Positions 1 through 64,000 of a stretch of DNA of 64,000 nucleotides are shown here, piece by piece. The position numbers were made by a program, and so were the translations under genes. The notes under the pieces were generated by a model. That model did no database searches, was not told the origin of the DNA, and was given only the letters and a program-made list of their open reading frames with translations. The DNA comes from an uncultured virus (IMG/VR IMGVR_UViG_2822699256_000006) (taxonomy: Duplodnaviria; Heunggongvirae; Uroviricota; Caudoviricetes): the IMG/VR virus record IMGVR_UViG_2822699256_000006; one strand, written 5' to 3'. Positions within the stretch are counted from its first letter, which is position 1. Every line of letters begins with the position of its first letter.

Positions 1-217
1 AATTCCCCTTTCGAAAATCGAACTGATGTTCTTATCTGCATTTATTATAATTGAACATCCTTATTTAGTCAATTCAATTACCAAATTCATTATAACAGCA
101 TGAAGAATTATCCAACAATATATAATATTATACAAATATAGGATTTTTTTACTATTATTTAGCTATTTGATAATTAATATTTACCAAATGATAGTTACTA
201 GTTAATATTAATTAAAT

Positions 218-250
218 AAAAAAAGAGCTACTGATATGAAATCAGTAGCT
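218..250 (-). terminator. Intrinsic terminator after the secreted protein/peptide pair
   Basis: Perfect 10-bp stem AGCTACTGAT (226-235)/ATCAGTAGCT (241-250), followed on the minus strand by a T-run (A-run 218-224). Confidence 0.8.
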
Positions 251-264
251 TAAAAATTTTGACT

Positions 265-381
265 CTAGTTAGCGAAATAAGTTACTACCCCTATAATAAT
301 CGGGATAACAATAAAAATCGCCAGACACCAAAGTACAATTTTGGAAGTTGATCTTTTTCTAGCAGGTTTTGTATCTTGCAC
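265..381 (-). CDS. 38-aa single-TM membrane peptide (not in ORF track)
   Basis: RBS AAAGGAGGTGA then GTG; MQDTKPARKRSTSKIVLWCLAIFIVIPIIIGVVTYFAN*; basic N-terminus plus hydrophobic helix. Confidence 0.75.
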   Translation of the reverse strand: MQDTKPARKRSTSKIVLWCLAIFIVIPIIIGVVTYFAN

Positions 382-405
382 TTAATCACCTCCTTTATCT
401 AAATA

Positions 406-1152
406 TTAATCTCTCCAAAACGAACCGCTAGTTTTGCCATTTCCATTACCATTTACAGTACAGTGTACGTTACCAATTTGAACTCCATATCCTGCTACTC
501 CTACTTTGTAATAGAATGTTGCTTTACCGTAGTATTTTCCATTGCTAACATATCCGTTTTTATCTGAACGGTCTGTAGTAATAGTAGGATTGTAATGTTT
601 CACTACTCGGCCACTTGTATAATTGTGCGAAGTAGCCTTACTTCCATTATAGTTGTAAGAACCTTCCACTGCATATTGAGACATTGTTATTCCGAATAGA
701 GAAAGTGTTCCATAATGAGACACACTTCTTGATCCAGCAGCCATTTTCATCTCTGGGAAGTTAACTTCAGTCTCATTTAGTTTAACTTCATTCGCAAATT
801 TACCTAATTTCTTTGTGTCATTGTTGAAAAATGCTGCCATTTTTTCCGGACTGTTAATGAATTCTACATACGCCTCTTGCTTTTCTTTTGAGAGCGCTTT
901 AAATTCTTTTAATGTTTCTTTAGCCCCTGCTACTGAAAACATAACAGATGCTTTGTCTGTGATACCTGAGTCATTTGCATCTTTTACTGAATAATTCTCC
1001 AGATACTTAATATAATCTTCCGGAGTTTGAATGGAGCTTTGTGCCTTAACCTCATCTGCTTTTACTCCGTTCGGCGTTGCAAACAAAGCAGATACCAAAA
1101 ACAATGCGACAGCAACCAATAAAACTTTACTTCCTTTCAAAAGCTTTAACAC
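406..1152 (-). CDS. Secreted protein, Sec signal peptide, Gly/Tyr/Asn-rich beta C-terminal domain
   Basis: Start moved to GTG at 1152 after RBS GGGGAGG; basic-hydrophobic N-terminus ending VKA-DE. Confidence 0.8.
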   Translation of the reverse strand: MLKLLKGSKVLLVAVALFLVSALFATPNGVKADEVKAQSSIQTPEDYIKYLENYSVKDANDSGITDKASVMFSVAGAKETLKEFKALSKEKQEAYVEFINSPEKMAAFFNNDTKKLGKFANEVKLNETEVNFPEMKMAAGSRSVSHYGTLSLFGITMSQYAVEGSYNYNGSKATSHNYTSGRVVKHYNPTITTDRSDKNGYVSNGKYYGKATFYYKVGVAGYGVQIGNVHCTVNGNGNGKTSGSFWRD

Positions 1153-1438
1153 AAAAAATTCCTCCCCTATATCTTTATATGCTGTCGAAACTTGGAAGTA
1201 TCTCTGAAACAAAAATAACACAAATATTTACAGAAATGTTAGCATCTTAAAATTTGTAATACAATTGTAAATATTTCCTAAATTGGAAATAGAGATGATT
1301 AGATTTAAAAAATGTTCTAAATAAATATAATTGTGCACTAAAAATATCATTTCTTCTCTTTATCATAAGAACCTCTAATACTCTTATAGCTTTATATTTA
1401 TTAATAATAAAAAGATATGATTAAATTCTTTTTAATTC

Positions 1439-1704
1439 GGTATCAAATTTTGATGGGGGGTGCACCAGATTTTGATAGGCGATTTTTCACGTATCAAAAT
1501 TTGATAGGCGATTTTTTGGGGATAAATCCATTTTGCTGTTGATAAGCAATGAAAACTTTTATTAATTTTAGGGTATCAAAATTTGATAGGCGAGGGTGTC
1601 AAATTTTGATAGGCGAGTTGTAAAAAAATGGATTGTCGGGTGTCAAATTCTGATAGGCGGCGTATCAAATCTTGATGGGCGAGGGTATCAGAATTTGATG
1701 GGCG
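1439..1704 (+). repeat. Iteron-like array, 8 copies of a ~21-bp motif (candidate replication origin)
   Basis: Consensus GGTATCAAAATTTGATAGGCG at 1439, 1461, 1490, 1572, 1595, 1639, 1661, 1684; spacing mostly 22-23 or 44 bp; AT-rich flank at ~1250-1435. Confidence 0.85.
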
Positions 1705-1758
1705 GAGAATACTAGGGTCATCCATTAAATGTAAGCAAGACAAATATTCTGACAAAAG

Positions 1759-1787
1759 TTGTTTTCTGACAACATAAGTTGTATAAT
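1759..1787 (+). promoter_or_regulatory. SigA-like promoter for putative antitoxin RNA
   Basis: TTGTTT-17 bp-TATAAT pointing into the 3' end of the small toxin-like gene; no downstream ORF. Confidence 0.55.
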
Positions 1788-1793
1788 GAGTGT

Positions 1794-1930
1794 GTAGAGA
1801 TTAACTATCTCACATCAATGGTTTTAACTACTTAAATTAGTGCATAATAATAAAAGACGAGATGCTGGTAACATCCCGTCCGATATGTAACTGCTGCCGC
1901 TAGGTGGTAGGTTGCAAAAATTTTATTTTC
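1794..1930 (+). ncRNA. Putative type I antitoxin antisense RNA
   Basis: Follows the promoter, contains hairpins at ~1857-1880 and ~1887-1916, convergent on the toxin-like mRNA 3' end; ends approximate. Confidence 0.45.
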
Positions 1931-2093
1931 TTTTTGAACCACCTTTATTACGTTTGGCTGACGTGGAGGTGGTTCTTTTACGTTTATTACTGCCTTTTAC
2001 AAGCTTATTTGCATAAGCAGTTGCAAAAGTTGTTATGAATACTGTTACGAATAACTTCGTAGCATCCTGCAATAATTGTTGTAAAAAATCCAT
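1923..2093 (-). CDS. 56-aa type I toxin-like peptide (hydrophobic helix + highly basic tail, YonT-like architecture)
   Basis: RBS GGAAAGGAGGTG; MDFLQQLLQDATKLFVTVFITTFATAYANKLVKGSNKRKR...; anti-SD in leader; extended -10 TGTGGTATAAT at 2176-2186. Confidence 0.7.
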   Translation of the reverse strand: MDFLQQLLQDATKLFVTVFITTFATAYANKLVKGSNKRKRTTSTSAKRNKGGSKRK

Positions 2094-2215
2094 ATCGGTT
2101 ACACCTCCTTTCCCTCTTGAAATCAGAGAAAGAAAGGATGCAACCTCCCACCACACGCCTTCAGTTACTAATTCTATTATACCACATTAAAATATAAGAG
2201 GTGTGAAAAATCAGA

Positions 2216-2572
2216 TTATTCTTGGATGCTATTTATTGACTCCATTGGTCGATGATTAAATTGCAATCCGTATCCTGCTTCATGTAAATGATCTTGCACT
2301 AGGGCATAAAACTCTTTACCGTATTCATTACGTTCATGTAGCGCATACACTTGGATTACAAATTTATTCTTTCCAATTGTTTGAGGTGTTGTTTCATATA
2401 TTTCTCCACTTTCAATAAATGCTAGATATCTATTTATCTTTTCTTGTAAAAGTAATGCGTGTTCATGTTCTTCTTCCCAATCCAATGCATCAAAAATAGT
2501 TAAATATACTATATCTTCGTTTTCATCATCTAGAGAAATTAAATCTACTTGATCTACGTCATGTAGTGCCAT
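2216..2572 (-). CDS. Acidic immunity protein candidate (DUF6572-like)
   Basis: Directly downstream of toxin gene; motif LTIFDALDW...H..LLQEKINRYLAFIESGEI. Confidence 0.7.
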   Translation of the reverse strand: MALHDVDQVDLISLDDENEDIVYLTIFDALDWEEEHEHALLLQEKINRYLAFIESGEIYETTPQTIGKNKFVIQVYALHERNEYGKEFYALVQDHLHEAGYGLQFNHRPMESINSIQE

Positions 2573-2583
2573 ATAAAAACCTC

Positions 2584-3504
2584 CTAGTCATTTTTTCGTA
2601 TCACTGTAACTTTAGTTGGTGGGATCTCTTCAAGATATTCAAAAGGTGGCTTACTTCTGCTTCTAACAATTGCGCCACTCTCTTCAATTTCAGGGAATGC
2701 TTTTTTCTGATTTTTTGTAAGAGGTGCAGTTGGTGAAGATTTTAATTCAATCAAATCTATTTTACCATCTATACCCTTCCCTGCTATATCTAAACGTGTT
2801 CGAACCCCTGATTTTGTCATAATCGTAACTTGATTATTTAATTCCGATTGTACTTTTTCTTTCCGTATAATTGCTTCCATTTCTTTTTCAAAGACATCTC
2901 CAGCCTTTGAGTTTTTTGCTAGTGTTTCTCGCCTCTTTTCTAGTTGTGCTGCGGCATCTAAAGCATTTGCAACTTTTTTTCCTGATTTCAGTATTTTAAC
3001 GCCTTTTCCGATAGGTGTAATACCAGCTACTACCATTACTCCAGCTAAACTACGTTCCCACCATGAAAGTTTTTTACCTGTATCAGGATCGACACCTTCA
3101 ATGACACGTCTTACGTCATATTCTCCTGTCAACTCTCCTGCTAAATCTCTAGTTAGTTTTCCCATATCAGCTTCTTCATTTTGAACTGAAGAATTGCTAG
3201 TGTTCACATTGCTATTTTCAACCAAGTTTCCTCCATAGAGTTGATCTGCATTTCGAAATTTATCAGCAGCATGCGTGAGTTGATCTGCAATGCTATCTAA
3301 TATTTGGAGAACAGAAAACATTTTTGGTTTCGCATCGTTAAACATTTGATAAAAACGATCACTTGTTGCGCCACTCCATTGAGAAGCAATATATTCAGTT
3401 TGATTAGATAAATCCTTATGTATGTATTCTAGGCTGTTTCTGGTATTTTGTACTGTTTTAGCTGCCTGCTCTAACCGTTCAGGCGTAACTTTTATTTGCG
3501 TCAT
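2584..3504 (-). CDS. WXG100-domain polymorphic toxin with pre-toxin TG region and PD-(D/E)XK nuclease tip
   Basis: N-term MTQIKVTPERL...QWSG; GVDPDTGKKLSWWER pre-toxin motif; C-term RLD...IELKSS..APLTKNQ. Confidence 0.85.
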   Translation of the reverse strand: MTQIKVTPERLEQAAKTVQNTRNSLEYIHKDLSNQTEYIASQWSGATSDRFYQMFNDAKPKMFSVLQILDSIADQLTHAADKFRNADQLYGGNLVENSNVNTSNSSVQNEEADMGKLTRDLAGELTGEYDVRRVIEGVDPDTGKKLSWWERSLAGVMVVAGITPIGKGVKILKSGKKVANALDAAAQLEKRRETLAKNSKAGDVFEKEMEAIIRKEKVQSELNNQVTIMTKSGVRTRLDIAGKGIDGKIDLIELKSSPTAPLTKNQKKAFPEIEESGAIVRSRSKPPFEYLEEIPPTKVTVIRKND

Positions 3505-3597
3505 ACCATCCCTTCTTTTCCTAGTATTTACAATCGAATTATATCATAGAAATATTCTATATATTTATAAAATTTAAACGAGATGGATTTAAGTAAT

Positions 3598-3627
3598 AAA
3601 AAAAGAAGAGTGAAATCTCACTCTTCT
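3598..3627 (-). terminator. Intrinsic terminator after Rep candidate
   Basis: Stem AGAAGAGTGA/TCACTCTTCT followed by T-run on minus strand. Confidence 0.75.
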
Positions 3628-4655
3628 CCTGGTTGTACTTCTGCTACTTCCATGTAGTCAAAAACAAGGGTATGAATATCCTCATCAAAATGCGTACATT
3701 CTTGTAAGGATTCAATGATTACATCTTTGTAATGTGATGCTAACCAGTCTGAAGCGAACTTAGTTCGGCTATATATACAGAAATGGTTTCCATTTTGAAG
3801 GAATATACTTCCTGTAAACCACGTTTCAAATGATGGCTTAGAAACATTCTTTGTATGCTGGATAGTATCTAATACCTTTATCCAGATATCAATATCTTTT
3901 TCAGAACGTGATTTTCTAAGTTCTCTTGTTTTTAAGAACTCACTCTTTTGAATATGCATTGGAGATACAGGTTTCTTTCTTAGTTCTCCGCTCTCTGTTA
4001 GATCATCATAGATTTGAGAGTAATCCGTTTCCTCATTAAACTCAGGAATCTCTTCAAAGTTTTCTACTAATCTATTCATAAATCTTTCATGGTGCTCTTT
4101 TAAGTTCTCAGGCAACTTATCAATCAAATCTTGTGATAAGAAAGGAACTTTCTTTCTTACTTTATAAAGTGGACTTTCATCCATTCTATTGTTTTTCTGA
4201 CTTTGCACTAAAAACTTATAAACAAACCCATAGTCTTCAAGTATTTTCAAATACTTCTTAACTGTATTTGCGCTTTTCCCCATTTTTTGTGCCAATAATG
4301 GCAAGTCAGGGAAGCACCAGTTTTTATCACCATAGCAATGACGCAATAAGTGTCCGTATAATGCTAATCCTTCTGCTTGTATGTAATGCCCCCAAAAATC
4401 ATACACATATTCATGAATCATTACAATATGACCATGCATATATGGTAATGGTTGGCCAAGGCGATCTAAGTTGAATTTACGAACATCGTCCTCTGTAAAA
4501 TATACCCGATCCAATATCGGTGTAAAGTATGTTTGCGGTTGACCTTTTACAACCCTTACCTTCTCTTCTACTCTACCAGTGTCTATATTTCGGTAGTAAA
4601 GCAGATTTCCGGTTCGACCTTTCAAGTTTAGCTTTTGCTCTTGAAAATCACTCAC
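3618..4655 (-). CDS. Replication initiator candidate (winged HTH + DnaA N-terminal-like domain)
   Basis: Start moved to GTG at 4655 after RBS GGGAGG; HTH CFPDLPLLAQKMGKSANTVKKYLKILEDYGFV; C-term WIKVL..VSKPSFETWF...FASDWLASHY. Confidence 0.75.
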   Translation of the reverse strand: MSDFQEQKLNLKGRTGNLLYYRNIDTGRVEEKVRVVKGQPQTYFTPILDRVYFTEDDVRKFNLDRLGQPLPYMHGHIVMIHEYVYDFWGHYIQAEGLALYGHLLRHCYGDKNWCFPDLPLLAQKMGKSANTVKKYLKILEDYGFVYKFLVQSQKNNRMDESPLYKVRKKVPFLSQDLIDKLPENLKEHHERFMNRLVENFEEIPEFNEETDYSQIYDDLTESGELRKKPVSPMHIQKSEFLKTRELRKSRSEKDIDIWIKVLDTIQHTKNVSKPSFETWFTGSIFLQNGNHFCIYSRTKFASDWLASHYKDVIIESLQECTHFDEDIHTLVFDYMEVAEVQPGEE

Positions 4656-4675
4656 TTTTTTCTCCTCCCATTGCG

Positions 4676-4705
4676 TTGACAATGACAGAGAATTTCCGTT
4701 ATACT
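4676..4705 (+). promoter_or_regulatory. SigA promoter for countertranscript RNA
   Basis: TTGACA-18 bp-TATACT antisense to the rep leader. Confidence 0.7.
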
Positions 4706-4711
4706 ATCATT

Positions 4712-4800
4712 ACATATGTGATAGCACTCACCTTTATTTGGTGAGTTACGGCAACTCTCTACCAGAACCCTTTCGCTCCCAACGAAAAGGTTCTTTTTTT
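4712..4800 (+). ncRNA. ~90-nt antisense (countertranscript) RNA to rep leader
   Basis: Promoter upstream, internal hairpin ACTCACC/GGTGAGT, terminator AGAACCCTTTCG-loop-CGAAAAGGTTCT + T-run at ~4765-4800. Confidence 0.65.
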
Positions 4801-4842
4801 ATGTCAACATGTATTATTTTTTCAAAGATCTCTTTTGGTGCA

Positions 4843-4871
4843 CAAAAAAACGCACTCTATTTTTAGGTGCG
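4843..4871 (-). terminator. Terminator/attenuator within the rep leader
   Basis: Minus strand CGCAC-CTAAAAATAGA-GTGCG followed by T7. Confidence 0.5.
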
Positions 4872-4950
4872 ACTAAACAAACGTTAGCATGAGGATAGAC
4901 TTGTCCCAGTGGACATAGCAGTCCCTCTGCTACAGTGTAATCGCATTTCC

Positions 4951-4980
4951 ATTTTAGCACAAATTACTACAAACTGTGAA
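4951..4980 (-). promoter_or_regulatory. Putative rep promoter
   Basis: Minus strand TTCACA-18 bp-TAAAAT with TGTG extended -10. Confidence 0.55.
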
Positions 4981-5050
4981 GACATAATTTTACAAGCTTT
5001 GCTAAAAAACAATACTTGTATCCTATTGTTTCATTTGTTATAATTATCTT

Positions 5051-5112
5051 AATTAAATTAATAGATGTAATCGCACGTAATCCCCTGTCATTTTTGGCAG
5101 GGGATTACTTTA
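5051..5112 (+). ncRNA. Putative ~60-nt small RNA
   Basis: TTGTAT-17-TATAAT (5016-5044) then 14-bp hairpin GTAATCCCCTGTCA/TGGCAGGGGATTAC + T-rich tail; no ORF. Confidence 0.5.
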
Positions 5113-5121
5113 TGGATTCAT

Positions 5122-5152
5122 AAAAAAAGAGCCTATATTGTGTAGGCTCTTT
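5122..5152 (-). terminator. Intrinsic terminator ending the long minus-strand operon
   Basis: AGAGCCTATA/TGTAGGCTCT stem with flanking A7. Confidence 0.75.
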
Positions 5153-5381
5153 ATTTCTCTTCTCGTCCATCGTCTACTATATTAGTATGAGATGTGAGGT
5201 CTGATTTTACTTGCATATATATACTAGTAATAAGTCCTATTAAACTAACTGCGGCGATGATTAAGAAATAGATAGTATACCAGAAATTAAACGGCTTACT
5301 TACAAATGCAAAAATAATTGATAATATCAGTGCAATTGAAAAATTTATAGCAGATTTAGTACGATGATTTAGTGATCTCAT
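5151..5381 (-). CDS. Small two-TM membrane protein
   Basis: Two hydrophobic stretches; coupled to upstream ORF. Confidence 0.65.
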   Translation of the reverse strand: MRSLNHRTKSAINFSIALILSIIFAFVSKPFNFWYTIYFLIIAAVSLIGLITSIYMQVKSDLTSHTNIVDDGREEK

Positions 5382-5562
5382 TTTCTTTCTCCCTTCTTTT
5401 AATTTCAGCTTCTGTTCTTTTAATACTTGCTAAGGCACCTTGTAGTGCCCAGGATATATTTTGAAAATCTTCAAATGGTAGTTTCTGTCCATCTTTGAAG
5501 ATTGTAAATTTTAGAGTGTTTTCATTTATTTTAATTTCGTATTCACTATTATTTAGTGGCAT
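5356..5562 (-). CDS. Hypothetical protein
   Basis: Operonic, overlaps neighbours. Confidence 0.6.
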   Translation of the reverse strand: MPLNNSEYEIKINENTLKFTIFKDGQKLPFEDFQNISWALQGALASIKRTEAEIKRREKENEITKSSY

Positions 5563-6154
5563 GGAAACTTTCCTCGATGATAATCTTTAATATCTCAGTA
5601 ATTGTTGCGTTTAAATGTCCTTGTTGATTTTGTATAATATGATCACAATGCTTGCTTACGTTCTTGTCTCGGTCAATGCGGTCTAACCTAGCTTTAATTT
5701 CTGTTTTATCTCTGCCTTGTTTGATCATTCTATATTCTAAGTCATCTCTAGATGTGTTAATAAAAATAGTAACAATTTGAGATGAGTCATAGCCTTTTAT
5801 TCGGTCTAGGGATTTTCTTAATTTAAGAATTCCATCCCAATCTATTACATATATCATTGGCTTCTCTTCAAGGGGCATTAATTCTCCTTGTGTTATTCCA
5901 TAGTAATGTCCACTGTATAGTGTTTTGGCAATCCATAGATTTTCTTGATCCATTTTTAAGAAAGTATCTTTATTGATAAAATGACCATCTACTCCATCAA
6001 CTTCCCCTTCTCTTGGTTGCCTTGTTCTATAGGAGATAACTTTTGGTAAATTGATGCTATCAGCTATCGCTGTTTTACCCGTTCCAGATGGACCTATTAA
6101 GCAAAAAATCTTATTTGATCGGGCTATCAAATCTGAATGCTTGTTGCTATACAT
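5549..6154 (-). CDS. gmk: Guanylate kinase-like protein
   Basis: P-loop GPSGTGKT; SYRTRQPREGEVDGVDGHF; HYYG. Confidence 0.85.
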   Translation of the reverse strand: MYSNKHSDLIARSNKIFCLIGPSGTGKTAIADSINLPKVISYRTRQPREGEVDGVDGHFINKDTFLKMDQENLWIAKTLYSGHYYGITQGELMPLEEKPMIYVIDWDGILKLRKSLDRIKGYDSSQIVTIFINTSRDDLEYRMIKQGRDKTEIKARLDRIDRDKNVSKHCDHIIQNQQGHLNATITEILKIIIEESFHATK

Positions 6155-6156
6155 TC

Positions 6157-6399
6157 CTATATCCCCATTTCCTTTTTTGTTTCGCTAATCTGTTCATTAA
6201 CAGCATCAAGAATTGTTGAGTGGCAGCTCAGTGTTGCGTTTAACATTTCTTGAACATTTAACCCATATTTGTCTGTAATTTTCCTGATTTCTTCCCACAT
6301 TTCTTCCCCTGCTGCAACTGATCGTTTTAATTCTTCTTCAGAAATGGTAGCTTGTATCATTCCTAAAAGGGCTTGCGTTTGTGCCAGGTATTTTTCCAT
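6157..6399 (-). CDS. Hypothetical helical protein
   Basis: RBS GAGGAG, operonic. Confidence 0.7.
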   Translation of the reverse strand: MEKYLAQTQALLGMIQATISEEELKRSVAAGEEMWEEIRKITDKYGLNVQEMLNATLSCHSTILDAVNEQISETKKEMGI

Positions 6400-6629
6400 G
6401 ATGCATCTCCTCTTTCATTTGTTTCACTTATATAAGATTCAATATCTGTAAGGTCGCTATATATAAAATAAAAAGCAAACATAAATGCGAATACTGGACT
6501 TGTATAATGATAAAGTGCATAAAAGATGCCAACTAGCATTAGAATTCTAATTTTATGGAGTACAGCAAACCAATTAATCTGAAGTTGGATCTTCATGATT
6601 ATGCTCTCTTTTCTTTTGCATTTCATCAA
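6363..6629 (-). CDS. Small membrane protein
   Basis: Hydrophobic segments; true start probably the later MKIQLQ. Confidence 0.55.
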   Translation of the reverse strand: MMKCKRKESIIMKIQLQINWFAVLHKIRILMLVGIFYALYHYTSPVFAFMFAFYFIYSDLTDIESYISETNERGDASWKNTWHKRKPF

Positions 6630-6885
6630 AGTCTTTTACGCATTGTCTCATGTGCTCAATAATAGGATTGAGTTCGAGGTGGTTGGTAACAACTAATGTG
6701 CCATCTTCATGCGGCCAAGTTAATCTATGAGTAAGGTTTTCACTTTCATCATTAGAATAAAAAATTTCAATTAATCTTCTGTTTTGAATGTTTTGCACTG
6801 AATCGATATTGCAATCTGCTGGTATACCTAAGTTACCTTTTAGAAACTCATAAGGAACCTTAGTGGAACCATATTTTCTCTTCAT
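6574..6885 (-). CDS. Hypothetical protein
   Basis: RBS AAAGGAG, operonic. Confidence 0.7.
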   Translation of the reverse strand: MKRKYGSTKVPYEFLKGNLGIPADCNIDSVQNIQNRRLIEIFYSNDESENLTHRLTWPHEDGTLVVTNHLELNPIIEHMRQCVKDFDEMQKKREHNHEDPTSD

Positions 6886-6955
6886 TTACTTGTACACTCC
6901 TTTTATTAATAAATGCGTGAAAACTTCCTAGAAAATCCCCACGCATTTATTGTTA

Positions 6956-8050
6956 TTATTTATTCATTTGCTCAATAAGTTTACGTTTTGTTTCTGGTCC
7001 ATAGATACCATCAGCATTATTACAGTAAACAGATTGGAAACGATATACGGCATTTACTGTTTTATCTCCATAGAATCCATCACATCCATGATTAGGTGCA
7101 CCTTTGTCTGGATAGAAATATACACTTGCTAATGCGTTTTGTACTGCTCGAACAGCTTCACCGCTTGCTCCTTTTTTCAAGATTCCATCTGGAAGTCCAT
7201 TACTTGAACCAGAAGTTGATGTTCCTGAGTTATTCCCATAAGGAATGAATTTAACAAATTCAGGATTAGCAGTACAGAATTGACGTTCACCACCAAGACA
7301 ATACCAATCGCCTTGCTTATAGAATACAGCCCATTCTGTTCCGTTATCTAACAATCTTAATGTATGTCCATCCATACCTGGGCGGTCACGGAGTCTTACT
7401 GCTGTTGCTGTGATTACTACTTTACCGATAGGTTCACCGCTACCGCCTGCTGGTGGCTGAGGTTTAGAAACTACAACATCTTCTCCACCATTAATGCAGC
7501 TATTATATTCACGCACAATATCTTTTAAAAGTTGTGAGTAAGTTCTACCCATTGTGCGAAGACCTTGGCTAGGATCAACTTTTCGTGCAGGGTCTAAAAT
7601 TTCATGTCCCGTAATGGAGTTAGCTGGATTAAGACCAAACTTATAACAAGAGTAAGCAAGTACCCAAATATAACGCTTATACGCTTCTTCTCCATCAATC
7701 TTTCCACCGAAGCACAATTCAACTCCACCAGCATAATCGTTAGCATCGCCACCAAACATTCGATTATCTGTTGTCACATTATAAAGTACATGCCATGCCT
7801 TTTCAGGTGTTCCTGTTAAGAATGGAATGCATTCAATGATTCGCTTATCATCTACAAATATATGTGCAGATGCTTCCATTTCATTGCGGCTTCTTTGATA
7901 ATAATCTACATTGTTTTGTGCTGTAGATGTTGGGTTACCTGTATCGTGTGCTACCATAAATTTAACACCAGGCATTTTGATACCAGGACGACGTAATGTC
8001 TTACTTGTTAAGTATTGTTGCTCAATTTCATATTTCATTTTAAAACCCAT
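6956..8050 (-). CDS. N-acetylmuramoyl-L-alanine amidase (Amidase_2 + SH3b-like + PG-binding) endolysin
   Basis: VAHDTGN, SAHIFVDD, AWH, GVELC, GHEILD; C-term DGFYGDKTVNAVYRFQ...DGIYGPET. Confidence 0.9.
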   Translation of the reverse strand: MGFKMKYEIEQQYLTSKTLRRPGIKMPGVKFMVAHDTGNPTSTAQNNVDYYQRSRNEMEASAHIFVDDKRIIECIPFLTGTPEKAWHVLYNVTTDNRMFGGDANDYAGGVELCFGGKIDGEEAYKRYIWVLAYSCYKFGLNPANSITGHEILDPARKVDPSQGLRTMGRTYSQLLKDIVREYNSCINGGEDVVVSKPQPPAGGSGEPIGKVVITATAVRLRDRPGMDGHTLRLLDNGTEWAVFYKQGDWYCLGGERQFCTANPEFVKFIPYGNNSGTSTSGSSNGLPDGILKKGASGEAVRAVQNALASVYFYPDKGAPNHGCDGFYGDKTVNAVYRFQSVYCNNADGIYGPETKRKLIEQMNK

Positions 8051-8078
8051 AACTTTTACACCATCTTCCTTAATTTTA

Positions 8079-8651
8079 TTAAGCTACACCTGTACTACCG
8101 AAACCGCTATTTTTTCTTTCTAGTTCTACTAGTTCATCTACCAGTTTCATAGTAGCTACATGGTTTGCTTTTCCTTTGAATAGAGTTCTAAATGCATCAA
8201 TAATTGTAGAAAGGAATCCTTTATTAGGCTTAGCAAGCGGTGATACAACTAATTGTGCAATACGATCTCCCGGTTCAATATAAAAGGGTTTATCACCAAA
8301 GTTAAATATGTTGGCTTGCACCTCTCCTGTATAACCTGTATCAATAGTTCCATAAGCAGCCATTACTCCATTTTTCTTAGTAAGACCACTACGAGGACGT
8401 AAATCTCCAGTATGATGCATTGGAATATTAATGCCGAAACCTAATGGAATACAAGCCCTTTTACCAGGTTCAATAACAATAGATTCTTTGATTCGAGCAC
8501 GACAATCAAATCCAGCATCACTTGGATATTTACGTTGTGGGACAAAGCTTTCATCTGTTGTTTCTATTAGCTTTACGAGAAGATTTCCCCTTAATTCTAG
8601 TTCTCGATTTACTTTTGCTTGGTAATCTAAGTATGGTTGTGTTAACTCCAT
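8079..8651 (-). CDS. dut: Trimeric dUTPase
   Basis: AGFD, PRSGL, GTIDTGYTGE, GDRIAQL, R..GFGSTG motifs. Confidence 0.95.
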   Translation of the reverse strand: MELTQPYLDYQAKVNRELELRGNLLVKLIETTDESFVPQRKYPSDAGFDCRARIKESIVIEPGKRACIPLGFGINIPMHHTGDLRPRSGLTKKNGVMAAYGTIDTGYTGEVQANIFNFGDKPFYIEPGDRIAQLVVSPLAKPNKGFLSTIIDAFRTLFKGKANHVATMKLVDELVELERKNSGFGSTGVA

Positions 8652-8670
8652 AATTCCCTCCTATTTATAA

Positions 8671-8684
8671 TGTAATGCATTACA
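8671..8684. promoter_or_regulatory. Palindromic operator-like site TGTAATGCATTACA
   Basis: Perfect palindrome between extended -10 (TGATATAAT, minus) and the dut RBS. Confidence 0.7.
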
Positions 8685-8705
8685 TTTATTATATCATATA
8701 TTTTT

Positions 8706-9164
8706 TTATTCTAGTGGAATAGAATCCGTATTAAATATCATTTGAACGGATAACAGGTCATTAAAATAATTATCACAGCTAGAATGTGAGAATAGTTGTG
8801 TACTTTTTACACAACTAGCAATAAAGTTAGCGTGCCACCTATTGTCTTGATTTTGATGGTATAGTTGTACAAAAACACCATCACTGTTATCAATAATCAT
8901 ATTATGTAAATAAGGTTCAATTAACAATGTTAATGTAATAACACTAGTTGATAATCCTCTTATTGGTGGCAGTCTGTAGCCATATGACTGAAAATCTGGA
9001 CGAGGTTCAAATTTCCTCTCCACTTGGGCAGAACTACAGGCAACCACGTATTTTAAACCATCAATTGTGAATACTGCTGCAACCTTAGAGGAGATAAGGC
9101 AGCTTTCTATTTGTTTATCTATATCAAAAGTGTGCAAATCAATATACTTTTCAACAAGATTCAA
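8706..9164 (-). CDS. Hypothetical beta-rich protein, MNLVEKY N-terminus
   Basis: RBS AAGGAG..GGGG, TTG start; strand pattern reminiscent of tail-tube fold (unverified). Confidence 0.7.
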   Translation of the reverse strand: MNLVEKYIDLHTFDIDKQIESCLISSKVAAVFTIDGLKYVVACSSAQVERKFEPRPDFQSYGYRLPPIRGLSTSVITLTLLIEPYLHNMIIDNSDGVFVQLYHQNQDNRWHANFIASCVKSTQLFSHSSCDNYFNDLLSVQMIFNTDSIPLE

Positions 9165-9182
9165 CTTCCCCTATCTCCTTTT

Positions 9183-9527
9183 TTAAATTATTTTGGATCC
9201 TATTCCAATCAGGTACGTGAAATTTTCGTGTTCAGAAATGGAAATATTGGTTATTTTTAGTCCTTTTATCTCTTTTAGACCGTTTTCTTCTACAATGGTT
9301 GGTACTGCCTTTGCGATATCTTTAACATCAGCAAGGAAAAGAGCATTCTTAAAATATGTTTTCTCTAATTTAATACTAAGTGCGTAGCATCCCATATAAG
9401 CAGGATGCGGTTTTAATGAGACACCCTGCTGTGTTAGTTCGAATGTTTTTCCTTTTTTATCACGAATCCATAGTTTATATGTGCAATTGTTTTTTAAGTA
9501 GCACGTTACTAATTCTTTTCCTTCCAT
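9183..9527 (-). CDS. Hypothetical protein, KELVTCY near N-terminus
   Basis: RBS GAGGTG before ATG at 9527. Confidence 0.7.
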   Translation of the reverse strand: MEGKELVTCYLKNNCTYKLWIRDKKGKTFELTQQGVSLKPHPAYMGCYALSIKLEKTYFKNALFLADVKDIAKAVPTIVEENGLKEIKGLKITNISISEHENFTYLIGIGSKII

Positions 9528-9547
9528 ATCTATACACCTCATGATTA

Positions 9548-9664
9548 TTAGTAAGGGCGATCTTCATACTTATACTTCCACCAGTGCTTAAAATCTCTTA
9601 TGAAAGTCTTTCGCTTCAGTGATCGAACAGTAACATGAAATAGATGTTTTATATACGACTTCAT
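9548..9664 (-). CDS. 38-aa basic peptide (not in ORF track)
   Basis: RBS AAGGGG; MKSYIKHLFHVTVRSLKRKTFIRDFKHWWKYKYEDRPY*; fills the gap after dnaE. Confidence 0.5.
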   Translation of the reverse strand: MKSYIKHLFHVTVRSLKRKTFIRDFKHWWKYKYEDRPY

Positions 9665-9676
9665 ATAATCCCCTTT

Positions 9677-12600
9677 TTATGCTGGCATTTCAACTTCATA
9701 CATATCAACAAGTAATTTGAAAGAATTAGCTGTAAGTTTATCTCGGCTTTTCTCCCCTTTGATTGTTACTTTATTACCTAATCTTAGTGTTTGTTGATGC
9801 TTCTCCATCAGATAGCCCCATACTGTAACCATGATTACTTCTTCTTGAGTTTCTAATGAAAGTGTATAGTGTGTTTTTCCAGTACGAGCTTTCCAACTTT
9901 CTGCTGAACGAATAACTCCGGTAAATTGAGCACTCTTACCTTCCTCTAACTTTTCCCATTTAGATTTGATTGTAATGCTCACACCAAAACATTCTTTTTC
10001 AAAATCAACAATGTCACCTTTATTGGTTGTTTTAGGAATATGTTCATACTCTTCATTGCGGGATTGCATGTAGTTTCTTAGTAAGAGATTTCGATTTTTA
10101 CTTAGGTTATCAAAAGAACCAGACTTTATCAGTGCAGTAACCTTAGTCTTATTTACCTTTGATCCATCAACTCTTAATAGCATATCTTCAACAGATTTAT
10201 AAGGACGGTTATGAATAATTTCATCTACAGTTTCACCACTTACACCTGCTATACTAGATAACCCGTAACGTATTTCTTTTGATTCATTAATGGTTTCTGT
10301 TGTAAAGTCAGCAAATGAATTAGCCAAGAATATATCTTTTGCTTTGGTTTTGATAGGTGTCCATCCTGCCATTGATTCATTAATATCTGGAGGTAGAATT
10401 GTAATACCCATCTCTTCACACTCTTTCATATAATGAATGTTTTTAGGCTTATTATTCTTATCTTTCTTTCCTTCTGAGAAGGTTAACAGTGCTGCCATAA
10501 ATTCAACAGGATAGTAGCATTTTAACCATGCTGTAACGACAGATAACATTGCGTATGCAGCTGAATGTGCTTTATTAAAGCAATAGTTACCAAACTTTAT
10601 CCAATCAATTTTTATCTGAAGTAGAGTTTGTTCATCAAACCCACGATTAATTGCTCCTTCTACATCTGGTTGTTTCGCATAATCATAATCAACCCAAAGG
10701 GTAGGCTTTCCTTCATCATTTAATGGAACTGTAGAATTACCTTCAGCATCTTTTGGATACTGTAAAACAAGTTCTGCATGTCTTTTCTTGTATTCTTCAC
10801 TTCCGTAAATCATTAAATCTATCCATCTATTCATTAAGTCATGTTTTTTCTTTGATACCCCTTTTCGAATCATATCACTTTGTCCTAAAGTCAATCCACC
10901 TAGTATCCTTGAAGCTTGCATTATCTGTTCTTGATAAACCCAAACACCATAGGTTTCTTTTAATACTGGCTCTAAAGCATTAAATGGATATTTTACTTCT
11001 TCTCTACCCCACTTACGAGCAACGTATGTAGGAATTAGGTCCAATGGACCAGGACGTCCAAGTGCAACAATTACCGAAATATCTTCAAATGAGTTGGGTT
11101 TCATTTCAGAAATAATCTTTTTAAATAAATCAGATTCACATTGAAAAATTCCTGATAAATTTAAAGCATTATATACTCGCTCAAATACAAGAGGATCATT
11201 AATATCAATATCTCTATAGATATTCATTTTCCCCCATAAACCCGCAAACTCTAAAGTTTTCTTTACTACATCAAGTGTCTCTACTTTAAGTACATCAAAT
11301 TTCACAAGGAGCTTCTCAATCCAAACCATATCATATTGAGTGGTTTCAATTCCTTCACTATCAGTGCGAAGTGGTGTAACTTTTGTAAGTGGCTCAGGAG
11401 AAAGAACAATCCCTCCGGCATGAACACCTACCTGTGAAATATGGCCTTCTAAAGCAAGCATTGCTTCCCACCACTTAGGATACATTTGAGCATATTGCTG
11501 TACCATTGATTCTTCAGCATACGCTTCTTTTAATGTAATACCTGGTCGTGATGGAATCGCTTTTGCAAAAGCATCTTTAGTTGCTGCATCGAATCCAAGT
11601 GTTTTCCCTGTACGACGACATACAGCTCTAGCGGCTAATGTACCTTTTGTCCCGATTTGTGCAACCTTATCAGTTCCATATTTTTGTTTCATATGATTTA
11701 ATACAAATCGAGTTCCTTCATAACTGTAATCTACATCAAGGTCAGGATATCCAGCACGTTCAGGATTTAAGAAACGTTCAAATAATAAATCATATTTAAT
11801 AGGATCTAACCAAGTGATTTTTAAGCATCGACATACAAGTGAGCCTGCTCCAGAACCACGCCCTGGCCCTACTAGAAAACCTGCCTTTACAGTGGCATCA
11901 ATCATATCTTCTTCTATTAAGAAGTAATCTTGAAATCCTTCAGAACAGATAACATCTAATTCATATTGCAGTCTCTTGGAGTATTCATTTACATCAATGC
12001 CATCTGTTAAAGCCATTTCAAACAAGCCATCCCAAGCTTTTTTTCTTAATAACTCTTCAACTGTCTCTGAGCCATCTACAATAAATTTAGGGAATAATGG
12101 TTCTTTAGGCAAAGTAACATTTACCTTGTCGGCAATTCGCATGGTATTTTCCCATGCTTCAATATCATTACATTTTGCTAACATCTCTTCTTCTGTTTTC
12201 ATCCAGAATTCATGAGCGTATATAAGTCTACTCTCATCATCAATGCATTTTCCGATAGAGGAAGTTACCAAAACATCATGTATTTCATTATCTTCTTTAT
12301 TTGCGTAATGCACATCTGTTGTTAATATCTTAGGTGTATTTGTTTCTGCTGCAAGTTGATCTATTATAGCATTAACGTAAAGTTGTTTAGGAATTTCAGT
12401 AGCTTGCTTTTCCAAATAAAATTCATGAAACGTGTCTTTACATTCTTGAATGTGTTCTTTTGCTTCTTCAATGCGTCCCGCCAACACCAATTGGCTAAAA
12501 TAACTACCAAGACAAGCAGAAGTAGCAATAATGTTATTACCAAGACCCCTATCACGGATATAAGCCAAATCAGTCCGAGGATCAGAATAGAAACCATTGA

Positions 12601-13225
12601 TATGAGCATCCGATACAATTTCATATAAGTCTTCCAGTCCTTTGTTATTGATTGCTAGAAGAACCATATGAAAGTTCCCGTGATCTATGTAGTCGATAAT
12701 ATCTTTTCTAAATGCTTCAATCTTCTCTTTAGGTGTTTCTGGTAACTCAGGAGCTGACTCTTCTTCAAGGTCAACTGCATATACTGAAAACAAATCTAAT
12801 GTTTGTTCAGGTTCTTGTCCCATAGACATTAGATAGTCTTTTAAGATTGTATGAACATCTTCATCAAAAGCATTTTTATCTTTATCTACTTTACGAATAA
12901 AATCACGGAGAACCTTCAACTTTGGCTTTCCTTTTTTATCAGTCAGCATGTATTTCTTACATAGTTCAATACGTTTTGCTGCCATCTCTTCTTTTCTTAT
13001 TAAACGATTTTTTGTAGTGTATACTTCGCATCCTGGAATTGGTTTAATTCCATTCGCCAAACATTCTGCAATGAAATCCGGTATCGCACCACATACACCA
13101 TGATCAGTAATACCAAGGGCGGTTGTTCCAATCGATTTAGCTTTGGCTACTAATTGTTTTACCTTAGCTAGTCCATCTAATATGCTTTCTTCACTGTGAA
13201 CATGTAAATGACATCCTCTGCACAT
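9677..13225 (-). CDS. dnaE: DNA polymerase III alpha subunit (C-family)
   Basis: PHP HLHVHS, TDHG; GPGRGSGAGS; FERFLNPER; PDLDVD; HAGG; KFDVL; CFNKAHS; C-term OB fold; start moved to ATG 13225. Confidence 0.95.
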   Translation of the reverse strand: MCRGCHLHVHSEESILDGLAKVKQLVAKAKSIGTTALGITDHGVCGAIPDFIAECLANGIKPIPGCEVYTTKNRLIRKEEMAAKRIELCKKYMLTDKKGKPKLKVLRDFIRKVDKDKNAFDEDVHTILKDYLMSMGQEPEQTLDLFSVYAVDLEEESAPELPETPKEKIEAFRKDIIDYIDHGNFHMVLLAINNKGLEDLYEIVSDAHINGFYSDPRTDLAYIRDRGLGNNIIATSACLGSYFSQLVLAGRIEEAKEHIQECKDTFHEFYLEKQATEIPKQLYVNAIIDQLAAETNTPKILTTDVHYANKEDNEIHDVLVTSSIGKCIDDESRLIYAHEFWMKTEEEMLAKCNDIEAWENTMRIADKVNVTLPKEPLFPKFIVDGSETVEELLRKKAWDGLFEMALTDGIDVNEYSKRLQYELDVICSEGFQDYFLIEEDMIDATVKAGFLVGPGRGSGAGSLVCRCLKITWLDPIKYDLLFERFLNPERAGYPDLDVDYSYEGTRFVLNHMKQKYGTDKVAQIGTKGTLAARAVCRRTGKTLGFDAATKDAFAKAIPSRPGITLKEAYAEESMVQQYAQMYPKWWEAMLALEGHISQVGVHAGGIVLSPEPLTKVTPLRTDSEGIETTQYDMVWIEKLLVKFDVLKVETLDVVKKTLEFAGLWGKMNIYRDIDINDPLVFERVYNALNLSGIFQCESDLFKKIISEMKPNSFEDISVIVALGRPGPLDLIPTYVARKWGREEVKYPFNALEPVLKETYGVWVYQEQIMQASRILGGLTLGQSDMIRKGVSKKKHDLMNRWIDLMIYGSEEYKKRHAELVLQYPKDAEGNSTVPLNDEGKPTLWVDYDYAKQPDVEGAINRGFDEQTLLQIKIDWIKFGNYCFNKAHSAAYAMLSVVTAWLKCYYPVEFMAALLTFSEGKKDKNNKPKNIHYMKECEEMGITILPPDINESMAGWTPIKTKAKDIFLANSFADFTTETINESKEIRYGLSSIAGVSGETVDEIIHNRPYKSVEDMLLRVDGSKVNKTKVTALIKSGSFDNLSKNRNLLLRNYMQSRNEEYEHIPKTTNKGDIVDFEKECFGVSITIKSKWEKLEEGKSAQFTGVIRSAESWKARTGKTHYTLSLETQEEVIMVTVWGYLMEKHQQTLRLGNKVTIKGEKSRDKLTANSFKLLVDMYEVEMPA

Positions 13226-13247
13226 TCTCTTTCTCCTTCGCACTTAA

Positions 13248-13595
13248 TTACTCATTTATTGTTTCACTTACTTCTTCATTAGCTATTAAAATAGCTTTAT
13301 CTGATGCTTTTTCAGCATTTCGTTTTAATTGCTTTGCTTCTGATTCACGAATACGATTCATAATTGTTGAGGTTAAAACAGCAGAAGCTGTGAAAATCAA
13401 ACCTGTATCAGACGATTGTGTGATAATACTTCTCGTTTTCTTGCCTTGTGTTAAATCAAGAAAACGACCAGATTCTTTTGCTTGTTGTAATGCACGTTTA
13501 ATTGGTGAAGAATCTGGTCGATTTACCGTTAAAATTTTACCTGCATCTACATAATTTGAAAATCCGATATCTACGAAATGAATATTGTTGTTCAT
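13248..13595 (-). CDS. remA: RemA/DUF370-like extracellular matrix regulator
   Basis: FVDIGFSNYV...PDSSPIKR...AKESGRFLDLTQGKKTRSII, closely follows the RemA pattern. Confidence 0.8.
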   Translation of the reverse strand: MNNNIHFVDIGFSNYVDAGKILTVNRPDSSPIKRALQQAKESGRFLDLTQGKKTRSIITQSSDTGLIFTASAVLTSTIMNRIRESEAKQLKRNAEKASDKAILIANEEVSETINE

Positions 13596-13616
13596 AAATA
13601 ATTTCCCATCCTTTGA

Positions 13617-14531
13617 CTAAACTGAAATGTTTTTAATATACTTATCTATCAATTCCTGAGGTTCTTCAGTTGGAGGTAAATAATTGTTACGCTCTGTTTC
13701 TGTAGCGAGTTCACCATTTGTATCTCCCTCAATTACATTAGGAATTGCTTGGTTGTTTTGAATTGCATGTATAACTCTAAAAGAATCATAGTATGCTTTA
13801 CTGCCAAAGTTAAACGGGATCGGATATCTTTGTTTGCCATCTCTTTTTTTACTGTCTGCATGGCAATAAAAATTAAAATCACATTGTGAGCACTTATAAT
13901 AACTTGGTGTGTGTTTTGGTGGAATTGGAGGAGCTTTTCTTTCTTTTGCTAAAGAAATGCACCACTTTGCCTTTTCTTCTAACTGAGCACCTAATCTTTC
14001 GTCATATGAAAGCTGGTATTCCCATATTTCTTGAGTATCTTTATTTTCTACAAAAATAATACCTTTATCAATTAATAGACCTTGTTTCCTTACCAAGTGC
14101 AAATAGAATGTAAGTTGATCTTTATGCTCTTTTTTAGGCAAATTATTTTTCGCCATCCACTCAAAGCTTTTACTAAATGCACTTTTTAGTTCTACTAGAT
14201 AATCTTGACCCTGTGGGTTTTCAAAGCTATGGATTCGAATCCATGCATCTGTATGGCCACTAATATCATCTGCTTCAATTTTCATTTCATTTTGCACCAG
14301 AATCCCCATATCTTGAAATAGATTTTCATATCTTTCATGAAGAGAATGACCATTCTCAAAAATCCTCATTAGCTGGTCATCTGGCATGCTTTTTGGAAGC
14401 ATCAACATATCAAAGACTATTTTTCTCTGACACATTCCAATTGTTGAAGGATGTAGCTTTCTCATTGGTCTTGTGCCATTTTTATGTTGTTCTCTGTAAT
14501 GTTGATTAATTAAAGGTCCTAATACTGTCAA
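13617..14531 (-). CDS. Cas4-like PD-(D/E)XK exonuclease with Fe-S cysteines
   Basis: HPSTIGMCQRK, G..LH, SGHTD, VELKS, QLTFY, CSQCDFNFYC. Confidence 0.85.
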   Translation of the reverse strand: MTVLGPLINQHYREQHKNGTRPMRKLHPSTIGMCQRKIVFDMLMLPKSMPDDQLMRIFENGHSLHERYENLFQDMGILVQNEMKIEADDISGHTDAWIRIHSFENPQGQDYLVELKSAFSKSFEWMAKNNLPKKEHKDQLTFYLHLVRKQGLLIDKGIIFVENKDTQEIWEYQLSYDERLGAQLEEKAKWCISLAKERKAPPIPPKHTPSYYKCSQCDFNFYCHADSKKRDGKQRYPIPFNFGSKAYYDSFRVIHAIQNNQAIPNVIEGDTNGELATETERNNYLPPTEEPQELIDKYIKNISV

Positions 14532-14551
14532 TTACACTCAATCCCTTTGTA

Positions 14552-14565
14552 TGTAATGCATTTCA
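14552..14565. promoter_or_regulatory. Operator-like site TGTAATGCATTTCA at promoter +1
   Basis: 6 nt downstream of a minus-strand TTGTTT-17-TATAAT promoter. Confidence 0.7.
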
Positions 14566-14618
14566 TTATTAATTATACAATAAGAATAGCAAGCAAACAA
14601 CAGGAAACAGAAGGAATA

Positions 14619-14864
14619 TTAAGAAATTTCAAGCTTTTCTTTGATTTCTTTCAGATTCTCCTCATTGCATGCTGCGATTGAATCAAACCATTTATGTGGT
14701 ATAAAAAGATTACCTATTCGTATAAGCTCATCTTGGAAGTCCACATCCCCTAATTTAACGCCCTCTGTGTAGATTCCATAGTGTTTTTCTTTATTTGAGC
14801 ATACAAGAGCTACTAGAGGCGTTTCTAATACTTCTAATGGATTCTGTTTGGCATTCTTAGACAT
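14619..14864 (-). CDS. Hypothetical protein
   Basis: RBS AAGGGG, overlaps upstream gene. Confidence 0.65.
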   Translation of the reverse strand: MSKNAKQNPLEVLETPLVALVCSNKEKHYGIYTEGVKLGDVDFQDELIRIGNLFIPHKWFDSIAACNEENLKEIKEKLEIS

Positions 14865-15649
14865 TTCAATTCCCCTTTGTTTAACATGTTTTGTAATTGT
14901 AATTCAATTCTTTTTCTAATGCGATGGATAGATTTTGAATGATATGGAAGCATTCTTGCTATTTCTTTGTCTGTATATCCTTCATAGTAGTATTTTGCAA
15001 GGATGTAACGCTCATGACTCTTTAGTTCACTGAAAGGGAATTGAGATGAATCTCCATGAATCCACTTTGGATGACTAAGTTCTAAGCCTGTAGGCATTTC
15101 TATCTCTAATATACTAAGGTTTTTACTCTCTAGCTTATCTAATGCTTCCTCTAGTGTTTCTGCATCATCTTCATTTGTATGATTACTTTTATAGAGCATA
15201 TCACTATGATCTAATAAATCTTGGTTCATACCATCAATATATCTTTTCAGCATAAATTTATAAGATACATATATGTATTTCTTAAAGGAACTTCCTTGCT
15301 CCTTATAGTGGCGAGCGCATAATAAAAAAGGAATTAGCAATTCGGACTTTAGTTCATCCTTGGTATGATTGCGAAATATCCACTTCAAATAATTTAATGC
15401 TTTATAAGCTTGTTTAATGGATTCTTGCGAATGAAACTTACCTTTTTTTAGATTCTTTACAACACCTTTATTGTTGATAAAGCAAGATAAGAAACAACGG
15501 ATATCATAATTCCTAAAATTAATTGCATCTTTTGTTAGTAGGGTGTAATACTTGTTTAGAAAATTTTCATATTCTTTTACGAGTGGTTCAGATATACCTG
15601 TCTGCTGGTATAACAAGACTTGTGTATCCTTTGATGTAATTGTACTCAT
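14834..15649 (-). CDS. Sigma-70-like / region-4 HTH transcription factor
   Basis: SFKKYIY region-2-like; LKSHERYILAKYYYEGYTDKEIARML...SIHRIRKR region 4. Confidence 0.65.
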   Translation of the reverse strand: MSTITSKDTQVLLYQQTGISEPLVKEYENFLNKYYTLLTKDAINFRNYDIRCFLSCFINNKGVVKNLKKGKFHSQESIKQAYKALNYLKWIFRNHTKDELKSELLIPFLLCARHYKEQGSSFKKYIYVSYKFMLKRYIDGMNQDLLDHSDMLYKSNHTNEDDAETLEEALDKLESKNLSILEIEMPTGLELSHPKWIHGDSSQFPFSELKSHERYILAKYYYEGYTDKEIARMLPYHSKSIHRIRKRIELQLQNMLNKGELKCLRMPNRIH

Positions 15650-15655
15650 TCGTTG

Positions 15656-16207
15656 TTACTCCTTATCAGCTAATCGCTCCATTAATACAATATTTTCTTC
15701 TTCTTTTGTGTAAATATCTATTTTAAAGTAAGGCTTTTCATCATCCTTTACACGGTGAAAATCCATAACTCTTGGTAATGCAAACTCATCATCTTTATAA
15801 ATAAGACCAGTAAATGCATCCATCATCATCTTAAAGGCGTTATGTGTATCACGTGTTTTCTTATCATTAGGGAAGTAAGCTGTAAGCTCTACAATTACCT
15901 TCTGCTTATCAGTTGTTTGCCACCCTGTTTCTTGCATCCACATTTGGACGAACGCTTGCCATTTATCAAATAACTGAAAAGCAGGGTCGCTGTATCTTTG
16001 TCTACCTTTTGCCATTCTGACATAGATTTCATTTACACTGGGATAAACGCCTGAATCCCCATTCGCTTCACTATGTACTACTTTTACTTTCTTCATTTGG
16101 TTCTTGCCATTTGCAAGTTTAATTGTCTTTCCGTTTTCATCTCTTTTGGCTCGTTTTCTTGTAAATGTGCCGAACATCATCATTGGTAGAATTAGTGACT
16201 GTCTCAT
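15656..16207 (-). CDS. RusA-like Holliday junction resolvase
   Basis: PSVNEIY, RDTHNAFKMMMDAFTG..YKDD. Confidence 0.75.
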   Translation of the reverse strand: MRQSLILPMMMFGTFTRKRAKRDENGKTIKLANGKNQMKKVKVVHSEANGDSGVYPSVNEIYVRMAKGRQRYSDPAFQLFDKWQAFVQMWMQETGWQTTDKQKVIVELTAYFPNDKKTRDTHNAFKMMMDAFTGLIYKDDEFALPRVMDFHRVKDDEKPYFKIDIYTKEEENIVLMERLADKE

Positions 16208-16208
16208 A

Positions 16209-16688
16209 TTAATAATTCACCTTCATATTCATCATTTGGATTGCAGTCAATGATAAAACCATCGCTTCTCCAAGGAATCCACCTTGTTTATCATAACGCT
16301 TTATGTAATTGAAATCCCTGCCATTGTAATGGTCTTTATCAATGCTGTATTCATTTTTGGCATACTTCAGAATAGTCGCCTGCAGCAATGCATCACGAGT
16401 AATGTTAATTTGATCCTTCATGCGAAGGTCATCCCACTCACTTTCTTCTTCTTCAATGAGTGTATTAATTACTTCACAATACTCTTCAAATGTTAATCTG
16501 CACTTACTAGATAATTGCTCTAGTTTGTCTGGCTCTAGAATTAAGTCAATTGTTTCTATGCCATTATCAGCCTTCTGATCTAAGATAACAATTTTATCAT
16601 TGTTTTCTAGCTCGGCTGCTTGGCTTTCCCTCATAAAATTTTTTCTAATCCCGATTCTTGGCTGAGTTGGATTGCTCATCTTCTTCAC
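16209..16688 (-). CDS. Hypothetical protein
   Basis: Operonic ORF with RBS AAGGAG. Confidence 0.7.
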   Translation of the reverse strand: MKKMSNPTQPRIGIRKNFMRESQAAELENNDKIVILDQKADNGIETIDLILEPDKLEQLSSKCRLTFEEYCEVINTLIEEEESEWDDLRMKDQINITRDALLQATILKYAKNEYSIDKDHYNGRDFNYIKRYDKQGGFLGEAMVLSLTAIQMMNMKVNY

Positions 16689-16756
16689 TCTCCTTAATTA
16701 CTGGTTTCTGTGCTAACTCTTTCATATCAATACCTTTATCAAGGTCTTCTATAATA

Positions 16757-16927
16757 TTAATCATTGGACTCATCGTTTTCATCTCCTATCATAATTTCAA
16801 TTGCTGTAGCTGTAACCGGGACTTTAAAAGTTTTGGCTAAAAATATAGCAAAATGCATATTAGTTTTCCCTGTGGCTCTTGCCCCTCTAGGGAAAGGATA
16901 GCTATAGTTTTCTTTTGTTTCCTTCAT
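16757..16927 (-). CDS. 56-aa ORF with Walker A-like GARATGKT (not in ORF track)
   Basis: RBS AAGGTG; first gene after promoter/operator; MKETKENYSYPFPRGARATGKTNMHFAIFLAK... Confidence 0.55.
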   Translation of the reverse strand: MKETKENYSYPFPRGARATGKTNMHFAIFLAKTFKVPVTATAIEIMIGDENDESND

Positions 16928-16943
16928 TTTTCTTCACCTTATT

Positions 16944-16957
16944 TGTAATGCCTTTCA
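16944..16957. promoter_or_regulatory. Operator-like site TGTAATGCCTTTCA
   Basis: 8 nt downstream of minus-strand extended -10 TGCTATAAT. Confidence 0.65.
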
Positions 16958-16983
16958 TACGCTTCATTATAGCATAAAAAAAT

Positions 16984-17012
16984 AAAAAAGACAGGCATAA
17001 AACCTGTCTTTT
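16984..17012 (-). terminator. Intrinsic terminator after subtilase
   Basis: AAAGACAGG/CCTGTCTTT stem with T-run. Confidence 0.75.
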
Positions 17013-17904
17013 ATGGAAGTAGTGCTAAGTTGATAATTCCAGCACCATATACCTCATCTCGCCCTTGTGCACCAAGGTCTTTAACCATATGTTGTAATAG
17101 TTCATGTACTGCTGAAACGGAAGGTTTCGCACCATTATGTAGTTGTTTATAACGTGCAAGAATAAGTGCGATTGCACCAGATATAATTGGTGTTGCCATT
17201 GATGTTCCAGATAAACGTGCGTAATGCCCTTCTTTATATGTAGATAGGATATTTACACCAGGAGCACAAATTTCATTCTCTATGCCATGATTTGAAAACT
17301 GTGGATGTTGCATGTTTTCATCTACAGCTGATACAGCTATTACTTCATCATATGCAGCCGGATAACAAACCTGACTATTCTCATTTCCTGTAGCTGCTAC
17401 AAATACGATTCCTTGTGCTGTAGCTTGTTTAATGACTTGATATAACACTTCTGGTGGTCGGCTAGATGTTCCTAGACTCATAGAAATAATATCTACTTTA
17501 CGATCTATGGCCCATTTGATACCACGAATCATTGCTTCAAATCCGCCTTTTCCATTGTCGCCTAGTACTTTAGCACAATATAATTCTGCTTTAGGTGCGA
17601 CACCAACCATTCCTATACCATTGTCCATTGCGGCTACAATACCTGCTACATGAGTTCCATGTCCTTGCATATCTTCATATTGGCTAGGTGAATTAGTAAA
17701 GTCTATATACTCTTTCACATTATCTATTAAATCAGGATGATCTTCATCAATACCTGTATCAAGAATAGCAACTTTAATACCTTCCCCTTTAGTTTTCTGC
17801 CAAGCTAATTCCACTCCAATAGCTTTAAGTCCCCAATCAATTAGGTCTTTTCCTATTTCAGGAGATACAACTTGCCTTACTACATAGTCTGCTGCTTTAA
17901 ACAT
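17011..17904 (-). CDS. S8 subtilisin-like serine protease, no signal peptide
   Basis: Catalytic motifs ILDTG, HGTHVAG, GTSMATP; oxyanion AATGN. Confidence 0.95.
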   Translation of the reverse strand: MFKAADYVVRQVVSPEIGKDLIDWGLKAIGVELAWQKTKGEGIKVAILDTGIDEDHPDLIDNVKEYIDFTNSPSQYEDMQGHGTHVAGIVAAMDNGIGMVGVAPKAELYCAKVLGDNGKGGFEAMIRGIKWAIDRKVDIISMSLGTSSRPPEVLYQVIKQATAQGIVFVAATGNENSQVCYPAAYDEVIAVSAVDENMQHPQFSNHGIENEICAPGVNILSTYKEGHYARLSGTSMATPIISGAIALILARYKQLHNGAKPSVSAVHELLQHMVKDLGAQGRDEVYGAGIINLALLP

Positions 17905-17952
17905 TATGGAAATTCCTCCTTGGAATTCCCTGTATCCTTTTTTACTATTTTA

Positions 17953-18414
17953 TCATAGCGCACTATATATTGTTACGGCTAGTTTGGTTAGGGCCATAAG
18001 TATAATGAAAACTATAACCATCCCTATTTCTATTTGCATATTATTCCATAAAGAGTTTTTCTTTTTTCTTATTTTATATTCTTCTTTTGTTTCATTTATT
18101 CTTTGGTCTACATACCTAGTTCCTAGACCTGGTATCGTTGAGCTCGGTGTGCGATTTGTTTCATCTCCTAAGGACTCTAGTAAGTCACTTATGGTATTTA
18201 ATGAAGGTTCAACTGATTGATCTTGAATATTTGCTTCCCTACTACGAGAAAAGCCAACTGGCATCGTACTTCCCATAACATAAGTTGGCGGAGCGGGTCT
18301 ATGCCATGTACGTATACCTTGATTTCTATGCGAATCAGCAGAAAGATGCATACTTAAAAATAAGTTATTTTTTGCTTTAGCATTTAAGTCTAAATAAACT
18401 TTAACTAGCTCCAT
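17953..18414 (-). CDS. Hypothetical protein, MELVKVY N-terminus, C-terminal TM anchor
   Basis: ORF with terminal hydrophobic helix. Confidence 0.65.
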   Translation of the reverse strand: MELVKVYLDLNAKAKNNLFLSMHLSADSHRNQGIRTWHRPAPPTYVMGSTMPVGFSRSREANIQDQSVEPSLNTISDLLESLGDETNRTPSSTIPGLGTRYVDQRINETKEEYKIRKKKNSLWNNMQIEIGMVIVFIILMALTKLAVTIYSAL

Positions 18415-18420
18415 ACTCAA

Positions 18421-18576
18421 TCACACTACAATCTTTTTAATTGAACCGCATGCACTACATACTCTTGTGTGAACTTTTATCCTATATTTTTTAGGACCTT
18501 CCCATTTGCTGTCTACAAATGAATATTCATGTGTTCCTTTTCTCTTACACTTCCAAACTTTAAAGAGCTTTAACAT
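18421..18576 (-). CDS. 51-aa Cys/His zinc-ribbon-like protein (not in ORF track)
   Basis: RBS GGAGG; MLKLFKVWKCKRKGTHEY...RVCSACGSIKKIVV*. Confidence 0.6.
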   Translation of the reverse strand: MLKLFKVWKCKRKGTHEYSFVDSKWEGPKKYRIKVHTRVCSACGSIKKIVV

Positions 18577-19003
18577 ATTGTTCTACCTCCAGCATATTCA
18601 AAAAGTATTGATTATATTTGTTCTTATACTCATGCTGATAAATAACTTTAACTATTCCCACCTGTGCAATATGCTTCGCACAATTTTCGCATGGCATATG
18701 CGTACAATACAACGTACTTCCTTTTAAGTGACTACGATCTGCATTTAAAATAGCATTCATTTCAGCATGAATACATAATATGCATCTGCCTTGATCATTA
18801 AGTAGACATCCATCATCTGTGCAATGTTCTTGATTATGTACACTACCGTTATATCCTGTTCCAATGATTCGATTATCTTTTACAATAACAGCTCCAACCT
18901 TTAACCTATTGCAGGTTGCTCTTTCTGCTACATCTTCTGCCAGCTTCATGAAATACTCATTCCAACTTGCTCTTGATTTATTCCTCTGCTGTATGTTTTT
19001 CAT
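18560..19003 (-). CDS. dCMP deaminase (ComEB-like)
   Basis: SWNEYFM, TCNRLKVGA, GYNG, HAEMNA, PCENC. Confidence 0.9.
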   Translation of the reverse strand: MKNIQQRNKSRASWNEYFMKLAEDVAERATCNRLKVGAVIVKDNRIIGTGYNGSVHNQEHCTDDGCLLNDQGRCILCIHAEMNAILNADRSHLKGSTLYCTHMPCENCAKHIAQVGIVKVIYQHEYKNKYNQYFLNMLEVEQYVKAL

Positions 19004-19229
19004 AACCTAATTCTCCTAACATATATTCAACTGCACCTGACCCTCTTTTCTCCGCTTCAATAGATAAGGCTTCTTCAAACGTAATCATTTTGCAATTTCC
19101 ATCTGTATGTTTTAATAACCATCTTGAAGCAGAAAAGCAGTTCATATTATAAAAAAGAACTCCTTCTTCTAAAGTCCCAATTGCATAATCTTCATCTGGC
19201 TGCTTAGCTATATAATGCATCTTATTCAC
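18978..19229 (-). CDS. Hypothetical protein
   Basis: Operonic ORF. Confidence 0.6.
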   Translation of the reverse strand: MNKMHYIAKQPDEDYAIGTLEEGVLFYNMNCFSASRWLLKHTDGNCKMITFEEALSIEAEKRGSGAVEYMLGELGYEKHTAEE

Positions 19230-19232
19230 TCC

Positions 19233-19478
19233 TTAATACCAAGATGGCTTTTCTCTTGACCAATCCTGATCTGTCGTATGTTTTTGTTCTAAACAATGTT
19301 TGCAGTAGTATATATTCACTTTTTTCCAATGTGTATTCCAGGGGCCTTCTGGTTTGGCAGTTCTAATTGATTCCTGATAGATATATTCGTGTTTACATGG
19401 TGCAGGGGATTTCTTCATTGGACCCGTACGTTTAGGTTTAATTGTCATAGTAGGTTTCTCTAGTGGATTATTAAACAT
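19233..19478 (-). CDS. Small Cys/His zinc-ribbon-like protein
   Basis: CKHEY...YYCKHC; start moved to ATG after GGAG. Confidence 0.65.
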   Translation of the reverse strand: MFNNPLEKPTMTIKPKRTGPMKKSPAPCKHEYIYQESIRTAKPEGPWNTHWKKVNIYYCKHCLEQKHTTDQDWSREKPSWY

Positions 19479-19482
19479 ATTA

Positions 19483-20229
19483 TTATCTCCATTCCATACA
19501 TAAATTTTTAGCTGGACATTTATCACAAGCAAAGGTTTCTCTTGGATAAAACCATCCTTTTTCCATAGATTCTTTTACTAAATCAACTGTTTTATATAAG
19601 CGTTTATAGTCCATTCGTTTCCTTGTAACAAAATGAGTAGTTCCTTTACGAAGAATATGTACTGCTATACTATCTATCTCCTGCTTAAACATAGAATGAT
19701 ATGCCATTGCCATTAGAGTTAAACCCATATCAGTTTTCTGCCAAAAATCATCATATTTACTTTTACCTGTTTTATATACTGCAATTTCAACACCTCTTGC
19801 TGTATCACGTACAACCGGGATGTTTCCTCTAACATAAAAATCATTTCCAAATGGTATGCGAAAATCTAAATTGGATGCTAAGACTTGATCTGGCTCATAT
19901 CTTTGCTGTCGGTAGAAGGTATATAGCATATCAATTGCTTCTAATTCTTTTTTTCTTTGTTCAGCTTTGCCGCCTACATGTATATCATATATATCTAGAT
20001 TTCCATACCAGATACTACTTAACTTTTCTTTTAGCTCATCGAATCCTAATTGTGTTCCGCCTTTTAAGTGAAAATAATAATAATTCAATACAGATTGTAT
20101 ACTTTCTCGAATACCATCATTTGCTGTAATCTTTTTGCAAACTTTATCAATCTCTGTAAATTTAAACCGTAATGGACAAGATTTAAAGTCATACAAATCC
20201 GCTACTGTTATCTCAAATTGTTTACTCAT
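19483..20229 (-). CDS. PD-(D/E)XK (AddB/Cas4-like) fold protein, apparently catalytically degenerate
   Basis: CPLRF and CDKCPAKNLC Fe-S cysteines; GNIPVV and IAVYKTG in place of G.ID and DYKTG. Confidence 0.75.
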   Translation of the reverse strand: MSKQFEITVADLYDFKSCPLRFKFTEIDKVCKKITANDGIRESIQSVLNYYYFHLKGGTQLGFDELKEKLSSIWYGNLDIYDIHVGGKAEQRKKELEAIDMLYTFYRQQRYEPDQVLASNLDFRIPFGNDFYVRGNIPVVRDTARGVEIAVYKTGKSKYDDFWQKTDMGLTLMAMAYHSMFKQEIDSIAVHILRKGTTHFVTRKRMDYKRLYKTVDLVKESMEKGWFYPRETFACDKCPAKNLCMEWR

Positions 20230-20335
20230 ATAAACCATCCTTTGACTTGTCTACTATTTTTCCTTTTTAATGATTGGTTTATATTGTTAGCATATTTCTT
20301 ATCATGTGCATTAAGCACTGCTTTCTGATATGGTC

Positions 20336-20431
20336 TTAGACCTTTAGGAAAAATGCTTCTATAAATGAATTTTCTATTTCTGCATAGGTATTATTTATAC
20401 TTTTATTAATATAACAAGAAACTAGCTCCAT
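20336..20431 (-). pseudogene. Truncated MELVSCY-tagged ORF (31 aa) with coding-like continuation in another frame
   Basis: RBS AAGGGAG; MELVSCYINKS...; alternate frame reads YLCRNRKF...LRPYQKAVL...GWFI* to ~20228. Confidence 0.45.
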
Positions 20432-20445
20432 ATATTTTCTCCCTT

Positions 20446-20754
20446 TTATTCATCATCATTAAACTCATCGAACCAAAATGCTTGCGCCGTTAAACCTCTT
20501 GCGCCTGCCTGTCTTGCTTCACGCATTGTTCTAATAGAGCTTTCATTACTAAGACGAAGAGATGAGTTCGCTCTCTCCTGAGGAGTTGCACCTAGTGTGT
20601 ATATCGGTGAACGCTCTCTACTTACTGAATACGATATAGGATCTATTGTACCAATCACTTTACCATTAAAGGTTGCTACTATATCTGCACCCCGGAAAGT
20701 TACTTTTTCTCTTTTCTTTTCTTGAATAGCAATTATTTGTTGTACTAATTCCAT
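20446..20754 (-). CDS. MELV-tagged protein containing a tail-tube-like segment
   Basis: TFRGADIVATFNGKVIGTIDPISYSVSRERSPIYTLG; C-term ARGLTAQAFWFDE; start uncertain (20754 or 20769). Confidence 0.65.
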   Translation of the reverse strand: MELVQQIIAIQEKKREKVTFRGADIVATFNGKVIGTIDPISYSVSRERSPIYTLGATPQERANSSLRLSNESSIRTMREARQAGARGLTAQAFWFDEFNDDE

Positions 20755-21038
20755 TGAACAATTACACACTCCTCTGGAGGATAGAATCTATTAATCTTAT
20801 TTACTGAAAAATCAACTCTAATACTATAACGATAAGCACGTATAATTACTTGAAAATAGCTATCTAAACCTCTATTAATCACTTCTTCTCTTATTCTGCT
20901 TTTCATCTTATAAATGGTTTGATCTGAGAATGCGCTATAAAGAAAATCTTTTCGTATATCCTCTAATAACGATTCCAGTGTAATGTATGGAATAAATCTA
21001 TCTTTGTGAATTCGATTATATCTTCTTATTAAATCCAT
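20745..21038 (-). CDS. Hypothetical protein, MDLIRRY N-terminus
   Basis: RBS AAGGGTG. Confidence 0.7.
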   Translation of the reverse strand: MDLIRRYNRIHKDRFIPYITLESLLEDIRKDFLYSAFSDQTIYKMKSRIREEVINRGLDSYFQVIIRAYRYSIRVDFSVNKINRFYPPEECVIVQWN

Positions 21039-21048
21039 GCAATCACCC

Positions 21049-21231
21049 TTATGCTGCTAGTGGAAGTCCACTATATTTTTTGATATGTGTAATACGTAAA
21101 TATTTATTAATTAACTCTTGTGGTTTAGCTTGCTTACTCGTAATTACTGCTTCTGTGATATAGTTACTTTTAAAGCGCCATTTCATGCTAGTAAGCGGTT
21201 TGCGTTGTTTATAACGAGAAACTAATTCCAT
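21049..21231 (-). CDS. 60-aa protein with two copies of the ELxxxY motif
   Basis: MELVSRY... and PQELINKYL; RBS AAAGGATG. Confidence 0.7.
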   Translation of the reverse strand: MELVSRYKQRKPLTSMKWRFKSNYITEAVITSKQAKPQELINKYLRITHIKKYSGLPLAA

Positions 21232-21286
21232 GCAGAATCATCCTTTATTATTCTTTAGTTTTCTATCAATATCTTTATTATACAAT

Positions 21287-21326
21287 AAAAAAGAGAGGAT
21301 ATCCTCTCTTTTTGAAATGCATTACA
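21287..21326 (-). terminator. Terminator after nrdF with adjacent operator-like site
   Basis: AAAAAGAGAGG-ATAT-CCTCTCTTTTT hairpin; TGAAATGCATTACA at 21313-21326. Confidence 0.75.
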
Positions 21327-22301
21327 TTATTTGTCGAAGTTGAATACAAAGTCATCATCTGTTAATTTTTCTACGTTTGTAGCCTTTACATATCCGTTCC
21401 CTTTTACAGAGAAGAAGTCGTGATTCTTTGTATCTGTACGCAAACCATTTAGAACAATTGGATTAATCTCTTCTTCTTTGAAGTATGATTCTAAACCTAA
21501 GTTCATAAGGGCTTTATTTGCATTATATCTAACAAAAGCATTCACATCATCTACTAAGTTAATAGGCGTATAGATTTCTTCCGTATAAGCCAGCTCAATT
21601 TCATACAGTTCAAGCAATAGGTCCATTGTTTCTTTTCGTACTTCTCTTTGTTCTTCCGACTCCATTTGAGAAAATAATTGCTGCGCTAGTATGCCAACGA
21701 ATACTCCGTGAATGCTTTCATCACGTAAAATTAAGTTAATAATTTCACCACTAGCAGTCATTTTTCCTTGGCCAGCTAAATAAAGCGGATAGAAGAAACC
21801 ACTATAGAATAAATAACTTTCTAGGAATACGCTTGCTACCATTGCCATGTATAACTCTTTTTTCGTTACTTCAGGCTTTAATAAGCGACGATAATATCCA
21901 GTAATTATTTCTGCCTTTTTTGTTAGCAGCGGGTGTTGATCTACCCATTCAAAGATATCATCAATTTCTTCTTCGGTTGCTAACGTTGTGAAAATATGAC
22001 TGTAACTCTTCGCATGTACTTCTTCCATAGCACCCATAAAAGCTAATACACTTTTCGCCTGTAGGTTTTCAAGATGAACAAGTACAAGTGGCATCCCTTC
22101 GCCACCTTGCTTCGTATCTAAAAGTGTTAAACCACCTAATACACGCTTGTAAGCTGTTTGTTCTTCTGCAGAGAGATGAACCCAAGTGTTTTTATCTGTG
22201 GAAACAGCAATCTCTTCTTCTGTCCAAAACTGAGATATATTTTGTTTCCAAAACATTAAACTAAATTCGTCTTCTTTTTTGTTCCAGTTAACTGCTTGCA
22301 T
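21327..22301 (-). CDS. nrdF: Class Ib ribonucleotide reductase beta subunit
   Basis: LTLLDT, MEEVHAKSY, LESYLFYSGF, RDESIHG, HDFFSVKGNGY. Confidence 0.95.
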   Translation of the reverse strand: MQAVNWNKKEDEFSLMFWKQNISQFWTEEEIAVSTDKNTWVHLSAEEQTAYKRVLGGLTLLDTKQGGEGMPLVLVHLENLQAKSVLAFMGAMEEVHAKSYSHIFTTLATEEEIDDIFEWVDQHPLLTKKAEIITGYYRRLLKPEVTKKELYMAMVASVFLESYLFYSGFFYPLYLAGQGKMTASGEIINLILRDESIHGVFVGILAQQLFSQMESEEQREVRKETMDLLLELYEIELAYTEEIYTPINLVDDVNAFVRYNANKALMNLGLESYFKEEEINPIVLNGLRTDTKNHDFFSVKGNGYVKATNVEKLTDDDFVFNFDK

Positions 22302-22319
22302 TCCTTTATCCCTCTTTCT

Positions 22320-24404
22320 TTAGACCGCACAAGATGTGCATTCTTCTACGCTTAGTTTTCTTGTTCTTGTGTAATATAAACTTTTTAATCCTTTTTTGTG
22401 AGCATATATATAATAGCGTGCTAATTCTTTAGTTGAAACATCACTATTAACATATAAGATTGAACTGATCCCCTGGTCAATATGATCTTGGACCTCTGCA
22501 ATTAAATCTATTAGCTTGAATTGGTTAATATCATATGCTGATTTGTAATACCAGAATGTATCTTTAGATAAATATGGCATCGGGTAATATGTCGTTGCAT
22601 TTGCATATGTTCTTGACTCAATGTGATTCACAATAGGCATTACACTTGATGTTGCATTCTGAATATAACTGATAGATTGCGTAGGAGCCAAAGCGAGTCT
22701 ATAGGCATTAAATAGACCATGCTTTTGAACCAGATGTTTAAGTGCTGTCCAATCCTCTTGAGATGGGATAGCAATACCCTCAAACAGGTTTTTAACTTTT
22801 TCAGTTTTAGGCTTGTAATCTGTTGTTTCGTATTTTGTAAAATACGTACCTTTTGCATATTCAGACTTATTAAAGTCTTTAAAGGTTTCTCCTTTTTCTT
22901 TAGCAATGAACATACTTTTCTCAATAGAATAATAGTTCATCATCATAAAGAATGTACGGGCAAAGTCTTTCGCTTCTTCGCTTTCATAAGAAATCTTATT
23001 CTTAGCAAGGTATCCGTGTAAATTCATAGCACCCAGTCCAACTGAATGCAACTCATCATTTGCCTTCTTAACTGTTGGAGCATTTTCTATTACAGTCATT
23101 TCTGAAACTGAAGTTAAAGCTTCCATACCAGCGTGTACTGCTTCACGAATTTCTTTATTCTCCATTACGTTTACGATATTTAATGACCCTAAATTACAGT
23201 TAATATCACGGCGGATAACGTCAGGTGTACCATAATCATTTATTTCTGATGTTTCTTGCAGCTGAAAGATTTCCGAACAAAGATTAGACATTTTTACGCT
23301 TCCTATATCTTTTAATGGATGCTGTTCATTTGCATTTGATTTAAACATTAGATACGGATATCCTGATTCTAATTGGATCATGGCAATTTTAATAAGCATG
23401 TCACGAGCAGTAATATCCAGTTGCTTTTTCTTTACATTTGGATTAGCTACCAACTCTTCATACATTTCATCAATATCCATGTCATCCAAATGCTTCCCAT
23501 ACTCTTTATATACAGTGGATGGAGCAAACACATATAATGGTTTATTTTCTTCTGCTAGTTCAAAAAACTTACTTGGCACGATGATACCAATAGATAAAGA
23601 TTGAATACGATTCTTCTCATCGGCATTTATTTTCTTGGTTTCGAGATATTCAATAATATCCCAATGGAAAATGTTTAAGTATACTGCGCCGGCACCTTTT
23701 CGTTGGCCAAGCTGATTAGCATATGAAAATGAATCTTCTAATAGCTTCATTACCGGAATAACACCACTAGCAGCATTATCAATTCCTTTGATTTGCTCAC
23801 CACGTGCACGTAGTTTAGATAAGTTTAAGGCTACACCTCCACCAATTTTGGACAACTGCATAGCTGTATTGATATTAAAACCAATTGCGTTTAAGCTATC
23901 ATCTAATTCTAATAAGAAGCACGAAACCATCTCACCTCTGCGACTTTTACCAGCATTCAAAAAGGTTGGTGTCGCTGGTTGGTAGTTTTGTTTAATCATC
24001 ATATTAGCTAATGTAATAGCTTTCTCTAAATCTCCTCTGCCTAAATACAAGGCAACAATTGCTACACGATCTTCATAGCTTTCTAAATATTGTTTTTGGT
24101 CATTTGTTTTTAATGCATAATCTTTAAAGAACTTGGATGCTGCCATGTATGATTGGAACTTAAAACCTGCACTATTAATAATTTTGTAGATATGTAAAAT
24201 TTGCTTCATTGTGTATTCTTTTAAAACATCATAGTAATAATCATTTTGAATCATATAAGTGATTCTTTCAGGAATACTTTTAAACTGAATTGTTTTACTC
24301 TCTGCTTCCTTCATAAATGCAACTAAAGCTTCTTGATCCTTTTCTAACTGATAAAAACCATTCTTCTTTTGCGTTATTTCATTATTTAACTCTATATGTT
24401 GCAA
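22320..24404 (-). CDS. nrdE: Class Ib ribonucleotide reductase alpha subunit
   Basis: PATPTFLNAG, SCFLL, SNLCSEI, CNLGS, LKSLYY, C-terminal CTSC. Confidence 0.95.
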   Translation of the reverse strand: MQHIELNNEITQKKNGFYQLEKDQEALVAFMKEAESKTIQFKSIPERITYMIQNDYYYDVLKEYTMKQILHIYKIINSAGFKFQSYMAASKFFKDYALKTNDQKQYLESYEDRVAIVALYLGRGDLEKAITLANMMIKQNYQPATPTFLNAGKSRRGEMVSCFLLELDDSLNAIGFNINTAMQLSKIGGGVALNLSKLRARGEQIKGIDNAASGVIPVMKLLEDSFSYANQLGQRKGAGAVYLNIFHWDIIEYLETKKINADEKNRIQSLSIGIIVPSKFFELAEENKPLYVFAPSTVYKEYGKHLDDMDIDEMYEELVANPNVKKKQLDITARDMLIKIAMIQLESGYPYLMFKSNANEQHPLKDIGSVKMSNLCSEIFQLQETSEINDYGTPDVIRRDINCNLGSLNIVNVMENKEIREAVHAGMEALTSVSEMTVIENAPTVKKANDELHSVGLGAMNLHGYLAKNKISYESEEAKDFARTFFMMMNYYSIEKSMFIAKEKGETFKDFNKSEYAKGTYFTKYETTDYKPKTEKVKNLFEGIAIPSQEDWTALKHLVQKHGLFNAYRLALAPTQSISYIQNATSSVMPIVNHIESRTYANATTYYPMPYLSKDTFWYYKSAYDINQFKLIDLIAEVQDHIDQGISSILYVNSDVSTKELARYYIYAHKKGLKSLYYTRTRKLSVEECTSCAV

Positions 24405-24452
24405 TTTAGAGCACCTCTCTCTTATGTGTATGTAATTTATGATTATTTACTT

Positions 24453-24466
24453 TGTAATGCATTTCT
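24453..24466. promoter_or_regulatory. Operator-like site TGTAATGCATTTCT upstream of nrdE
   Basis: 6 nt downstream of minus-strand TATAAT. Confidence 0.65.
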
Positions 24467-24512
24467 TTATTAATTATAGTTTTAGGAACTTTAAAACACA
24501 AGATACACAAAT

Positions 24513-24549
24513 AAAAAATGCTCCCTATACTGTATATAGAGAGCATTTG
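24513..24549 (-). terminator. Intrinsic terminator after holin
   Basis: AAATGCTC.CTATA/TATAG.GAGCATTT stem + T-run. Confidence 0.65.
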
Positions 24550-24553
24550 AGTG

Positions 24554-24799
24554 TTAGTCTTTTTTTCTTTTTGCAACCATCACTTGGAATGATTCAACAT
24601 GCTCTGGATTCACAAGTACACCACTAAATGTAAGTAATGCTAATAAACTATTTACGGCTCCCATGACTTTTGCAACTGTATCTTGCGGCAGCTCATAGCC
24701 AAACAATGTTGCTAATGATTGTATAAAGATTAATGTAGCGGATGCAATACCACTCCAAAATACAGTGGTTTTAAGCTTCTTTTTCGTTGTGTCCTTCAT
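24554..24799 (-). CDS. Phage holin
   Basis: KLKTTVFWSGI...two TM helices...GVLVNP; RBS GGGAGG. Confidence 0.75.
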   Translation of the reverse strand: MKDTTKKKLKTTVFWSGIASATLIFIQSLATLFGYELPQDTVAKVMGAVNSLLALLTFSGVLVNPEHVESFQVMVAKRKKD

Positions 24800-25310
24800 T
24801 GTATAATTCCTCCCAATTAATATGTACATAAGGCATACGTGCTACTGCAAATGCTTGAGCTAACTCATATTCCGCTGTGCCAGGCTTCGCATCTAACAAT
24901 GGAGATGCACCTTTATCACCGTTATGAGCTTCAACAGCTCGCATCATGTTTTCCCATAAGCCTTGTTGAACTTCTTCATTCATTCCTCGATTTTCTAAAT
25001 AAGTTCGAACCGCAACAGTATGTAGGCTTTTCATATCATCCTCAAATTCATTGAACATGATATCGCATAATAAAGTTGTTCCTAATAGTGCTTCACGAAC
25101 AGTACCAACCACTTGACGCTGCTCTAAGAAACCACGAAGAATATAGAAAGCTTTCTTTGTATATTCCATTAGTTCTTCATCGTTGTGAAAACTATCTGGA
25201 GCAACTGCTAAAGAGTTGTAAAAGAATGCTTGTAAACTTGCATCCTTAATTTGTTCTAGTTCTTTCTTAAAGTAATCTAATGCCTTTGGCTTGTTTGTCA
25301 TGTCCTTCAT
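24771..25310 (-). CDS. Degenerate HD-domain-like protein
   Basis: FKKELEQIKD...APDSF...LLCDI (HD position)...H...VEAHNG pattern. Confidence 0.5.
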   Translation of the reverse strand: MKDMTNKPKALDYFKKELEQIKDASLQAFFYNSLAVAPDSFHNDEELMEYTKKAFYILRGFLEQRQVVGTVREALLGTTLLCDIMFNEFEDDMKSLHTVAVRTYLENRGMNEEVQQGLWENMMRAVEAHNGDKGASPLLDAKPGTAEYELAQAFAVARMPYVHINWEELYNEGHNEKEA

Positions 25311-25579
25311 CTCCCATTGTAATTTCTTTTGTAGCAGTTATAATGAGCGTTATTTTTTATCTCCCATTCATCTGCGTAATTCCCTGTATTTGCCCCAGTA
25401 GAAGAAAAGCTACTTTCCTTTGAGGGCTGTTTTATATCTTTACCACAATAGCGGCAATATACTGGCTCATTTATAGATTGCATGGTTTGTTGCATGGCTA
25501 TTTGATGAAAGCTCATGTCTGACCATGCTGATTTATTCTTTAAAGACACTAGGTGGATCCTCCTTAGATAAAGCTGCAA
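25307..25579 (-). CDS. Small zinc-finger protein
   Basis: CRYCGK...HYNC; true start probably MSFHQ at 25516. Confidence 0.6.
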   Translation of the reverse strand: MQLYLRRIHLVSLKNKSAWSDMSFHQIAMQQTMQSINEPVYCRYCGKDIKQPSKESSFSSTGANTGNYADEWEIKNNAHYNCYKRNYNGR

Positions 25580-25886
25580 CTACAATCTCATCATCTTCAT
25601 CTACCACTAAATCAAGATACAATTCTTTTTTAAATAGTTTTGCTGAGTCATAGTATTCTTTTAGACCATTATCCTCATGATCAGCAAATCTTTTTTCACT
25701 CTTTTTATTATTGTACTCATATTCAATCTCTGTATAAGAAGTTTTTCCAACTGTAGTTGTCCCTATGTTAATGACTTTAACTTGATGAATGCTTTTCATC
25801 TTTGAGAAGTATTCAGCATCTCTAGAACATCCTGTCGCAAGTAGAATACCTACTGCTGATACAGCAATTAATAATTTTCTTTTCAT
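25533..25886 (-). CDS. Lipoprotein
   Basis: MKRK-hydrophobic-LATG|C lipobox. Confidence 0.8.
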   Translation of the reverse strand: MKRKLLIAVSAVGILLATGCSRDAEYFSKMKSIHQVKVINIGTTTVGKTSYTEIEYEYNNKKSEKRFADHEDNGLKEYYDSAKLFKKELYLDLVVDEDDEIVVAALSKEDPPSVFKE

Positions 25887-25887
25887 G

Positions 25888-26280
25888 TCATATCACCTGT
25901 CTTTTACAAAGAGCTGAAAGCTTCTCTTTAGATTCATCTGCATCAATAGTTTCACGAGCAATCATCTTTTCGAATATAGGTGGATTATGTATATGCTTCT
26001 TCATACACACACTATCCGTTTTTACTAACTCGCAATTTTGGCATTTCACATGAGACGAATCATAGCTACGGCACTTATAGTCAATTGGACATTCTTCAAA
26101 GTACCTGCACTTTCCATAAATACGATGCCTTGGAAGATCAAGCATGTTTTCTTTTCCGTAGATATCCCTTTTGTTTGCACGAACACTAACTTCTTTCATG
26201 CGATCCTTTTCATAGTTGCTTCGCATTTCTTGCCTTTGCTCATAGCTTTTAAACGTGCGCTGCTGTTCAACTGTGGCCAT
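25888..26280 (-). CDS. Cys-rich hypothetical protein
   Basis: CRYFEECPIDYKC...CQNC...C..HIH. Confidence 0.7.
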   Translation of the reverse strand: MATVEQQRTFKSYEQRQEMRSNYEKDRMKEVSVRANKRDIYGKENMLDLPRHRIYGKCRYFEECPIDYKCRSYDSSHVKCQNCELVKTDSVCMKKHIHNPPIFEKMIARETIDADESKEKLSALCKRQVI

Positions 26281-26295
26281 CTTTCATATCCCCTT

Positions 26296-26697
26296 TTATT
26301 TTATAACTGAGCCTTCTAGTTCAATCCCTAATTTCAAGCAATCATTCAGTGTTAAAGTGATTTTATTTTCAGCTTTATTAATGTTTCCTTTGCCTTTAGA
26401 GCGTTCTTCAATATCTTCTAGCTCTTGAAGTTTACTTTCAATATACGTTTGTATTTCATCCATTTCGCTTAATTCTTTTTGTTTCTCACTAAATTCCCCA
26501 AACATTTTTACATACTTAGGATTAGCAATACGAGAGTCTGATGCATCATCATAAACTGTCTTAGAAATATCATTCAGTTCTGCATGTAAAGTTTCTAACT
26601 CTTTTACTTTTTTATTTCGGTTCATTTTAATATCATACAGTTTATCCTGCATCTTTTCTTCTAACTGTTCAAGTGTTAATGATGGTCCAATTAACAT
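26296..26697 (-). CDS. Coiled-coil protein
   Basis: RBS AAGGAGG; heptad-like E/K pattern; operator-like TGTAATGCATTACT at 26711-26724 abuts the RBS. Confidence 0.75.
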   Translation of the reverse strand: MLIGPSLTLEQLEEKMQDKLYDIKMNRNKKVKELETLHAELNDISKTVYDDASDSRIANPKYVKMFGEFSEKQKELSEMDEIQTYIESKLQELEDIEERSKGKGNINKAENKITLTLNDCLKLGIELEGSVIK

Positions 26698-26724
26698 TAT
26701 ATTTCCTCCTTGTAATGCATTACT

Positions 26725-27753
26725 TTATTTGTGGTACACTATTTTAATAGCATCTACTTTAGATTTAATCCAATTCATAGGATTCTTTTTTTCTTTTTCT
26801 AAATCTTCATCAGTTAAACCGTCTGGTAGATTCTTCAGCGCACCTTTAAATATCATCTTCAATATCTCTGCTTGCGAGTTATACGTAGTATTGATAGTTC
26901 TTCCGTTATAAGAGATGATTAAGTTCCCTTCTCCATCACCACTAAGCTTAACAAAGGATTTTGTTGTAAATCCATTATTAAAGAAATCCTTTTCTGTAAT
27001 TTCTTGCTCGTATTGGTCAAAAACAACGTCAGATGAACTTCCATTATGCGCTGTATACTCCAAGCCATTTTTTAATAGCTTTAATGTCCCTAGTTTACTA
27101 ATTTCTAGAGAGAATACTTCATTCTTATCTCTAATAAATTCAGATGGTGCAATGTTTAATAGAACATCAAATTTTGCACGTTGAGGGATAGGCTCTGCAA
27201 AATCCTGTGTAAAATCTGATAAGTCATACATTTGAAATTCAGAGTTATACATCCCTGATACTGAAAAGAATCCTTCTGGATATCCAGGTTGTTCAAATTG
27301 TGCATTCACCAGTGTTTGCGTTAATACAGGTGGCACATAGTTCTTTTCTAAGATAGCTAGAGTGTTTGCCTTTAGCTCCGCAGAGAAATCATCATCATGA
27401 TAGATATCCATGCCTAGTGGATTCTTATTCGCTGTTTCTGTTATAAGCCCCACTGTTACTTTCTGTGCTTCATCTTTGTTGTTTGTAATAGTAAAGATCC
27501 ATTTGCTCTCATTCGCATAACGAACACGACTAAAATCAATATCATGTTTTGCTTCACCTTTTGCAGGTGGAGTGAAAGAGAATGTTGCAACTTTTAATTC
27601 TTTCTTTTTCTTTTTACCATTCATCACTTCGGAAATTTCAGCAGAAAACATAATATCAATTACGCCGGCTGCCTTTTTAGTGAACTGTAAGACAGAGAAA
27701 TGACAATTCAATTGATGTGTTTTTTTCGTATCAAAATAATATGAGAATAACAT
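26725..27753 (-). CDS. Hypothetical beta-rich protein
   Basis: 342 aa, start overlaps upstream stop. Confidence 0.75.
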   Translation of the reverse strand: MLFSYYFDTKKTHQLNCHFSVLQFTKKAAGVIDIMFSAEISEVMNGKKKKKELKVATFSFTPPAKGEAKHDIDFSRVRYANESKWIFTITNNKDEAQKVTVGLITETANKNPLGMDIYHDDDFSAELKANTLAILEKNYVPPVLTQTLVNAQFEQPGYPEGFFSVSGMYNSEFQMYDLSDFTQDFAEPIPQRAKFDVLLNIAPSEFIRDKNEVFSLEISKLGTLKLLKNGLEYTAHNGSSSDVVFDQYEQEITEKDFFNNGFTTKSFVKLSGDGEGNLIISYNGRTINTTYNSQAEILKMIFKGALKNLPDGLTDEDLEKEKKNPMNWIKSKVDAIKIVYHK

Positions 27754-28259
27754 TATAGACTTCCTTTCTGTTCTCTTGAAATTGTAAATTGTGAGCTGTC
27801 CTTCCAGCTATCAAGACGAACACCAATCGGAATCTCTGCATGACTGTTTTTCTTTAATTTTAGAATCATATTCTCTTTATCTAACACGGTATCTTTATCA
27901 ACACCAATAGCATGAGTAACAAATCCACCAGATTCAATTTCAATAGCAGATAGCTCCTCTAAATGAGGATTCATTTCTATTGTTAGATTATCCATGTCCG
28001 TATTTAGTTCATTTAAGATCTTTGTAGTTTGTTTTTCAATCTCCTGGTCTTTGTTTAAGCGCAATGTAATCTGCTTAATCTTTGATTCTGCAATACCATT
28101 GTACTCCATCTTACGTTGTAAATCGCTTTGATCAATAACATCTTCTTTTGTTTTTGCTAATTGCGTTTGGTATGTACCTATTAAAGTATTTAGACGTAAC
28201 TTTTTTTGTATTCCTTCTTGCACATATCTTCTTAAATGATTATTCATTTGTGATGGCAT
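27753..28259 (-). CDS. Coiled-coil hypothetical protein
   Basis: RBS AAAGGAG. Confidence 0.75.
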   Translation of the reverse strand: MPSQMNNHLRRYVQEGIQKKLRLNTLIGTYQTQLAKTKEDVIDQSDLQRKMEYNGIAESKIKQITLRLNKDQEIEKQTTKILNELNTDMDNLTIEMNPHLEELSAIEIESGGFVTHAIGVDKDTVLDKENMILKLKKNSHAEIPIGVRLDSWKDSSQFTISREQKGSL

Positions 28260-28273
28260 GTATGGTCACTCCT

Positions 28274-28573
28274 TTATATGGCTTTAATACCTGCCCTTAC
28301 TTCTTTGGCGCATTGTCTTCTCTTGCGTAATACTTCGGGATCAGTGGCTAAAAAGATTCCTTTTTCATTTAAAGCTTGTCGAGCTCTGCGAATAACTTCT
28401 GTTCCTGTGGCAAATGGAATACCATGTATATCTTCTACATTATCAATTTTTTGCCAATAGGTTGTACATAACAAGTTGTCGCTGTTTCTCGTATCAGGAT
28501 ATTTTTCCAATATAAACTTAACTTTATCTTTTGTATGCTTTAAAGCTTTAATATATGAACTTTCCATTTTCAT
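28274..28573 (-). CDS. Phage-type hypothetical protein, possibly DNA-binding
   Basis: ILEKYPDTRNSD...EVIRRARQ. Confidence 0.7.
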   Translation of the reverse strand: MKMESSYIKALKHTKDKVKFILEKYPDTRNSDNLLCTTYWQKIDNVEDIHGIPFATGTEVIRRARQALNEKGIFLATDPEVLRKRRQCAKEVRAGIKAI

Positions 28574-28581
28574 ATTCCCCT

Positions 28582-29667
28582 TTAACTTTGATAAACTAAA
28601 GCAGCATATCTCCTACAAGCATCTATAGGAGCTTCCATACAAAATGACATGTTTGGCACAAACTCATAGAAGCGAGTACCTTTAAAGGATCCTAATTTGT
28701 TCTTACCAACTTTCATTTCAATAACTGGCATCTTTTCTTCATTTTCTTCATTGAGCCAGTAAACTTGAGCACCTTCTTCTTTAATACCCACTTCGTTATA
28801 CAAGAGAGCAATAAAGTTTGCTTCATATTCCAATCGGTTATTTTCTTTTAAGTCTTCTGTTCCTGGTCTGCGATTGCCACCTAGCTTTCTTAAATGAGCG
28901 GTACAGAAAATCGCAACATCATAAGTCACACACCATTGTTTAACTGTTTTTGCTACATATTCATATAACGCTTTGTCTTGTAATTGTTTAGATTCTACAG
29001 TTAAGTCGTAAATACTATCAATCATAATTACTAATTTCTTGTCTGGAAACGCCATCTTTAAGTCTTGGATTCTTTTTTCAATAACTTCTACACTTGTTCC
29101 TTCAGTAGAATCCCATAAAGAAAACTTACTAGCATTTCTATACATGTATTTAATGCCCTCGTTACGCTTTTCTATAACTTCTGGATTATCCATGTATCGT
29201 GAAGGGTTTTTAGCCTGTGAAATTGTAATTTGTTGCTTACAAGCAATATATCTTGGTGTCAGTTCATTTGAACTATCATCCAGAGAATGATAAGCTACGT
29301 GAGCATTTTCATTTAAATCAGCAATATCTTGTCCTAGTTGTAATAACCATGCAGACTTACCTACGTTTGGCTGTGCGGCTATTAAGTATAATCCAGTTTG
29401 TACGCCACCCTCAATTGCTTCATTAAACAATGGGAAGTTTGTAACGAGTCCACCTCTGGCATCACGATTCCATGAGTAGTCATCCACATTTTGAACAGTT
29501 TGTAGCATCTTTTGTTCAATAGGATTCATTGGTCGATTAAAAATCTTTTCAGGATTAGCTAAGCGGACTTTTAAAGGGTTGCCTATATCGGTTGTAAAGA
29601 TTTCCTCGTCTTGATTCATTGTTGTTGCAATATTATTATAAACTTCTTGGAAATTAATATTTGTCAT
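28582..29667 (-). CDS. DnaB-like SF4 replicative helicase (C-terminal domain only)
   Basis: Walker A AAQPNVGKS, IMIDSI, AHLRK, RRPGTEDLKE, KNK.G; start moved to ATG after AAAGGAG. Confidence 0.9.
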   Translation of the reverse strand: MTNINFQEVYNNIATTMNQDEEIFTTDIGNPLKVRLANPEKIFNRPMNPIEQKMLQTVQNVDDYSWNRDARGGLVTNFPLFNEAIEGGVQTGLYLIAAQPNVGKSAWLLQLGQDIADLNENAHVAYHSLDDSSNELTPRYIACKQQITISQAKNPSRYMDNPEVIEKRNEGIKYMYRNASKFSLWDSTEGTSVEVIEKRIQDLKMAFPDKKLVIMIDSIYDLTVESKQLQDKALYEYVAKTVKQWCVTYDVAIFCTAHLRKLGGNRRPGTEDLKENNRLEYEANFIALLYNEVGIKEEGAQVYWLNEENEEKMPVIEMKVGKNKLGSFKGTRFYEFVPNMSFCMEAPIDACRRYAALVYQS

Positions 29668-29867
29668 ATATGGTGCTCCTTTCACTCTTTCCCTGCACAA
29701 AATTTATAAAAATGGTAAATATAAAATAGAAAATAGTTTCATAGATTTTGTGCAAGAAAGAAGACGGTTCTTTCTTGCTATATAATCCACCTGGAAGTTG
29801 GGATGGTATGCGAATCCACCCCTTCCTAAAACCCATAAGTTTCACGAAGGGAGGGATTCTGCCCCTT

Positions 29868-30110
29868 TTAATAGTAAGTAATTTTCATATTTTTTGAATC
29901 GCCATCTATTGCTAAAGGAAAAATAGATTCTTTAAACCACTCTTGTTCGTTAATATTCATTTGCTTTGGAGCAAGTATTTGATCTACTCTTAACCCTCTT
30001 AAATTTTCAGCCACACTTTTAACGGGAATCATAATAATTCTTTCAAATCTAGTGCTAACTTCCTTACTAAAATCTCTTGTAACAATTAGGATATTCTTTT
30101 TCTTTTGCAT
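29868..30110 (-). CDS. Hypothetical protein
   Basis: RBS GAGG; contains LRGLRVDQI. Confidence 0.6.
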   Translation of the reverse strand: MQKKKNILIVTRDFSKEVSTRFERIIMIPVKSVAENLRGLRVDQILAPKQMNINEQEWFKESIFPLAIDGDSKNMKITYY

Positions 30111-30307
30111 TTCTTTTTTCCTCTTTTCTGTCTAGTTCTATACTTTTTCTCTTCTGCATATATACATGCACCCATTATGATAATAAGTACAATAATAAAG
30201 GCTATTTGTTGCATATATTTAGGCTGATTAATGGTGCATTTATAAACAATAATTGCAATAATAAAGCCATAAATACAGTCAGCAAACTCACCGAACGATT
30301 TTCTCAC
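30086..30307 (-). CDS. Small two-TM membrane protein
   Basis: Two hydrophobic stretches, basic tail. Confidence 0.6.
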   Translation of the reverse strand: MRKSFGEFADCIYGFIIAIIVYKCTINQPKYMQQIAFIIVLIIIMGACIYAEEKKYRTRQKRGKKKCKRKRIS

Positions 30308-31404
30308 TTTGCGATCTCCTTATTAAATAAAGGACACTTTTCTTTATCGCAGACACCGCTTACTCGTTTAAATGTATCGCATCCGTATTTGTATTGGCCG
30401 TTGTATACGGAGTTAACAATGATTTCAATTTCATTTGCTTTTAATGGTGGTGAGCATCGTTCTTCACCCCATTTCTGCATACGTGCTACCGTTTCTTCTC
30501 TTGGAACTTGCTGTTGCATATAGAAGCTTGCTAATGCAGTAGCGCTGTTATTTCTTTCATCTACAGTTTCTCTAAATAATTTTTCATTCATTGCTTTAAT
30601 GCATGGTGGTTCTGTTTTTATCTTTCTAATCTTTCCGGTAAACTCTGTTCGCTTATTTATCTTTTGAGTCCACTCTTCAATATGCTTTTTGATTACTAAT
30701 CTTGCACGTTGTGAAGGAAGAGGTTGCTCTATTTTTATTTGCCTTGGAGACTGAGCAAGCTGTAATAATTCTGCATGACTTAGCTTGTTAAACTCATCAC
30801 TGGAAATAGGAATCTTGTAAGCTTTCCCTTTTATATTCCAAGAGTTAATCATTCGAAACATGCGTTTATCATCATATACTTTCGTATCAAGCGTATTATT
30901 TTTACAGTAGCTTTTGATATCTTCAGCAATTTGCTTATAAATTTGATTAAGAGCTACATGAGGATCTAATCCCAATGTAATAGCAGGAATGATTAAATGG
31001 ATGCCTTTGTTTCCAGAAAAATAAAATTGAACCTGTTTCATATCAACTTGCATAATAACCGTTATATATCTTAGTGCTACCTTTACATCTTCTTTTAATT
31101 TTATATAATCTTGTTCACTTTCAATTACAGTATCAAAATCAAGGTAAAAATCTCCCCATTTCAAACTATCACTTGCGTTTATAATCCATTTTCCTTTTTC
31201 ATTTTGGAACCAAATTGGATTAATGTATTGCATTACAGTTTGATAGACGCCTTGATTTTTATAATGTTCCCTGAACTGCCAAGTGTTTTCAGGGAACATG
31301 AAATGTTTTCTTGTAAATGGATATTTCTCTGTTTCTAAATCAGCACCACATTCGACCCATAAAGTAACATCAGTGGAAGCTTGTTGTATTGCTGTCTGTT
31401 GCAT
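30304..31404 (-). CDS. Archaeo-eukaryotic primase with PriCT-like C-terminus
   Basis: LDFD motif I, FSGNKGIH motif II, DTKVYD..RMFR; PPCI, ERNNS, PPL...E...IVNS, terminal Cys cluster. Confidence 0.85.
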   Translation of the reverse strand: MQQTAIQQASTDVTLWVECGADLETEKYPFTRKHFMFPENTWQFREHYKNQGVYQTVMQYINPIWFQNEKGKWIINASDSLKWGDFYLDFDTVIESEQDYIKLKEDVKVALRYITVIMQVDMKQVQFYFSGNKGIHLIIPAITLGLDPHVALNQIYKQIAEDIKSYCKNNTLDTKVYDDKRMFRMINSWNIKGKAYKIPISSDEFNKLSHAELLQLAQSPRQIKIEQPLPSQRARLVIKKHIEEWTQKINKRTEFTGKIRKIKTEPPCIKAMNEKLFRETVDERNNSATALASFYMQQQVPREETVARMQKWGEERCSPPLKANEIEIIVNSVYNGQYKYGCDTFKRVSGVCDKEKCPLFNKEIAK

Positions 31405-32065
31405 GACGCTTAATCTCCCTATTTATTCCTGTAACTTTATGAGTGTTTTCTTTTCGTTGTAAAAAGTCTCTTGCTTCTTCTAGATACTTTTCTAATTCAA
31501 AGGCGTTACGCAAAGGTCTGAGCTGATTTTCTTTCCGTTGCACTACAGCAACATCAATCATAAATAATAATTCATCTATCGTGTAGTTACCTAGCATGTA
31601 TTTAAACTTACCTTCATCTTGCTTAATCATATGTTCATTTGGAACAATCTTCATTTGCTTGTACCAGTAATCTAGTAGTTCTTGCATAGTAAATCTCTTT
31701 TTCATTTCAAGATAGAATTCGAATTCTACTCTTACCATCTTGCCCGACTCTGGATCCATCTTTAAAGTCGGTGGTGGCGGAACTTCACGTAAAATATTGT
31801 GATAGTAAAATGAATCTGGACTTAATAAGTTGTTAGGTGGTTCTTTCGTTTTCATAATTTCCTCAATATGATAAAGGGTTGTAACAATTTGAGGATATGT
31901 TTTTGAGAAATTATCTAATTCCTCTTTGATATCATGCAAAGTCCACCCTTTATTCAATAGGAATTGAATAGAGGATATGGCACTTTGTGTTCTCGGTTCT
32001 ATAGAAAATCTAGCTTGGGTGATGTAATGTACAAAATAATTTGCAAGTTCTTCAACGGTCTGCAT
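31370..32065 (-). CDS. Hypothetical replication-associated protein
   Basis: Between annealase and primase; RBS AGGAGTG. Confidence 0.7.
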   Translation of the reverse strand: MQTVEELANYFVHYITQARFSIEPRTQSAISSIQFLLNKGWTLHDIKEELDNFSKTYPQIVTTLYHIEEIMKTKEPPNNLLSPDSFYYHNILREVPPPPTLKMDPESGKMVRVEFEFYLEMKKRFTMQELLDYWYKQMKIVPNEHMIKQDEGKFKYMLGNYTIDELLFMIDVAVVQRKENQLRPLRNAFELEKYLEEARDFLQRKENTHKVTGINREIKRHATDSNTTSFH

Positions 32066-32078
32066 GTATGATTCACTC

Positions 32079-33312
32079 CTATGCCGCTTTTTTATCTAAG
32101 TGATTATTAAAATCTTTTAAGTTATGTGGAGTTAAGTGTCCGAATGATGCATTCTCATCCTTAAAGAACTCTCTCACATGTGGTAACAACTGACTATCTG
32201 TTGAAATATTTAATCGAATTTTATTATTTTTAAGTCTTTCTAATTCTTGTTCAACTCCGGGACTATTCCAAGGATTATCAGCTATGACATTTGCTAAAGG
32301 GTCATTTTGTACAGCTGACTTTCCTGCTTCCTCTTTGCTTGTTTCTTCACTTGCTTGCGGTTGCGCTTGAAAGTTTTGTTGCTGAGCCTGTGCTTGTGGT
32401 TCAGCTTTGAAATTTTGCTGTTCAGCTGTTGCCTGTGGTTGCGCTTGAAACTCCTGTTGTTGAACTGTTTCACTTTGCTGTGGAGTATCATCAAATGGAG
32501 TTGTAATTGTTCCATTTGCCATAGCTGTATCTGTATTATACATAGCTTGTTGCACTTGCTGTGCTTCACTATATTGATTTTGCTGAAGCATCTGCTGATA
32601 CCCTTGAGGGTCATGCTGTTGCATAGTTTGCTGATACCAGTTAGCTTGTTGTTCTGGAGTTAGCTCAACTGGGATACTGCCCTTGCTGTTGTTGATATTG
32701 TTGATTCTGATTCCATTGCTGATTTTGATTCCACTGTTGTTGTGGTTGTTGTTGCCCCTGTGGATACTGATACACATTATTTTGTTGCTGTGCATTCGGA
32801 TTATATCCAACTTGATAGTTAGGGTCTTGTGCTAAATTGTTATATTCATTTTCTTCTGTTTCAATTTTTATTTTATCGTAAACGGATGAACCTACACCGA
32901 ACATTGAAGCGCACTTGTTTAAGCAATTTGAAGTGGCTGATTTATATGCACTATCTTGATTATCCTTACCACCAATGGCAACCTTACACCCATATTGTGA
33001 ACGTTGTCCTAGCCCTGGGATAAATAAATAACCTCTGACATGATAGACATAACCATCAAATGACCAAGCATATGTATTCTTATCAAACTTATACACTTCT
33101 TCTCGCCATTGCTCTACAGGTTCAAAATCCCAATATGTAATTCCGTCTGTTGCATAATCTAATATTTGGGTAACTGTTTTTACACCAATGTACTTACCAT
33201 TTCCTTTACCAGGCTTTTTTTCAAGCCATTCGTCTTTACATTCTTTAAGCTTCTCCCTAATTGTTTTGAGTTGTTCTAAATCAGGAATAAACTTTTCAAT
33301 TACTGCTCGCAT
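32079..33312 (-). CDS. Rad52/Sak-like single-strand annealing protein with Q-rich tail, split by +1 frameshift at 32671-32673
   Basis: N-term KKPGKG..KYI...WDF...SAYKSATSNCLNKCASMFGVGSSVY; Q-rich tract continues seamlessly in the +1 frame (QYP-VELTPEQQ). Confidence 0.75.
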
Positions 33313-33364
33313 ATAAAAACCCTCCTAGTGTGGTTTACCTCTCTTCTTGAAGTATATTTTATAT

Positions 33365-33378
33365 TGTAATGCACTTCA
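33365..33378. promoter_or_regulatory. Operator-like site TGTAATGCACTTCA at replication operon promoter
   Basis: Downstream of minus-strand TTGTCT-17-TACAAT and a second TATAAT. Confidence 0.6.
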
Positions 33379-33422
33379 AGTATTATAAACTTATTGTATC
33401 ATGTCATGTTTATCTAGACAAT

Positions 33423-33468
33423 AAAAAAATGCAGTTATCTTCAGATTTCTCTGAATTCCTGCATTTTT
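33423..33468 (-). terminator. Terminator at end of structural module
   Basis: AAAAAATGCAG...CTGCATTTTTT inverted repeat. Confidence 0.6.
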
Positions 33469-33479
33469 CTTCGATTTCC

Positions 33480-33887
33480 TTATTTTAATAGTGCAATTGC
33501 AGCAGCTCCAGCCGCAGTAATAAGACCAAGTAAAGCGAAAAAAGCTTTCCATAGTTGCCCTATGAACTCAGTTTGAGAATCGATAAACTTATCTTGAGCT
33601 TTCATTGCGATATCTTGTTTGGAATTTAATTCGCCAACATTCTCTTGTACAGTTAACATGCCACGTTGGATTAAATTAACCGAACCTTGGATGTCATTTA
33701 GTGACTTTCTAATATATTGTACTTCTGCTTCTAATTCAGATACTCGTTTCTCTGTTTTTGCGCTCTTCTTCCCTAGTAGCTCCATAGAATCACGAAGATC
33801 TTTAATTTCCCTTTCTAGTTCATCTTGACGTTCAATCAGTCTTTGTATATCCATTTCTTTTAAAGAAAGGTTTCCATAGTTCGGCAT
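33480..33887 (-). CDS. Coiled-coil protein with C-terminal TM (XhlA-like architecture)
   Basis: Heptad repeats then QLWKAFFALLGLITAAGAAAIALLK. Confidence 0.65.
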   Translation of the reverse strand: MPNYGNLSLKEMDIQRLIERQDELEREIKDLRDSMELLGKKSAKTEKRVSELEAEVQYIRKSLNDIQGSVNLIQRGMLTVQENVGELNSKQDIAMKAQDKFIDSQTEFIGQLWKAFFALLGLITAAGAAAIALLK

Positions 33888-33907
33888 AGCACTTGCCTCC
33901 TTCTATA

Positions 33908-35161
33908 CTATGATTCTTTTGTATAATGTAATCTCACAGCATGAAGGCATGGGTTAACTCCATTGTAAGGATCAGGATGCAGATGTGTTTTAATCCATAT
34001 CTTTTCTGCTATTTGGTTTTTCCAATCAGCATTTAAGAGAGGACGTAGTGTATGATCGTTATCTTCTACATATACTTCATATTCATAGATGTTTCCATCT
34101 AGCTGCTTATCTAAATTCTTAGGATAACTAAATGCATTCCTATTTAGAAAAACATGCTCAATAGATTCTATGTTATATACCCCTTCCATATCAAACGGTG
34201 TTAGAACCATACCTCCACTTGTTTCAAATGTTGTTAAGAATACGCCTATTTCTTGTGCGCCTAAGGTAAAAACTGTTTTCCCGTCTATATTTACAGAATA
34301 TCTTTGTACGAATGTAATTCGAATTTTTTGAACGGGAATACTAGGGAAAAACCATTTCTTTCGTGGGGCATGATTTTCAGATGAAATACTAGTGATTTCA
34401 TTCTGCTGAAAACCTTGGATTGTTTGCCAGCCATCATTGTAATGCATTTCAATATCCTTTATTTGAATCCCACGCTCTGGATGAGGATGTATTGCAATCG
34501 TATTAACGTGCAGATTATTAACTAAGTGTAATGGTAATTCAATCTCTACTACAACATCTTCCCCATTCTTCGGGACATCTACTGGAGAATCATATGTTAC
34601 GGTTCGTCTCCAAAATGATAAGTTGTCGCCATTGAAAGCATTTAAGATATCATTATCAACTACTTTTCCTTTTTTACCAGTACGCCCGACTTGAACTTTT
34701 AGTTCTGAAGGGATAATTCTTTTATCGTTCATATCCACGATATGTGTTTTCGATATTTGATGAATTGCAGGTATTGTAGCAAATCTGTATTGTAAATCGA
34801 TTTCTGACCTTGGAATTGTAACTTGATTATCTTGAAACTCTTTAGGGTAGTTTATCTTCATATCTTGAACGAAAGCTGTTTTATGGAAATTCTTATTTAT
34901 ATAGGATGGGCCACCAAGAGTATCTAATTGCTTCTCAATGAGAGCAATTCGGTCTTCAAGGAATTTCACATAATTATGTAATGACATGTTTTCCATAAGA
35001 ACAGTTTGATGTGCTTCTTTAAGTTGTATATTTATTTCATTTTCTTGTTTATATAACTCAATTAATTCTGCATATTTCTGATCTTCATTTTCATTATATT
35101 CATGAGAAGAAGTTGGTCCACGAAATTTCGCATTACCACTTTTACTCGTAGGCATTCTCAT
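33908..35161 (-). CDS. Putative virion structural protein (paralog family)
   Basis: RGPTSSHEYN coiled N-term; AFNGDNLSFW discoidin-like; NPCLHAVRLHY C-term. Confidence 0.7.
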   Translation of the reverse strand: MRMPTSKSGNAKFRGPTSSHEYNENEDQKYAELIELYKQENEINIQLKEAHQTVLMENMSLHNYVKFLEDRIALIEKQLDTLGGPSYINKNFHKTAFVQDMKINYPKEFQDNQVTIPRSEIDLQYRFATIPAIHQISKTHIVDMNDKRIIPSELKVQVGRTGKKGKVVDNDILNAFNGDNLSFWRRTVTYDSPVDVPKNGEDVVVEIELPLHLVNNLHVNTIAIHPHPERGIQIKDIEMHYNDGWQTIQGFQQNEITSISSENHAPRKKWFFPSIPVQKIRITFVQRYSVNIDGKTVFTLGAQEIGVFLTTFETSGGMVLTPFDMEGVYNIESIEHVFLNRNAFSYPKNLDKQLDGNIYEYEVYVEDNDHTLRPLLNADWKNQIAEKIWIKTHLHPDPYNGVNPCLHAVRLHYTKES

Positions 35162-36398
35162 AATCTTGATATCTCCTTTCGGCTTCAGCAACTCTTTCAT
35201 CTAATTCCTGCAAGCGCTGCTTTATCTCATAAATACCTAACATGCCATTAATAGAAGAATCTCTGGTTAATTGTATCATATTGTCACCGAAAGCTCTTAT
35301 CTGTCCGTTATGTATATTATTCTGCGTATTTTGCATTTCGCTTATATTTTCCGGATTTTCTCCTGTTTTCATAGAAATACTAAGATTTTTCTCACCTTTA
35401 AACCAAGACTGTATGCCAAGGTCTGCTTTTTTCTTTAAATCAGTAATAGAACGATGCAACTGTCTAATATCATATATTTGTTCTTGGTGATCATGCAATG
35501 CTTTTTCTGATTCTCTATGTCCTCTGTATCTAGCATTTCTTTTCATGATGTTAGGATACTTATATAGAGTTGGCATAGGGATTGCAGGATTCATTAAATC
35601 GACTATATCCTTTGGTGGTTCATCTATTGTTGCTGGCTTGTCTATTAAAGGTGGTACAATCGGCTCCTTAGGATCTTTAAATTTATCTTTATCTTTTATA
35701 GTTTGTACAAATAGCTTAGATGTTTTCATGCACTTATGTACTGAGTAGGAAATATCGTATGCTGTCTCACTCTCTATATTGCTCGTAACCACTAAGGATT
35801 TATTTGTTTCTTCTATTACAGTTAATTTCTTATCATATATCCACTTACCTTTTTCTGAATAGGGATGCATTGCAGAGAAAATTGCTTTCTCACCCGGTCT
35901 AATTGTGTAAGTATTTGGTGTTAACTGTATATCGCAAAGAGTTTCTACTCTTCCCATTTGTATTTCCACGAAGTCTTTTGTGTATCCAATATAAGGACTG
36001 CCTGTCCAATGTTCACTTTCGCTTAATTTATCGAATGGTAATCCGTAGAACCAGTTTCCAATTAACATATTTAGATTTTGAGAGCTTTTGCTTTTACTCT
36101 TAATAGAAATGACCCATGACTCAGAGCCATCTATAAAAGTATAGAGTGCTCCAAGCAAGCGGCCATATCTACCTGAGCCGAAGTAGGACATATTCGTAAT
36201 CCGGATAAGATTACCATCTTCTTTAGATACATCAACTTCTAATGCTTCTCCTGTAGAAAGAGATATTATTTTTTTGTTGCCTAACTGATCCCAGTTAATA
36301 ATAATCTGCTCTGCTGGTAAATCTCTTAGCATTTCGCCATCTTCATTCTGTTGAGCGTTCGCAAAGAATAACGTAAGATGTTTAGCAGTCTGGTCCAT
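35142..36398 (-). CDS. Putative virion structural protein
   Basis: Contains NARYRGHRES, similar to NAKFRGPTSS of the next gene. Confidence 0.7.
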   Translation of the reverse strand: MDQTAKHLTLFFANAQQNEDGEMLRDLPAEQIIINWDQLGNKKIISLSTGEALEVDVSKEDGNLIRITNMSYFGSGRYGRLLGALYTFIDGSESWVISIKSKSKSSQNLNMLIGNWFYGLPFDKLSESEHWTGSPYIGYTKDFVEIQMGRVETLCDIQLTPNTYTIRPGEKAIFSAMHPYSEKGKWIYDKKLTVIEETNKSLVVTSNIESETAYDISYSVHKCMKTSKLFVQTIKDKDKFKDPKEPIVPPLIDKPATIDEPPKDIVDLMNPAIPMPTLYKYPNIMKRNARYRGHRESEKALHDHQEQIYDIRQLHRSITDLKKKADLGIQSWFKGEKNLSISMKTGENPENISEMQNTQNNIHNGQIRAFGDNMIQLTRDSSINGMLGIYEIKQRLQELDERVAEAERRYQDYENAYE

Positions 36399-36407
36399 TT
36401 AATCACC

Positions 36408-38522
36408 TCATTTAGCACGTAATTGAATACTATATATTTTTGGAGTTACATAAGGTACATTTGCATCTCTACGTAAGTTTGCACGTAGAATCATCTCATT
36501 GTGCTTTTCGATATTTTTATTCGTTTCGTAAATTAACTGGAAGATACAATTCTTTGGCAAATAGTTTAAAACAACTTGTCTTTCATGAATAGCAAAATAA
36601 CTACGATTATTAGGTGATATATTATGAAATAAAGTATGCGACTCTACAAACTGCATGGATTCAAGATCACCACGAACTCTTTTTTCTTTTGCGAAATTGA
36701 ATTTACCTATAATCGTTTCAAGCGGTAGTTCTTCTCGTCTTGTATCTACTCTATCTTGCATGTCTCCCCAATGATATAAAATTTGAATCTCATTCCACCC
36801 CTTTTCAAATTTCATTGTTACTTCATCATTTACAGGTGCTAATCGTTGACGATTTACATATACAGCATAGGAGCCTAGTCGTTTTCTTGAACCAGTTCCT
36901 AACATAGACATTACAGATAAGCTTAATGGTTCATTTCTTGCTTCATCTGCAAATACACAAATACTATATCTGTAGAAGTTATCATCAAACCCGCCACCAT
37001 CTCTTCTAAGGGATAAAATGTTTCCTTTTGGTATGTAATCTACACGAATTATTTCAGGGCGATTCTGATACTGCTGATCCCAAATACTATTAAGAGGAAT
37101 TTGACCATTGAACGGGATATAGGTTCTCTCTCTTTTCCATTGATTAATCCCCCTAAATAACTTAGGGTTTTCCAGCTCATCAAACGTTTCTTGTGTTGAG
37201 CCTGTTTGCGTATTAAGAATTTGTTCTGAAATTATGCCATCGCCATTATCTTTCATAAGTCGGAACACCTGCATACCATTAATGACCTCTCTTGTTGGCT
37301 CGCATTTGCTCGTTTCGATTTGCTTAGTTTCTTTTGTATTAAGAGTTACTACCTTAGCGAATTTTGGCTGTGTATCGTCTGAAGATGACACTGGATGCCA
37401 AATTAATTCTTCCAAGCTCTTCGCAGGATCATGCAAAGCAATCTCATACTTTAGCTCTGTGTTAAAAGGAACATCCTCTTTTGTCATAATAGATACTTGC
37501 TGAATTGTATCCTTGAATGGAATCGGATTTGTATATAAAATCCCTTCACTGAGGTAGTCCTTTTTATACATACCAATCGTCTTTGCTCCAAAATAGTAAT
37601 TATAAAAGTCTCCAGATCTTTCATCATAATCACTTTTTTCAAATACAAACTTTACGCCTTGTGCATTGATTTTCTGAAAGCTCCATATTTTAATGCCGGT
37701 AATTTTATCTGTTTGCGCTTGCTGATAAATAGGAGAGAACGCTGCTCCATCATTTGTATATTCTAGTTTGATATTAATCGGCTTTCCGTGATGTGGGATA
37801 TATTCAATATAGTTCAGTTCTTCTACTTCATCAAACATGACAGTCAGTTCAGCTCGCATGACATTACTTGCACTTAACTCTTTGGTTTTAACGACATGCC
37901 ACCAAGCTGTATTAATATTATCATCAAATGCATGTGTAATGCTTTCCAATGCTTCATTCTTCTGTGATGGCTGTAGGGTTTGAAAGTATGCTTTACTAGG
38001 ATCAATAATAATTCTTTTTCCTTTTCCAATATTCTCAGACAAGGTTACTTCTTTATTCTGAATGTCTACAAATATAGTACTATTTGCTTTATTCACATCA
38101 CTAGCATTCTCAAAACTAACGACATAGCTCTCAAAATACTTATAATCACTGTTATTAGAGACTAATAGCAATTCATCTATAGACTTAGAGATATTAGCCA
38201 GCTCATGACTTAGTTTGTTTCTCTCTGTTTCTATTAAGTTAAAATCAGTCATAATTTGTGTCGTTTGATTAATAGTAGCATCATAGGCATCTGTTATATC
38301 TTGATGTATCTGTGACACATGATTATTATATTTATCAGCATCTGACTTTTCTTTTCGAAATACCTTCACTGGATTAAAGGATGGTGTTCCAGGTCTATGC
38401 TCTCGCAGCCATTGTGCAAACTGATGTGTAATAGTCTCAAAAGTAGGATATCTGCCACGAAACAGATATCCTTTTATAATTTCTTCTACTTTTCTTGTGA
38501 TTTGTATCTTTTTTATACTCAT
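36408..38522 (-). CDS. Putative virion structural protein (paralog family)
   Basis: KYNNHVSQIHQDI; AFDDNINTAW; LRRDA..VTPKIYSIQL. Confidence 0.75.
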   Translation of the reverse strand: MSIKKIQITRKVEEIIKGYLFRGRYPTFETITHQFAQWLREHRPGTPSFNPVKVFRKEKSDADKYNNHVSQIHQDITDAYDATINQTTQIMTDFNLIETERNKLSHELANISKSIDELLLVSNNSDYKYFESYVVSFENASDVNKANSTIFVDIQNKEVTLSENIGKGKRIIIDPSKAYFQTLQPSQKNEALESITHAFDDNINTAWWHVVKTKELSASNVMRAELTVMFDEVEELNYIEYIPHHGKPINIKLEYTNDGAAFSPIYQQAQTDKITGIKIWSFQKINAQGVKFVFEKSDYDERSGDFYNYYFGAKTIGMYKKDYLSEGILYTNPIPFKDTIQQVSIMTKEDVPFNTELKYEIALHDPAKSLEELIWHPVSSSDDTQPKFAKVVTLNTKETKQIETSKCEPTREVINGMQVFRLMKDNGDGIISEQILNTQTGSTQETFDELENPKLFRGINQWKRERTYIPFNGQIPLNSIWDQQYQNRPEIIRVDYIPKGNILSLRRDGGGFDDNFYRYSICVFADEARNEPLSLSVMSMLGTGSRKRLGSYAVYVNRQRLAPVNDEVTMKFEKGWNEIQILYHWGDMQDRVDTRREELPLETIIGKFNFAKEKRVRGDLESMQFVESHTLFHNISPNNRSYFAIHERQVVLNYLPKNCIFQLIYETNKNIEKHNEMILRANLRRDANVPYVTPKIYSIQLRAK

Positions 38523-38536
38523 GTAATCACCTTTTC

Positions 38537-41500
38537 TTAGTCTGGTCTTCTGCAATCTGTATAGTTTACTAAAAGATTAGTTTCTACACGATCACCATTT
38601 GTATTGTAAACAGTTGCCTTCGTTAATTGGAATGTATCCTCAGTATACGTTTCTCGTTTTGTTATTCCCCCGCCTTTTTTAAACCAAATATCAAACATCC
38701 AATCCGCAGAAGCTTCAAAATTAAGACCACCAGTTTCTTTTGTAATTGTATAAAATTCATAGTTATAATGAGTAGGATAATTTGAATTATGCCAATACTC
38801 TATACTAGTGATTATGTTATTCTCTTTTAAAGTTGGAATGATATTTTCAGGTCTACTCGACATTGGATACATATTTAGAGAAGTAAAAACAATGGCATGT
38901 TTTACTGCATCATGTCTATATTTATTGTTAAATGTAAATAACCCAAAATTAGGGTCAGTAAACTGATTCCATTCGACTGTAAATTCTTTCCTATCAAGGC
39001 CTTTGAGTCTTTCGAAAGACATTACCTTAGATAAATCTATTTCATTCACAGGAGTAAATTCTTGATAGAAAGCAGGTTTTCCATCAGAGTTTAGACCTGT
39101 AGAGATTATTGCAACTCTAGCATCCACTTTTGCATCTATTAAGTTTTGAATTAGGATTTTTACATTTTGTTTCATATTATGAAACCATAGATCTTCTAGT
39201 TTTTCATAAGTATTAATAGATAACACTATGTCAATTTTACCTATCTCATTAGCTGTGGCGTGTCCTGTTAATTTTCTAGGGAAAAGTTTATGTTTAAACA
39301 TAGGGACTCTCGGGTACACATCTTCTGTATCTTTTTCCCCTGTAAATTCATATTCCTTTTTGAATTCCCCTGATTCTACAACTAATTTTTTAATCTTATG
39401 GAAATCATCTTTCACAGAAAATTTAAAGTCACTAACAAATGAGCTGCCAAAGCAATTCTTGCCACGAGCACTCTTCTTATCGTCACTAGTACTATAAGCA
39501 CTTGCCTCCGTAAATCTAAGCGGACCTTTTGTACAGTCATTCCCTATGAATGAAAGTGAGTCAGTTTTTACTTCTCCATTTTCATCTATGACACCAAACT
39601 TAACAACTACTAGATTATTTTTACTAATTAAATTTGTATCAACAGGAATTGTTTTCGTTAAATACCTTTGATTATTGACTTTTTCTACTTCATTAAAAAT
39701 CTCTTTGCCGTTAACACTAACAACAGAAAAGACATTAACAATATTATTAACACTTTTCACATTAACTGTGATTACATGATTAGGCTGCTCAACATTATTT
39801 TCTTTATTTGCGCATAATGAATATGGAACATTTGAAAAATCAATTTTTATATTATCTGATTTTCCTTCTATATTAACATCTACAGGCGTTTCTTTTTTAC
39901 AATTAACAGCTATCAGCTTGAGTTCCTTTGTAGAACTAATACCACTTTCATTTGTTGCAGTTACACTAATTGAGAAAGTATCACCAGGATCAAGTAAAGT
40001 TGTGTCTAATGAAACATTATGAGTAAATTCTTTTTTATTTTGCAGCGTTATTACTTCAGGGTCTTTTATAAGTTTACCATTTATTTTTAAAGAACAACTA
40101 AATGACTTTATTCCTAAAGTGTCTGATATATATACGTTTAAGCTTTCAAATAGACTATCTTTAATATTAGGATTCTCTTCTTGAATTAGATATTTATTTC
40201 CACATAAATCCTTTGGAGCATCTTTAAATTGTATCTCCGGACCATTTGAAGAAATGCCAGTTTCAATAAAGTTTTGAGAAGGACATATCGATTTAATAAA
40301 ATCTTCGTCCAACCGATATACAATGACATCATCTTTCCCACCAACATAAGGTGCTTTACTGTAATCCACAGTACCATTATGGAGCCATAAAAGATTATTT
40401 ACTGATTTCAAAGCCCCTATTGAATGTTCTGGATAGCTTACTCCAGCTGACTTATATTGAATTCCTTGTGACCATCTAGTTTGTTCTACACCCGTCCTAT
40501 CTCTATAGAGTACACCTAATGCTGTTATTAGAATATTATCTTTGCCAGTGCCACTGATAATTTGAATTGCAGGGCTCTTAAAGAATTTTTCCCATCCCAC
40601 TTTTACGACGACTTCTCCGTTTTTAGTGGTAAATTTATAATTGTATGCATAAGCGGTTAAAGATATTTTCCTTACCTCAAGTTTATTCGTTACATCATTG
40701 TAATACTGAACTAAAATATGAGTTACTAGATTACATGAATAAATATTTCCAGATGGCTGATAAGTAAATGTATCAGGGTTAAAATCACTCATTGTATCAC
40801 AAGCATGATCAATCCAATCATTCTCAAAAACCGGTATTACATAACTCCCCTTTTCACCTAGACTTGGAGCGGACGAAAAGTCACCTTGGATTGTTTGAGG
40901 GAACCAATCTGCATCTTTCTTATCGCTTCCTATTAGGATTTTTTCTATATTTGAAACTTGCCCATGTGTCTTTCCTATGCCTACTGGCCAAATCACATGT
41001 GGGTCATCATAATAATCCGAATAGAGCAAACTAACAGCATGGATTTGAAAAGCTTGTTTTGATTCATCATTTCCTGCTGCTAACATTAGCACAGGGCCAC
41101 TAAATTGCTTACTCCATCCTATTGCAAGTTTTGCACCTGCCCCATTATCTAAAAATGTTAAAGGCAGCGTAGACGCTGGAATATGTACCATTTTAATCTC
41201 ATGAGAGCCATTGTCGTTATAAAGATAATAATAAAGAGTAATGTCCTCTAATTTATAGCAATCTCGAACCCTCTTTTTGCCTTCATGATTTGTATCTGGT
41301 CTACGGCAGTCTTCCACTACAAATGAAAAGCTTTTATTAATAGATAAGTTTTGAGTATCATATGCAGTTATGCTAACTGTTACAGAGTCACCTTTTTTAA
41401 CACCTAAATCAGTAAGCTTTTGATAAGGAACTTTTACGTATATGCTAGATTCATTAATTCCCATGATACTAATCGCTGGCATCTCTTGTATAGAAACTGG

Positions 41501-44140
41501 TTGTTTCTTTTTGTTTTTACAGCCACATCCTTCTTGTTCTTCGAAAGCATCTAACCATTCCCCGAAATCCTCTATTTCCATAAGATCTACCTTTGAATTA
41601 CTAGTATTCATTGCTTGTAACACCGCTTCTTCGGGTTCAAATAATATGCCGTTTATAGTATAACTAATGCTACGTATGGAGGATGAGGACTGAACACTCC
41701 CATAAAAGATAAGTTGATCATTTTCACATAGTGTTATTGGATATTTATCTAAGATAATTGACATGCCCTTTGTCTTATCCGGTTCAACTGGTTTATCTTC
41801 TTCTGGCATATTGTCACAAGTTACAACTTCAAATATGCATACATCAAATGCCATACCTTTTTGGTCGTATGCTCTTACTGAAATGGTTGTAGTTCCTTTG
41901 GGAAGCATAAGAGCTGGTATCGTAAATTCAAAATTTGACTCTGCTCCTGAAATGGATTTGGTTTCTTTTTTCTTTGGTCCAATATACAATTCAGCTTTTG
42001 ATAAACTATTGTTACTTATTGCTTTGCATTTCAATGTTAAATCTTTATCATCGCACCATTGGGTTGTCTTATTAAGAATACTAACCTTTAGATTTGATGG
42101 TTCAATAGTTTCAGTAATTGGATCATCAGGAGTTTCTTTATAAATAATATCAGGAGCTATTGTGTTAGCTTTTTTGTAGCTCTTTTCACTCTCATAACTA
42201 TTTGAAACATTGCTTATGGTTTGTAAATTAAAGTTATATCCTGTTAACAAAGGACTAGCTTGTGTAAATGAATTTGCTGCTTGAGGTGCAGAAGCATAGT
42301 CTTTAAGCATGAATCCTTCTACAGTGTAATCATTTGGTCTACGTCCTAATACTTTTAGTCGCAAGCTGTAGACAGGATATTCTGATTCTAAATAAGCATC
42401 TTTTTGTTCTAATTTTTGCTTGGAACTTTCTACAGTTCGGACTGTATATATTTTTGGTGGCTGCTCATCAGAAAGTACTTGATGCTGCAGCGGTGTTATA
42501 GGATGCCATGTAGTACCATCATCGATAGAAATAAAATATTTTAACCATTCATAAGAAAGCTCAGGATTCTCAGAGAACATTTGTGGGATATTCTGATTTA
42601 CGTTTAAAGATATCTTATCTAGTGCCTTATCAAAGAAAAACGGGAATGTAACTAATTCACCTTCTTCTTCGTATTCACATGACCAAATCTCTATATCCCT
42701 AATCCCTATGCACCATCTAAAGCCTTCAAATTTTTCTACACCCATATCTATTGTATCTAAGTCGATGCTGTTCATAAGACGATTGATTGTTTCACCAATA
42801 CTTGTTGCTTTAATATTCGTTTCACCCAATAGAGGATAATTCGCTTCTACACTACTCTCATTTACTTTTACTTCAATACCTAAATCTTCAAGAGAAATCA
42901 ATGGACCTTCTACACGAGGTGCATATTTATATTTTTTAGTAGCCATATCCATTGCATATTCAGACTTATCTTCTGATTGTGTTTTCTTCTCATAAAAGAT
43001 ATGACCTATATCTGTAATGTATTTGTGAGGTTGCTCAAATAGAATCGAGATTACTTTTGCTTTTACTGGCGCAAAATGAAACTGATATTGATTATCCTTT
43101 TTATTTTTAGGTAGAACTGACTTCGGTTGATTCTTGCCATCAGACACTAAAATGTTTTTAATAATAGCAGTCTTCGCTCCGTAGTTTGAAGGAGTATACA
43201 TATTCAAATTGATTTCGTTAATAACTTTTTCCTCTTTTAATATAATTTGCATATGTAATTTTAAACTACCGTTATCCGCATCCTCAGCCCATTGTATAGT
43301 TTGATTACCATGCACTTGGTAATTCCAACCTAGGTTCTTAGCTACACGCACCTTATCGTGCTCTCTGACATTTACTTTTTCATATTCAAACCATGTATTA
43401 GGTGAACCATCTAGCACTGCTGAATAGTCACTATGGTTGTTTTCTTCTCCTAAGAAAGTAGGAATATAGTTCTTATTTGTTAGAATATCATCCGTAACAC
43501 TATGTATTTCTGTATTGTTACCTGGAAATCCATTTGATTCAGTACCAATGATAAACTTATCCTGCTTACGATTACCAGCAATAATAGTAACGCTAGAATC
43601 TAGAGCTACATTTTCTCTACTCTTTTGAGGCAATGTTACAGCGCCATTCACTATTTCTAATGGCTTCCCTACAATACGGCTATAGTCTATCTTCTCTTTA
43701 TTTAAAAAGTCATCCCTACCGAATTTAATATCATCTTCACTTTTTTCTGCATAGATTTCTAAATCTCTCATTTTATCAAAAATGTTTTCATATTGATTAT
43801 TAAGAATTTCATGCTGTACAGTATTGTGATTGAAGTCTGTATATAGTGACTGCCCTATGATATCCATCTCTTGAAACAATAGTTCAAGATCCTGCTTAAT
43901 TTCCATCATCATTTGATTAAAATCTTCACTCCAAGGAGGACCGCCTTCTGGTGCAAATCGAGGTACCATATTTGGTTTCCCTACAGAAGTAAAGAACTCT
44001 TGAAATGAGTTAAATACAGATGCAATAAGCTTTGGCTCTGATTGAATAGAGTTATCTTCGAATTTTTGCTTTGCTCGTTCAAACATTTGGCGGGCTTGCA
44101 AATAAAGCATCTGAGAGTTATTTTTGATTGGCTTACTCAT
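38537..44140 (-). CDS. 1867-aa structural protein with Cys-bracketed Ig-like repeats and C-terminal vWA-like domain
   Basis: FNQMMMEIKQDL; VLDGSPNTWF; IDIVLSIN...ARVAII...KHAIVFT...TKETGG vWA pattern. Confidence 0.75.
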   Translation of the reverse strand: MSKPIKNNSQMLYLQARQMFERAKQKFEDNSIQSEPKLIASVFNSFQEFFTSVGKPNMVPRFAPEGGPPWSEDFNQMMMEIKQDLELLFQEMDIIGQSLYTDFNHNTVQHEILNNQYENIFDKMRDLEIYAEKSEDDIKFGRDDFLNKEKIDYSRIVGKPLEIVNGAVTLPQKSRENVALDSSVTIIAGNRKQDKFIIGTESNGFPGNNTEIHSVTDDILTNKNYIPTFLGEENNHSDYSAVLDGSPNTWFEYEKVNVREHDKVRVAKNLGWNYQVHGNQTIQWAEDADNGSLKLHMQIILKEEKVINEINLNMYTPSNYGAKTAIIKNILVSDGKNQPKSVLPKNKKDNQYQFHFAPVKAKVISILFEQPHKYITDIGHIFYEKKTQSEDKSEYAMDMATKKYKYAPRVEGPLISLEDLGIEVKVNESSVEANYPLLGETNIKATSIGETINRLMNSIDLDTIDMGVEKFEGFRWCIGIRDIEIWSCEYEEEGELVTFPFFFDKALDKISLNVNQNIPQMFSENPELSYEWLKYFISIDDGTTWHPITPLQHQVLSDEQPPKIYTVRTVESSKQKLEQKDAYLESEYPVYSLRLKVLGRRPNDYTVEGFMLKDYASAPQAANSFTQASPLLTGYNFNLQTISNVSNSYESEKSYKKANTIAPDIIYKETPDDPITETIEPSNLKVSILNKTTQWCDDKDLTLKCKAISNNSLSKAELYIGPKKKETKSISGAESNFEFTIPALMLPKGTTTISVRAYDQKGMAFDVCIFEVVTCDNMPEEDKPVEPDKTKGMSIILDKYPITLCENDQLIFYGSVQSSSSIRSISYTINGILFEPEEAVLQAMNTSNSKVDLMEIEDFGEWLDAFEEQEGCGCKNKKKQPVSIQEMPAISIMGINESSIYVKVPYQKLTDLGVKKGDSVTVSITAYDTQNLSINKSFSFVVEDCRRPDTNHEGKKRVRDCYKLEDITLYYYLYNDNGSHEIKMVHIPASTLPLTFLDNGAGAKLAIGWSKQFSGPVLMLAAGNDESKQAFQIHAVSLLYSDYYDDPHVIWPVGIGKTHGQVSNIEKILIGSDKKDADWFPQTIQGDFSSAPSLGEKGSYVIPVFENDWIDHACDTMSDFNPDTFTYQPSGNIYSCNLVTHILVQYYNDVTNKLEVRKISLTAYAYNYKFTTKNGEVVVKVGWEKFFKSPAIQIISGTGKDNILITALGVLYRDRTGVEQTRWSQGIQYKSAGVSYPEHSIGALKSVNNLLWLHNGTVDYSKAPYVGGKDDVIVYRLDEDFIKSICPSQNFIETGISSNGPEIQFKDAPKDLCGNKYLIQEENPNIKDSLFESLNVYISDTLGIKSFSCSLKINGKLIKDPEVITLQNKKEFTHNVSLDTTLLDPGDTFSISVTATNESGISSTKELKLIAVNCKKETPVDVNIEGKSDNIKIDFSNVPYSLCANKENNVEQPNHVITVNVKSVNNIVNVFSVVSVNGKEIFNEVEKVNNQRYLTKTIPVDTNLISKNNLVVVKFGVIDENGEVKTDSLSFIGNDCTKGPLRFTEASAYSTSDDKKSARGKNCFGSSFVSDFKFSVKDDFHKIKKLVVESGEFKKEYEFTGEKDTEDVYPRVPMFKHKLFPRKLTGHATANEIGKIDIVLSINTYEKLEDLWFHNMKQNVKILIQNLIDAKVDARVAIISTGLNSDGKPAFYQEFTPVNEIDLSKVMSFERLKGLDRKEFTVEWNQFTDPNFGLFTFNNKYRHDAVKHAIVFTSLNMYPMSSRPENIIPTLKENNIITSIEYWHNSNYPTHYNYEFYTITKETGGLNFEASADWMFDIWFKKGGGITKRETYTEDTFQLTKATVYNTNGDRVETNLLVNYTDCRRPD

Positions 44141-44141
44141 G

Positions 44142-46607
44142 TTAAACCTCCTGATCGTATGATTGACACTTAATACTATAACTATATAAAGCTGGCGTAA
44201 CTGATTCGTCCTCCATGCTATTTCGACGCAGGATTGCTTTTAATCTAATATCAGTTGTCACATAGTAATAATCAACAGTAATGTTTTCAATTTTTGCTCC
44301 ATCGATAGGCCTACCGAAAACAATTGTTTTTCCTATTTGTGCGAATGTTTTCCCTTCGTTTTCAGTGAGCCTTTCAGTGTCGTATGTGTTTGTAGCATGG
44401 TTTGTTATGTTTTTAAATTCTTCGCCATTTACACGAACAATGATAGGAAATTCAGGTGTTTTATTTTCATTCTGAGCATAATGATTTTCCTTTTCGTTGT
44501 ACTTAAAAAGGGAGTTTCTAAATAAATAAGGACTATGCTTCAGCTCAATTGCATTATTAAAATCGGCTGACTCAAAACTTTCTCCTGTATCGCCATTTAC
44601 ATCTATATACTGAGTTGGTGTAATGTTATTTTCGTAATCTAATACAACTACATACGCTTCATCTGCTGGTTTATAATCGACAGTATAAATACTAGATGCA
44701 GAGTAATACTTACTAAATATACCTATCTTCTTTCCATCGTTTGAAATAATGTACGTCTGCGGATCCATGGGCACTCCATTTCTCCTTAATACAACTGTTT
44801 TGTTTGATACGATTGGAAATCTAAAGCTATATTGAATTAAAGATTGCCCCTTAAATTCAGGATAATCCCCTTGTATCATATCTCCAGACAACAGTTCTCC
44901 ATACACGTACTTTTTATCATTTGGCAAAATAGGAATCCAATCCGACGCATTAGGATTTTTCTTGTATGTTATATAGTATTCTATATCTGTGATTTGAGCA
45001 GTATTTATACTCCCAAGTTCCTTTGTAATTGGATCAGATACCGCATTATCTATTTCAATATGATGATGTTTTTCAACCGTGCTTAATCCTATCTTATTTG
45101 CATTACTTGATAAGGGAAGTGGTTCAGTTACCATTATTGAATGGTTTTTGTACTTACGTCCAAAGATGGAGATATTGTATGCACCATATAAATATGAAAT
45201 CTTATTAACTGCCTTCCAACTTTTCTTTAATTCCTCATCATTATTAATAGCATTATCTTTATCCTTTGATAGTGCTTGCAACTTTAAGAGCATTGGATTT
45301 TTATAATCACCCATTCTTATAGCTTCCATTGCACGTTTAGCACTTTCTAGCACTCCACTTTCATTGACACTAAGAGCCCATTCTTTAAGCTTTTCCAAGT
45401 AAACAGACCATCCTGTAATCTCATTCTTTTTATCAAATTCCGCAATGGTTTCATTCGGATTTTTATAATCAGGTATCAATTGTTCTGAAGAGGATAATTT
45501 TCTCCATAGCTGCATGTTTTGTGCTTCATCTTTGTTGACGATAAAATTCTCACTTACATAGTTTTCTTGCCGTAGTAATATTTTAATTTTGGACACATCA
45601 ACTGATGGAAACTGAAATGTCATAAGATTTACTGACTTTTTGTTTCGTTGCATGGGGTTGATATGATTCGGAGAAATTAACTCGTACATTTTTCCATTCA
45701 TATCTTCTGTTTCATAACCATAGATGCTAACAATCTCTAATGGGTATGCACAAAATGGTTCAAAATGAATATCCGAGACAGTAGTAACGCCATTCAAAGT
45801 TATCTCTAACTCACATAACGCTCCGTCCTTAGGGACTTCTTCATAGTCATTTTTCCATAAGTCATTAATATTTTGTTTAATTGGTTGATCTACTAAAATA
45901 CTTTCTGCCCAATATGTATTTAGTGAGCCATCTATAGCTTGGTCAATTGTATGATTCGGATTTTCACTAGGATACCCTGTTCTATTTAGAACATTTATAT
46001 GAGCAAGTTTACGGCCATAGTTTGTTCTTAGCTGGTCAATGGTTTCTACTCCAGCTAACTGCAAAGCATCACCAACATTTTCAGCAAGAAATGTTGAGTC
46101 TAAATATTTATCAAAACGGTCTTTTCTTAGACTTTGTAATACTGTTTCATTGGTTTCTATATACTCTGGTGCCTTAAATTGCTCATGGATTCCATCAACG
46201 AAGCCATCAGTATTTTTCATAATTAACTTGTAGCGATTTACTTTTGTCTGTAATGCATAGACGTTTTTTCGGATACTTGCTAATAATGACTTAGATAACA
46301 ATTTGTTATCAGCAATAAGCCTATCGATGGTTGAAGAAGCTTCAAATAATGTAGCTAAGTCAAATGCGATTTCGTCCATATTTGCGTTATATGCTTTTGA
46401 ATTTGTTTGCTTAGACTGTGTCCTTGTCTTGAAAGTAGGACCATTACTTTTTCCATCAAGCTCTGATAATAACTTTTCAAGTTCAGCCTGTAATTCATAA
46501 TTTGTTTTGATCTTACCTTCTTTTTGCTGAAGCTCTAATAACTCAATTAGTTTTTTTCGTTGAGTAGTAGGCATAGTAATTAAAAAATCATCTAGAAACT
46601 TACTCAT
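44142..46607 (-). CDS. Putative virion structural protein (paralog family)
   Basis: YNANMDEIAFDL; AIDGSLNTYW; ILRRN..SVTPALYSY. Confidence 0.75.
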   Translation of the reverse strand: MSKFLDDFLITMPTTQRKKLIELLELQQKEGKIKTNYELQAELEKLLSELDGKSNGPTFKTRTQSKQTNSKAYNANMDEIAFDLATLFEASSTIDRLIADNKLLSKSLLASIRKNVYALQTKVNRYKLIMKNTDGFVDGIHEQFKAPEYIETNETVLQSLRKDRFDKYLDSTFLAENVGDALQLAGVETIDQLRTNYGRKLAHINVLNRTGYPSENPNHTIDQAIDGSLNTYWAESILVDQPIKQNINDLWKNDYEEVPKDGALCELEITLNGVTTVSDIHFEPFCAYPLEIVSIYGYETEDMNGKMYELISPNHINPMQRNKKSVNLMTFQFPSVDVSKIKILLRQENYVSENFIVNKDEAQNMQLWRKLSSSEQLIPDYKNPNETIAEFDKKNEITGWSVYLEKLKEWALSVNESGVLESAKRAMEAIRMGDYKNPMLLKLQALSKDKDNAINNDEELKKSWKAVNKISYLYGAYNISIFGRKYKNHSIMVTEPLPLSSNANKIGLSTVEKHHHIEIDNAVSDPITKELGSINTAQITDIEYYITYKKNPNASDWIPILPNDKKYVYGELLSGDMIQGDYPEFKGQSLIQYSFRFPIVSNKTVVLRRNGVPMDPQTYIISNDGKKIGIFSKYYSASSIYTVDYKPADEAYVVVLDYENNITPTQYIDVNGDTGESFESADFNNAIELKHSPYLFRNSLFKYNEKENHYAQNENKTPEFPIIVRVNGEEFKNITNHATNTYDTERLTENEGKTFAQIGKTIVFGRPIDGAKIENITVDYYYVTTDIRLKAILRRNSMEDESVTPALYSYSIKCQSYDQEV

Positions 46608-46658
46608 ATACTACATCCCTTCTTTAGTTTATAAAGTAAACAAGACAGCCGAAGCTGT

Positions 46659-47726
46659 CTATTTACTCACAATACCTTGCTTCCCGTCAAATGGAACATA
46701 GGCTTTTTTTGTTTCGTCCCATTTCTCTACGACAAAGTGACTTAAATAAGGATGATCAGCATAAGAAAAAGTAACATTAGCCATTCCATCTTTTACTTGT
46801 ACTTGCAGTCCCTTAGGGGTAATGCCTTCCTTAACTACATCTTGATGATTTCTCATAATTGAGAAGTCTGCTGTCCAGTTGGCACCTTTCATTGACTGCA
46901 TATCTTCTTGAACAGATTTTACGCTGTCCTCTAAATCGAATAAAATCTGTGTGATTTTACTATTTTTTTGAACCATTTGCTGCAAGAAGATATACAAGAA
47001 GTCTTCAGGTATATCTTTGAATTGCATTTTGACTGGAAAATATAATACCCAATCTGTATGAGCTACTGCACTTAAAGATACAACACCTTTTTCTGTAATT
47101 GTACCTGTAACAAAACGGTTGTACTCATCACGGGCTGGCATTCCACTTGAAGTTAGCACACTAACATCACCATCAATAAACTTCACACCATTTGGCTGAA
47201 TCACAGTAAAGCTCTCAGCTTCTATATCTACATTATATTTATGTGGAACAAATAACTCTTTATTGATTCTCTCCACGTTAGCAAGTGCCATTTCTTGAAG
47301 TTGTCTTAATCTATAATCTAACTTTAAGCCCTCTTCAATATTTACATCGACAGAGGCTACAGCATTATTTAGCTCTTCAAAGAATACTCCTTTTGTTAGC
47401 TCACCACCACCGCTATTTCCAGTGTTATTTCCAGTATTTGAAGCGATTTTATAAATCTCTTCTTTTAATTGTCTTAATGTGTCTTCTAATCGCTTACCTC
47501 GGCCGGCAGTACTTTCAAAACAAGCTGTTGATATTTCAGTTAGTGCTTCATCTGCACGAATAAGAGCAGTTAAAGCATTATTAGATGTGGTGTCAAACTT
47601 AGATGACAGGTTTAAGATTTTGTATTTTTCTCTCTCCCAGTCACTCAGACTTTGATTCATCTCACCGATTTTTTCCTCCAGCAAGTTCACAAATGCGATT
47701 AAATCTTTGGAATTATGTATAGGCAT
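46659..47726 (-). CDS. Coiled-coil putative structural protein
   Basis: RBS AGGGAGG; preceded by operator-like TGAAATGCATTACA at 47757-47770. Confidence 0.75.
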   Translation of the reverse strand: MPIHNSKDLIAFVNLLEEKIGEMNQSLSDWEREKYKILNLSSKFDTTSNNALTALIRADEALTEISTACFESTAGRGKRLEDTLRQLKEEIYKIASNTGNNTGNSGGGELTKGVFFEELNNAVASVDVNIEEGLKLDYRLRQLQEMALANVERINKELFVPHKYNVDIEAESFTVIQPNGVKFIDGDVSVLTSSGMPARDEYNRFVTGTITEKGVVSLSAVAHTDWVLYFPVKMQFKDIPEDFLYIFLQQMVQKNSKITQILFDLEDSVKSVQEDMQSMKGANWTADFSIMRNHQDVVKEGITPKGLQVQVKDGMANVTFSYADHPYLSHFVVEKWDETKKAYVPFDGKQGIVSK

Positions 47727-47777
47727 TTCTAATACCTCCCTTTCATTATCTTATCATGAAATGCATTACATCAACTA

Positions 47778-50700
47778 CTAAATTTCATGAATTTCTGTTG
47801 TATCTTCTAACAACGATGGCGATACATTCAATTTTACATAATCAATTAGAATAGATCCTTTTCTTACTTCTTTTGATTTGTTTAATATAATACTCATTTT
47901 ATGCACATTGGCTTGTAATTTTATAGATTGTTTATAAACCATCCATTGAGATTGGTTAATTGATACCAATGGAATCTCTTCTTTTTTGCCATTATCATAT
48001 ATTATTTCTATTCTACCTAAGCTGCGTTTTGTGGCTGTTTGCTCTTTTATTGCTTTAATCTCTAAACCATATTGTTTTGAAGATATTAAATGCCCAGGTA
48101 AAGTAATTCCGTATTCAGCTTCACCGCTTACTCGTAGTGCATAGTTATCGCCAGTTCCTAAGAATGTATTGATAACTTCATAGTCACCTTTGCTTATAGA
48201 GCTATCATAATAACCAATATGCTGATTATATAGAAACTCATGATTTGGAAGAATATTAAAGTTATCTTCCTGTTCGCTTTCATTATAAAACTCAATAATA
48301 GGAAGTGTTCCATACGACTTATGCTTTGCGACAGCTTGCTGTATTTCAGACTCACTAAATCCATTTGGATTATCATTTGACCTTAAAATACTTCTTGGCA
48401 GTCTGATAATGATAACACCATTCTCTTGATAAGCTTCTCCATCAAAGTAACCAATGTCCCAATGATATAGTGATTCTTTATTTACTTGTTTAATAATTTC
48501 CCTTGATAAGGATTCGTCTAGTCCCCCGCCTTTTGTTCTTGTATCAAGAATAGTTATGTTGTCTTTTGATGTGCTATTAGACTGTAGCATTACTTTTCCT
48601 AATCGAAGCAAGGTTGGATTATATTTTCGATCTTTTGGATTAAACCAAAACTCTTCATCTGTATGGAAAAGGACCTTCTTACGAACTGATCCTGTTACAA
48701 GTTTGCCATGTAAACTAGGGTTAGTTAAATCAACTAATCTAACTGCAGAAGGGCATATATACACATGAATTTGTTTCACTAGCAATTCTAGATTACTAGT
48801 TCCTTCTTTTTTTACTTTAAACGGCTCTGTATCACTTTCAATAGGAATCCATCTATGGAAACCATTTTCAGCTACTGTGTGACGATGTCCTGGTGTTGGG
48901 TTTAAATCTAAATGGAAGAATGATTCATTCTTTTCAAAGCCTCGATATGTATACCATTCTTCTTTGTATGCGTATTTTATATATACCTCATCTTGCTCTC
49001 CTATGCGATCTAATAAATAAATAATTCCCTTCATTGCGTCTACATCAGCTACTCGGAGATTTCGTTTATGATTCCCTCTAATTGAATAGACTTCTAGATA
49101 ACTAGTTTTTTTGGGTGAGCTTAATAGAATTGGAGTATATCTTGTTTGTATGGAATACTCATTTAATATCATTGGCCGTTCTTTATCCACTAGTATAGTC
49201 GCATTATTGTAGAATTCTTGATTCGTATATTCTGGAAGACTATACTCCAAATCCACCTCTACGATATCATTTGGCGATTTTACCATTCCCAATAGCTGCG
49301 GATACGCAATGTATATTTCAGGCGGTCTTTCTATTGAATTTAACTCATGATAAGGTAATCGCAACCGCTTCAAAAATCTTCCGCTTTTCACTCGAACATA
49401 CCAGTTTTCTTGTTCTATATTTTGTTGTTCAATTCTAGGTTTTTCAATCTCAATTTTCCTCTGCTCTTCTACTTTGATAGCGAATAAAGGAACTGCTGAT
49501 AATTGTTGAAAAGTTGTCCAAGCTACTACATCCACATGAATAGAAGGATTTAGCTTCCCTTTATCAGTTAATATGCTTTTTAACCGAAGACGATTAACAC
49601 CTATCTGATCTTGAAACTGATCCACCGGTAATCGAATAAATCCATTTTTAGTACATCTAAATCTGTAATTAACTCGATACTCTGCATTCTCTACAGAAGC
49701 AGTTCCATCGGCTGATATTCCGTTTACTTTCCCACGTTCAATTCGCAAACAGATTTCATCTAGTGGAATATCTTTAGGTATTTCAAGAAATTGATAAACG
49801 CCTATGTCACCAAATATCTCTACAATGCTTTTCAAGCCATCTGATTTTAATATCTCATTATCCTCTAATGTATAAGGCGTCCCTATTACTCGTATGGGAG
49901 GAACTTTTGGTATAACCTTTAATTTGTTTGGCTGCTCTAGCTGGATAGAAACATTCTCTCCAGTTAATAAAACTGGTTCATTCCATGTGAAGTCTTTTAC
50001 AGTTGATGGTATCTGCTCAGTAGGAAGCACACTTGGAACAGTGGAAATTGTATAATGTCCATCTGCATGATACTCTATAAAGCCTGTTCCTTTTATTGTT
50101 AGACCATTTTGTTTAGTTGTCCATTTGGATCTGACTACATTACCTGTAATGGGGTCATTAGAACGCCCATACACGAAGTGTGTCCTAGGGTCTATGCTAA
50201 TAGTAAATTCACCATCTGATTTCCCGTAATATGTGAAGACTTCATAAGTCGCATCACCTAATTGTTTAGCCTTACTTTTAATTGATGCAGCCATCAAGTC
50301 TTCCACTGCATAATTAGAAAGCTTTTTGTCCTTCGTATCTGTTAATAAGATATCTTTTTTCTCTGTGCAAATTGTATCTACAATCACGTCAGCCATTTTA
50401 AAGTCGTACCATAGTGTATTTCTTTGAGAAGCAGAAAAAATACCATATGAGCCTTTTTGATGCGTACTATCTTTCGCTTGGCAAACTAATTGTCCTAGTT
50501 CGTCTGATTCAGGATTATCAGAAATGAAAATACGGAACCAATCACCAGTTACAACTACGGTTAATTTATAATCTTTTCCATGCTCCCAGCCCTTACTAAC
50601 ATATGATTCAGACGTATTTGTTATATCTTTAAATGAACAGTTCGTTTTATCGGTAGGATATCTACTTCCACTATTCCATGAATCTTGATTCGGAGATGGT

Positions 50701-52754
50701 GGTAAAGCACTTGGCAAAGCTTTTAGAATTCGTTTATGATTTCTTCCAAATCCACTACTTAAATAAGCTTCCCTACTATTGGTTGTATTCCACGTATTAT
50801 TATTAACCGGACTAAAGGTTTTCATAGTAAAGCCATATTCGTTAAGAATAACACGATCACATGGTTGTATTTTGCCAGCAACATCCTTGCCGTGCTCTTT
50901 TGTATAAGTTTTTTCTGTTGTTGATTTTTCATCTTTCTCCCAAACAAACATGTAATAATTTTGTGCATCTTGTACACGGAACATAAGTCCAATACAATCA
51001 TCATCAATGGAATCATCCATTTTCACTTTTACAGAAAATTGATAATCTGTTTTCTCCATCAGATTAATTGTTTTACCATTAATCATTTCATTTCTTTGAT
51101 AGAATCCACAAACATCATTTTGATTTTCTAAATACTGAATTACATTCTTTTTCATAGATGCAATATAAGAATACTGCCACTTACTTAAATCATTAGAAAT
51201 CCCTATCGTAGACCATTTGTTTTTATCTAGCACATCTAATACTTTAGTTTCTCTTTCTTTTTTAAAGGCAACATCTGCACATACTTGCCAGTTTGTTTTA
51301 TAATCCATTTTCTTTTCAGTGAAGCCTTGTCCGTTCGCTTCCCATGTAAATCCCCATTTTGTTTTTTGGCGCTCTGGGATAATGGTACAGCGATGAAGGA
51401 TTGGTTCATCTTTAATCTTCACATTATCTTGAAGGGCATTCTTCCAGGGCTTCACATTCAATTGCTTTACTTTTGCTTCTGCAGCATGCGACATAACCTC
51501 ATTGATCTGACTTTCAACTTCATTATTATCTACAATGGTTGTTATGTTATATAGAAGATTCCCTTTTCCGTCTTCGATGAAGTATTTTGCATCCATCGGA
51601 ACACTTGGTGTACCCATTGGTAAAGATAACTCAATCATATCTTTTGCATTTATTTTCCCACCATCTAAAGACAATCCAATATTCTTCCATTCGCCAGTGT
51701 ATTCTTCTTTTTCATTTGCAAGCAATGCATCGTAATTCATTACCCAATCTGTGATATGCCCAACACTTACTTGCATTTCTTTTCCATCGTCATTTTTATA
51801 TTTTGCAACAATTCGATGTGAAAATATTTTAGGTGTTCTAGGATCGGATTCAGACCTTTGAGCAACAATCACTTTATGACCTTCCCCATTACTATGAGGA
51901 ACTACCGCAAAGATTTCTTTATCTGGATTATCTACGGAGGCTTGGCGAACCTCTTCTTCAGTCTTTTGGTCAAATGCACTTATGCCATTGATAATTCGTA
52001 GTTTCCCACCTTCAAGCATTTGTCTAGATAGCTTATCCACTTGAATCTCATTATTTTTATCTGTATAAAACTCTATGCTTTTTTCTACAGCTTGTATACT
52101 TGAATCTTTTACGATCTTATCTATGTGATTATAGCGAATTTTAATGGTATTATTCTTGTCTGTATTCTTATGAAGATAGACTTGTATACTATAAATTCTT
52201 GGATTTTCTTTATGTGGTATTACATAGATATCATACTTGTAAGAATCATCCAACAGATTTCCGTTCTCATCTGTTAATTCTATTTGCTGCCCTGTATATT
52301 TTTCTTTTTTAAATACACCATTTTCATTTGCAATGGCAGTTTTACTATCATAATGAAAATCTATTTCGAACTTATAATAAAGAGCACTTTCAGTTTTATA
52401 CTCATTCTTTTTGAATTTCCGAGTAACATTAATCTTATTGCTTGGAAAGACCCCTTTAGGTGGCCGAGGTTTTATTTCGTCCTCATTAACAATATCAACG
52501 TACTCCAATTCCCCTGCTTCATTTGCAACCACAATTGATTCTAATTGATCTTTTGTGATTACATTATCGGCTGTATATGAAGTATCAATTAATGATAAAT
52601 TCTCTTCAATCTGCACCTTTGGCACATGAATATAAGCTAGATTAACATCGCCTTCTGGTACTTCTTTTCCTAAGCGCATAGAATAGGTATTATTAGAGAG
52701 CTTGCTCTTATAGTCATGCAAATCTAACCCCTGTTTTTCTCTTTCAAGAGACAT
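47778..52754 (-). CDS. ~1658-aa structural protein with thrombospondin-C/lectin-like and C-terminal CBM-like domains
   Basis: DDDCIGLMFRVQDAQNYYMFVW; DTRTKGGGL; C-term NILPNHEF...ILIDYVKL. Confidence 0.75.
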   Translation of the reverse strand: MSLEREKQGLDLHDYKSKLSNNTYSMRLGKEVPEGDVNLAYIHVPKVQIEENLSLIDTSYTADNVITKDQLESIVVANEAGELEYVDIVNEDEIKPRPPKGVFPSNKINVTRKFKKNEYKTESALYYKFEIDFHYDSKTAIANENGVFKKEKYTGQQIELTDENGNLLDDSYKYDIYVIPHKENPRIYSIQVYLHKNTDKNNTIKIRYNHIDKIVKDSSIQAVEKSIEFYTDKNNEIQVDKLSRQMLEGGKLRIINGISAFDQKTEEEVRQASVDNPDKEIFAVVPHSNGEGHKVIVAQRSESDPRTPKIFSHRIVAKYKNDDGKEMQVSVGHITDWVMNYDALLANEKEEYTGEWKNIGLSLDGGKINAKDMIELSLPMGTPSVPMDAKYFIEDGKGNLLYNITTIVDNNEVESQINEVMSHAAEAKVKQLNVKPWKNALQDNVKIKDEPILHRCTIIPERQKTKWGFTWEANGQGFTEKKMDYKTNWQVCADVAFKKERETKVLDVLDKNKWSTIGISNDLSKWQYSYIASMKKNVIQYLENQNDVCGFYQRNEMINGKTINLMEKTDYQFSVKVKMDDSIDDDCIGLMFRVQDAQNYYMFVWEKDEKSTTEKTYTKEHGKDVAGKIQPCDRVILNEYGFTMKTFSPVNNNTWNTTNSREAYLSSGFGRNHKRILKALPSALPPSPNQDSWNSGSRYPTDKTNCSFKDITNTSESYVSKGWEHGKDYKLTVVVTGDWFRIFISDNPESDELGQLVCQAKDSTHQKGSYGIFSASQRNTLWYDFKMADVIVDTICTEKKDILLTDTKDKKLSNYAVEDLMAASIKSKAKQLGDATYEVFTYYGKSDGEFTISIDPRTHFVYGRSNDPITGNVVRSKWTTKQNGLTIKGTGFIEYHADGHYTISTVPSVLPTEQIPSTVKDFTWNEPVLLTGENVSIQLEQPNKLKVIPKVPPIRVIGTPYTLEDNEILKSDGLKSIVEIFGDIGVYQFLEIPKDIPLDEICLRIERGKVNGISADGTASVENAEYRVNYRFRCTKNGFIRLPVDQFQDQIGVNRLRLKSILTDKGKLNPSIHVDVVAWTTFQQLSAVPLFAIKVEEQRKIEIEKPRIEQQNIEQENWYVRVKSGRFLKRLRLPYHELNSIERPPEIYIAYPQLLGMVKSPNDIVEVDLEYSLPEYTNQEFYNNATILVDKERPMILNEYSIQTRYTPILLSSPKKTSYLEVYSIRGNHKRNLRVADVDAMKGIIYLLDRIGEQDEVYIKYAYKEEWYTYRGFEKNESFFHLDLNPTPGHRHTVAENGFHRWIPIESDTEPFKVKKEGTSNLELLVKQIHVYICPSAVRLVDLTNPSLHGKLVTGSVRKKVLFHTDEEFWFNPKDRKYNPTLLRLGKVMLQSNSTSKDNITILDTRTKGGGLDESLSREIIKQVNKESLYHWDIGYFDGEAYQENGVIIIRLPRSILRSNDNPNGFSESEIQQAVAKHKSYGTLPIIEFYNESEQEDNFNILPNHEFLYNQHIGYYDSSISKGDYEVINTFLGTGDNYALRVSGEAEYGITLPGHLISSKQYGLEIKAIKEQTATKRSLGRIEIIYDNGKKEEIPLVSINQSQWMVYKQSIKLQANVHKMSIILNKSKEVRKGSILIDYVKLNVSPSLLEDTTEIHEI

Positions 52755-52795
52755 GAAAGAACCTCCTTTTATATGAGAAAAAGCCAAAGGGGAAT

Positions 52796-55700
52796 TTATC
52801 CCCCAATGACTTTTATATATACATAGCTTGCTGCTTGCTCAAAGCCCATATCATATGAAACTTTAATCATAATTTCACCATGCTTTTCTTTTAATCCACT
52901 TAATATGAACTCAGCTTGTCCAAAATCATTTGTTATGACCTCTTTTTTACGTGCATTTCCATGCGTATCTCTATATTCAATATTTATTTTTTTATCTTTC
53001 ATAACAGGATTCCAACTAGAATCTCTTAGTGTCATTTTAATAGTCGCATAGTCGTCTACACTTGATAAGATAGCCAATTTAGGAGCAACTACATCGATAT
53101 AGAATCTTTCTTTTTTATTTTCTGCATAATAGTTTAATAACAACTCTTTTCGCAGATCATTGCATTCTATGCGGTATATACTAATCAAGCCTTTTGGTGG
53201 AGCTGGTGTATCGTAAATGTATACCTCACCTGCTTCATTCGTAATAAACTCCGCATCTATTGGCTTATCGTCTCGATAAATTTTCACTATTTTATTCGGG
53301 CAAGGGTTATTGTATTTATCTAAAATACTAACAGTTACAAGAACCTTTTCCTTCCCTGAATTAGAGATTGTCTTATCTGATAAATGAGCTTGTATTATTT
53401 TTGCATCTTGCTCTCCTGTTTCAGATAGATATAAGAATCCAGTGTGGTTATGAGTTAATAAAGGATTTAAAACAATTTCTTTCGCACGATAGAAAGGTGT
53501 CTCTTTTGCTGATTCATAAATGACTTTCATATTTTTCATCTTATTTTCTTCATAGTTATTGTGTAAAATAATCTGAGCTGAATCGGTTTCTAAGCTTGAA
53601 TTTATATCAAGAATGTAGCTATATAATAAAATGTAACGCACTTCTATTATATCAGTTACATTAATTTCTTTCATAAATTCAATAGCTGAAACTTCCTCAT
53701 GAAAAATCAAATCATTCGCTTCAATAAGATTTCCATTTAGATAAACCTTTAACGTTTCTTTATCAATGCCTTTGTAGTTTAAATAATATTTTGCATATCC
53801 ATTTCCATGAAAGACCTCTTTATTTTCTAACGTTAAATTCCAGTTATCATCATAAAATGTTACCTTCCTCAAAGTATTACCTTGATTATCCTGCACGATG
53901 ATTGGACAACCTTGCTGTGGTCTTGGTTGAATCACAATACTATTGTTTTTATCAGGAGTTACTATATATTCTTTTTTCTCTGCATATAAGTAATGCTCCC
54001 TTTCTTGATGATAATAATATCCATTGTGCACAAGCGGATGCCAAGGCAGCGGTCTAGCTTTTTTCACTTGAGCAAATAGTTTATATCCAAGATAAGGTGT
54101 TAAGTAATTAGGATGAATACGTTCAAAGTCTTTACCCGGCCTAGACCAGTGCAAACGAATAACAGCTTGCCCTACATTATCAAAGAAATTCGCCCTAATT
54201 GGATACCATTTACCACCTTCCATATATACAGAAGCTTCATAAGAAGGGAAGAAGTCTTCAGCTGAAGTAATATGCCATTCATTGATAAGCAACTTATCAG
54301 CAATCCATAATCTAAAACCGTCGTTTACTTGCGCTTTAAAACGATAATATCCTGTTTGCGGTGCATAAATATATCCATTCCAACTTACAGTAAATCCGTC
54401 ATTGGGATCTGACTCTGTTGGTGGCTGAAGAACCGGAACCGTTGGTTCATTCTTAGAAGGATATTTATTTTGATTTGGATCAGGTATAGGTGGATTCTGT
54501 CCCCTTACTGTTGCAAATAATTTTGATTGACCATATGCAGTCATCTTTGGTTTTTCAGATGGCTTCCATTGCGCAATTCTACACATTAAGTTAACCCATA
54601 TTTTCATTTCATTATCACTCAATTGTTGTCTAAAATGCCCATCACAATAATAAGTGCTATCTCCAGCTTCTGAGTAATATACGTTATCAATATAGCTTAA
54701 CCATGGTCGATTTTCATGCGCAAATTTATAGATAGGTATCCCATTCAAACATTGATTCCAGTGACTCACACTTACGTCAAATGTTCCTGTAAGTGGGTAT
54801 GGATAATTGAATGACGGGTCAATCAATGTAATCTTATCACCACGTGTATATGGCTCGGAATTAGCTTTTTTAAATCCAAACTCTTCAAGCAGTTTAATTG
54901 TATTTTTGATGTTACCAGATATCGTATCATGACTAAATATGATTACTTTATTAGATGATGCTTTAAACTTACGAACAAAATCAATCATATCATCTGAGAA
55001 ATCTGTCCCTGCATTACAATCCGCAGGAGTAAATGTAAGCACATCAAAATCCTCGACCTTATATTTATTCCAGTTTTGGTACACATCTTGCACTATCTCG
55101 ATGTTTTTTGATATATCAAAGTTGCCATACCTTTTAACAGCTTCTTGAATAGATGTATGGCCGAGAGGATTTGCTTCCAGAACAGATGGAGACAATTCTA
55201 GAACTCTAATTTTTTGAAACTCCTTAAAGTAAACTTCGTAATCACTCGCATCATTTCTTATATAGTATTCTGTAGATACGACAAAACGTGGCTCTAATTT
55301 TACTGATTGACAGAAGTTCAAATATTCCTTCTCGAATTTTTCTTTCATGACTTCTTCATCTAATTCAATTTCATAGAAAGCTTCTTCTCCCTCAATTACT
55401 TTACGCTTTTTAGTAAATTGAAGATGTTTTCTAAAGCCAGGGCGCTCTTTTGGTGTTATTCTTTTATAAGTCTGTAACCAGAAGTTCCAAAAATAGGTGT
55501 CTGGATTTGAATATGTAATTGGTCCCCAGGCGCCTGATTTATAAGTGTTTTCTTTATCGACAGCTTCAAGTTTCAGTTTCCCATCAACATAAACTTGAAA
55601 CTTATTTCCGATTACACTAACTTTTACATCATGTGTATAAAACTTACGATTAGGAATCGGCTTATTATCTGAACCATCTGGATCCCACCATTCTGGGTCA

Positions 55701-58700
55701 TGAGCTAATCGAACCTTACTAAAATTCAAGTGTCCTTTTCCTACTTGATCTGGATTTTTACATGTTAACTTATAAATTGCCATACCGTTTACACCTGCAC
55801 CACCTGAGTCCCATTCAAACGAATAGCCAGAGCATGTTTCAGGATTAAAACGGAATACACAGCCATAAAGGTCATCATCCCACAATGTTCTAGATTCTAC
55901 TTTAAATGAAAAAGCATAATCTTTTAATTCCACATGTTTTGGGTTATACCAACCAGAATAGTATCCTTGGTTAATTAAATTAATTACTTTATCATATCCT
56001 GCTTCAGGTGGGCCATGCCAGTCACCAGGTCCATCTATATGATTTCCCTTCGTATCAAATACTTTATCAGGATGTTGATCCCATTGTTTCCATTCACCTG
56101 TAAAGTTTGATATATCAACTGCATTTCCAACTGGATACACGACTTCCATGTCTACATCCACATCAAATTGAATATCTTCAGGCAAGAACATAGACATAGC
56201 GCTAAAGGACTCATCTGCATGAAGCTTCTTAGGTGAGCGATATCCCCAGTTAAAGCATAAAGAACCTTCATAGAATGGATCATTGTAATTTGGGTTTTCT
56301 TTCTTCATTGGAATATCTTCTTGAAAATCTAATTGAGTGTACTTTTTCTCCCCTAAATAATTGCGCTTAGTAGGATCATGAAGCTCATCTATGTGATATG
56401 ACTGGAAATGAACCCAATCATATAGATTTAATATATCTTTATTAATCGTAAGAGTATGGTCTTTTATTTCATACTTTTTACTATCTAATAGAATTCCATT
56501 CAAATAGATTTCCTTATAACTACCCAGCTCATTAATTTGAAATACATTATGTATAGACCCTGTTGCATATTTGATATTAATCGTACCGGGACGTATTCCG
56601 CTGCCGTGTAGTATTACAACATCATCTTCTAATGTCCATCCATTATTCTTATCTTGTGAGATAAGGGTATTACCTACTTTTACATGAAGTATTTTAAATG
56701 CCCCACTTGCTTGAACTGGAATTTCGATTTTATCCATATATGATTTAATTTCATAGGATTGTGTCCATTCTTGATAATCACCTTGCACTTGCCATTTTTG
56801 TTCATAGGTTTGTGAAGTTAATGGGAATCTGTAATACGAACCAAATAAGCCATCTTCTTTCCCTTTCTTCTCTTCAATCCAAACCTTTATAAACTCATTA
56901 TTACTTGTTACTTCAATTCGCTCTATGAATGTATTATCAGGGTCATAATCCTTTGCGACATTAGAATCATATGGATTCAGTTCTAATGGATTTTCTACAA
57001 CAGTGATATCACTCATATTAGCTTGTAACGTTTCTTTCGATTCCACCCAATTAGAGTACCAATCTGTATACCAGTTGTATGCATCCGTATGATTTGAGAA
57101 GAAATCTACCTTTGTTCCTTTTGGATTCAACTTATATTTCACCCTAGGATTATTAGGAAACTCTTTGTCGTATATGTCAATAAACGGACCTTTTAATGTC
57201 TCCATATCTAAATTATCAGGGAAGAATACAACTTCTGTAGAGACATTCACCATATCAGCTTTTCCTGATCCATCTCCAAAGAACGGGCGCTTTCCGTTTA
57301 CTTTTCCATATCCAATATACTTACCGGAAGACCAAGGAACCCAGCGTGGATTCTCCTTACAATGGATAACAATATTATCATTCTCATTGGAGGTTAATAC
57401 AATTGGCATGCCAGATTTCCCCTCTTGTGCAAGAGATTCTGGTCGTTTATCTGCTGATTCTGTTGTTAATGTTGGATTGCTTTCATACCACATTACAACA
57501 TCAGCGCTATTGGAAAACGCATCAAGTAAGAAGTGAATAACTTCAAAAGTATCAGGCATCCTGTCTTCTTTATCAGTAGGATGATAGAAATGTTCAGGAC
57601 ATGGTGGTATATGTGAAATTAAATCTTTATCACTTGTTATAATGCCAGAGTTTTTTATATCTGCTGGGAAAATAGCTTTATACCATTCTGTTGTTTTTGC
57701 AATGACTTTTGTTCCTACTGGAATCCTATCGAAATCATCTCTGTTTGCCCATTTCACTTTATCGTACTTAGGGTTTATTGTAGCTTCAATTGGTGTCATT
57801 TTATAATATGTCCACTTGTTTGGCTTAAAGGATGCTAGTGGATTAAATGTTACCCATCCGTTATACGCAAACACTTTTTCTTCAAAAGTCTTCTTCAACT
57901 TTTCAATCGGGAACGTACAGCTCCACATGACTAATCTGATTCCATCGAAATCAAAATCATCCCAACATTCATCAATAATTTCATCAGGTGGTTTAACTAC
58001 CGGATCATCAATTCTACATCCGCCATCCGATTCTTCAGGCTCCACATCTGGCGGAACAGGTTTAGGTTTCTTAACTGGCTTAACTAATTCATATTTCTCT
58101 TTCTTGTTAATGTAGTCCTCTCGATTAAAGAATTCATTATAATCATCTCTAAATACTTTTTTAATGTCATCGAACACTACTAGAGCTGTATTGAAATCTC
58201 TATGATCAGGAGTTACTTCTACTATTCCACATCGCACGTAACATTTTGCATATTTTTTACCTGCATCAGGTGGATTGTTATTTCGTGCTATAATTTGTCC
58301 AGTTTTCCCTGTAATGATTAACGTCCCTGTTTTAGGGTCTACTACCTGTCCACTTATATCATCCATAATAAATCCGGGTAGGTTCATCTTTTCGCTAACA
58401 TAATCCTGTGCATTATTTGCAAGAATTTGATCGCCTATCCCATTGAACTCAAAGTATTCACTATAGTTCTGAGGGAATCTACCACTATAATCTTTCCATG
58501 TAGTGTAGTCTTTAGCATGTACTGTGATTGGTCCATTCCTGCCCGCAACATCTATTGTTCCATTTTCAGCAACACGGGTATAACCATGTATATAAAAGAT
58601 ATCTACTTCTCCATAGCCGACATGAGCTGCGTCACATTTTCGCCTGAATCCAACATCATTATCTACATACCATGCTGCTACATCTGCTATCCTTTTATTT

Positions 58701-59974
58701 GGCTCATCAGTTGTATTCCATCCAGATTCAGGAATACGTCCCTCAATAATCTTATATTCTGTAACTTTAACACCATGGAATTCAACAGCTTGTGACACGT
58801 TAAGCATCCCAAAACTACCGTGTCCCCATTCAGTATTAAAATCATAGCATTTTACATAAGATGCTCCTCTGTTTTGCCTAACAAATATTTGCACATTACT
58901 ACCATTGGTTTTAATTTTAATACCATGCATATTAAACATAGTCCAACCAAATCCGTTGCTTAAATCATCTATCCATACTCTTCGCATAACACCGTTTGTT
59001 ACCTTATAGATGCGCTTGTGCTGTTTCCCCCATCCCATGTTATCACAATAATGGGACCAGCTATTGTTTCCTTTAATAACAGACCTATCTATATAGGTAT
59101 CTTTATCGTTGAAAATATCAATACCATCTAAGTCATTTGCAGCACGAGAAGACTTATGTATACGTTCTTCTGCTTCCCAAAGCATCATATAAAAGTTCTT
59201 AGGATCTTTAGCTTGGAAGATTAGTCCAACAACATCATCATCCCAACAAGGGGCACTATAAAAATTCCCTGTACTCCAGTCATATCTTAATGTTTGTCCG
59301 AAAATGCCTGCTCCATCATTCTTAATACATTTAAAATCAAATTCTGTTTCATATGCATTCCATGACATCATGTTTCTTGAAATGACACCTGAGAAAAATG
59401 GACGGTTTAGACCATCTAATACATAACTCCCATCACCAGATAGATGCCAAGTTGTTTGATTGTCATTATATCCAATATAAATACCTTTATCAGACGTAAA
59501 TAAGTCTTTTACATCTCCATAGTCTTCGAGTTTATACATACCTTTCCAATCAACTGCATATTCAGCTGTTCGTTTATCTCGAATCCCTGTATGACCTTTC
59601 CAGTTAAAGGAGTACTGCATGTTTAATCGCCACACTTCGGCTTCAAAGCAGGCCTTAGCTTCCCAAAGTCTTTTTACTGGTAGCTCTTTTGTTTCTTCTA
59701 TTTCATAAGCAAGAGTCTTTTCAGGATGTGCATTCACTTCAAACTGATAGGGCTTTTCATTATATTTTTCTAACAGTCTTCCGTCATAGCTAATTCCATA
59801 TTCAAAAGGAATTTCTGGGTAAATCATTGTCTCGTGTTTTTTCTTTCCACGTAAACGGGCAGCGTATTGAAAATCTTCTACAACATCTTCTTTCTGAGGG
59901 CTTTTTGTAAATAGATCATCATTATCTCCAATACCTGAATGTATGGCATTTCTTTTATGTTTTGCTTTTGACAC
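52796..59974 (-). CDS. 2392-aa structural/adhesin protein with two TSP-C-like lectin domains, PA14 and Ig-like domains
   Basis: WDDDVVGLIF and WDDDLYGCVF; FTVSWNGYIYAPQTGYYRF..NDGFRLWI (PA14); DKYNNP...TNEAGEV and TNDFGQA (Big-1-like). Confidence 0.8.
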   Translation of the reverse strand: MSKAKHKRNAIHSGIGDNDDLFTKSPQKEDVVEDFQYAARLRGKKKHETMIYPEIPFEYGISYDGRLLEKYNEKPYQFEVNAHPEKTLAYEIEETKELPVKRLWEAKACFEAEVWRLNMQYSFNWKGHTGIRDKRTAEYAVDWKGMYKLEDYGDVKDLFTSDKGIYIGYNDNQTTWHLSGDGSYVLDGLNRPFFSGVISRNMMSWNAYETEFDFKCIKNDGAGIFGQTLRYDWSTGNFYSAPCWDDDVVGLIFQAKDPKNFYMMLWEAEERIHKSSRAANDLDGIDIFNDKDTYIDRSVIKGNNSWSHYCDNMGWGKQHKRIYKVTNGVMRRVWIDDLSNGFGWTMFNMHGIKIKTNGSNVQIFVRQNRGASYVKCYDFNTEWGHGSFGMLNVSQAVEFHGVKVTEYKIIEGRIPESGWNTTDEPNKRIADVAAWYVDNDVGFRRKCDAAHVGYGEVDIFYIHGYTRVAENGTIDVAGRNGPITVHAKDYTTWKDYSGRFPQNYSEYFEFNGIGDQILANNAQDYVSEKMNLPGFIMDDISGQVVDPKTGTLIITGKTGQIIARNNNPPDAGKKYAKCYVRCGIVEVTPDHRDFNTALVVFDDIKKVFRDDYNEFFNREDYINKKEKYELVKPVKKPKPVPPDVEPEESDGGCRIDDPVVKPPDEIIDECWDDFDFDGIRLVMWSCTFPIEKLKKTFEEKVFAYNGWVTFNPLASFKPNKWTYYKMTPIEATINPKYDKVKWANRDDFDRIPVGTKVIAKTTEWYKAIFPADIKNSGIITSDKDLISHIPPCPEHFYHPTDKEDRMPDTFEVIHFLLDAFSNSADVVMWYESNPTLTTESADKRPESLAQEGKSGMPIVLTSNENDNIVIHCKENPRWVPWSSGKYIGYGKVNGKRPFFGDGSGKADMVNVSTEVVFFPDNLDMETLKGPFIDIYDKEFPNNPRVKYKLNPKGTKVDFFSNHTDAYNWYTDWYSNWVESKETLQANMSDITVVENPLELNPYDSNVAKDYDPDNTFIERIEVTSNNEFIKVWIEEKKGKEDGLFGSYYRFPLTSQTYEQKWQVQGDYQEWTQSYEIKSYMDKIEIPVQASGAFKILHVKVGNTLISQDKNNGWTLEDDVVILHGSGIRPGTINIKYATGSIHNVFQINELGSYKEIYLNGILLDSKKYEIKDHTLTINKDILNLYDWVHFQSYHIDELHDPTKRNYLGEKKYTQLDFQEDIPMKKENPNYNDPFYEGSLCFNWGYRSPKKLHADESFSAMSMFLPEDIQFDVDVDMEVVYPVGNAVDISNFTGEWKQWDQHPDKVFDTKGNHIDGPGDWHGPPEAGYDKVINLINQGYYSGWYNPKHVELKDYAFSFKVESRTLWDDDLYGCVFRFNPETCSGYSFEWDSGGAGVNGMAIYKLTCKNPDQVGKGHLNFSKVRLAHDPEWWDPDGSDNKPIPNRKFYTHDVKVSVIGNKFQVYVDGKLKLEAVDKENTYKSGAWGPITYSNPDTYFWNFWLQTYKRITPKERPGFRKHLQFTKKRKVIEGEEAFYEIELDEEVMKEKFEKEYLNFCQSVKLEPRFVVSTEYYIRNDASDYEVYFKEFQKIRVLELSPSVLEANPLGHTSIQEAVKRYGNFDISKNIEIVQDVYQNWNKYKVEDFDVLTFTPADCNAGTDFSDDMIDFVRKFKASSNKVIIFSHDTISGNIKNTIKLLEEFGFKKANSEPYTRGDKITLIDPSFNYPYPLTGTFDVSVSHWNQCLNGIPIYKFAHENRPWLSYIDNVYYSEAGDSTYYCDGHFRQQLSDNEMKIWVNLMCRIAQWKPSEKPKMTAYGQSKLFATVRGQNPPIPDPNQNKYPSKNEPTVPVLQPPTESDPNDGFTVSWNGYIYAPQTGYYRFKAQVNDGFRLWIADKLLINEWHITSAEDFFPSYEASVYMEGGKWYPIRANFFDNVGQAVIRLHWSRPGKDFERIHPNYLTPYLGYKLFAQVKKARPLPWHPLVHNGYYYHQEREHYLYAEKKEYIVTPDKNNSIVIQPRPQQGCPIIVQDNQGNTLRKVTFYDDNWNLTLENKEVFHGNGYAKYYLNYKGIDKETLKVYLNGNLIEANDLIFHEEVSAIEFMKEINVTDIIEVRYILLYSYILDINSSLETDSAQIILHNNYEENKMKNMKVIYESAKETPFYRAKEIVLNPLLTHNHTGFLYLSETGEQDAKIIQAHLSDKTISNSGKEKVLVTVSILDKYNNPCPNKIVKIYRDDKPIDAEFITNEAGEVYIYDTPAPPKGLISIYRIECNDLRKELLLNYYAENKKERFYIDVVAPKLAILSSVDDYATIKMTLRDSSWNPVMKDKKINIEYRDTHGNARKKEVITNDFGQAEFILSGLKEKHGEIMIKVSYDMGFEQAASYVYIKVIGG

Positions 59975-59987
59975 TCCTAAACCCCCT

Positions 59988-61436
59988 TTATATATTAGAG
60001 TCCAACTGGTAATCTTTCCATATATCGATGTTAGAATCCCAGATGTTTGGTATGTATCCTAATCCTGTTAACTGCTTATCAATTGTGTCCCAATAGCCTT
60101 CATCCCATTTGAAATGGTCCCACATAACTGGAGCAACTGTGTTAATATACTCAACCCAATTTAATAAGGTTGGTGTCGCTTGCCCATCTGATTCAAATAA
60201 TATCTTGTGAAATTCTTCATCATTTTTATCATATAACTGATACTTTTTAATTCCATAGATAAAACTTATCTCGTGTTCTTTTCCAGTATTCAAAGCGAAA
60301 ATTCTTATGTTTGAGTATTCATCCATATGAAATTGTTTTGGTTGAAGTGGTTGATTATCTATACGTAATGTACGAGTATCTATATATTTACCGGATTTAT
60401 TTTTTAACAAGAAATCTTTAGAATCATTTTTCCATATTAATTTCTTATTGGAGCGATCTTTTCTTTGTATAAGATTTAACTCTCTTGCAATTCCATTTGT
60501 TAACCCTATATCATGTGAACCTGCTGGATACCTAAATACATCTAAGATTCTTTCCTTAAAGTCTGCATTTTTTTCTAGGTGCATCCTTTGAACACCTAGT
60601 AGTAAGCCGAATTCATCAAAGGTATTCCAAATATGATAGTCAATAGGTGTTATAACAATTTCTGTACTATTATCACCCTGAGTGATTTGTAAAAGAATAT
60701 CGCCATATTTTTGTACCGTATATAGATTCATTTCCCTGTAGTCGATGATGCCACCTTGATTTCTATCATTATAAAAAAACTCTTTTAAGGTTTCGAGAAC
60801 AGGAATTTCGATATGATTATTCTTTGTTACTAGTTTTATATTATCACTTGGTTTGATGTTAGGAATCTTATATAACTGAACCCAATCTAACGTGTGTATA
60901 TCGGCCGTACTGATATATTTTTGTTCTTGAACCCAATCTAAATAATCTTTTATATCCTCTAATTCCATTCCGAAAAAATTCAAGAACTGCTGTCCGGTAC
61001 TTTCAGAATCTTGTCGAATTTTACTCCATAAAGGGTATTCATCAGCAAGCCTTTGTGTAAATGTAGAGTACCAGTAATGATTCACAAAAACACAATATGA
61101 TCCAGTTGATTGTAATGAGACATTGATTGTTTTGCTCTCCTTATCAATGTTGTGTTTTATAGTGTGCCATTCTTTTTTCTTTTCATCATACTTGCAAACC
61201 TTACAGTATCTCACTTGTGCTCTTGTAAGTCGGTTTGCATATTTTATTTTCATATTAATAGATTGAAGAGTAGTTTCAGAGCTTAAATGAAACTGTAAAT
61301 AAGTTGGCTGATAATCACTATACATAGGTTGATTTATAGCAAGGTTACTATAATTGTATTCTCTATTATATTTTTGCACCCAACTTAAAGGCTCTGCACT
61401 TTCAATCCAGACATCTTCATGTTGAATTGTATACAT
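59988..61436 (-). CDS. Baseplate wedge-like protein
   Basis: FDEFGLLLGVQR..EKNADFKERI resembles the P2 gpI-type D..G...G..R..E.D..YR.RI motif. Confidence 0.6.
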   Translation of the reverse strand: MYTIQHEDVWIESAEPLSWVQKYNREYNYSNLAINQPMYSDYQPTYLQFHLSSETTLQSINMKIKYANRLTRAQVRYCKVCKYDEKKKEWHTIKHNIDKESKTINVSLQSTGSYCVFVNHYWYSTFTQRLADEYPLWSKIRQDSESTGQQFLNFFGMELEDIKDYLDWVQEQKYISTADIHTLDWVQLYKIPNIKPSDNIKLVTKNNHIEIPVLETLKEFFYNDRNQGGIIDYREMNLYTVQKYGDILLQITQGDNSTEIVITPIDYHIWNTFDEFGLLLGVQRMHLEKNADFKERILDVFRYPAGSHDIGLTNGIARELNLIQRKDRSNKKLIWKNDSKDFLLKNKSGKYIDTRTLRIDNQPLQPKQFHMDEYSNIRIFALNTGKEHEISFIYGIKKYQLYDKNDEEFHKILFESDGQATPTLLNWVEYINTVAPVMWDHFKWDEGYWDTIDKQLTGLGYIPNIWDSNIDIWKDYQLDSNI

Positions 61437-61455
61437 AAAGAATATCCTCCTTTAC

Positions 61456-61469
61456 TGAAAGGCATTACA
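61456..61469. promoter_or_regulatory. Operator-like site TGAAAGGCATTACA at head of giant-protein operon
   Basis: Between extended -10 TGTTATACT (minus) and RBS AAAGGAGG. Confidence 0.65.
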
Positions 61470-61538
61470 GACCTTAAACATAAGAACAGTATAACATAAA
61501 AAAAGGACACACCATATACAGGCATATCCTTTTTTCTA

Positions 61539-62162
61539 TTAAAGAGTATTATCGTAGGACGTGATAACATAATAGTATTTTGTACTATTTTCAACAGTTG
61601 AATCTTCAAATGTTGTTTCAGTTATACCAGCCGTACCGATTTTTGTATATTCTGTTCCATCTTTTGTAGAACGATAAACATTATAACCTGCAAGGTTTTC
61701 GTTAAGCTCTGCATCAGATTCATTTTTGATAGACTGCCAATCAAGTCGGATTTTACCATCAAATCCTGTTGCAGTAAGGCCTGTTGGAACAGAAGGAATT
61801 GTTTTCACTTCTAATTCAGCTGATTTTTCACCTTCTTGTGGTAATGCTTCATCATCAAATGCAGCAACAGCATAAATGTAAGTTGCTCCATCTTTCATAC
61901 CAGTATCAGTATATGTAGTTGTTGAAGCATTAACAGAACCAACTAATGCAAAAGCTCCACCTGATGTTTTCTTTCTAAAGATACGATAACCTTGCAAATC
62001 ATCAATTACAGTATCATCAGCATTCTTTGTAACAGCAGACCAAGTTAGATTTACTTTACCTTGGTTTACGGTATAAGCTAATCCTGTTACTTTACCTGGA
62101 GCAACACTATCACCAGCTGTAGCAAAGGCTTGTACAGAATATAAGGATTCTAAAGCACTCAT
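61539..62162 (-). CDS. Tandem fibronectin type III protein
   Basis: PGKVTGL..VNLTW..GYRIFR..YTD..YIYAVAA, and a second PSVPTGL..LDW..GYNVYR..YYYVITS repeat. Confidence 0.85.
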   Translation of the reverse strand: MSALESLYSVQAFATAGDSVAPGKVTGLAYTVNQGKVNLTWSAVTKNADDTVIDDLQGYRIFRKKTSGGAFALVGSVNASTTTYTDTGMKDGATYIYAVAAFDDEALPQEGEKSAELEVKTIPSVPTGLTATGFDGKIRLDWQSIKNESDAELNENLAGYNVYRSTKDGTEYTKIGTAGITETTFEDSTVENSTKYYYVITSYDNTL

Positions 62163-62194
62163 TACTTTCACCCCTTATTTATATTTTATATATG

Positions 62195-62692
62195 TTAAGC
62201 CGCTTGTTTGCAGCTAAACAGCTTTGTTAAGTATGGTGATGCAGCCAATTGCCCAGGCGTTACATCGCCATCTTCACAATTCGGAACAAGATCAATACCA
62301 ATATCGTTATAAATGTTATCAACAATTTCAGAACACACAACTTTATTTGCTTCTTCAAAAACTGTTGAAGTCCGAAATACCTTTTGCAATGCAAACGAAA
62401 TGATATGTCTCCAATCATAACCCTTATTAAGTTTTGCTCTTCGAATTGATTGTTTAATAATCTTTGTTCTTTGCTCGCTAGTAAGCCCCTTTGTATAACG
62501 ATAAATATCATATACTTCATGTTTCATTGGACGTATAGCTAGGTCTTTATTAATATCAATTTCTAGTATTAGATCATCTGCTATTATCATACCGACATGT
62601 GTGTAGTCTGAACTTGTAATCCATCTTATTAATCTAGAAATAATAGGTGTATTGCCTTTCACTAAAACAATATCTCCTGTTTGTAGCTTCAC
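62195..62692 (-). CDS. Permuted papain-like NlpC/P60 (YiiX/YebB-like) hydrolase
   Basis: LQTGDIVL, YTHVG, GYD, VCSEIV, VTPGQL. Confidence 0.85.
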   Translation of the reverse strand: MKLQTGDIVLVKGNTPIISRLIRWITSSDYTHVGMIIADDLILEIDINKDLAIRPMKHEVYDIYRYTKGLTSEQRTKIIKQSIRRAKLNKGYDWRHIISFALQKVFRTSTVFEEANKVVCSEIVDNIYNDIGIDLVPNCEDGDVTPGQLAASPYLTKLFSCKQAA

Positions 62693-62770
62693 AGAATAAC
62701 CTCCCTCCTGCGATTCTAATAAATTATATACTGATTAAACTTTACATACAAAATGCATAGGAAGCCGTTG

Positions 62771-63217
62771 TCAGACAGTTCCCATGATATTCTGCTTCCT
62801 AGCTATATGTTCTTTTCTGTTTTCTAATATTTCTTTCGCTTTTGCTTCTGCATATCCCATATAATCAAATAACCAGTCAGATTTAGCTAAAGATGTGTCT
62901 GTAATTTGATGCATTTTTGCAATATGCTCTAGATTCTCTTCAATTTCTTTCTCATCTGCTGAAAGACTCAAGCCATTTACTTTCTTATTCATGATTCTCA
63001 TAAAGCCAAACAACACAAACTCTAGTGTGGATGATCCAATGTTAGGGTTAATTTTATCTGAAGCCATATTGAATAATATCTGATTTACTTTTAATTTTTC
63101 TTCTTCAGATAGATTCTTAAAGTTTTCTGCATTAATTTCTCCTGATAAAATCTTAGATTCCAGTGTTTCTTCTTTTCTTATATCATCTGATACAAATGAA
63201 ATACGTTCTCTAGCCAT
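62771..63217 (-). CDS. Hypothetical helical protein
   Basis: RBS AAAGGAG. Confidence 0.75.
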   Translation of the reverse strand: MARERISFVSDDIRKEETLESKILSGEINAENFKNLSEEEKLKVNQILFNMASDKINPNIGSSTLEFVLFGFMRIMNKKVNGLSLSADEKEIEENLEHIAKMHQITDTSLAKSDWLFDYMGYAEAKAKEILENRKEHIARKQNIMGTV

Positions 63218-63236
63218 GTTTAATCTCTCCTTTATT

Positions 63237-64000
63237 TTATACCCATGTTAGTGAATAATTTTGTAAAACTACATTTGGTGGTAACTCTATTTTTAATTTT
63301 AGATTACTCCCTTTCGGATGGATTTTATCATCAAAAAGGAATAGCTCTTCTGGAATAATCCGAACCCATGTATCCCCATTATCACGAGAAATGTAGTAGT
63401 TTACTGACTCAACATTAAGGTTATCACTGCCCATTGTCACTTCATAAATATTAGGAAGACTACTCGATAAGAGTTCTGTGCAGTATACTCTATAGTATAA
63501 AAAGCTTTTATTATTCACAAAAGAAAATTCCTTCTTTTCATTTGCGTTAAATTTTTGATTTAGCACAGTATGTAAATTCTCATAAAGTTCTCCATCATTA
63601 CTCCCTTGAAGTATCCAACTCTGCGGATGTGCTACAGTTGCGCTACTTCCCACAAAAATAGAATACTTGTTGATATTAGTTTTATTTTCGAATTTATACC
63701 CAATCCAACAAGGAGGGCCACCTACACTATTTCCACCCCAAGAACTGCTAAGGTTTCTATCAAATACAAAATAGGCTAATCTTGAGACTGTCTCAGAGAT
63801 ATCTTGCGGATTACTAGCAAACGCTTCACCATAAGGTGTTGTATTTGAAGTCATAGCCGGGATTAGATTATCAGAGATCCCCTTGTTTTTTTGTAAATCA
63901 GTAATCAACATGACCTTAGAAGGCGTATGACTTAATATTTCGGTTATTGTTTCAATAACACTTTCTTCAGTTGTTGTAAGTGTTCCGTTCTGAGCATCAT
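63237..64000 (-). CDS. C-terminal part of discoidin (F5/8 type C)-containing protein, truncated by window edge
   Basis: Frame is open to position 64000; IPAMTSNTTP, VFDRNLSSSW, WIGYKF, PQSWILQGSNDG, YYRV. Confidence 0.8.
   Translation of the reverse strand, partial: DAQNGTLTTTEESVIETITEILSHTPSKVMLITDLQKNKGISDNLIPAMTSNTTPYGEAFASNPQDISETVSRLAYFVFDRNLSSSWGGNSVGGPPCWIGYKFENKTNINKYSIFVGSSATVAHPQSWILQGSNDGELYENLHTVLNQKFNANEKKEFSFVNNKSFLYYRVYCTELLSSSLPNIYEVTMGSDNLNVESVNYYISRDNGDTWVRIIPEELFLFDDKIHPKGSNLKLKIELPPNVVLQNYSLTWV

Follow-up and report, generated by a model that had tools for sequence, protein, structure and literature searches.

In the window, the whole stretch of 64,000 nucleotides that was analysed, ORF20446 was shown to be a conserved gene under selection that originated from a tail-tube gene, of which it represents the 5' two-thirds; sequence comparison confirmed its product as a shortened paralog of the tube protein of contractile tails. 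Profile comparisons indicated that a second gene, ORF17953, is probably a tube-derived and more diverged sibling. The reading that we favour, at a probability of about one in three, is that both products are mimics of the tube only, not parts of an array built from several virion proteins, and that they may act as decoys or antagonists of tube sensors of the host.

ORF20446 and its relation to the tail tube

The window belongs to a Bacillus cereus-group phage-plasmid of ~207 kb that is kin of phage 0305phi8-36. Its closest public record is the B. thuringiensis plasmid NZ_CP097261.1, which is 93% identical and collinear with the window, and which served as stand-in for the element's own whole genome in the tube, sheath and TerL comparisons. 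This relative carries its tube genes next to the sheath gene, at ~65-67 kb, whereas the ORF20446 ortholog is found at 191.5 kb among DNA-metabolism genes, ~125 kb away from the tail module. This bore out the statement of an earlier sequence-only reading that the gene is far from the structural module; no sheath gene neighbours ORF20446, which has DNA-metabolism surroundings instead and so does not belong to the tail module. ORF20446 and ORF17953 likely share one transcription unit with genes for a PD-(D/E)XK nuclease, a dCMP deaminase and an S8 peptidase. When used as query against genome contigs, the Cas4-like nuclease retrieved distant proteobacterial relatives only and no orthologous DNA. 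The features of this region are as follows.

21288..21313, minus strand: terminator-like hairpin just 3' of nrdF; upstream limit of the likely unit with both tube-like ORFs
20745..21038, minus strand: ORF20745, 97 aa, tag MDLIRRY; strongly conserved, not sheath-like; dN/dS 0.13, p 1.1e-4
20446..20754, minus strand: ORF20446, 102 aa, ATG at 20754, stop codon 20446-20448; MELV-tagged truncated tail-tube paralog; dN/dS 0.29, p 0.0011
20578..20709, minus strand: ORF20446 residues 16-59, matching the tube from its N-terminal arm through beta1 and beta2 into the first part of the hairpin tip (hhalign; secondary structure of the tube model)
20449..20526, minus strand: ORF20446 residues 77-102, helix and RGL..AFWFDEFNDDE tail, collinear with tube helix alpha1 and PPFD
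16986..17012, minus strand: terminator-like hairpin 3' of the S8 peptidase gene; likely downstream limit of the same unit (21.3-17.0 kb)

ORF20745 and ORF20446 overlap, the ATG of the latter falling inside the 3' end of the former, an arrangement that points to translational coupling.

The tube family to which ORF20446 was compared is represented by phrog_9206. This entry bears the name 'major head protein', but the notes on gp140 and gp141, its members from 0305phi8-36, read 'tail tube' and 'tail tube paralog'; the label is a mislabel, and the family is a tail tube. Sequence-profile searches of the PDB gave no match for the tube family and none for ORF8706. Foldseek with an AlphaFold2 model of the family (pLDDT 68.2) returned 46 PDB matches at E <= 0.001, headed by the tubes of phage 812, PVC and AFP and including the SPR tube, and on this predicted structure the family is a true contractile-tail tube.

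The relationship of ORF20446 to this family was recovered by five kinds of comparison, all in agreement with the tail-tube motif that the earlier reading had named for this ORF. It matched phrog_9206 over residues 11-61 (E 2.8e-11), and tblastn against the phage collection matched six phage records, including the 'tail tube protein' of KLEB27-3 (52%, E 2e-9). A custom tube HMM built from 104 sequences gave an E of 2.5e-15 for ORF20446, the sole significant match among the 1654 six-frame segments of the window. Alignment by hhalign of the ORF20446 family (A4) with the tube family (A3) gave an E of 4.8e-14 at a probability of 98%, and BLASTP against tube paralog B of the closest relative showed 32% identity over residues 19-96 (E 2e-10). 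The first 45-50 residues are 52-58% identical to 0305phi8-36-like tubes (gp140, gp141), with whose arm, beta1, beta2, alpha1 and PPFD residues 16-96 are collinear.

At 102 aa, compared with 190-300 aa in these tubes, ORF20446 retains the N-terminal arm, beta1, beta2, a degenerate hairpin tip, helix alpha1 and the "FD" motif. It ends just past that motif and lacks the C-terminal half, that is, the block PPFDIT...NEYG... and the strands that complete the tube fold. In the alignment to tube paralog B, other or fewer residues stand in place of the hairpin tip and of a portion of beta3, and a family-specific helix (MELVQ...) is fused in front of the tube-derived part. The AlphaFold2 model of ORF20446 itself was poor (pLDDT 49.5) and below use for a fold search. 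Two other assignments of its end were discarded: as tube strand beta3, proposed by hhalign with bridging sequences and given up once ORF20446 had been aligned collinearly with tube paralog B, and as a terminase Walker B. The latter had been suggested for the string RG......DE, which BLASTP to tube paralog B places on the tube's own PPFD motif.

The length of ~100 aa is held across nine clusters of the family with 49-100% identity. Mean identity was 0.82 for the tag, 0.65 for the tube-like segment (minimum 0.29) and 0.84 for residues 77-102, the best-conserved part in mean pairwise comparison. Residues invariant in the tube family (G16, D18, S37, G49 and others) are present in the window's ORF20446, while G-A-D is gone in one member, P0009.

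Bacillus phage vB_BceM_WH1 carries a third, small tube-like gene of its own, gp277 (173 aa, 'hypothetical'), which sits downstream of the genes for ribonucleotide reductase and likewise apart from the tail module. Its product and ORF20446 share the derived motifs TFRGAD and PISYSVSRE (61% over 46 residues, E 4e-17), but the MELV tag is absent from gp277, its tip still reads FSRG, and its C-terminal half is unlike that of ORF20446 and longer. In phage Edson, two places matched ORF20446 by tblastn, the better one lying under a hypothetical protein. Literature searched for truncated, mimic or paralogous tail tubes yielded P74-26 tube work only, which is irrelevant here, and among the matches listed for 0305phi8-36 tail-tube paralogs, the portions of text available (PMC2147016 included) describe no small relocated tube copies.

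ORF17953 and the shared N-terminal tag

ORF17953 lies in the same likely unit and combines the tag with a membrane anchor.

17953..18414, minus strand: ORF17953, 153 aa, ATG at 18414; tagged, tail-anchored membrane protein with the tube hairpin-tip motif; dN/dS 0.35, p 1.6e-4
18238..18303, minus strand: ORF17953 residues 38-59 (HRPAPPTYVMGSTMPVGFSRSR), match to the tube hairpin tip; hhalign P 5.1e-5
17971..18027, minus strand: ORF17953 residues 130-148, C-terminal hydrophobic helix after RKKK; Kyte-Doolittle mean 2.45 over 19 residues

Only the hairpin-tip motif is kept in this protein, at a position equal to that in tubes, and its residues are invariant or nearly so in 12 homologs (12 protein clusters). 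Alignment of the ORF17953 profile with the tube profile by hhalign covered 22 columns at a probability of 67% (P 5.1e-5), and in the column-shuffle control none of 150 shuffles reached the real score. Single sequences gave marginal values: the tube HMM scored ORF17953 third of the 1654 six-frame segments (E 0.41), BLASTP against three tubes gave E values of 0.03-0.05 with matching positions, and tblastn against the phage collection found no match. The tube motif proposed for ORF17953 is probably right on the profile score and the shuffles, although the single-sequence evidence is marginal.

The tag, MELVxxY, is a real and conserved signal at the protein level, common to at least eight ORFs of the window and enriched far above chance. 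Besides the ORFs already listed, it was found in the following.

21049..21231, minus strand: ORF21049, 60 aa, tag MELVSRY; first gene past the nrdF terminator; dN/dS 0.29, p 0.05
20336..20431, minus strand: tagged ORF (MELVSCY), truncated to 31 aa in the window, against 72 aa in the relative
8079..8651, minus strand: dUTPase, whose N-terminal extension bears the tag MELTQPY

The tag and the tube N-terminus occur together in distant proteins from public assemblies (P0034, P0030, P0031, P0055 and P0056), and hhalign of the ORF20446 family (A4) with the distant tagged group (A6) gave an E of 1.6e-20 across the tag and the tube segment. Like ORF20446, which has the MELV helix and then the tube beta1-beta2 segment and so falls in this class, these proteins start with a MELV(Q) helix followed by tube beta1-beta2; they differ from it in their C-terminal tails, which in four of the five carry a basic RRKK...GGRxxWN. 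In viral contigs, profiles A1 and A6 retrieved tube genes only, with no tagged ORF in the 160 loci scanned; ten of the 80 A6-profile viral loci were read in the matched frame and were tube genes. A search of viral contigs with profile A5 gave one close relative.

A common handling step for the at least eight tagged proteins of the element is suggested by the tag. In T4, internal proteins that are otherwise unrelated, small and fast-evolving share a short N-terminal capsid-targeting sequence. Unlike those proteins, which are packaged and cleaved, the tagged ORFs include a dUTPase.

Possible functions of the tube-like proteins

Bacterial immune sensors recognise phages by conserved structural proteins, the hairpin of the tail tube among them. 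Passages of PMC10981675 report that DSR2 senses the monomeric tube and that a tube with its beta2-beta3 loop replaced binds DSR2 stably with no activation, while passages of PMC13581612 describe contacts of Avs16 with the beta-hairpin by which tube rings stack on one another. Because the retained hairpin region is the part that DSR2 and Avs16 reportedly read, a sensor-decoy role of ORF20446 and ORF17953 appears plausible in our analysis. In such a role, the two proteins would be produced before the real tube protein builds up, would display a non-polymerising copy of the tube beta2-beta3 hairpin face (the ring-stacking surface), and would occupy DSR2- or Avs16-type tube sensors of the host without activating them. 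This role is supported by the location of both genes in a non-structural unit flanked by terminator-like hairpins, and by the recurrence of the architecture in WH1 gp277 and the distant tagged tube-N proteins. Against it, conservation within the ORF20446 family is lower in the tube-like segment (0.65) than in the tag or the C-terminal tail (0.82 and 0.84), and the P0009 lineage has lost the tube-invariant G-A-D. As a conserved, truncated and relocated tube surface that is selected in several phage lineages, ORF20446 would be a cheap candidate counter-measure by self-mimicry.

More tentatively, jumbo Bacillus phages and phage-plasmids might possess a dedicated family of small proteins, each consisting of the hairpin face and the tag and expressed outside the tail module, that serve as natural decoys, binding DSR2- or Avs16-type sensors without setting them off, with tails tuned to particular sensors or locations. 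The C-terminal tails do differ, being acidic in ORF20446, a membrane anchor in ORF17953 and basic in the A6 group.

In concept, the two proteins resemble DSAD1, the anti-DSR2 protein of SPbeta, and the laboratory construct SPR tube-deltaLoop1, both of which occupy DSR2 without activation according to passages of PMC10981675. The same passages describe DSAD1 as having no likeness to known structures and as acting allosterically. The loop-replaced SPR tube is a laboratory precedent for binding without activating in that account (PMC10981675). The SPR tube and the Avs16 targets are fold-level relatives only of the tube family studied here, which speaks against a decoy, and an isolated hairpin might equally activate a sensor.

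Two alternatives assign the proteins a different target. The truncated copies could bind tube subunits through the shared strands, either keeping the element's own tube monomeric up to assembly or capping and poisoning the tubes of related phages in co-infection or superinfection. Of the tube, ORF20446 does retain the strands and helix through which subunits pack in a ring and rings pack on each other, but not the C-terminal half, like a dominant-negative fragment, and a resident phage-plasmid would profit from the exclusion of rival phages. We nevertheless regard this as doubtful: the genes lie among DNA-metabolism and not tail genes, both here and in WH1, and all five complete IMG/VR jumbo-phage genomes compared build tails without such a gene. 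Moreover, ORF20446 is as close to foreign tubes (52-58% identity) as to the tube of the relative itself (57%), so that a poison would strike the element's own tube too. Even if the target were the own or a rival tube, the family illustrates that a new small gene can arise from the 5' part of an essential virion gene.

Alternatively, the tube strands may be leftovers of a co-opted scaffold, in which the N-terminal helix and the variable C-terminal tails work on a target unrelated to tails. The better conservation of the tag and C-terminal tail, the missing tube-invariant residues in P0009 and the presence of the tag on proteins without tube likeness, dUTPase included, are in line with this idea. 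Across the wider family, however, the tag and the tube segment persist while the tails vary, and the 12 homologs of ORF17953 show little or no variation in the hairpin-tip motif, which leaves this explanation rather unlikely.

It is quite improbable that the proteins are virion cargo, loaded into tail or head by means of the tag or of the tube N-terminus and ejected into the next host. At least eight window ORFs share the tag as a protein-level feature, far above chance, and N-terminal loading signals are reported for contractile injection systems (10.1101/2023.11.13.566157); on the other side, dUTPase bears the tag, ORF17953 has a membrane anchor, and the genes are outside the structural module.

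Decay, and the other proposed virion fragments

The sequence-only reading had also taken further ORFs of the window as pieces of tube, sheath and terminase proteins.

8706..9164, minus strand: ORF8706, 152 aa, tag MNLVEKYIDLH; dN/dS 0.46, p 0.11
9183..9527, minus strand: ORF9183, 114 aa, ATG at 9527, ELVTCY at residues 5-10; conserved; dN/dS 0.11, p 1e-6
16757..16927, minus strand: GARATGKT mini-ORF, 56 aa, not a P-loop protein; dN/dS 0.65, p 0.29, selection indistinguishable from neutral
29868..30110, minus strand: LRGLRVDQI mini-ORF between the helicase and primase genes; motif absent in the relative

That both tube-like ORFs are functionless, decaying debris of duplicated structural genes is disfavoured and very improbable. 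In favour of decay count the neighbouring tagged ORF at 20336-20431 (31 aa here and 72 aa in the relative), mini-ORF 16757 (dN/dS 0.65, p 0.29) and a 140 kb derivative plasmid, whose match is confined to window positions 8006-17942, ending before both tube-like ORFs, and whose feature table shows neither in the flank. However, dN/dS was 0.29 for ORF20446 (p 0.0011) and 0.35 for ORF17953 (p 1.6e-4), which indicates purifying selection and hence that the two genes are not debris; the value near 1 by which the earlier reading would have recognised decay was found for neither. Length and motifs are furthermore held in nine (ORF20446) and 12 (ORF17953) protein clusters, and distant family members exist.

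The 'tube-like strand patterns' noted for ORF8706 and ORF9183 were not recovered by hhalign, which gave probabilities of 0.1-0.2%. ORF8706 scored 0.16% against tubes and had no PDB or Pfam match; its nearest ESM Atlas neighbours are tail-tube clusters (0.89-0.91, with 143-152 of 256 features shared), a lead only, and on these language-model features a tube-like fold is possible. ORF9183 had no such lead and no likeness to virion proteins (hhalign 0.1-0.2%). Searches of Pfam, PHROGs, NCBIfam and PADLOC gave no match for ORF8706, 9183, 17953, 20745, 21049 and 16757; PADLOC, a library of defence and not anti-defence proteins, had no match for any of the ORFs studied.

ORF20745 had been likened to a C-terminal segment of the sheath, from which it differs: BLASTP against the last 459 aa of the sheath in the relative gave an E of 7.4, and the six-frame translation of the whole relative held nothing matching it. 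A BLASTP match to KLEB27-3 gp028 (E 0.007 in a seven-sequence set) was treated as chance, since tube paralog C of the relative gave no comparable match (E 11). The two motifs ascribed to terminase fared no better. In GARATGKT the first G is not conserved, and the mini-ORF matched neither Pfam nor the relative's TerL, while LRGLRVDQI is missing from the relative. More broadly, a search for a terminase ATPase with Walker A and B in a domain gave no Pfam, PHROG or NCBIfam match and no phmmer match to the relative's TerL.

The proposed array of tube, sheath and terminase fragments acting as multi-target decoys is hardly credible, and is refuted at the sequence level for sheath and terminase: its tube part alone stands, by hhalign, for ORF20446 and ORF17953, whereas BLASTP, phmmer, Pfam, PHROGs and NCBIfam give no sheath or terminase likeness and the supposed Walker B is the tube PPFD motif. 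What holds of the 'truncated mimics' is that conserved mimics of the tube exist outside the tail module; mimics of sheath or terminase are unsupported. All strings quoted in that reading, including that of the mini-ORF at 30110, were found at the ORFs to which it had assigned them.

The element and its tail tube

All long ORFs of the window are carried on the minus strand. No close DNA match to the window was found in the phage collection, and the closest public record was the B. thuringiensis plasmid NZ_CP097261.1 (W02; 259,656 bp), which is collinear with the whole window and covers 98% of positions 8000-22000 at 93% identity. Since protein look-ups also located the window ORFs on ~205-210 kb contigs of B. 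cereus-group strains, the element is a 0305phi8-36-like jumbo phage-plasmid. W02 supplied the tube, sheath and terminase that were used in place of the element's own.

Genes of the window
Minus strand: endolysin, dUTPase, DNA polymerase III alpha subunit, RemA-like protein, Cas4-like nuclease, sigma factor, RusA, S8 peptidase
Minus strand: dCMP deaminase, PD-(D/E)XK nuclease, NrdF, NrdE, holin, DnaB-like helicase, primase
From ~33.9 kb onward, minus strand: very large "virion structural proteins" matching PHROGs built on 0305phi8-36-like phages

Two 140 kb plasmids, pG9842_140 (NC_011774.1) and NZ_CP132202.1, have dnaE, RemA-like, sigma-like and S8 peptidase genes in common with the window at 86% identity. 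The match is limited to positions 8006-17942, the pG9842_140 feature table gives the peptidase and then holin, and both plasmids seem to be reduced derivatives that lack the tube-like ORFs. The RemA-like (DUF370) gene (13248-13595, minus strand; Pfam E 1.5e-18) lies directly downstream of the phage dnaE and is an unusual neighbour for a replicase gene, because RemA is a regulator of biofilm matrix in Bacillus.

The tube family of these elements corresponds to phrog_9206, which is labeled "major head protein", while its source proteins, gp140 and gp141 of 0305phi8-36, are noted as "tail tube" and "tail tube paralog". This pair (ORF140, ORF141; L002:8001-10343) has "major head protein" as its RefSeq product name, in conflict with the records' own notes; the wrong label was also carried into phrog_9206 and a Moorella phage annotation. 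Homologs in phage KLEB27-3 are annotated as tail tube proteins. One IMG/VR phage member, modelled from a 35-sequence alignment (pLDDT 68.2), gave 46 Foldseek matches in the PDB at E <= 0.001, with the tubes of phage 812, PVC, AFP and Hcp at the top and the SPR tube among them, and by this predicted fold the family is a genuine contractile-tail tube. The model shows a long beta2-beta3 hairpin made of residues 26-46 and 53-72, with its tip at YTMGSPDPRSFSRG. All five complete IMG/VR jumbo phages with this tube family have tail-module copies only. In one IMG/VR genome (G002, L009/L163; a 231 kb phage), the open frame around the tube match at 182035-182184 is 66 aa long, has an internal TGA and ends right after "...FTMGG"; an interrupted tube gene, an intron or a recoded stop may be the cause.

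A truncated, relocated tube copy and a probable second one

The tail-tube likeness proposed for ORF20446 was borne out. This ORF starts at ATG 20754, which overlaps the final codons of the small tagged ORF20745, and encodes 102 aa according to gene callers and homologs. Its residues 11-61 matched phrog_9206 (E 2.8e-11), a tube HMM of 104 sequences gave E 2.5e-15, its sole significant match when all 1654 segments from the six-frame translation of the window were searched, and hhalign of its family against the tube family gave E 4.8e-14. Of the tube proteins of W02, tube A showed 57% identity (E 4.5e-14), while the match to paralog B spanned residues 24-101 and the collinear BLASTP alignment to it residues 19-96 (32%, E 2e-10). 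Compared with paralog B, the hairpin tip is degenerate, beta3 is 9 residues shorter and "SNESSIRTMREARQAG" then stands opposite tube helix alpha1. In the same BLASTP alignment, "AQAFWFD" is aligned to the invariant "DEMPMFD" of the tube (PPFD motif), so what had been read as a terminase Walker B ending marks where the tube protein was cut. ORF20446 consists of the N-terminal two-thirds of the tube core and an extra N-terminal helix; its poor AlphaFold2 model (pLDDT 49.5) has helices at 2-13 and 65-84 and four strands. The family comprises nine protein clusters (49-100% identity), all of about 100 aa.

Mean pairwise identity in the ORF20446 family
Tag helix: 0.82
Tube-like segment: 0.65 (minimum 0.29)
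Middle: 0.50
C-terminal 26 residues: 0.84

ORF17953 (153 aa) is rather likely to be tube-derived. The tube motif claimed for it is present (PPTYVMGSTMPVGFSRSR), weak when the ORF is taken alone (E 0.41 with the tube HMM, third among the 1654 six-frame segments) and stronger with profiles: an hhalign comparison of the tube alignment with 12 homologs gave P 5.1e-5 over 22 columns (probability 67%), a score reached by none of 150 column shuffles (maximum 24.6 versus 34.8). BLASTP against three tubes gave E 0.03-0.05 and placed motif residues 43-61 opposite tube residues 43-61, so that the spacing from the N-terminus equals that of real tubes. Across the 12 homologs, the motif shows little or no variation. 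In searches against the phage collection (tblastn) no match was found, and in W02 its own ortholog was the only one. Since its RKKK sequence is followed by a strongly hydrophobic C-terminal helix, ORF17953 is probably tail-anchored, with the motif cytoplasmic according to the positive-inside rule.

Decay into debris, which would bring dN/dS near 1, is very improbable for both ORFs: the ratio was 0.29 for ORF20446 against W02 (Fisher p 0.0011) and 0.35 for ORF17953 (p 1.6e-4). ORF20446 is a gene, not debris.

Transcription unit, shared tag and wider family

Five terminator-like sites were found in the scanned stretch against 1.9 expected, and the two strong hairpins bracket ~4.3 kb in which nucleotide-metabolism enzymes are mixed with five small tagged ORFs.

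Terminator-like hairpins
21313-21288, minus strand: after nrdF; 11-bp stem, then T run
17012-16986, minus strand: after the S8 peptidase gene; 11-bp stem, then T run

Between them lie ORF21049, ORF20745, ORF20446, a truncated tagged ORF, the PD-(D/E)XK nuclease, two small ORFs, the dCMP deaminase, a 51-aa ORF, ORF17953 and the S8 peptidase; the two tube-like genes therefore probably share one non-structural transcription unit. Promoter-like sites were not enriched (18 versus 22.8 expected), and the scan locates no promoter. Of the PADLOC models, "subtilase" (E 1.3e-30) and, at lower significance, those of IetS matched the S8 peptidase (17011-17904, minus strand), directly downstream of ORF17953. 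Its translation showed by eye no obvious N-terminal signal peptide; processing of tagged proteins or a part in defence is conceivable for it.

The tag, M[ED/N]L[VIT]xxY, occurs at the start or within ten residues in eight window ORFs.

Starts of tagged ORFs (minus strand)
8651 (dUTPase)
9164
9527
18414
20431
20754
21038
21231

Among longest-start ORFs, the strict pattern was observed three times in 187 window ORFs (0.05 expected) and four times in 700 of W02 (0.10 expected). A looser scan of W02 gave 14 matches; in nine, the ORF reaches at least 60 aa and follows a ribosome-binding word, and five of these nine lie within 2.6 kb. The tag codons vary among copies (GAA/GAG; TTA/CTA/CTT/CTG; GTT/GTA/GTG/ATT/ATA), so it is the protein sequence that is conserved, not a DNA repeat. 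In the dUTPase (8079-8651, minus strand), the tag (MELTQPYLDY) opens an N-terminal extension of ~27 residues that precedes the enzyme domain (PHROG match from residue 28) and is retained in W02. The tagged ORF after ORF20446 (20229-20431, minus strand) is a variable or decaying member of the cluster, with 31 aa versus 72 aa in W02 and a DNA alignment that breaks at 20231-20368.

When 1.84 billion representative proteins were searched with a profile, 41 reached E <= 0.001. Among the 12 that were read, seven were tube proteins or tube fragments and five combined tag and tube segment.

Distant proteins with tag and tube segment
P0034: 101 aa; C-terminal RGL..AF.FDEF tail as in ORF20446
P0030, P0031, P0055, P0056: 139-203 aa; basic C-terminal tail

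The ORF20446 family alignment matched that of the wider tagged tube-N family across tag and tube segment (hhalign E 1.6e-20), and ORF17953 aligned to the latter weakly and collinearly, from tag through "SAD"/"GAD" to "Y.MG" (P 0.0014, probability 17%). In phage WH1, whose tail module has two tube genes, a further tube-like gene, gp277 (173 aa), lies downstream of the ribonucleotide reductase genes and carries no tag; phage Edson has a pair of matches resembling those of WH1. The tag and tube N-terminus are constant across the family and the tails variable.

Candidate modes of action

For these truncated and relocated tube descendants, which are under selection, share a tag and recur in other lineages, the mode of action is a matter we infer. 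With a probability of roughly one in three, they would act as decoys or antagonists of tube sensors. Two papers give significance to the region that was retained. In PMC13581612, Avs16 is reported to touch the beta-hairpin of the tube at the interface where rings stack. According to PMC10981675, DSR2 is activated by monomeric tube only, the beta2-beta3 loop of the tube inserts into the DSR2 sensor, and a loop-replaced tube still forms a stable complex while activation is lost. ORF20446 looks like a natural counterpart of that loop-replaced tube, as it retains beta1 and beta2, has a changed tip and beta3 and is unable to polymerise. Against a sensor decoy, the tube-like segment is less conserved than tag and tail, and the sensed tubes in the cited papers are fold-level relatives only; loss of the tube-invariant G-A-D in the lineage of family member P0009 counts against strict tube mimicry. 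The portions of literature reached by the search contained no publication on tube decoys or on tail-tube copies that are truncated and relocated, and the decoy hypothesis is both topical and directly testable.

Tentatively, the proteins may instead act on tube subunits, holding back the element's own tube or poisoning that of rivals. Equally tentative is a co-opted scaffold, whose tag and tails would act on something unrelated. A role as virion cargo is unlikely.

Hardly credible is the array of tube, sheath and terminase fragments that the sequence-only reading had placed at 8706..21038, of which the tube part stood and the array, sheath and terminase parts fell away. The supposed tube-like strands of ORF8706 and ORF9183 showed no similarity to tubes (hhalign probability 0.1-0.2%; BLASTP E > 1). 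The nearest ESM Atlas clusters of ORF8706, whose homologs are confined to its own lineage, were "phage tail" and tail-tube families (DUF2001, T4 gp19, Phi812 tube) at 0.89-0.91, a lead and no more at 143-152 of 256 shared features; for ORF9183 the Atlas returned nothing. ORF20745, proposed as a sheath C-terminal segment, is strongly conserved (dN/dS 0.13) and had no likeness to sheath. None of the small ORFs matched the W02 terminase large subunit, which was found among the 44 of 81 long ORFs scanned. Of the terminase-like motifs claimed for mini-ORFs, GARATGKT retained "RATGKT" without its first glycine (mini-ORF 16757; dN/dS 0.65, p 0.29) and LRGLRVDQI was not found in W02. Virion-protein origin is thus clear for one ORF, probable for a second and possible for a third, and all three point to the tube.

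Outside the window, W02 carries at 97669-98391 (minus strand), ~6 kb from the terminase gene, a 240-aa tagged ORF (MELISKY...). It gave no Pfam or PHROG match and no significant BLASTP match to TerL, and contains degenerate Walker A-like (…AGRSSWKT…) and Walker B-like (…RRGLNFVDCDVMFDEFDD…) strings.
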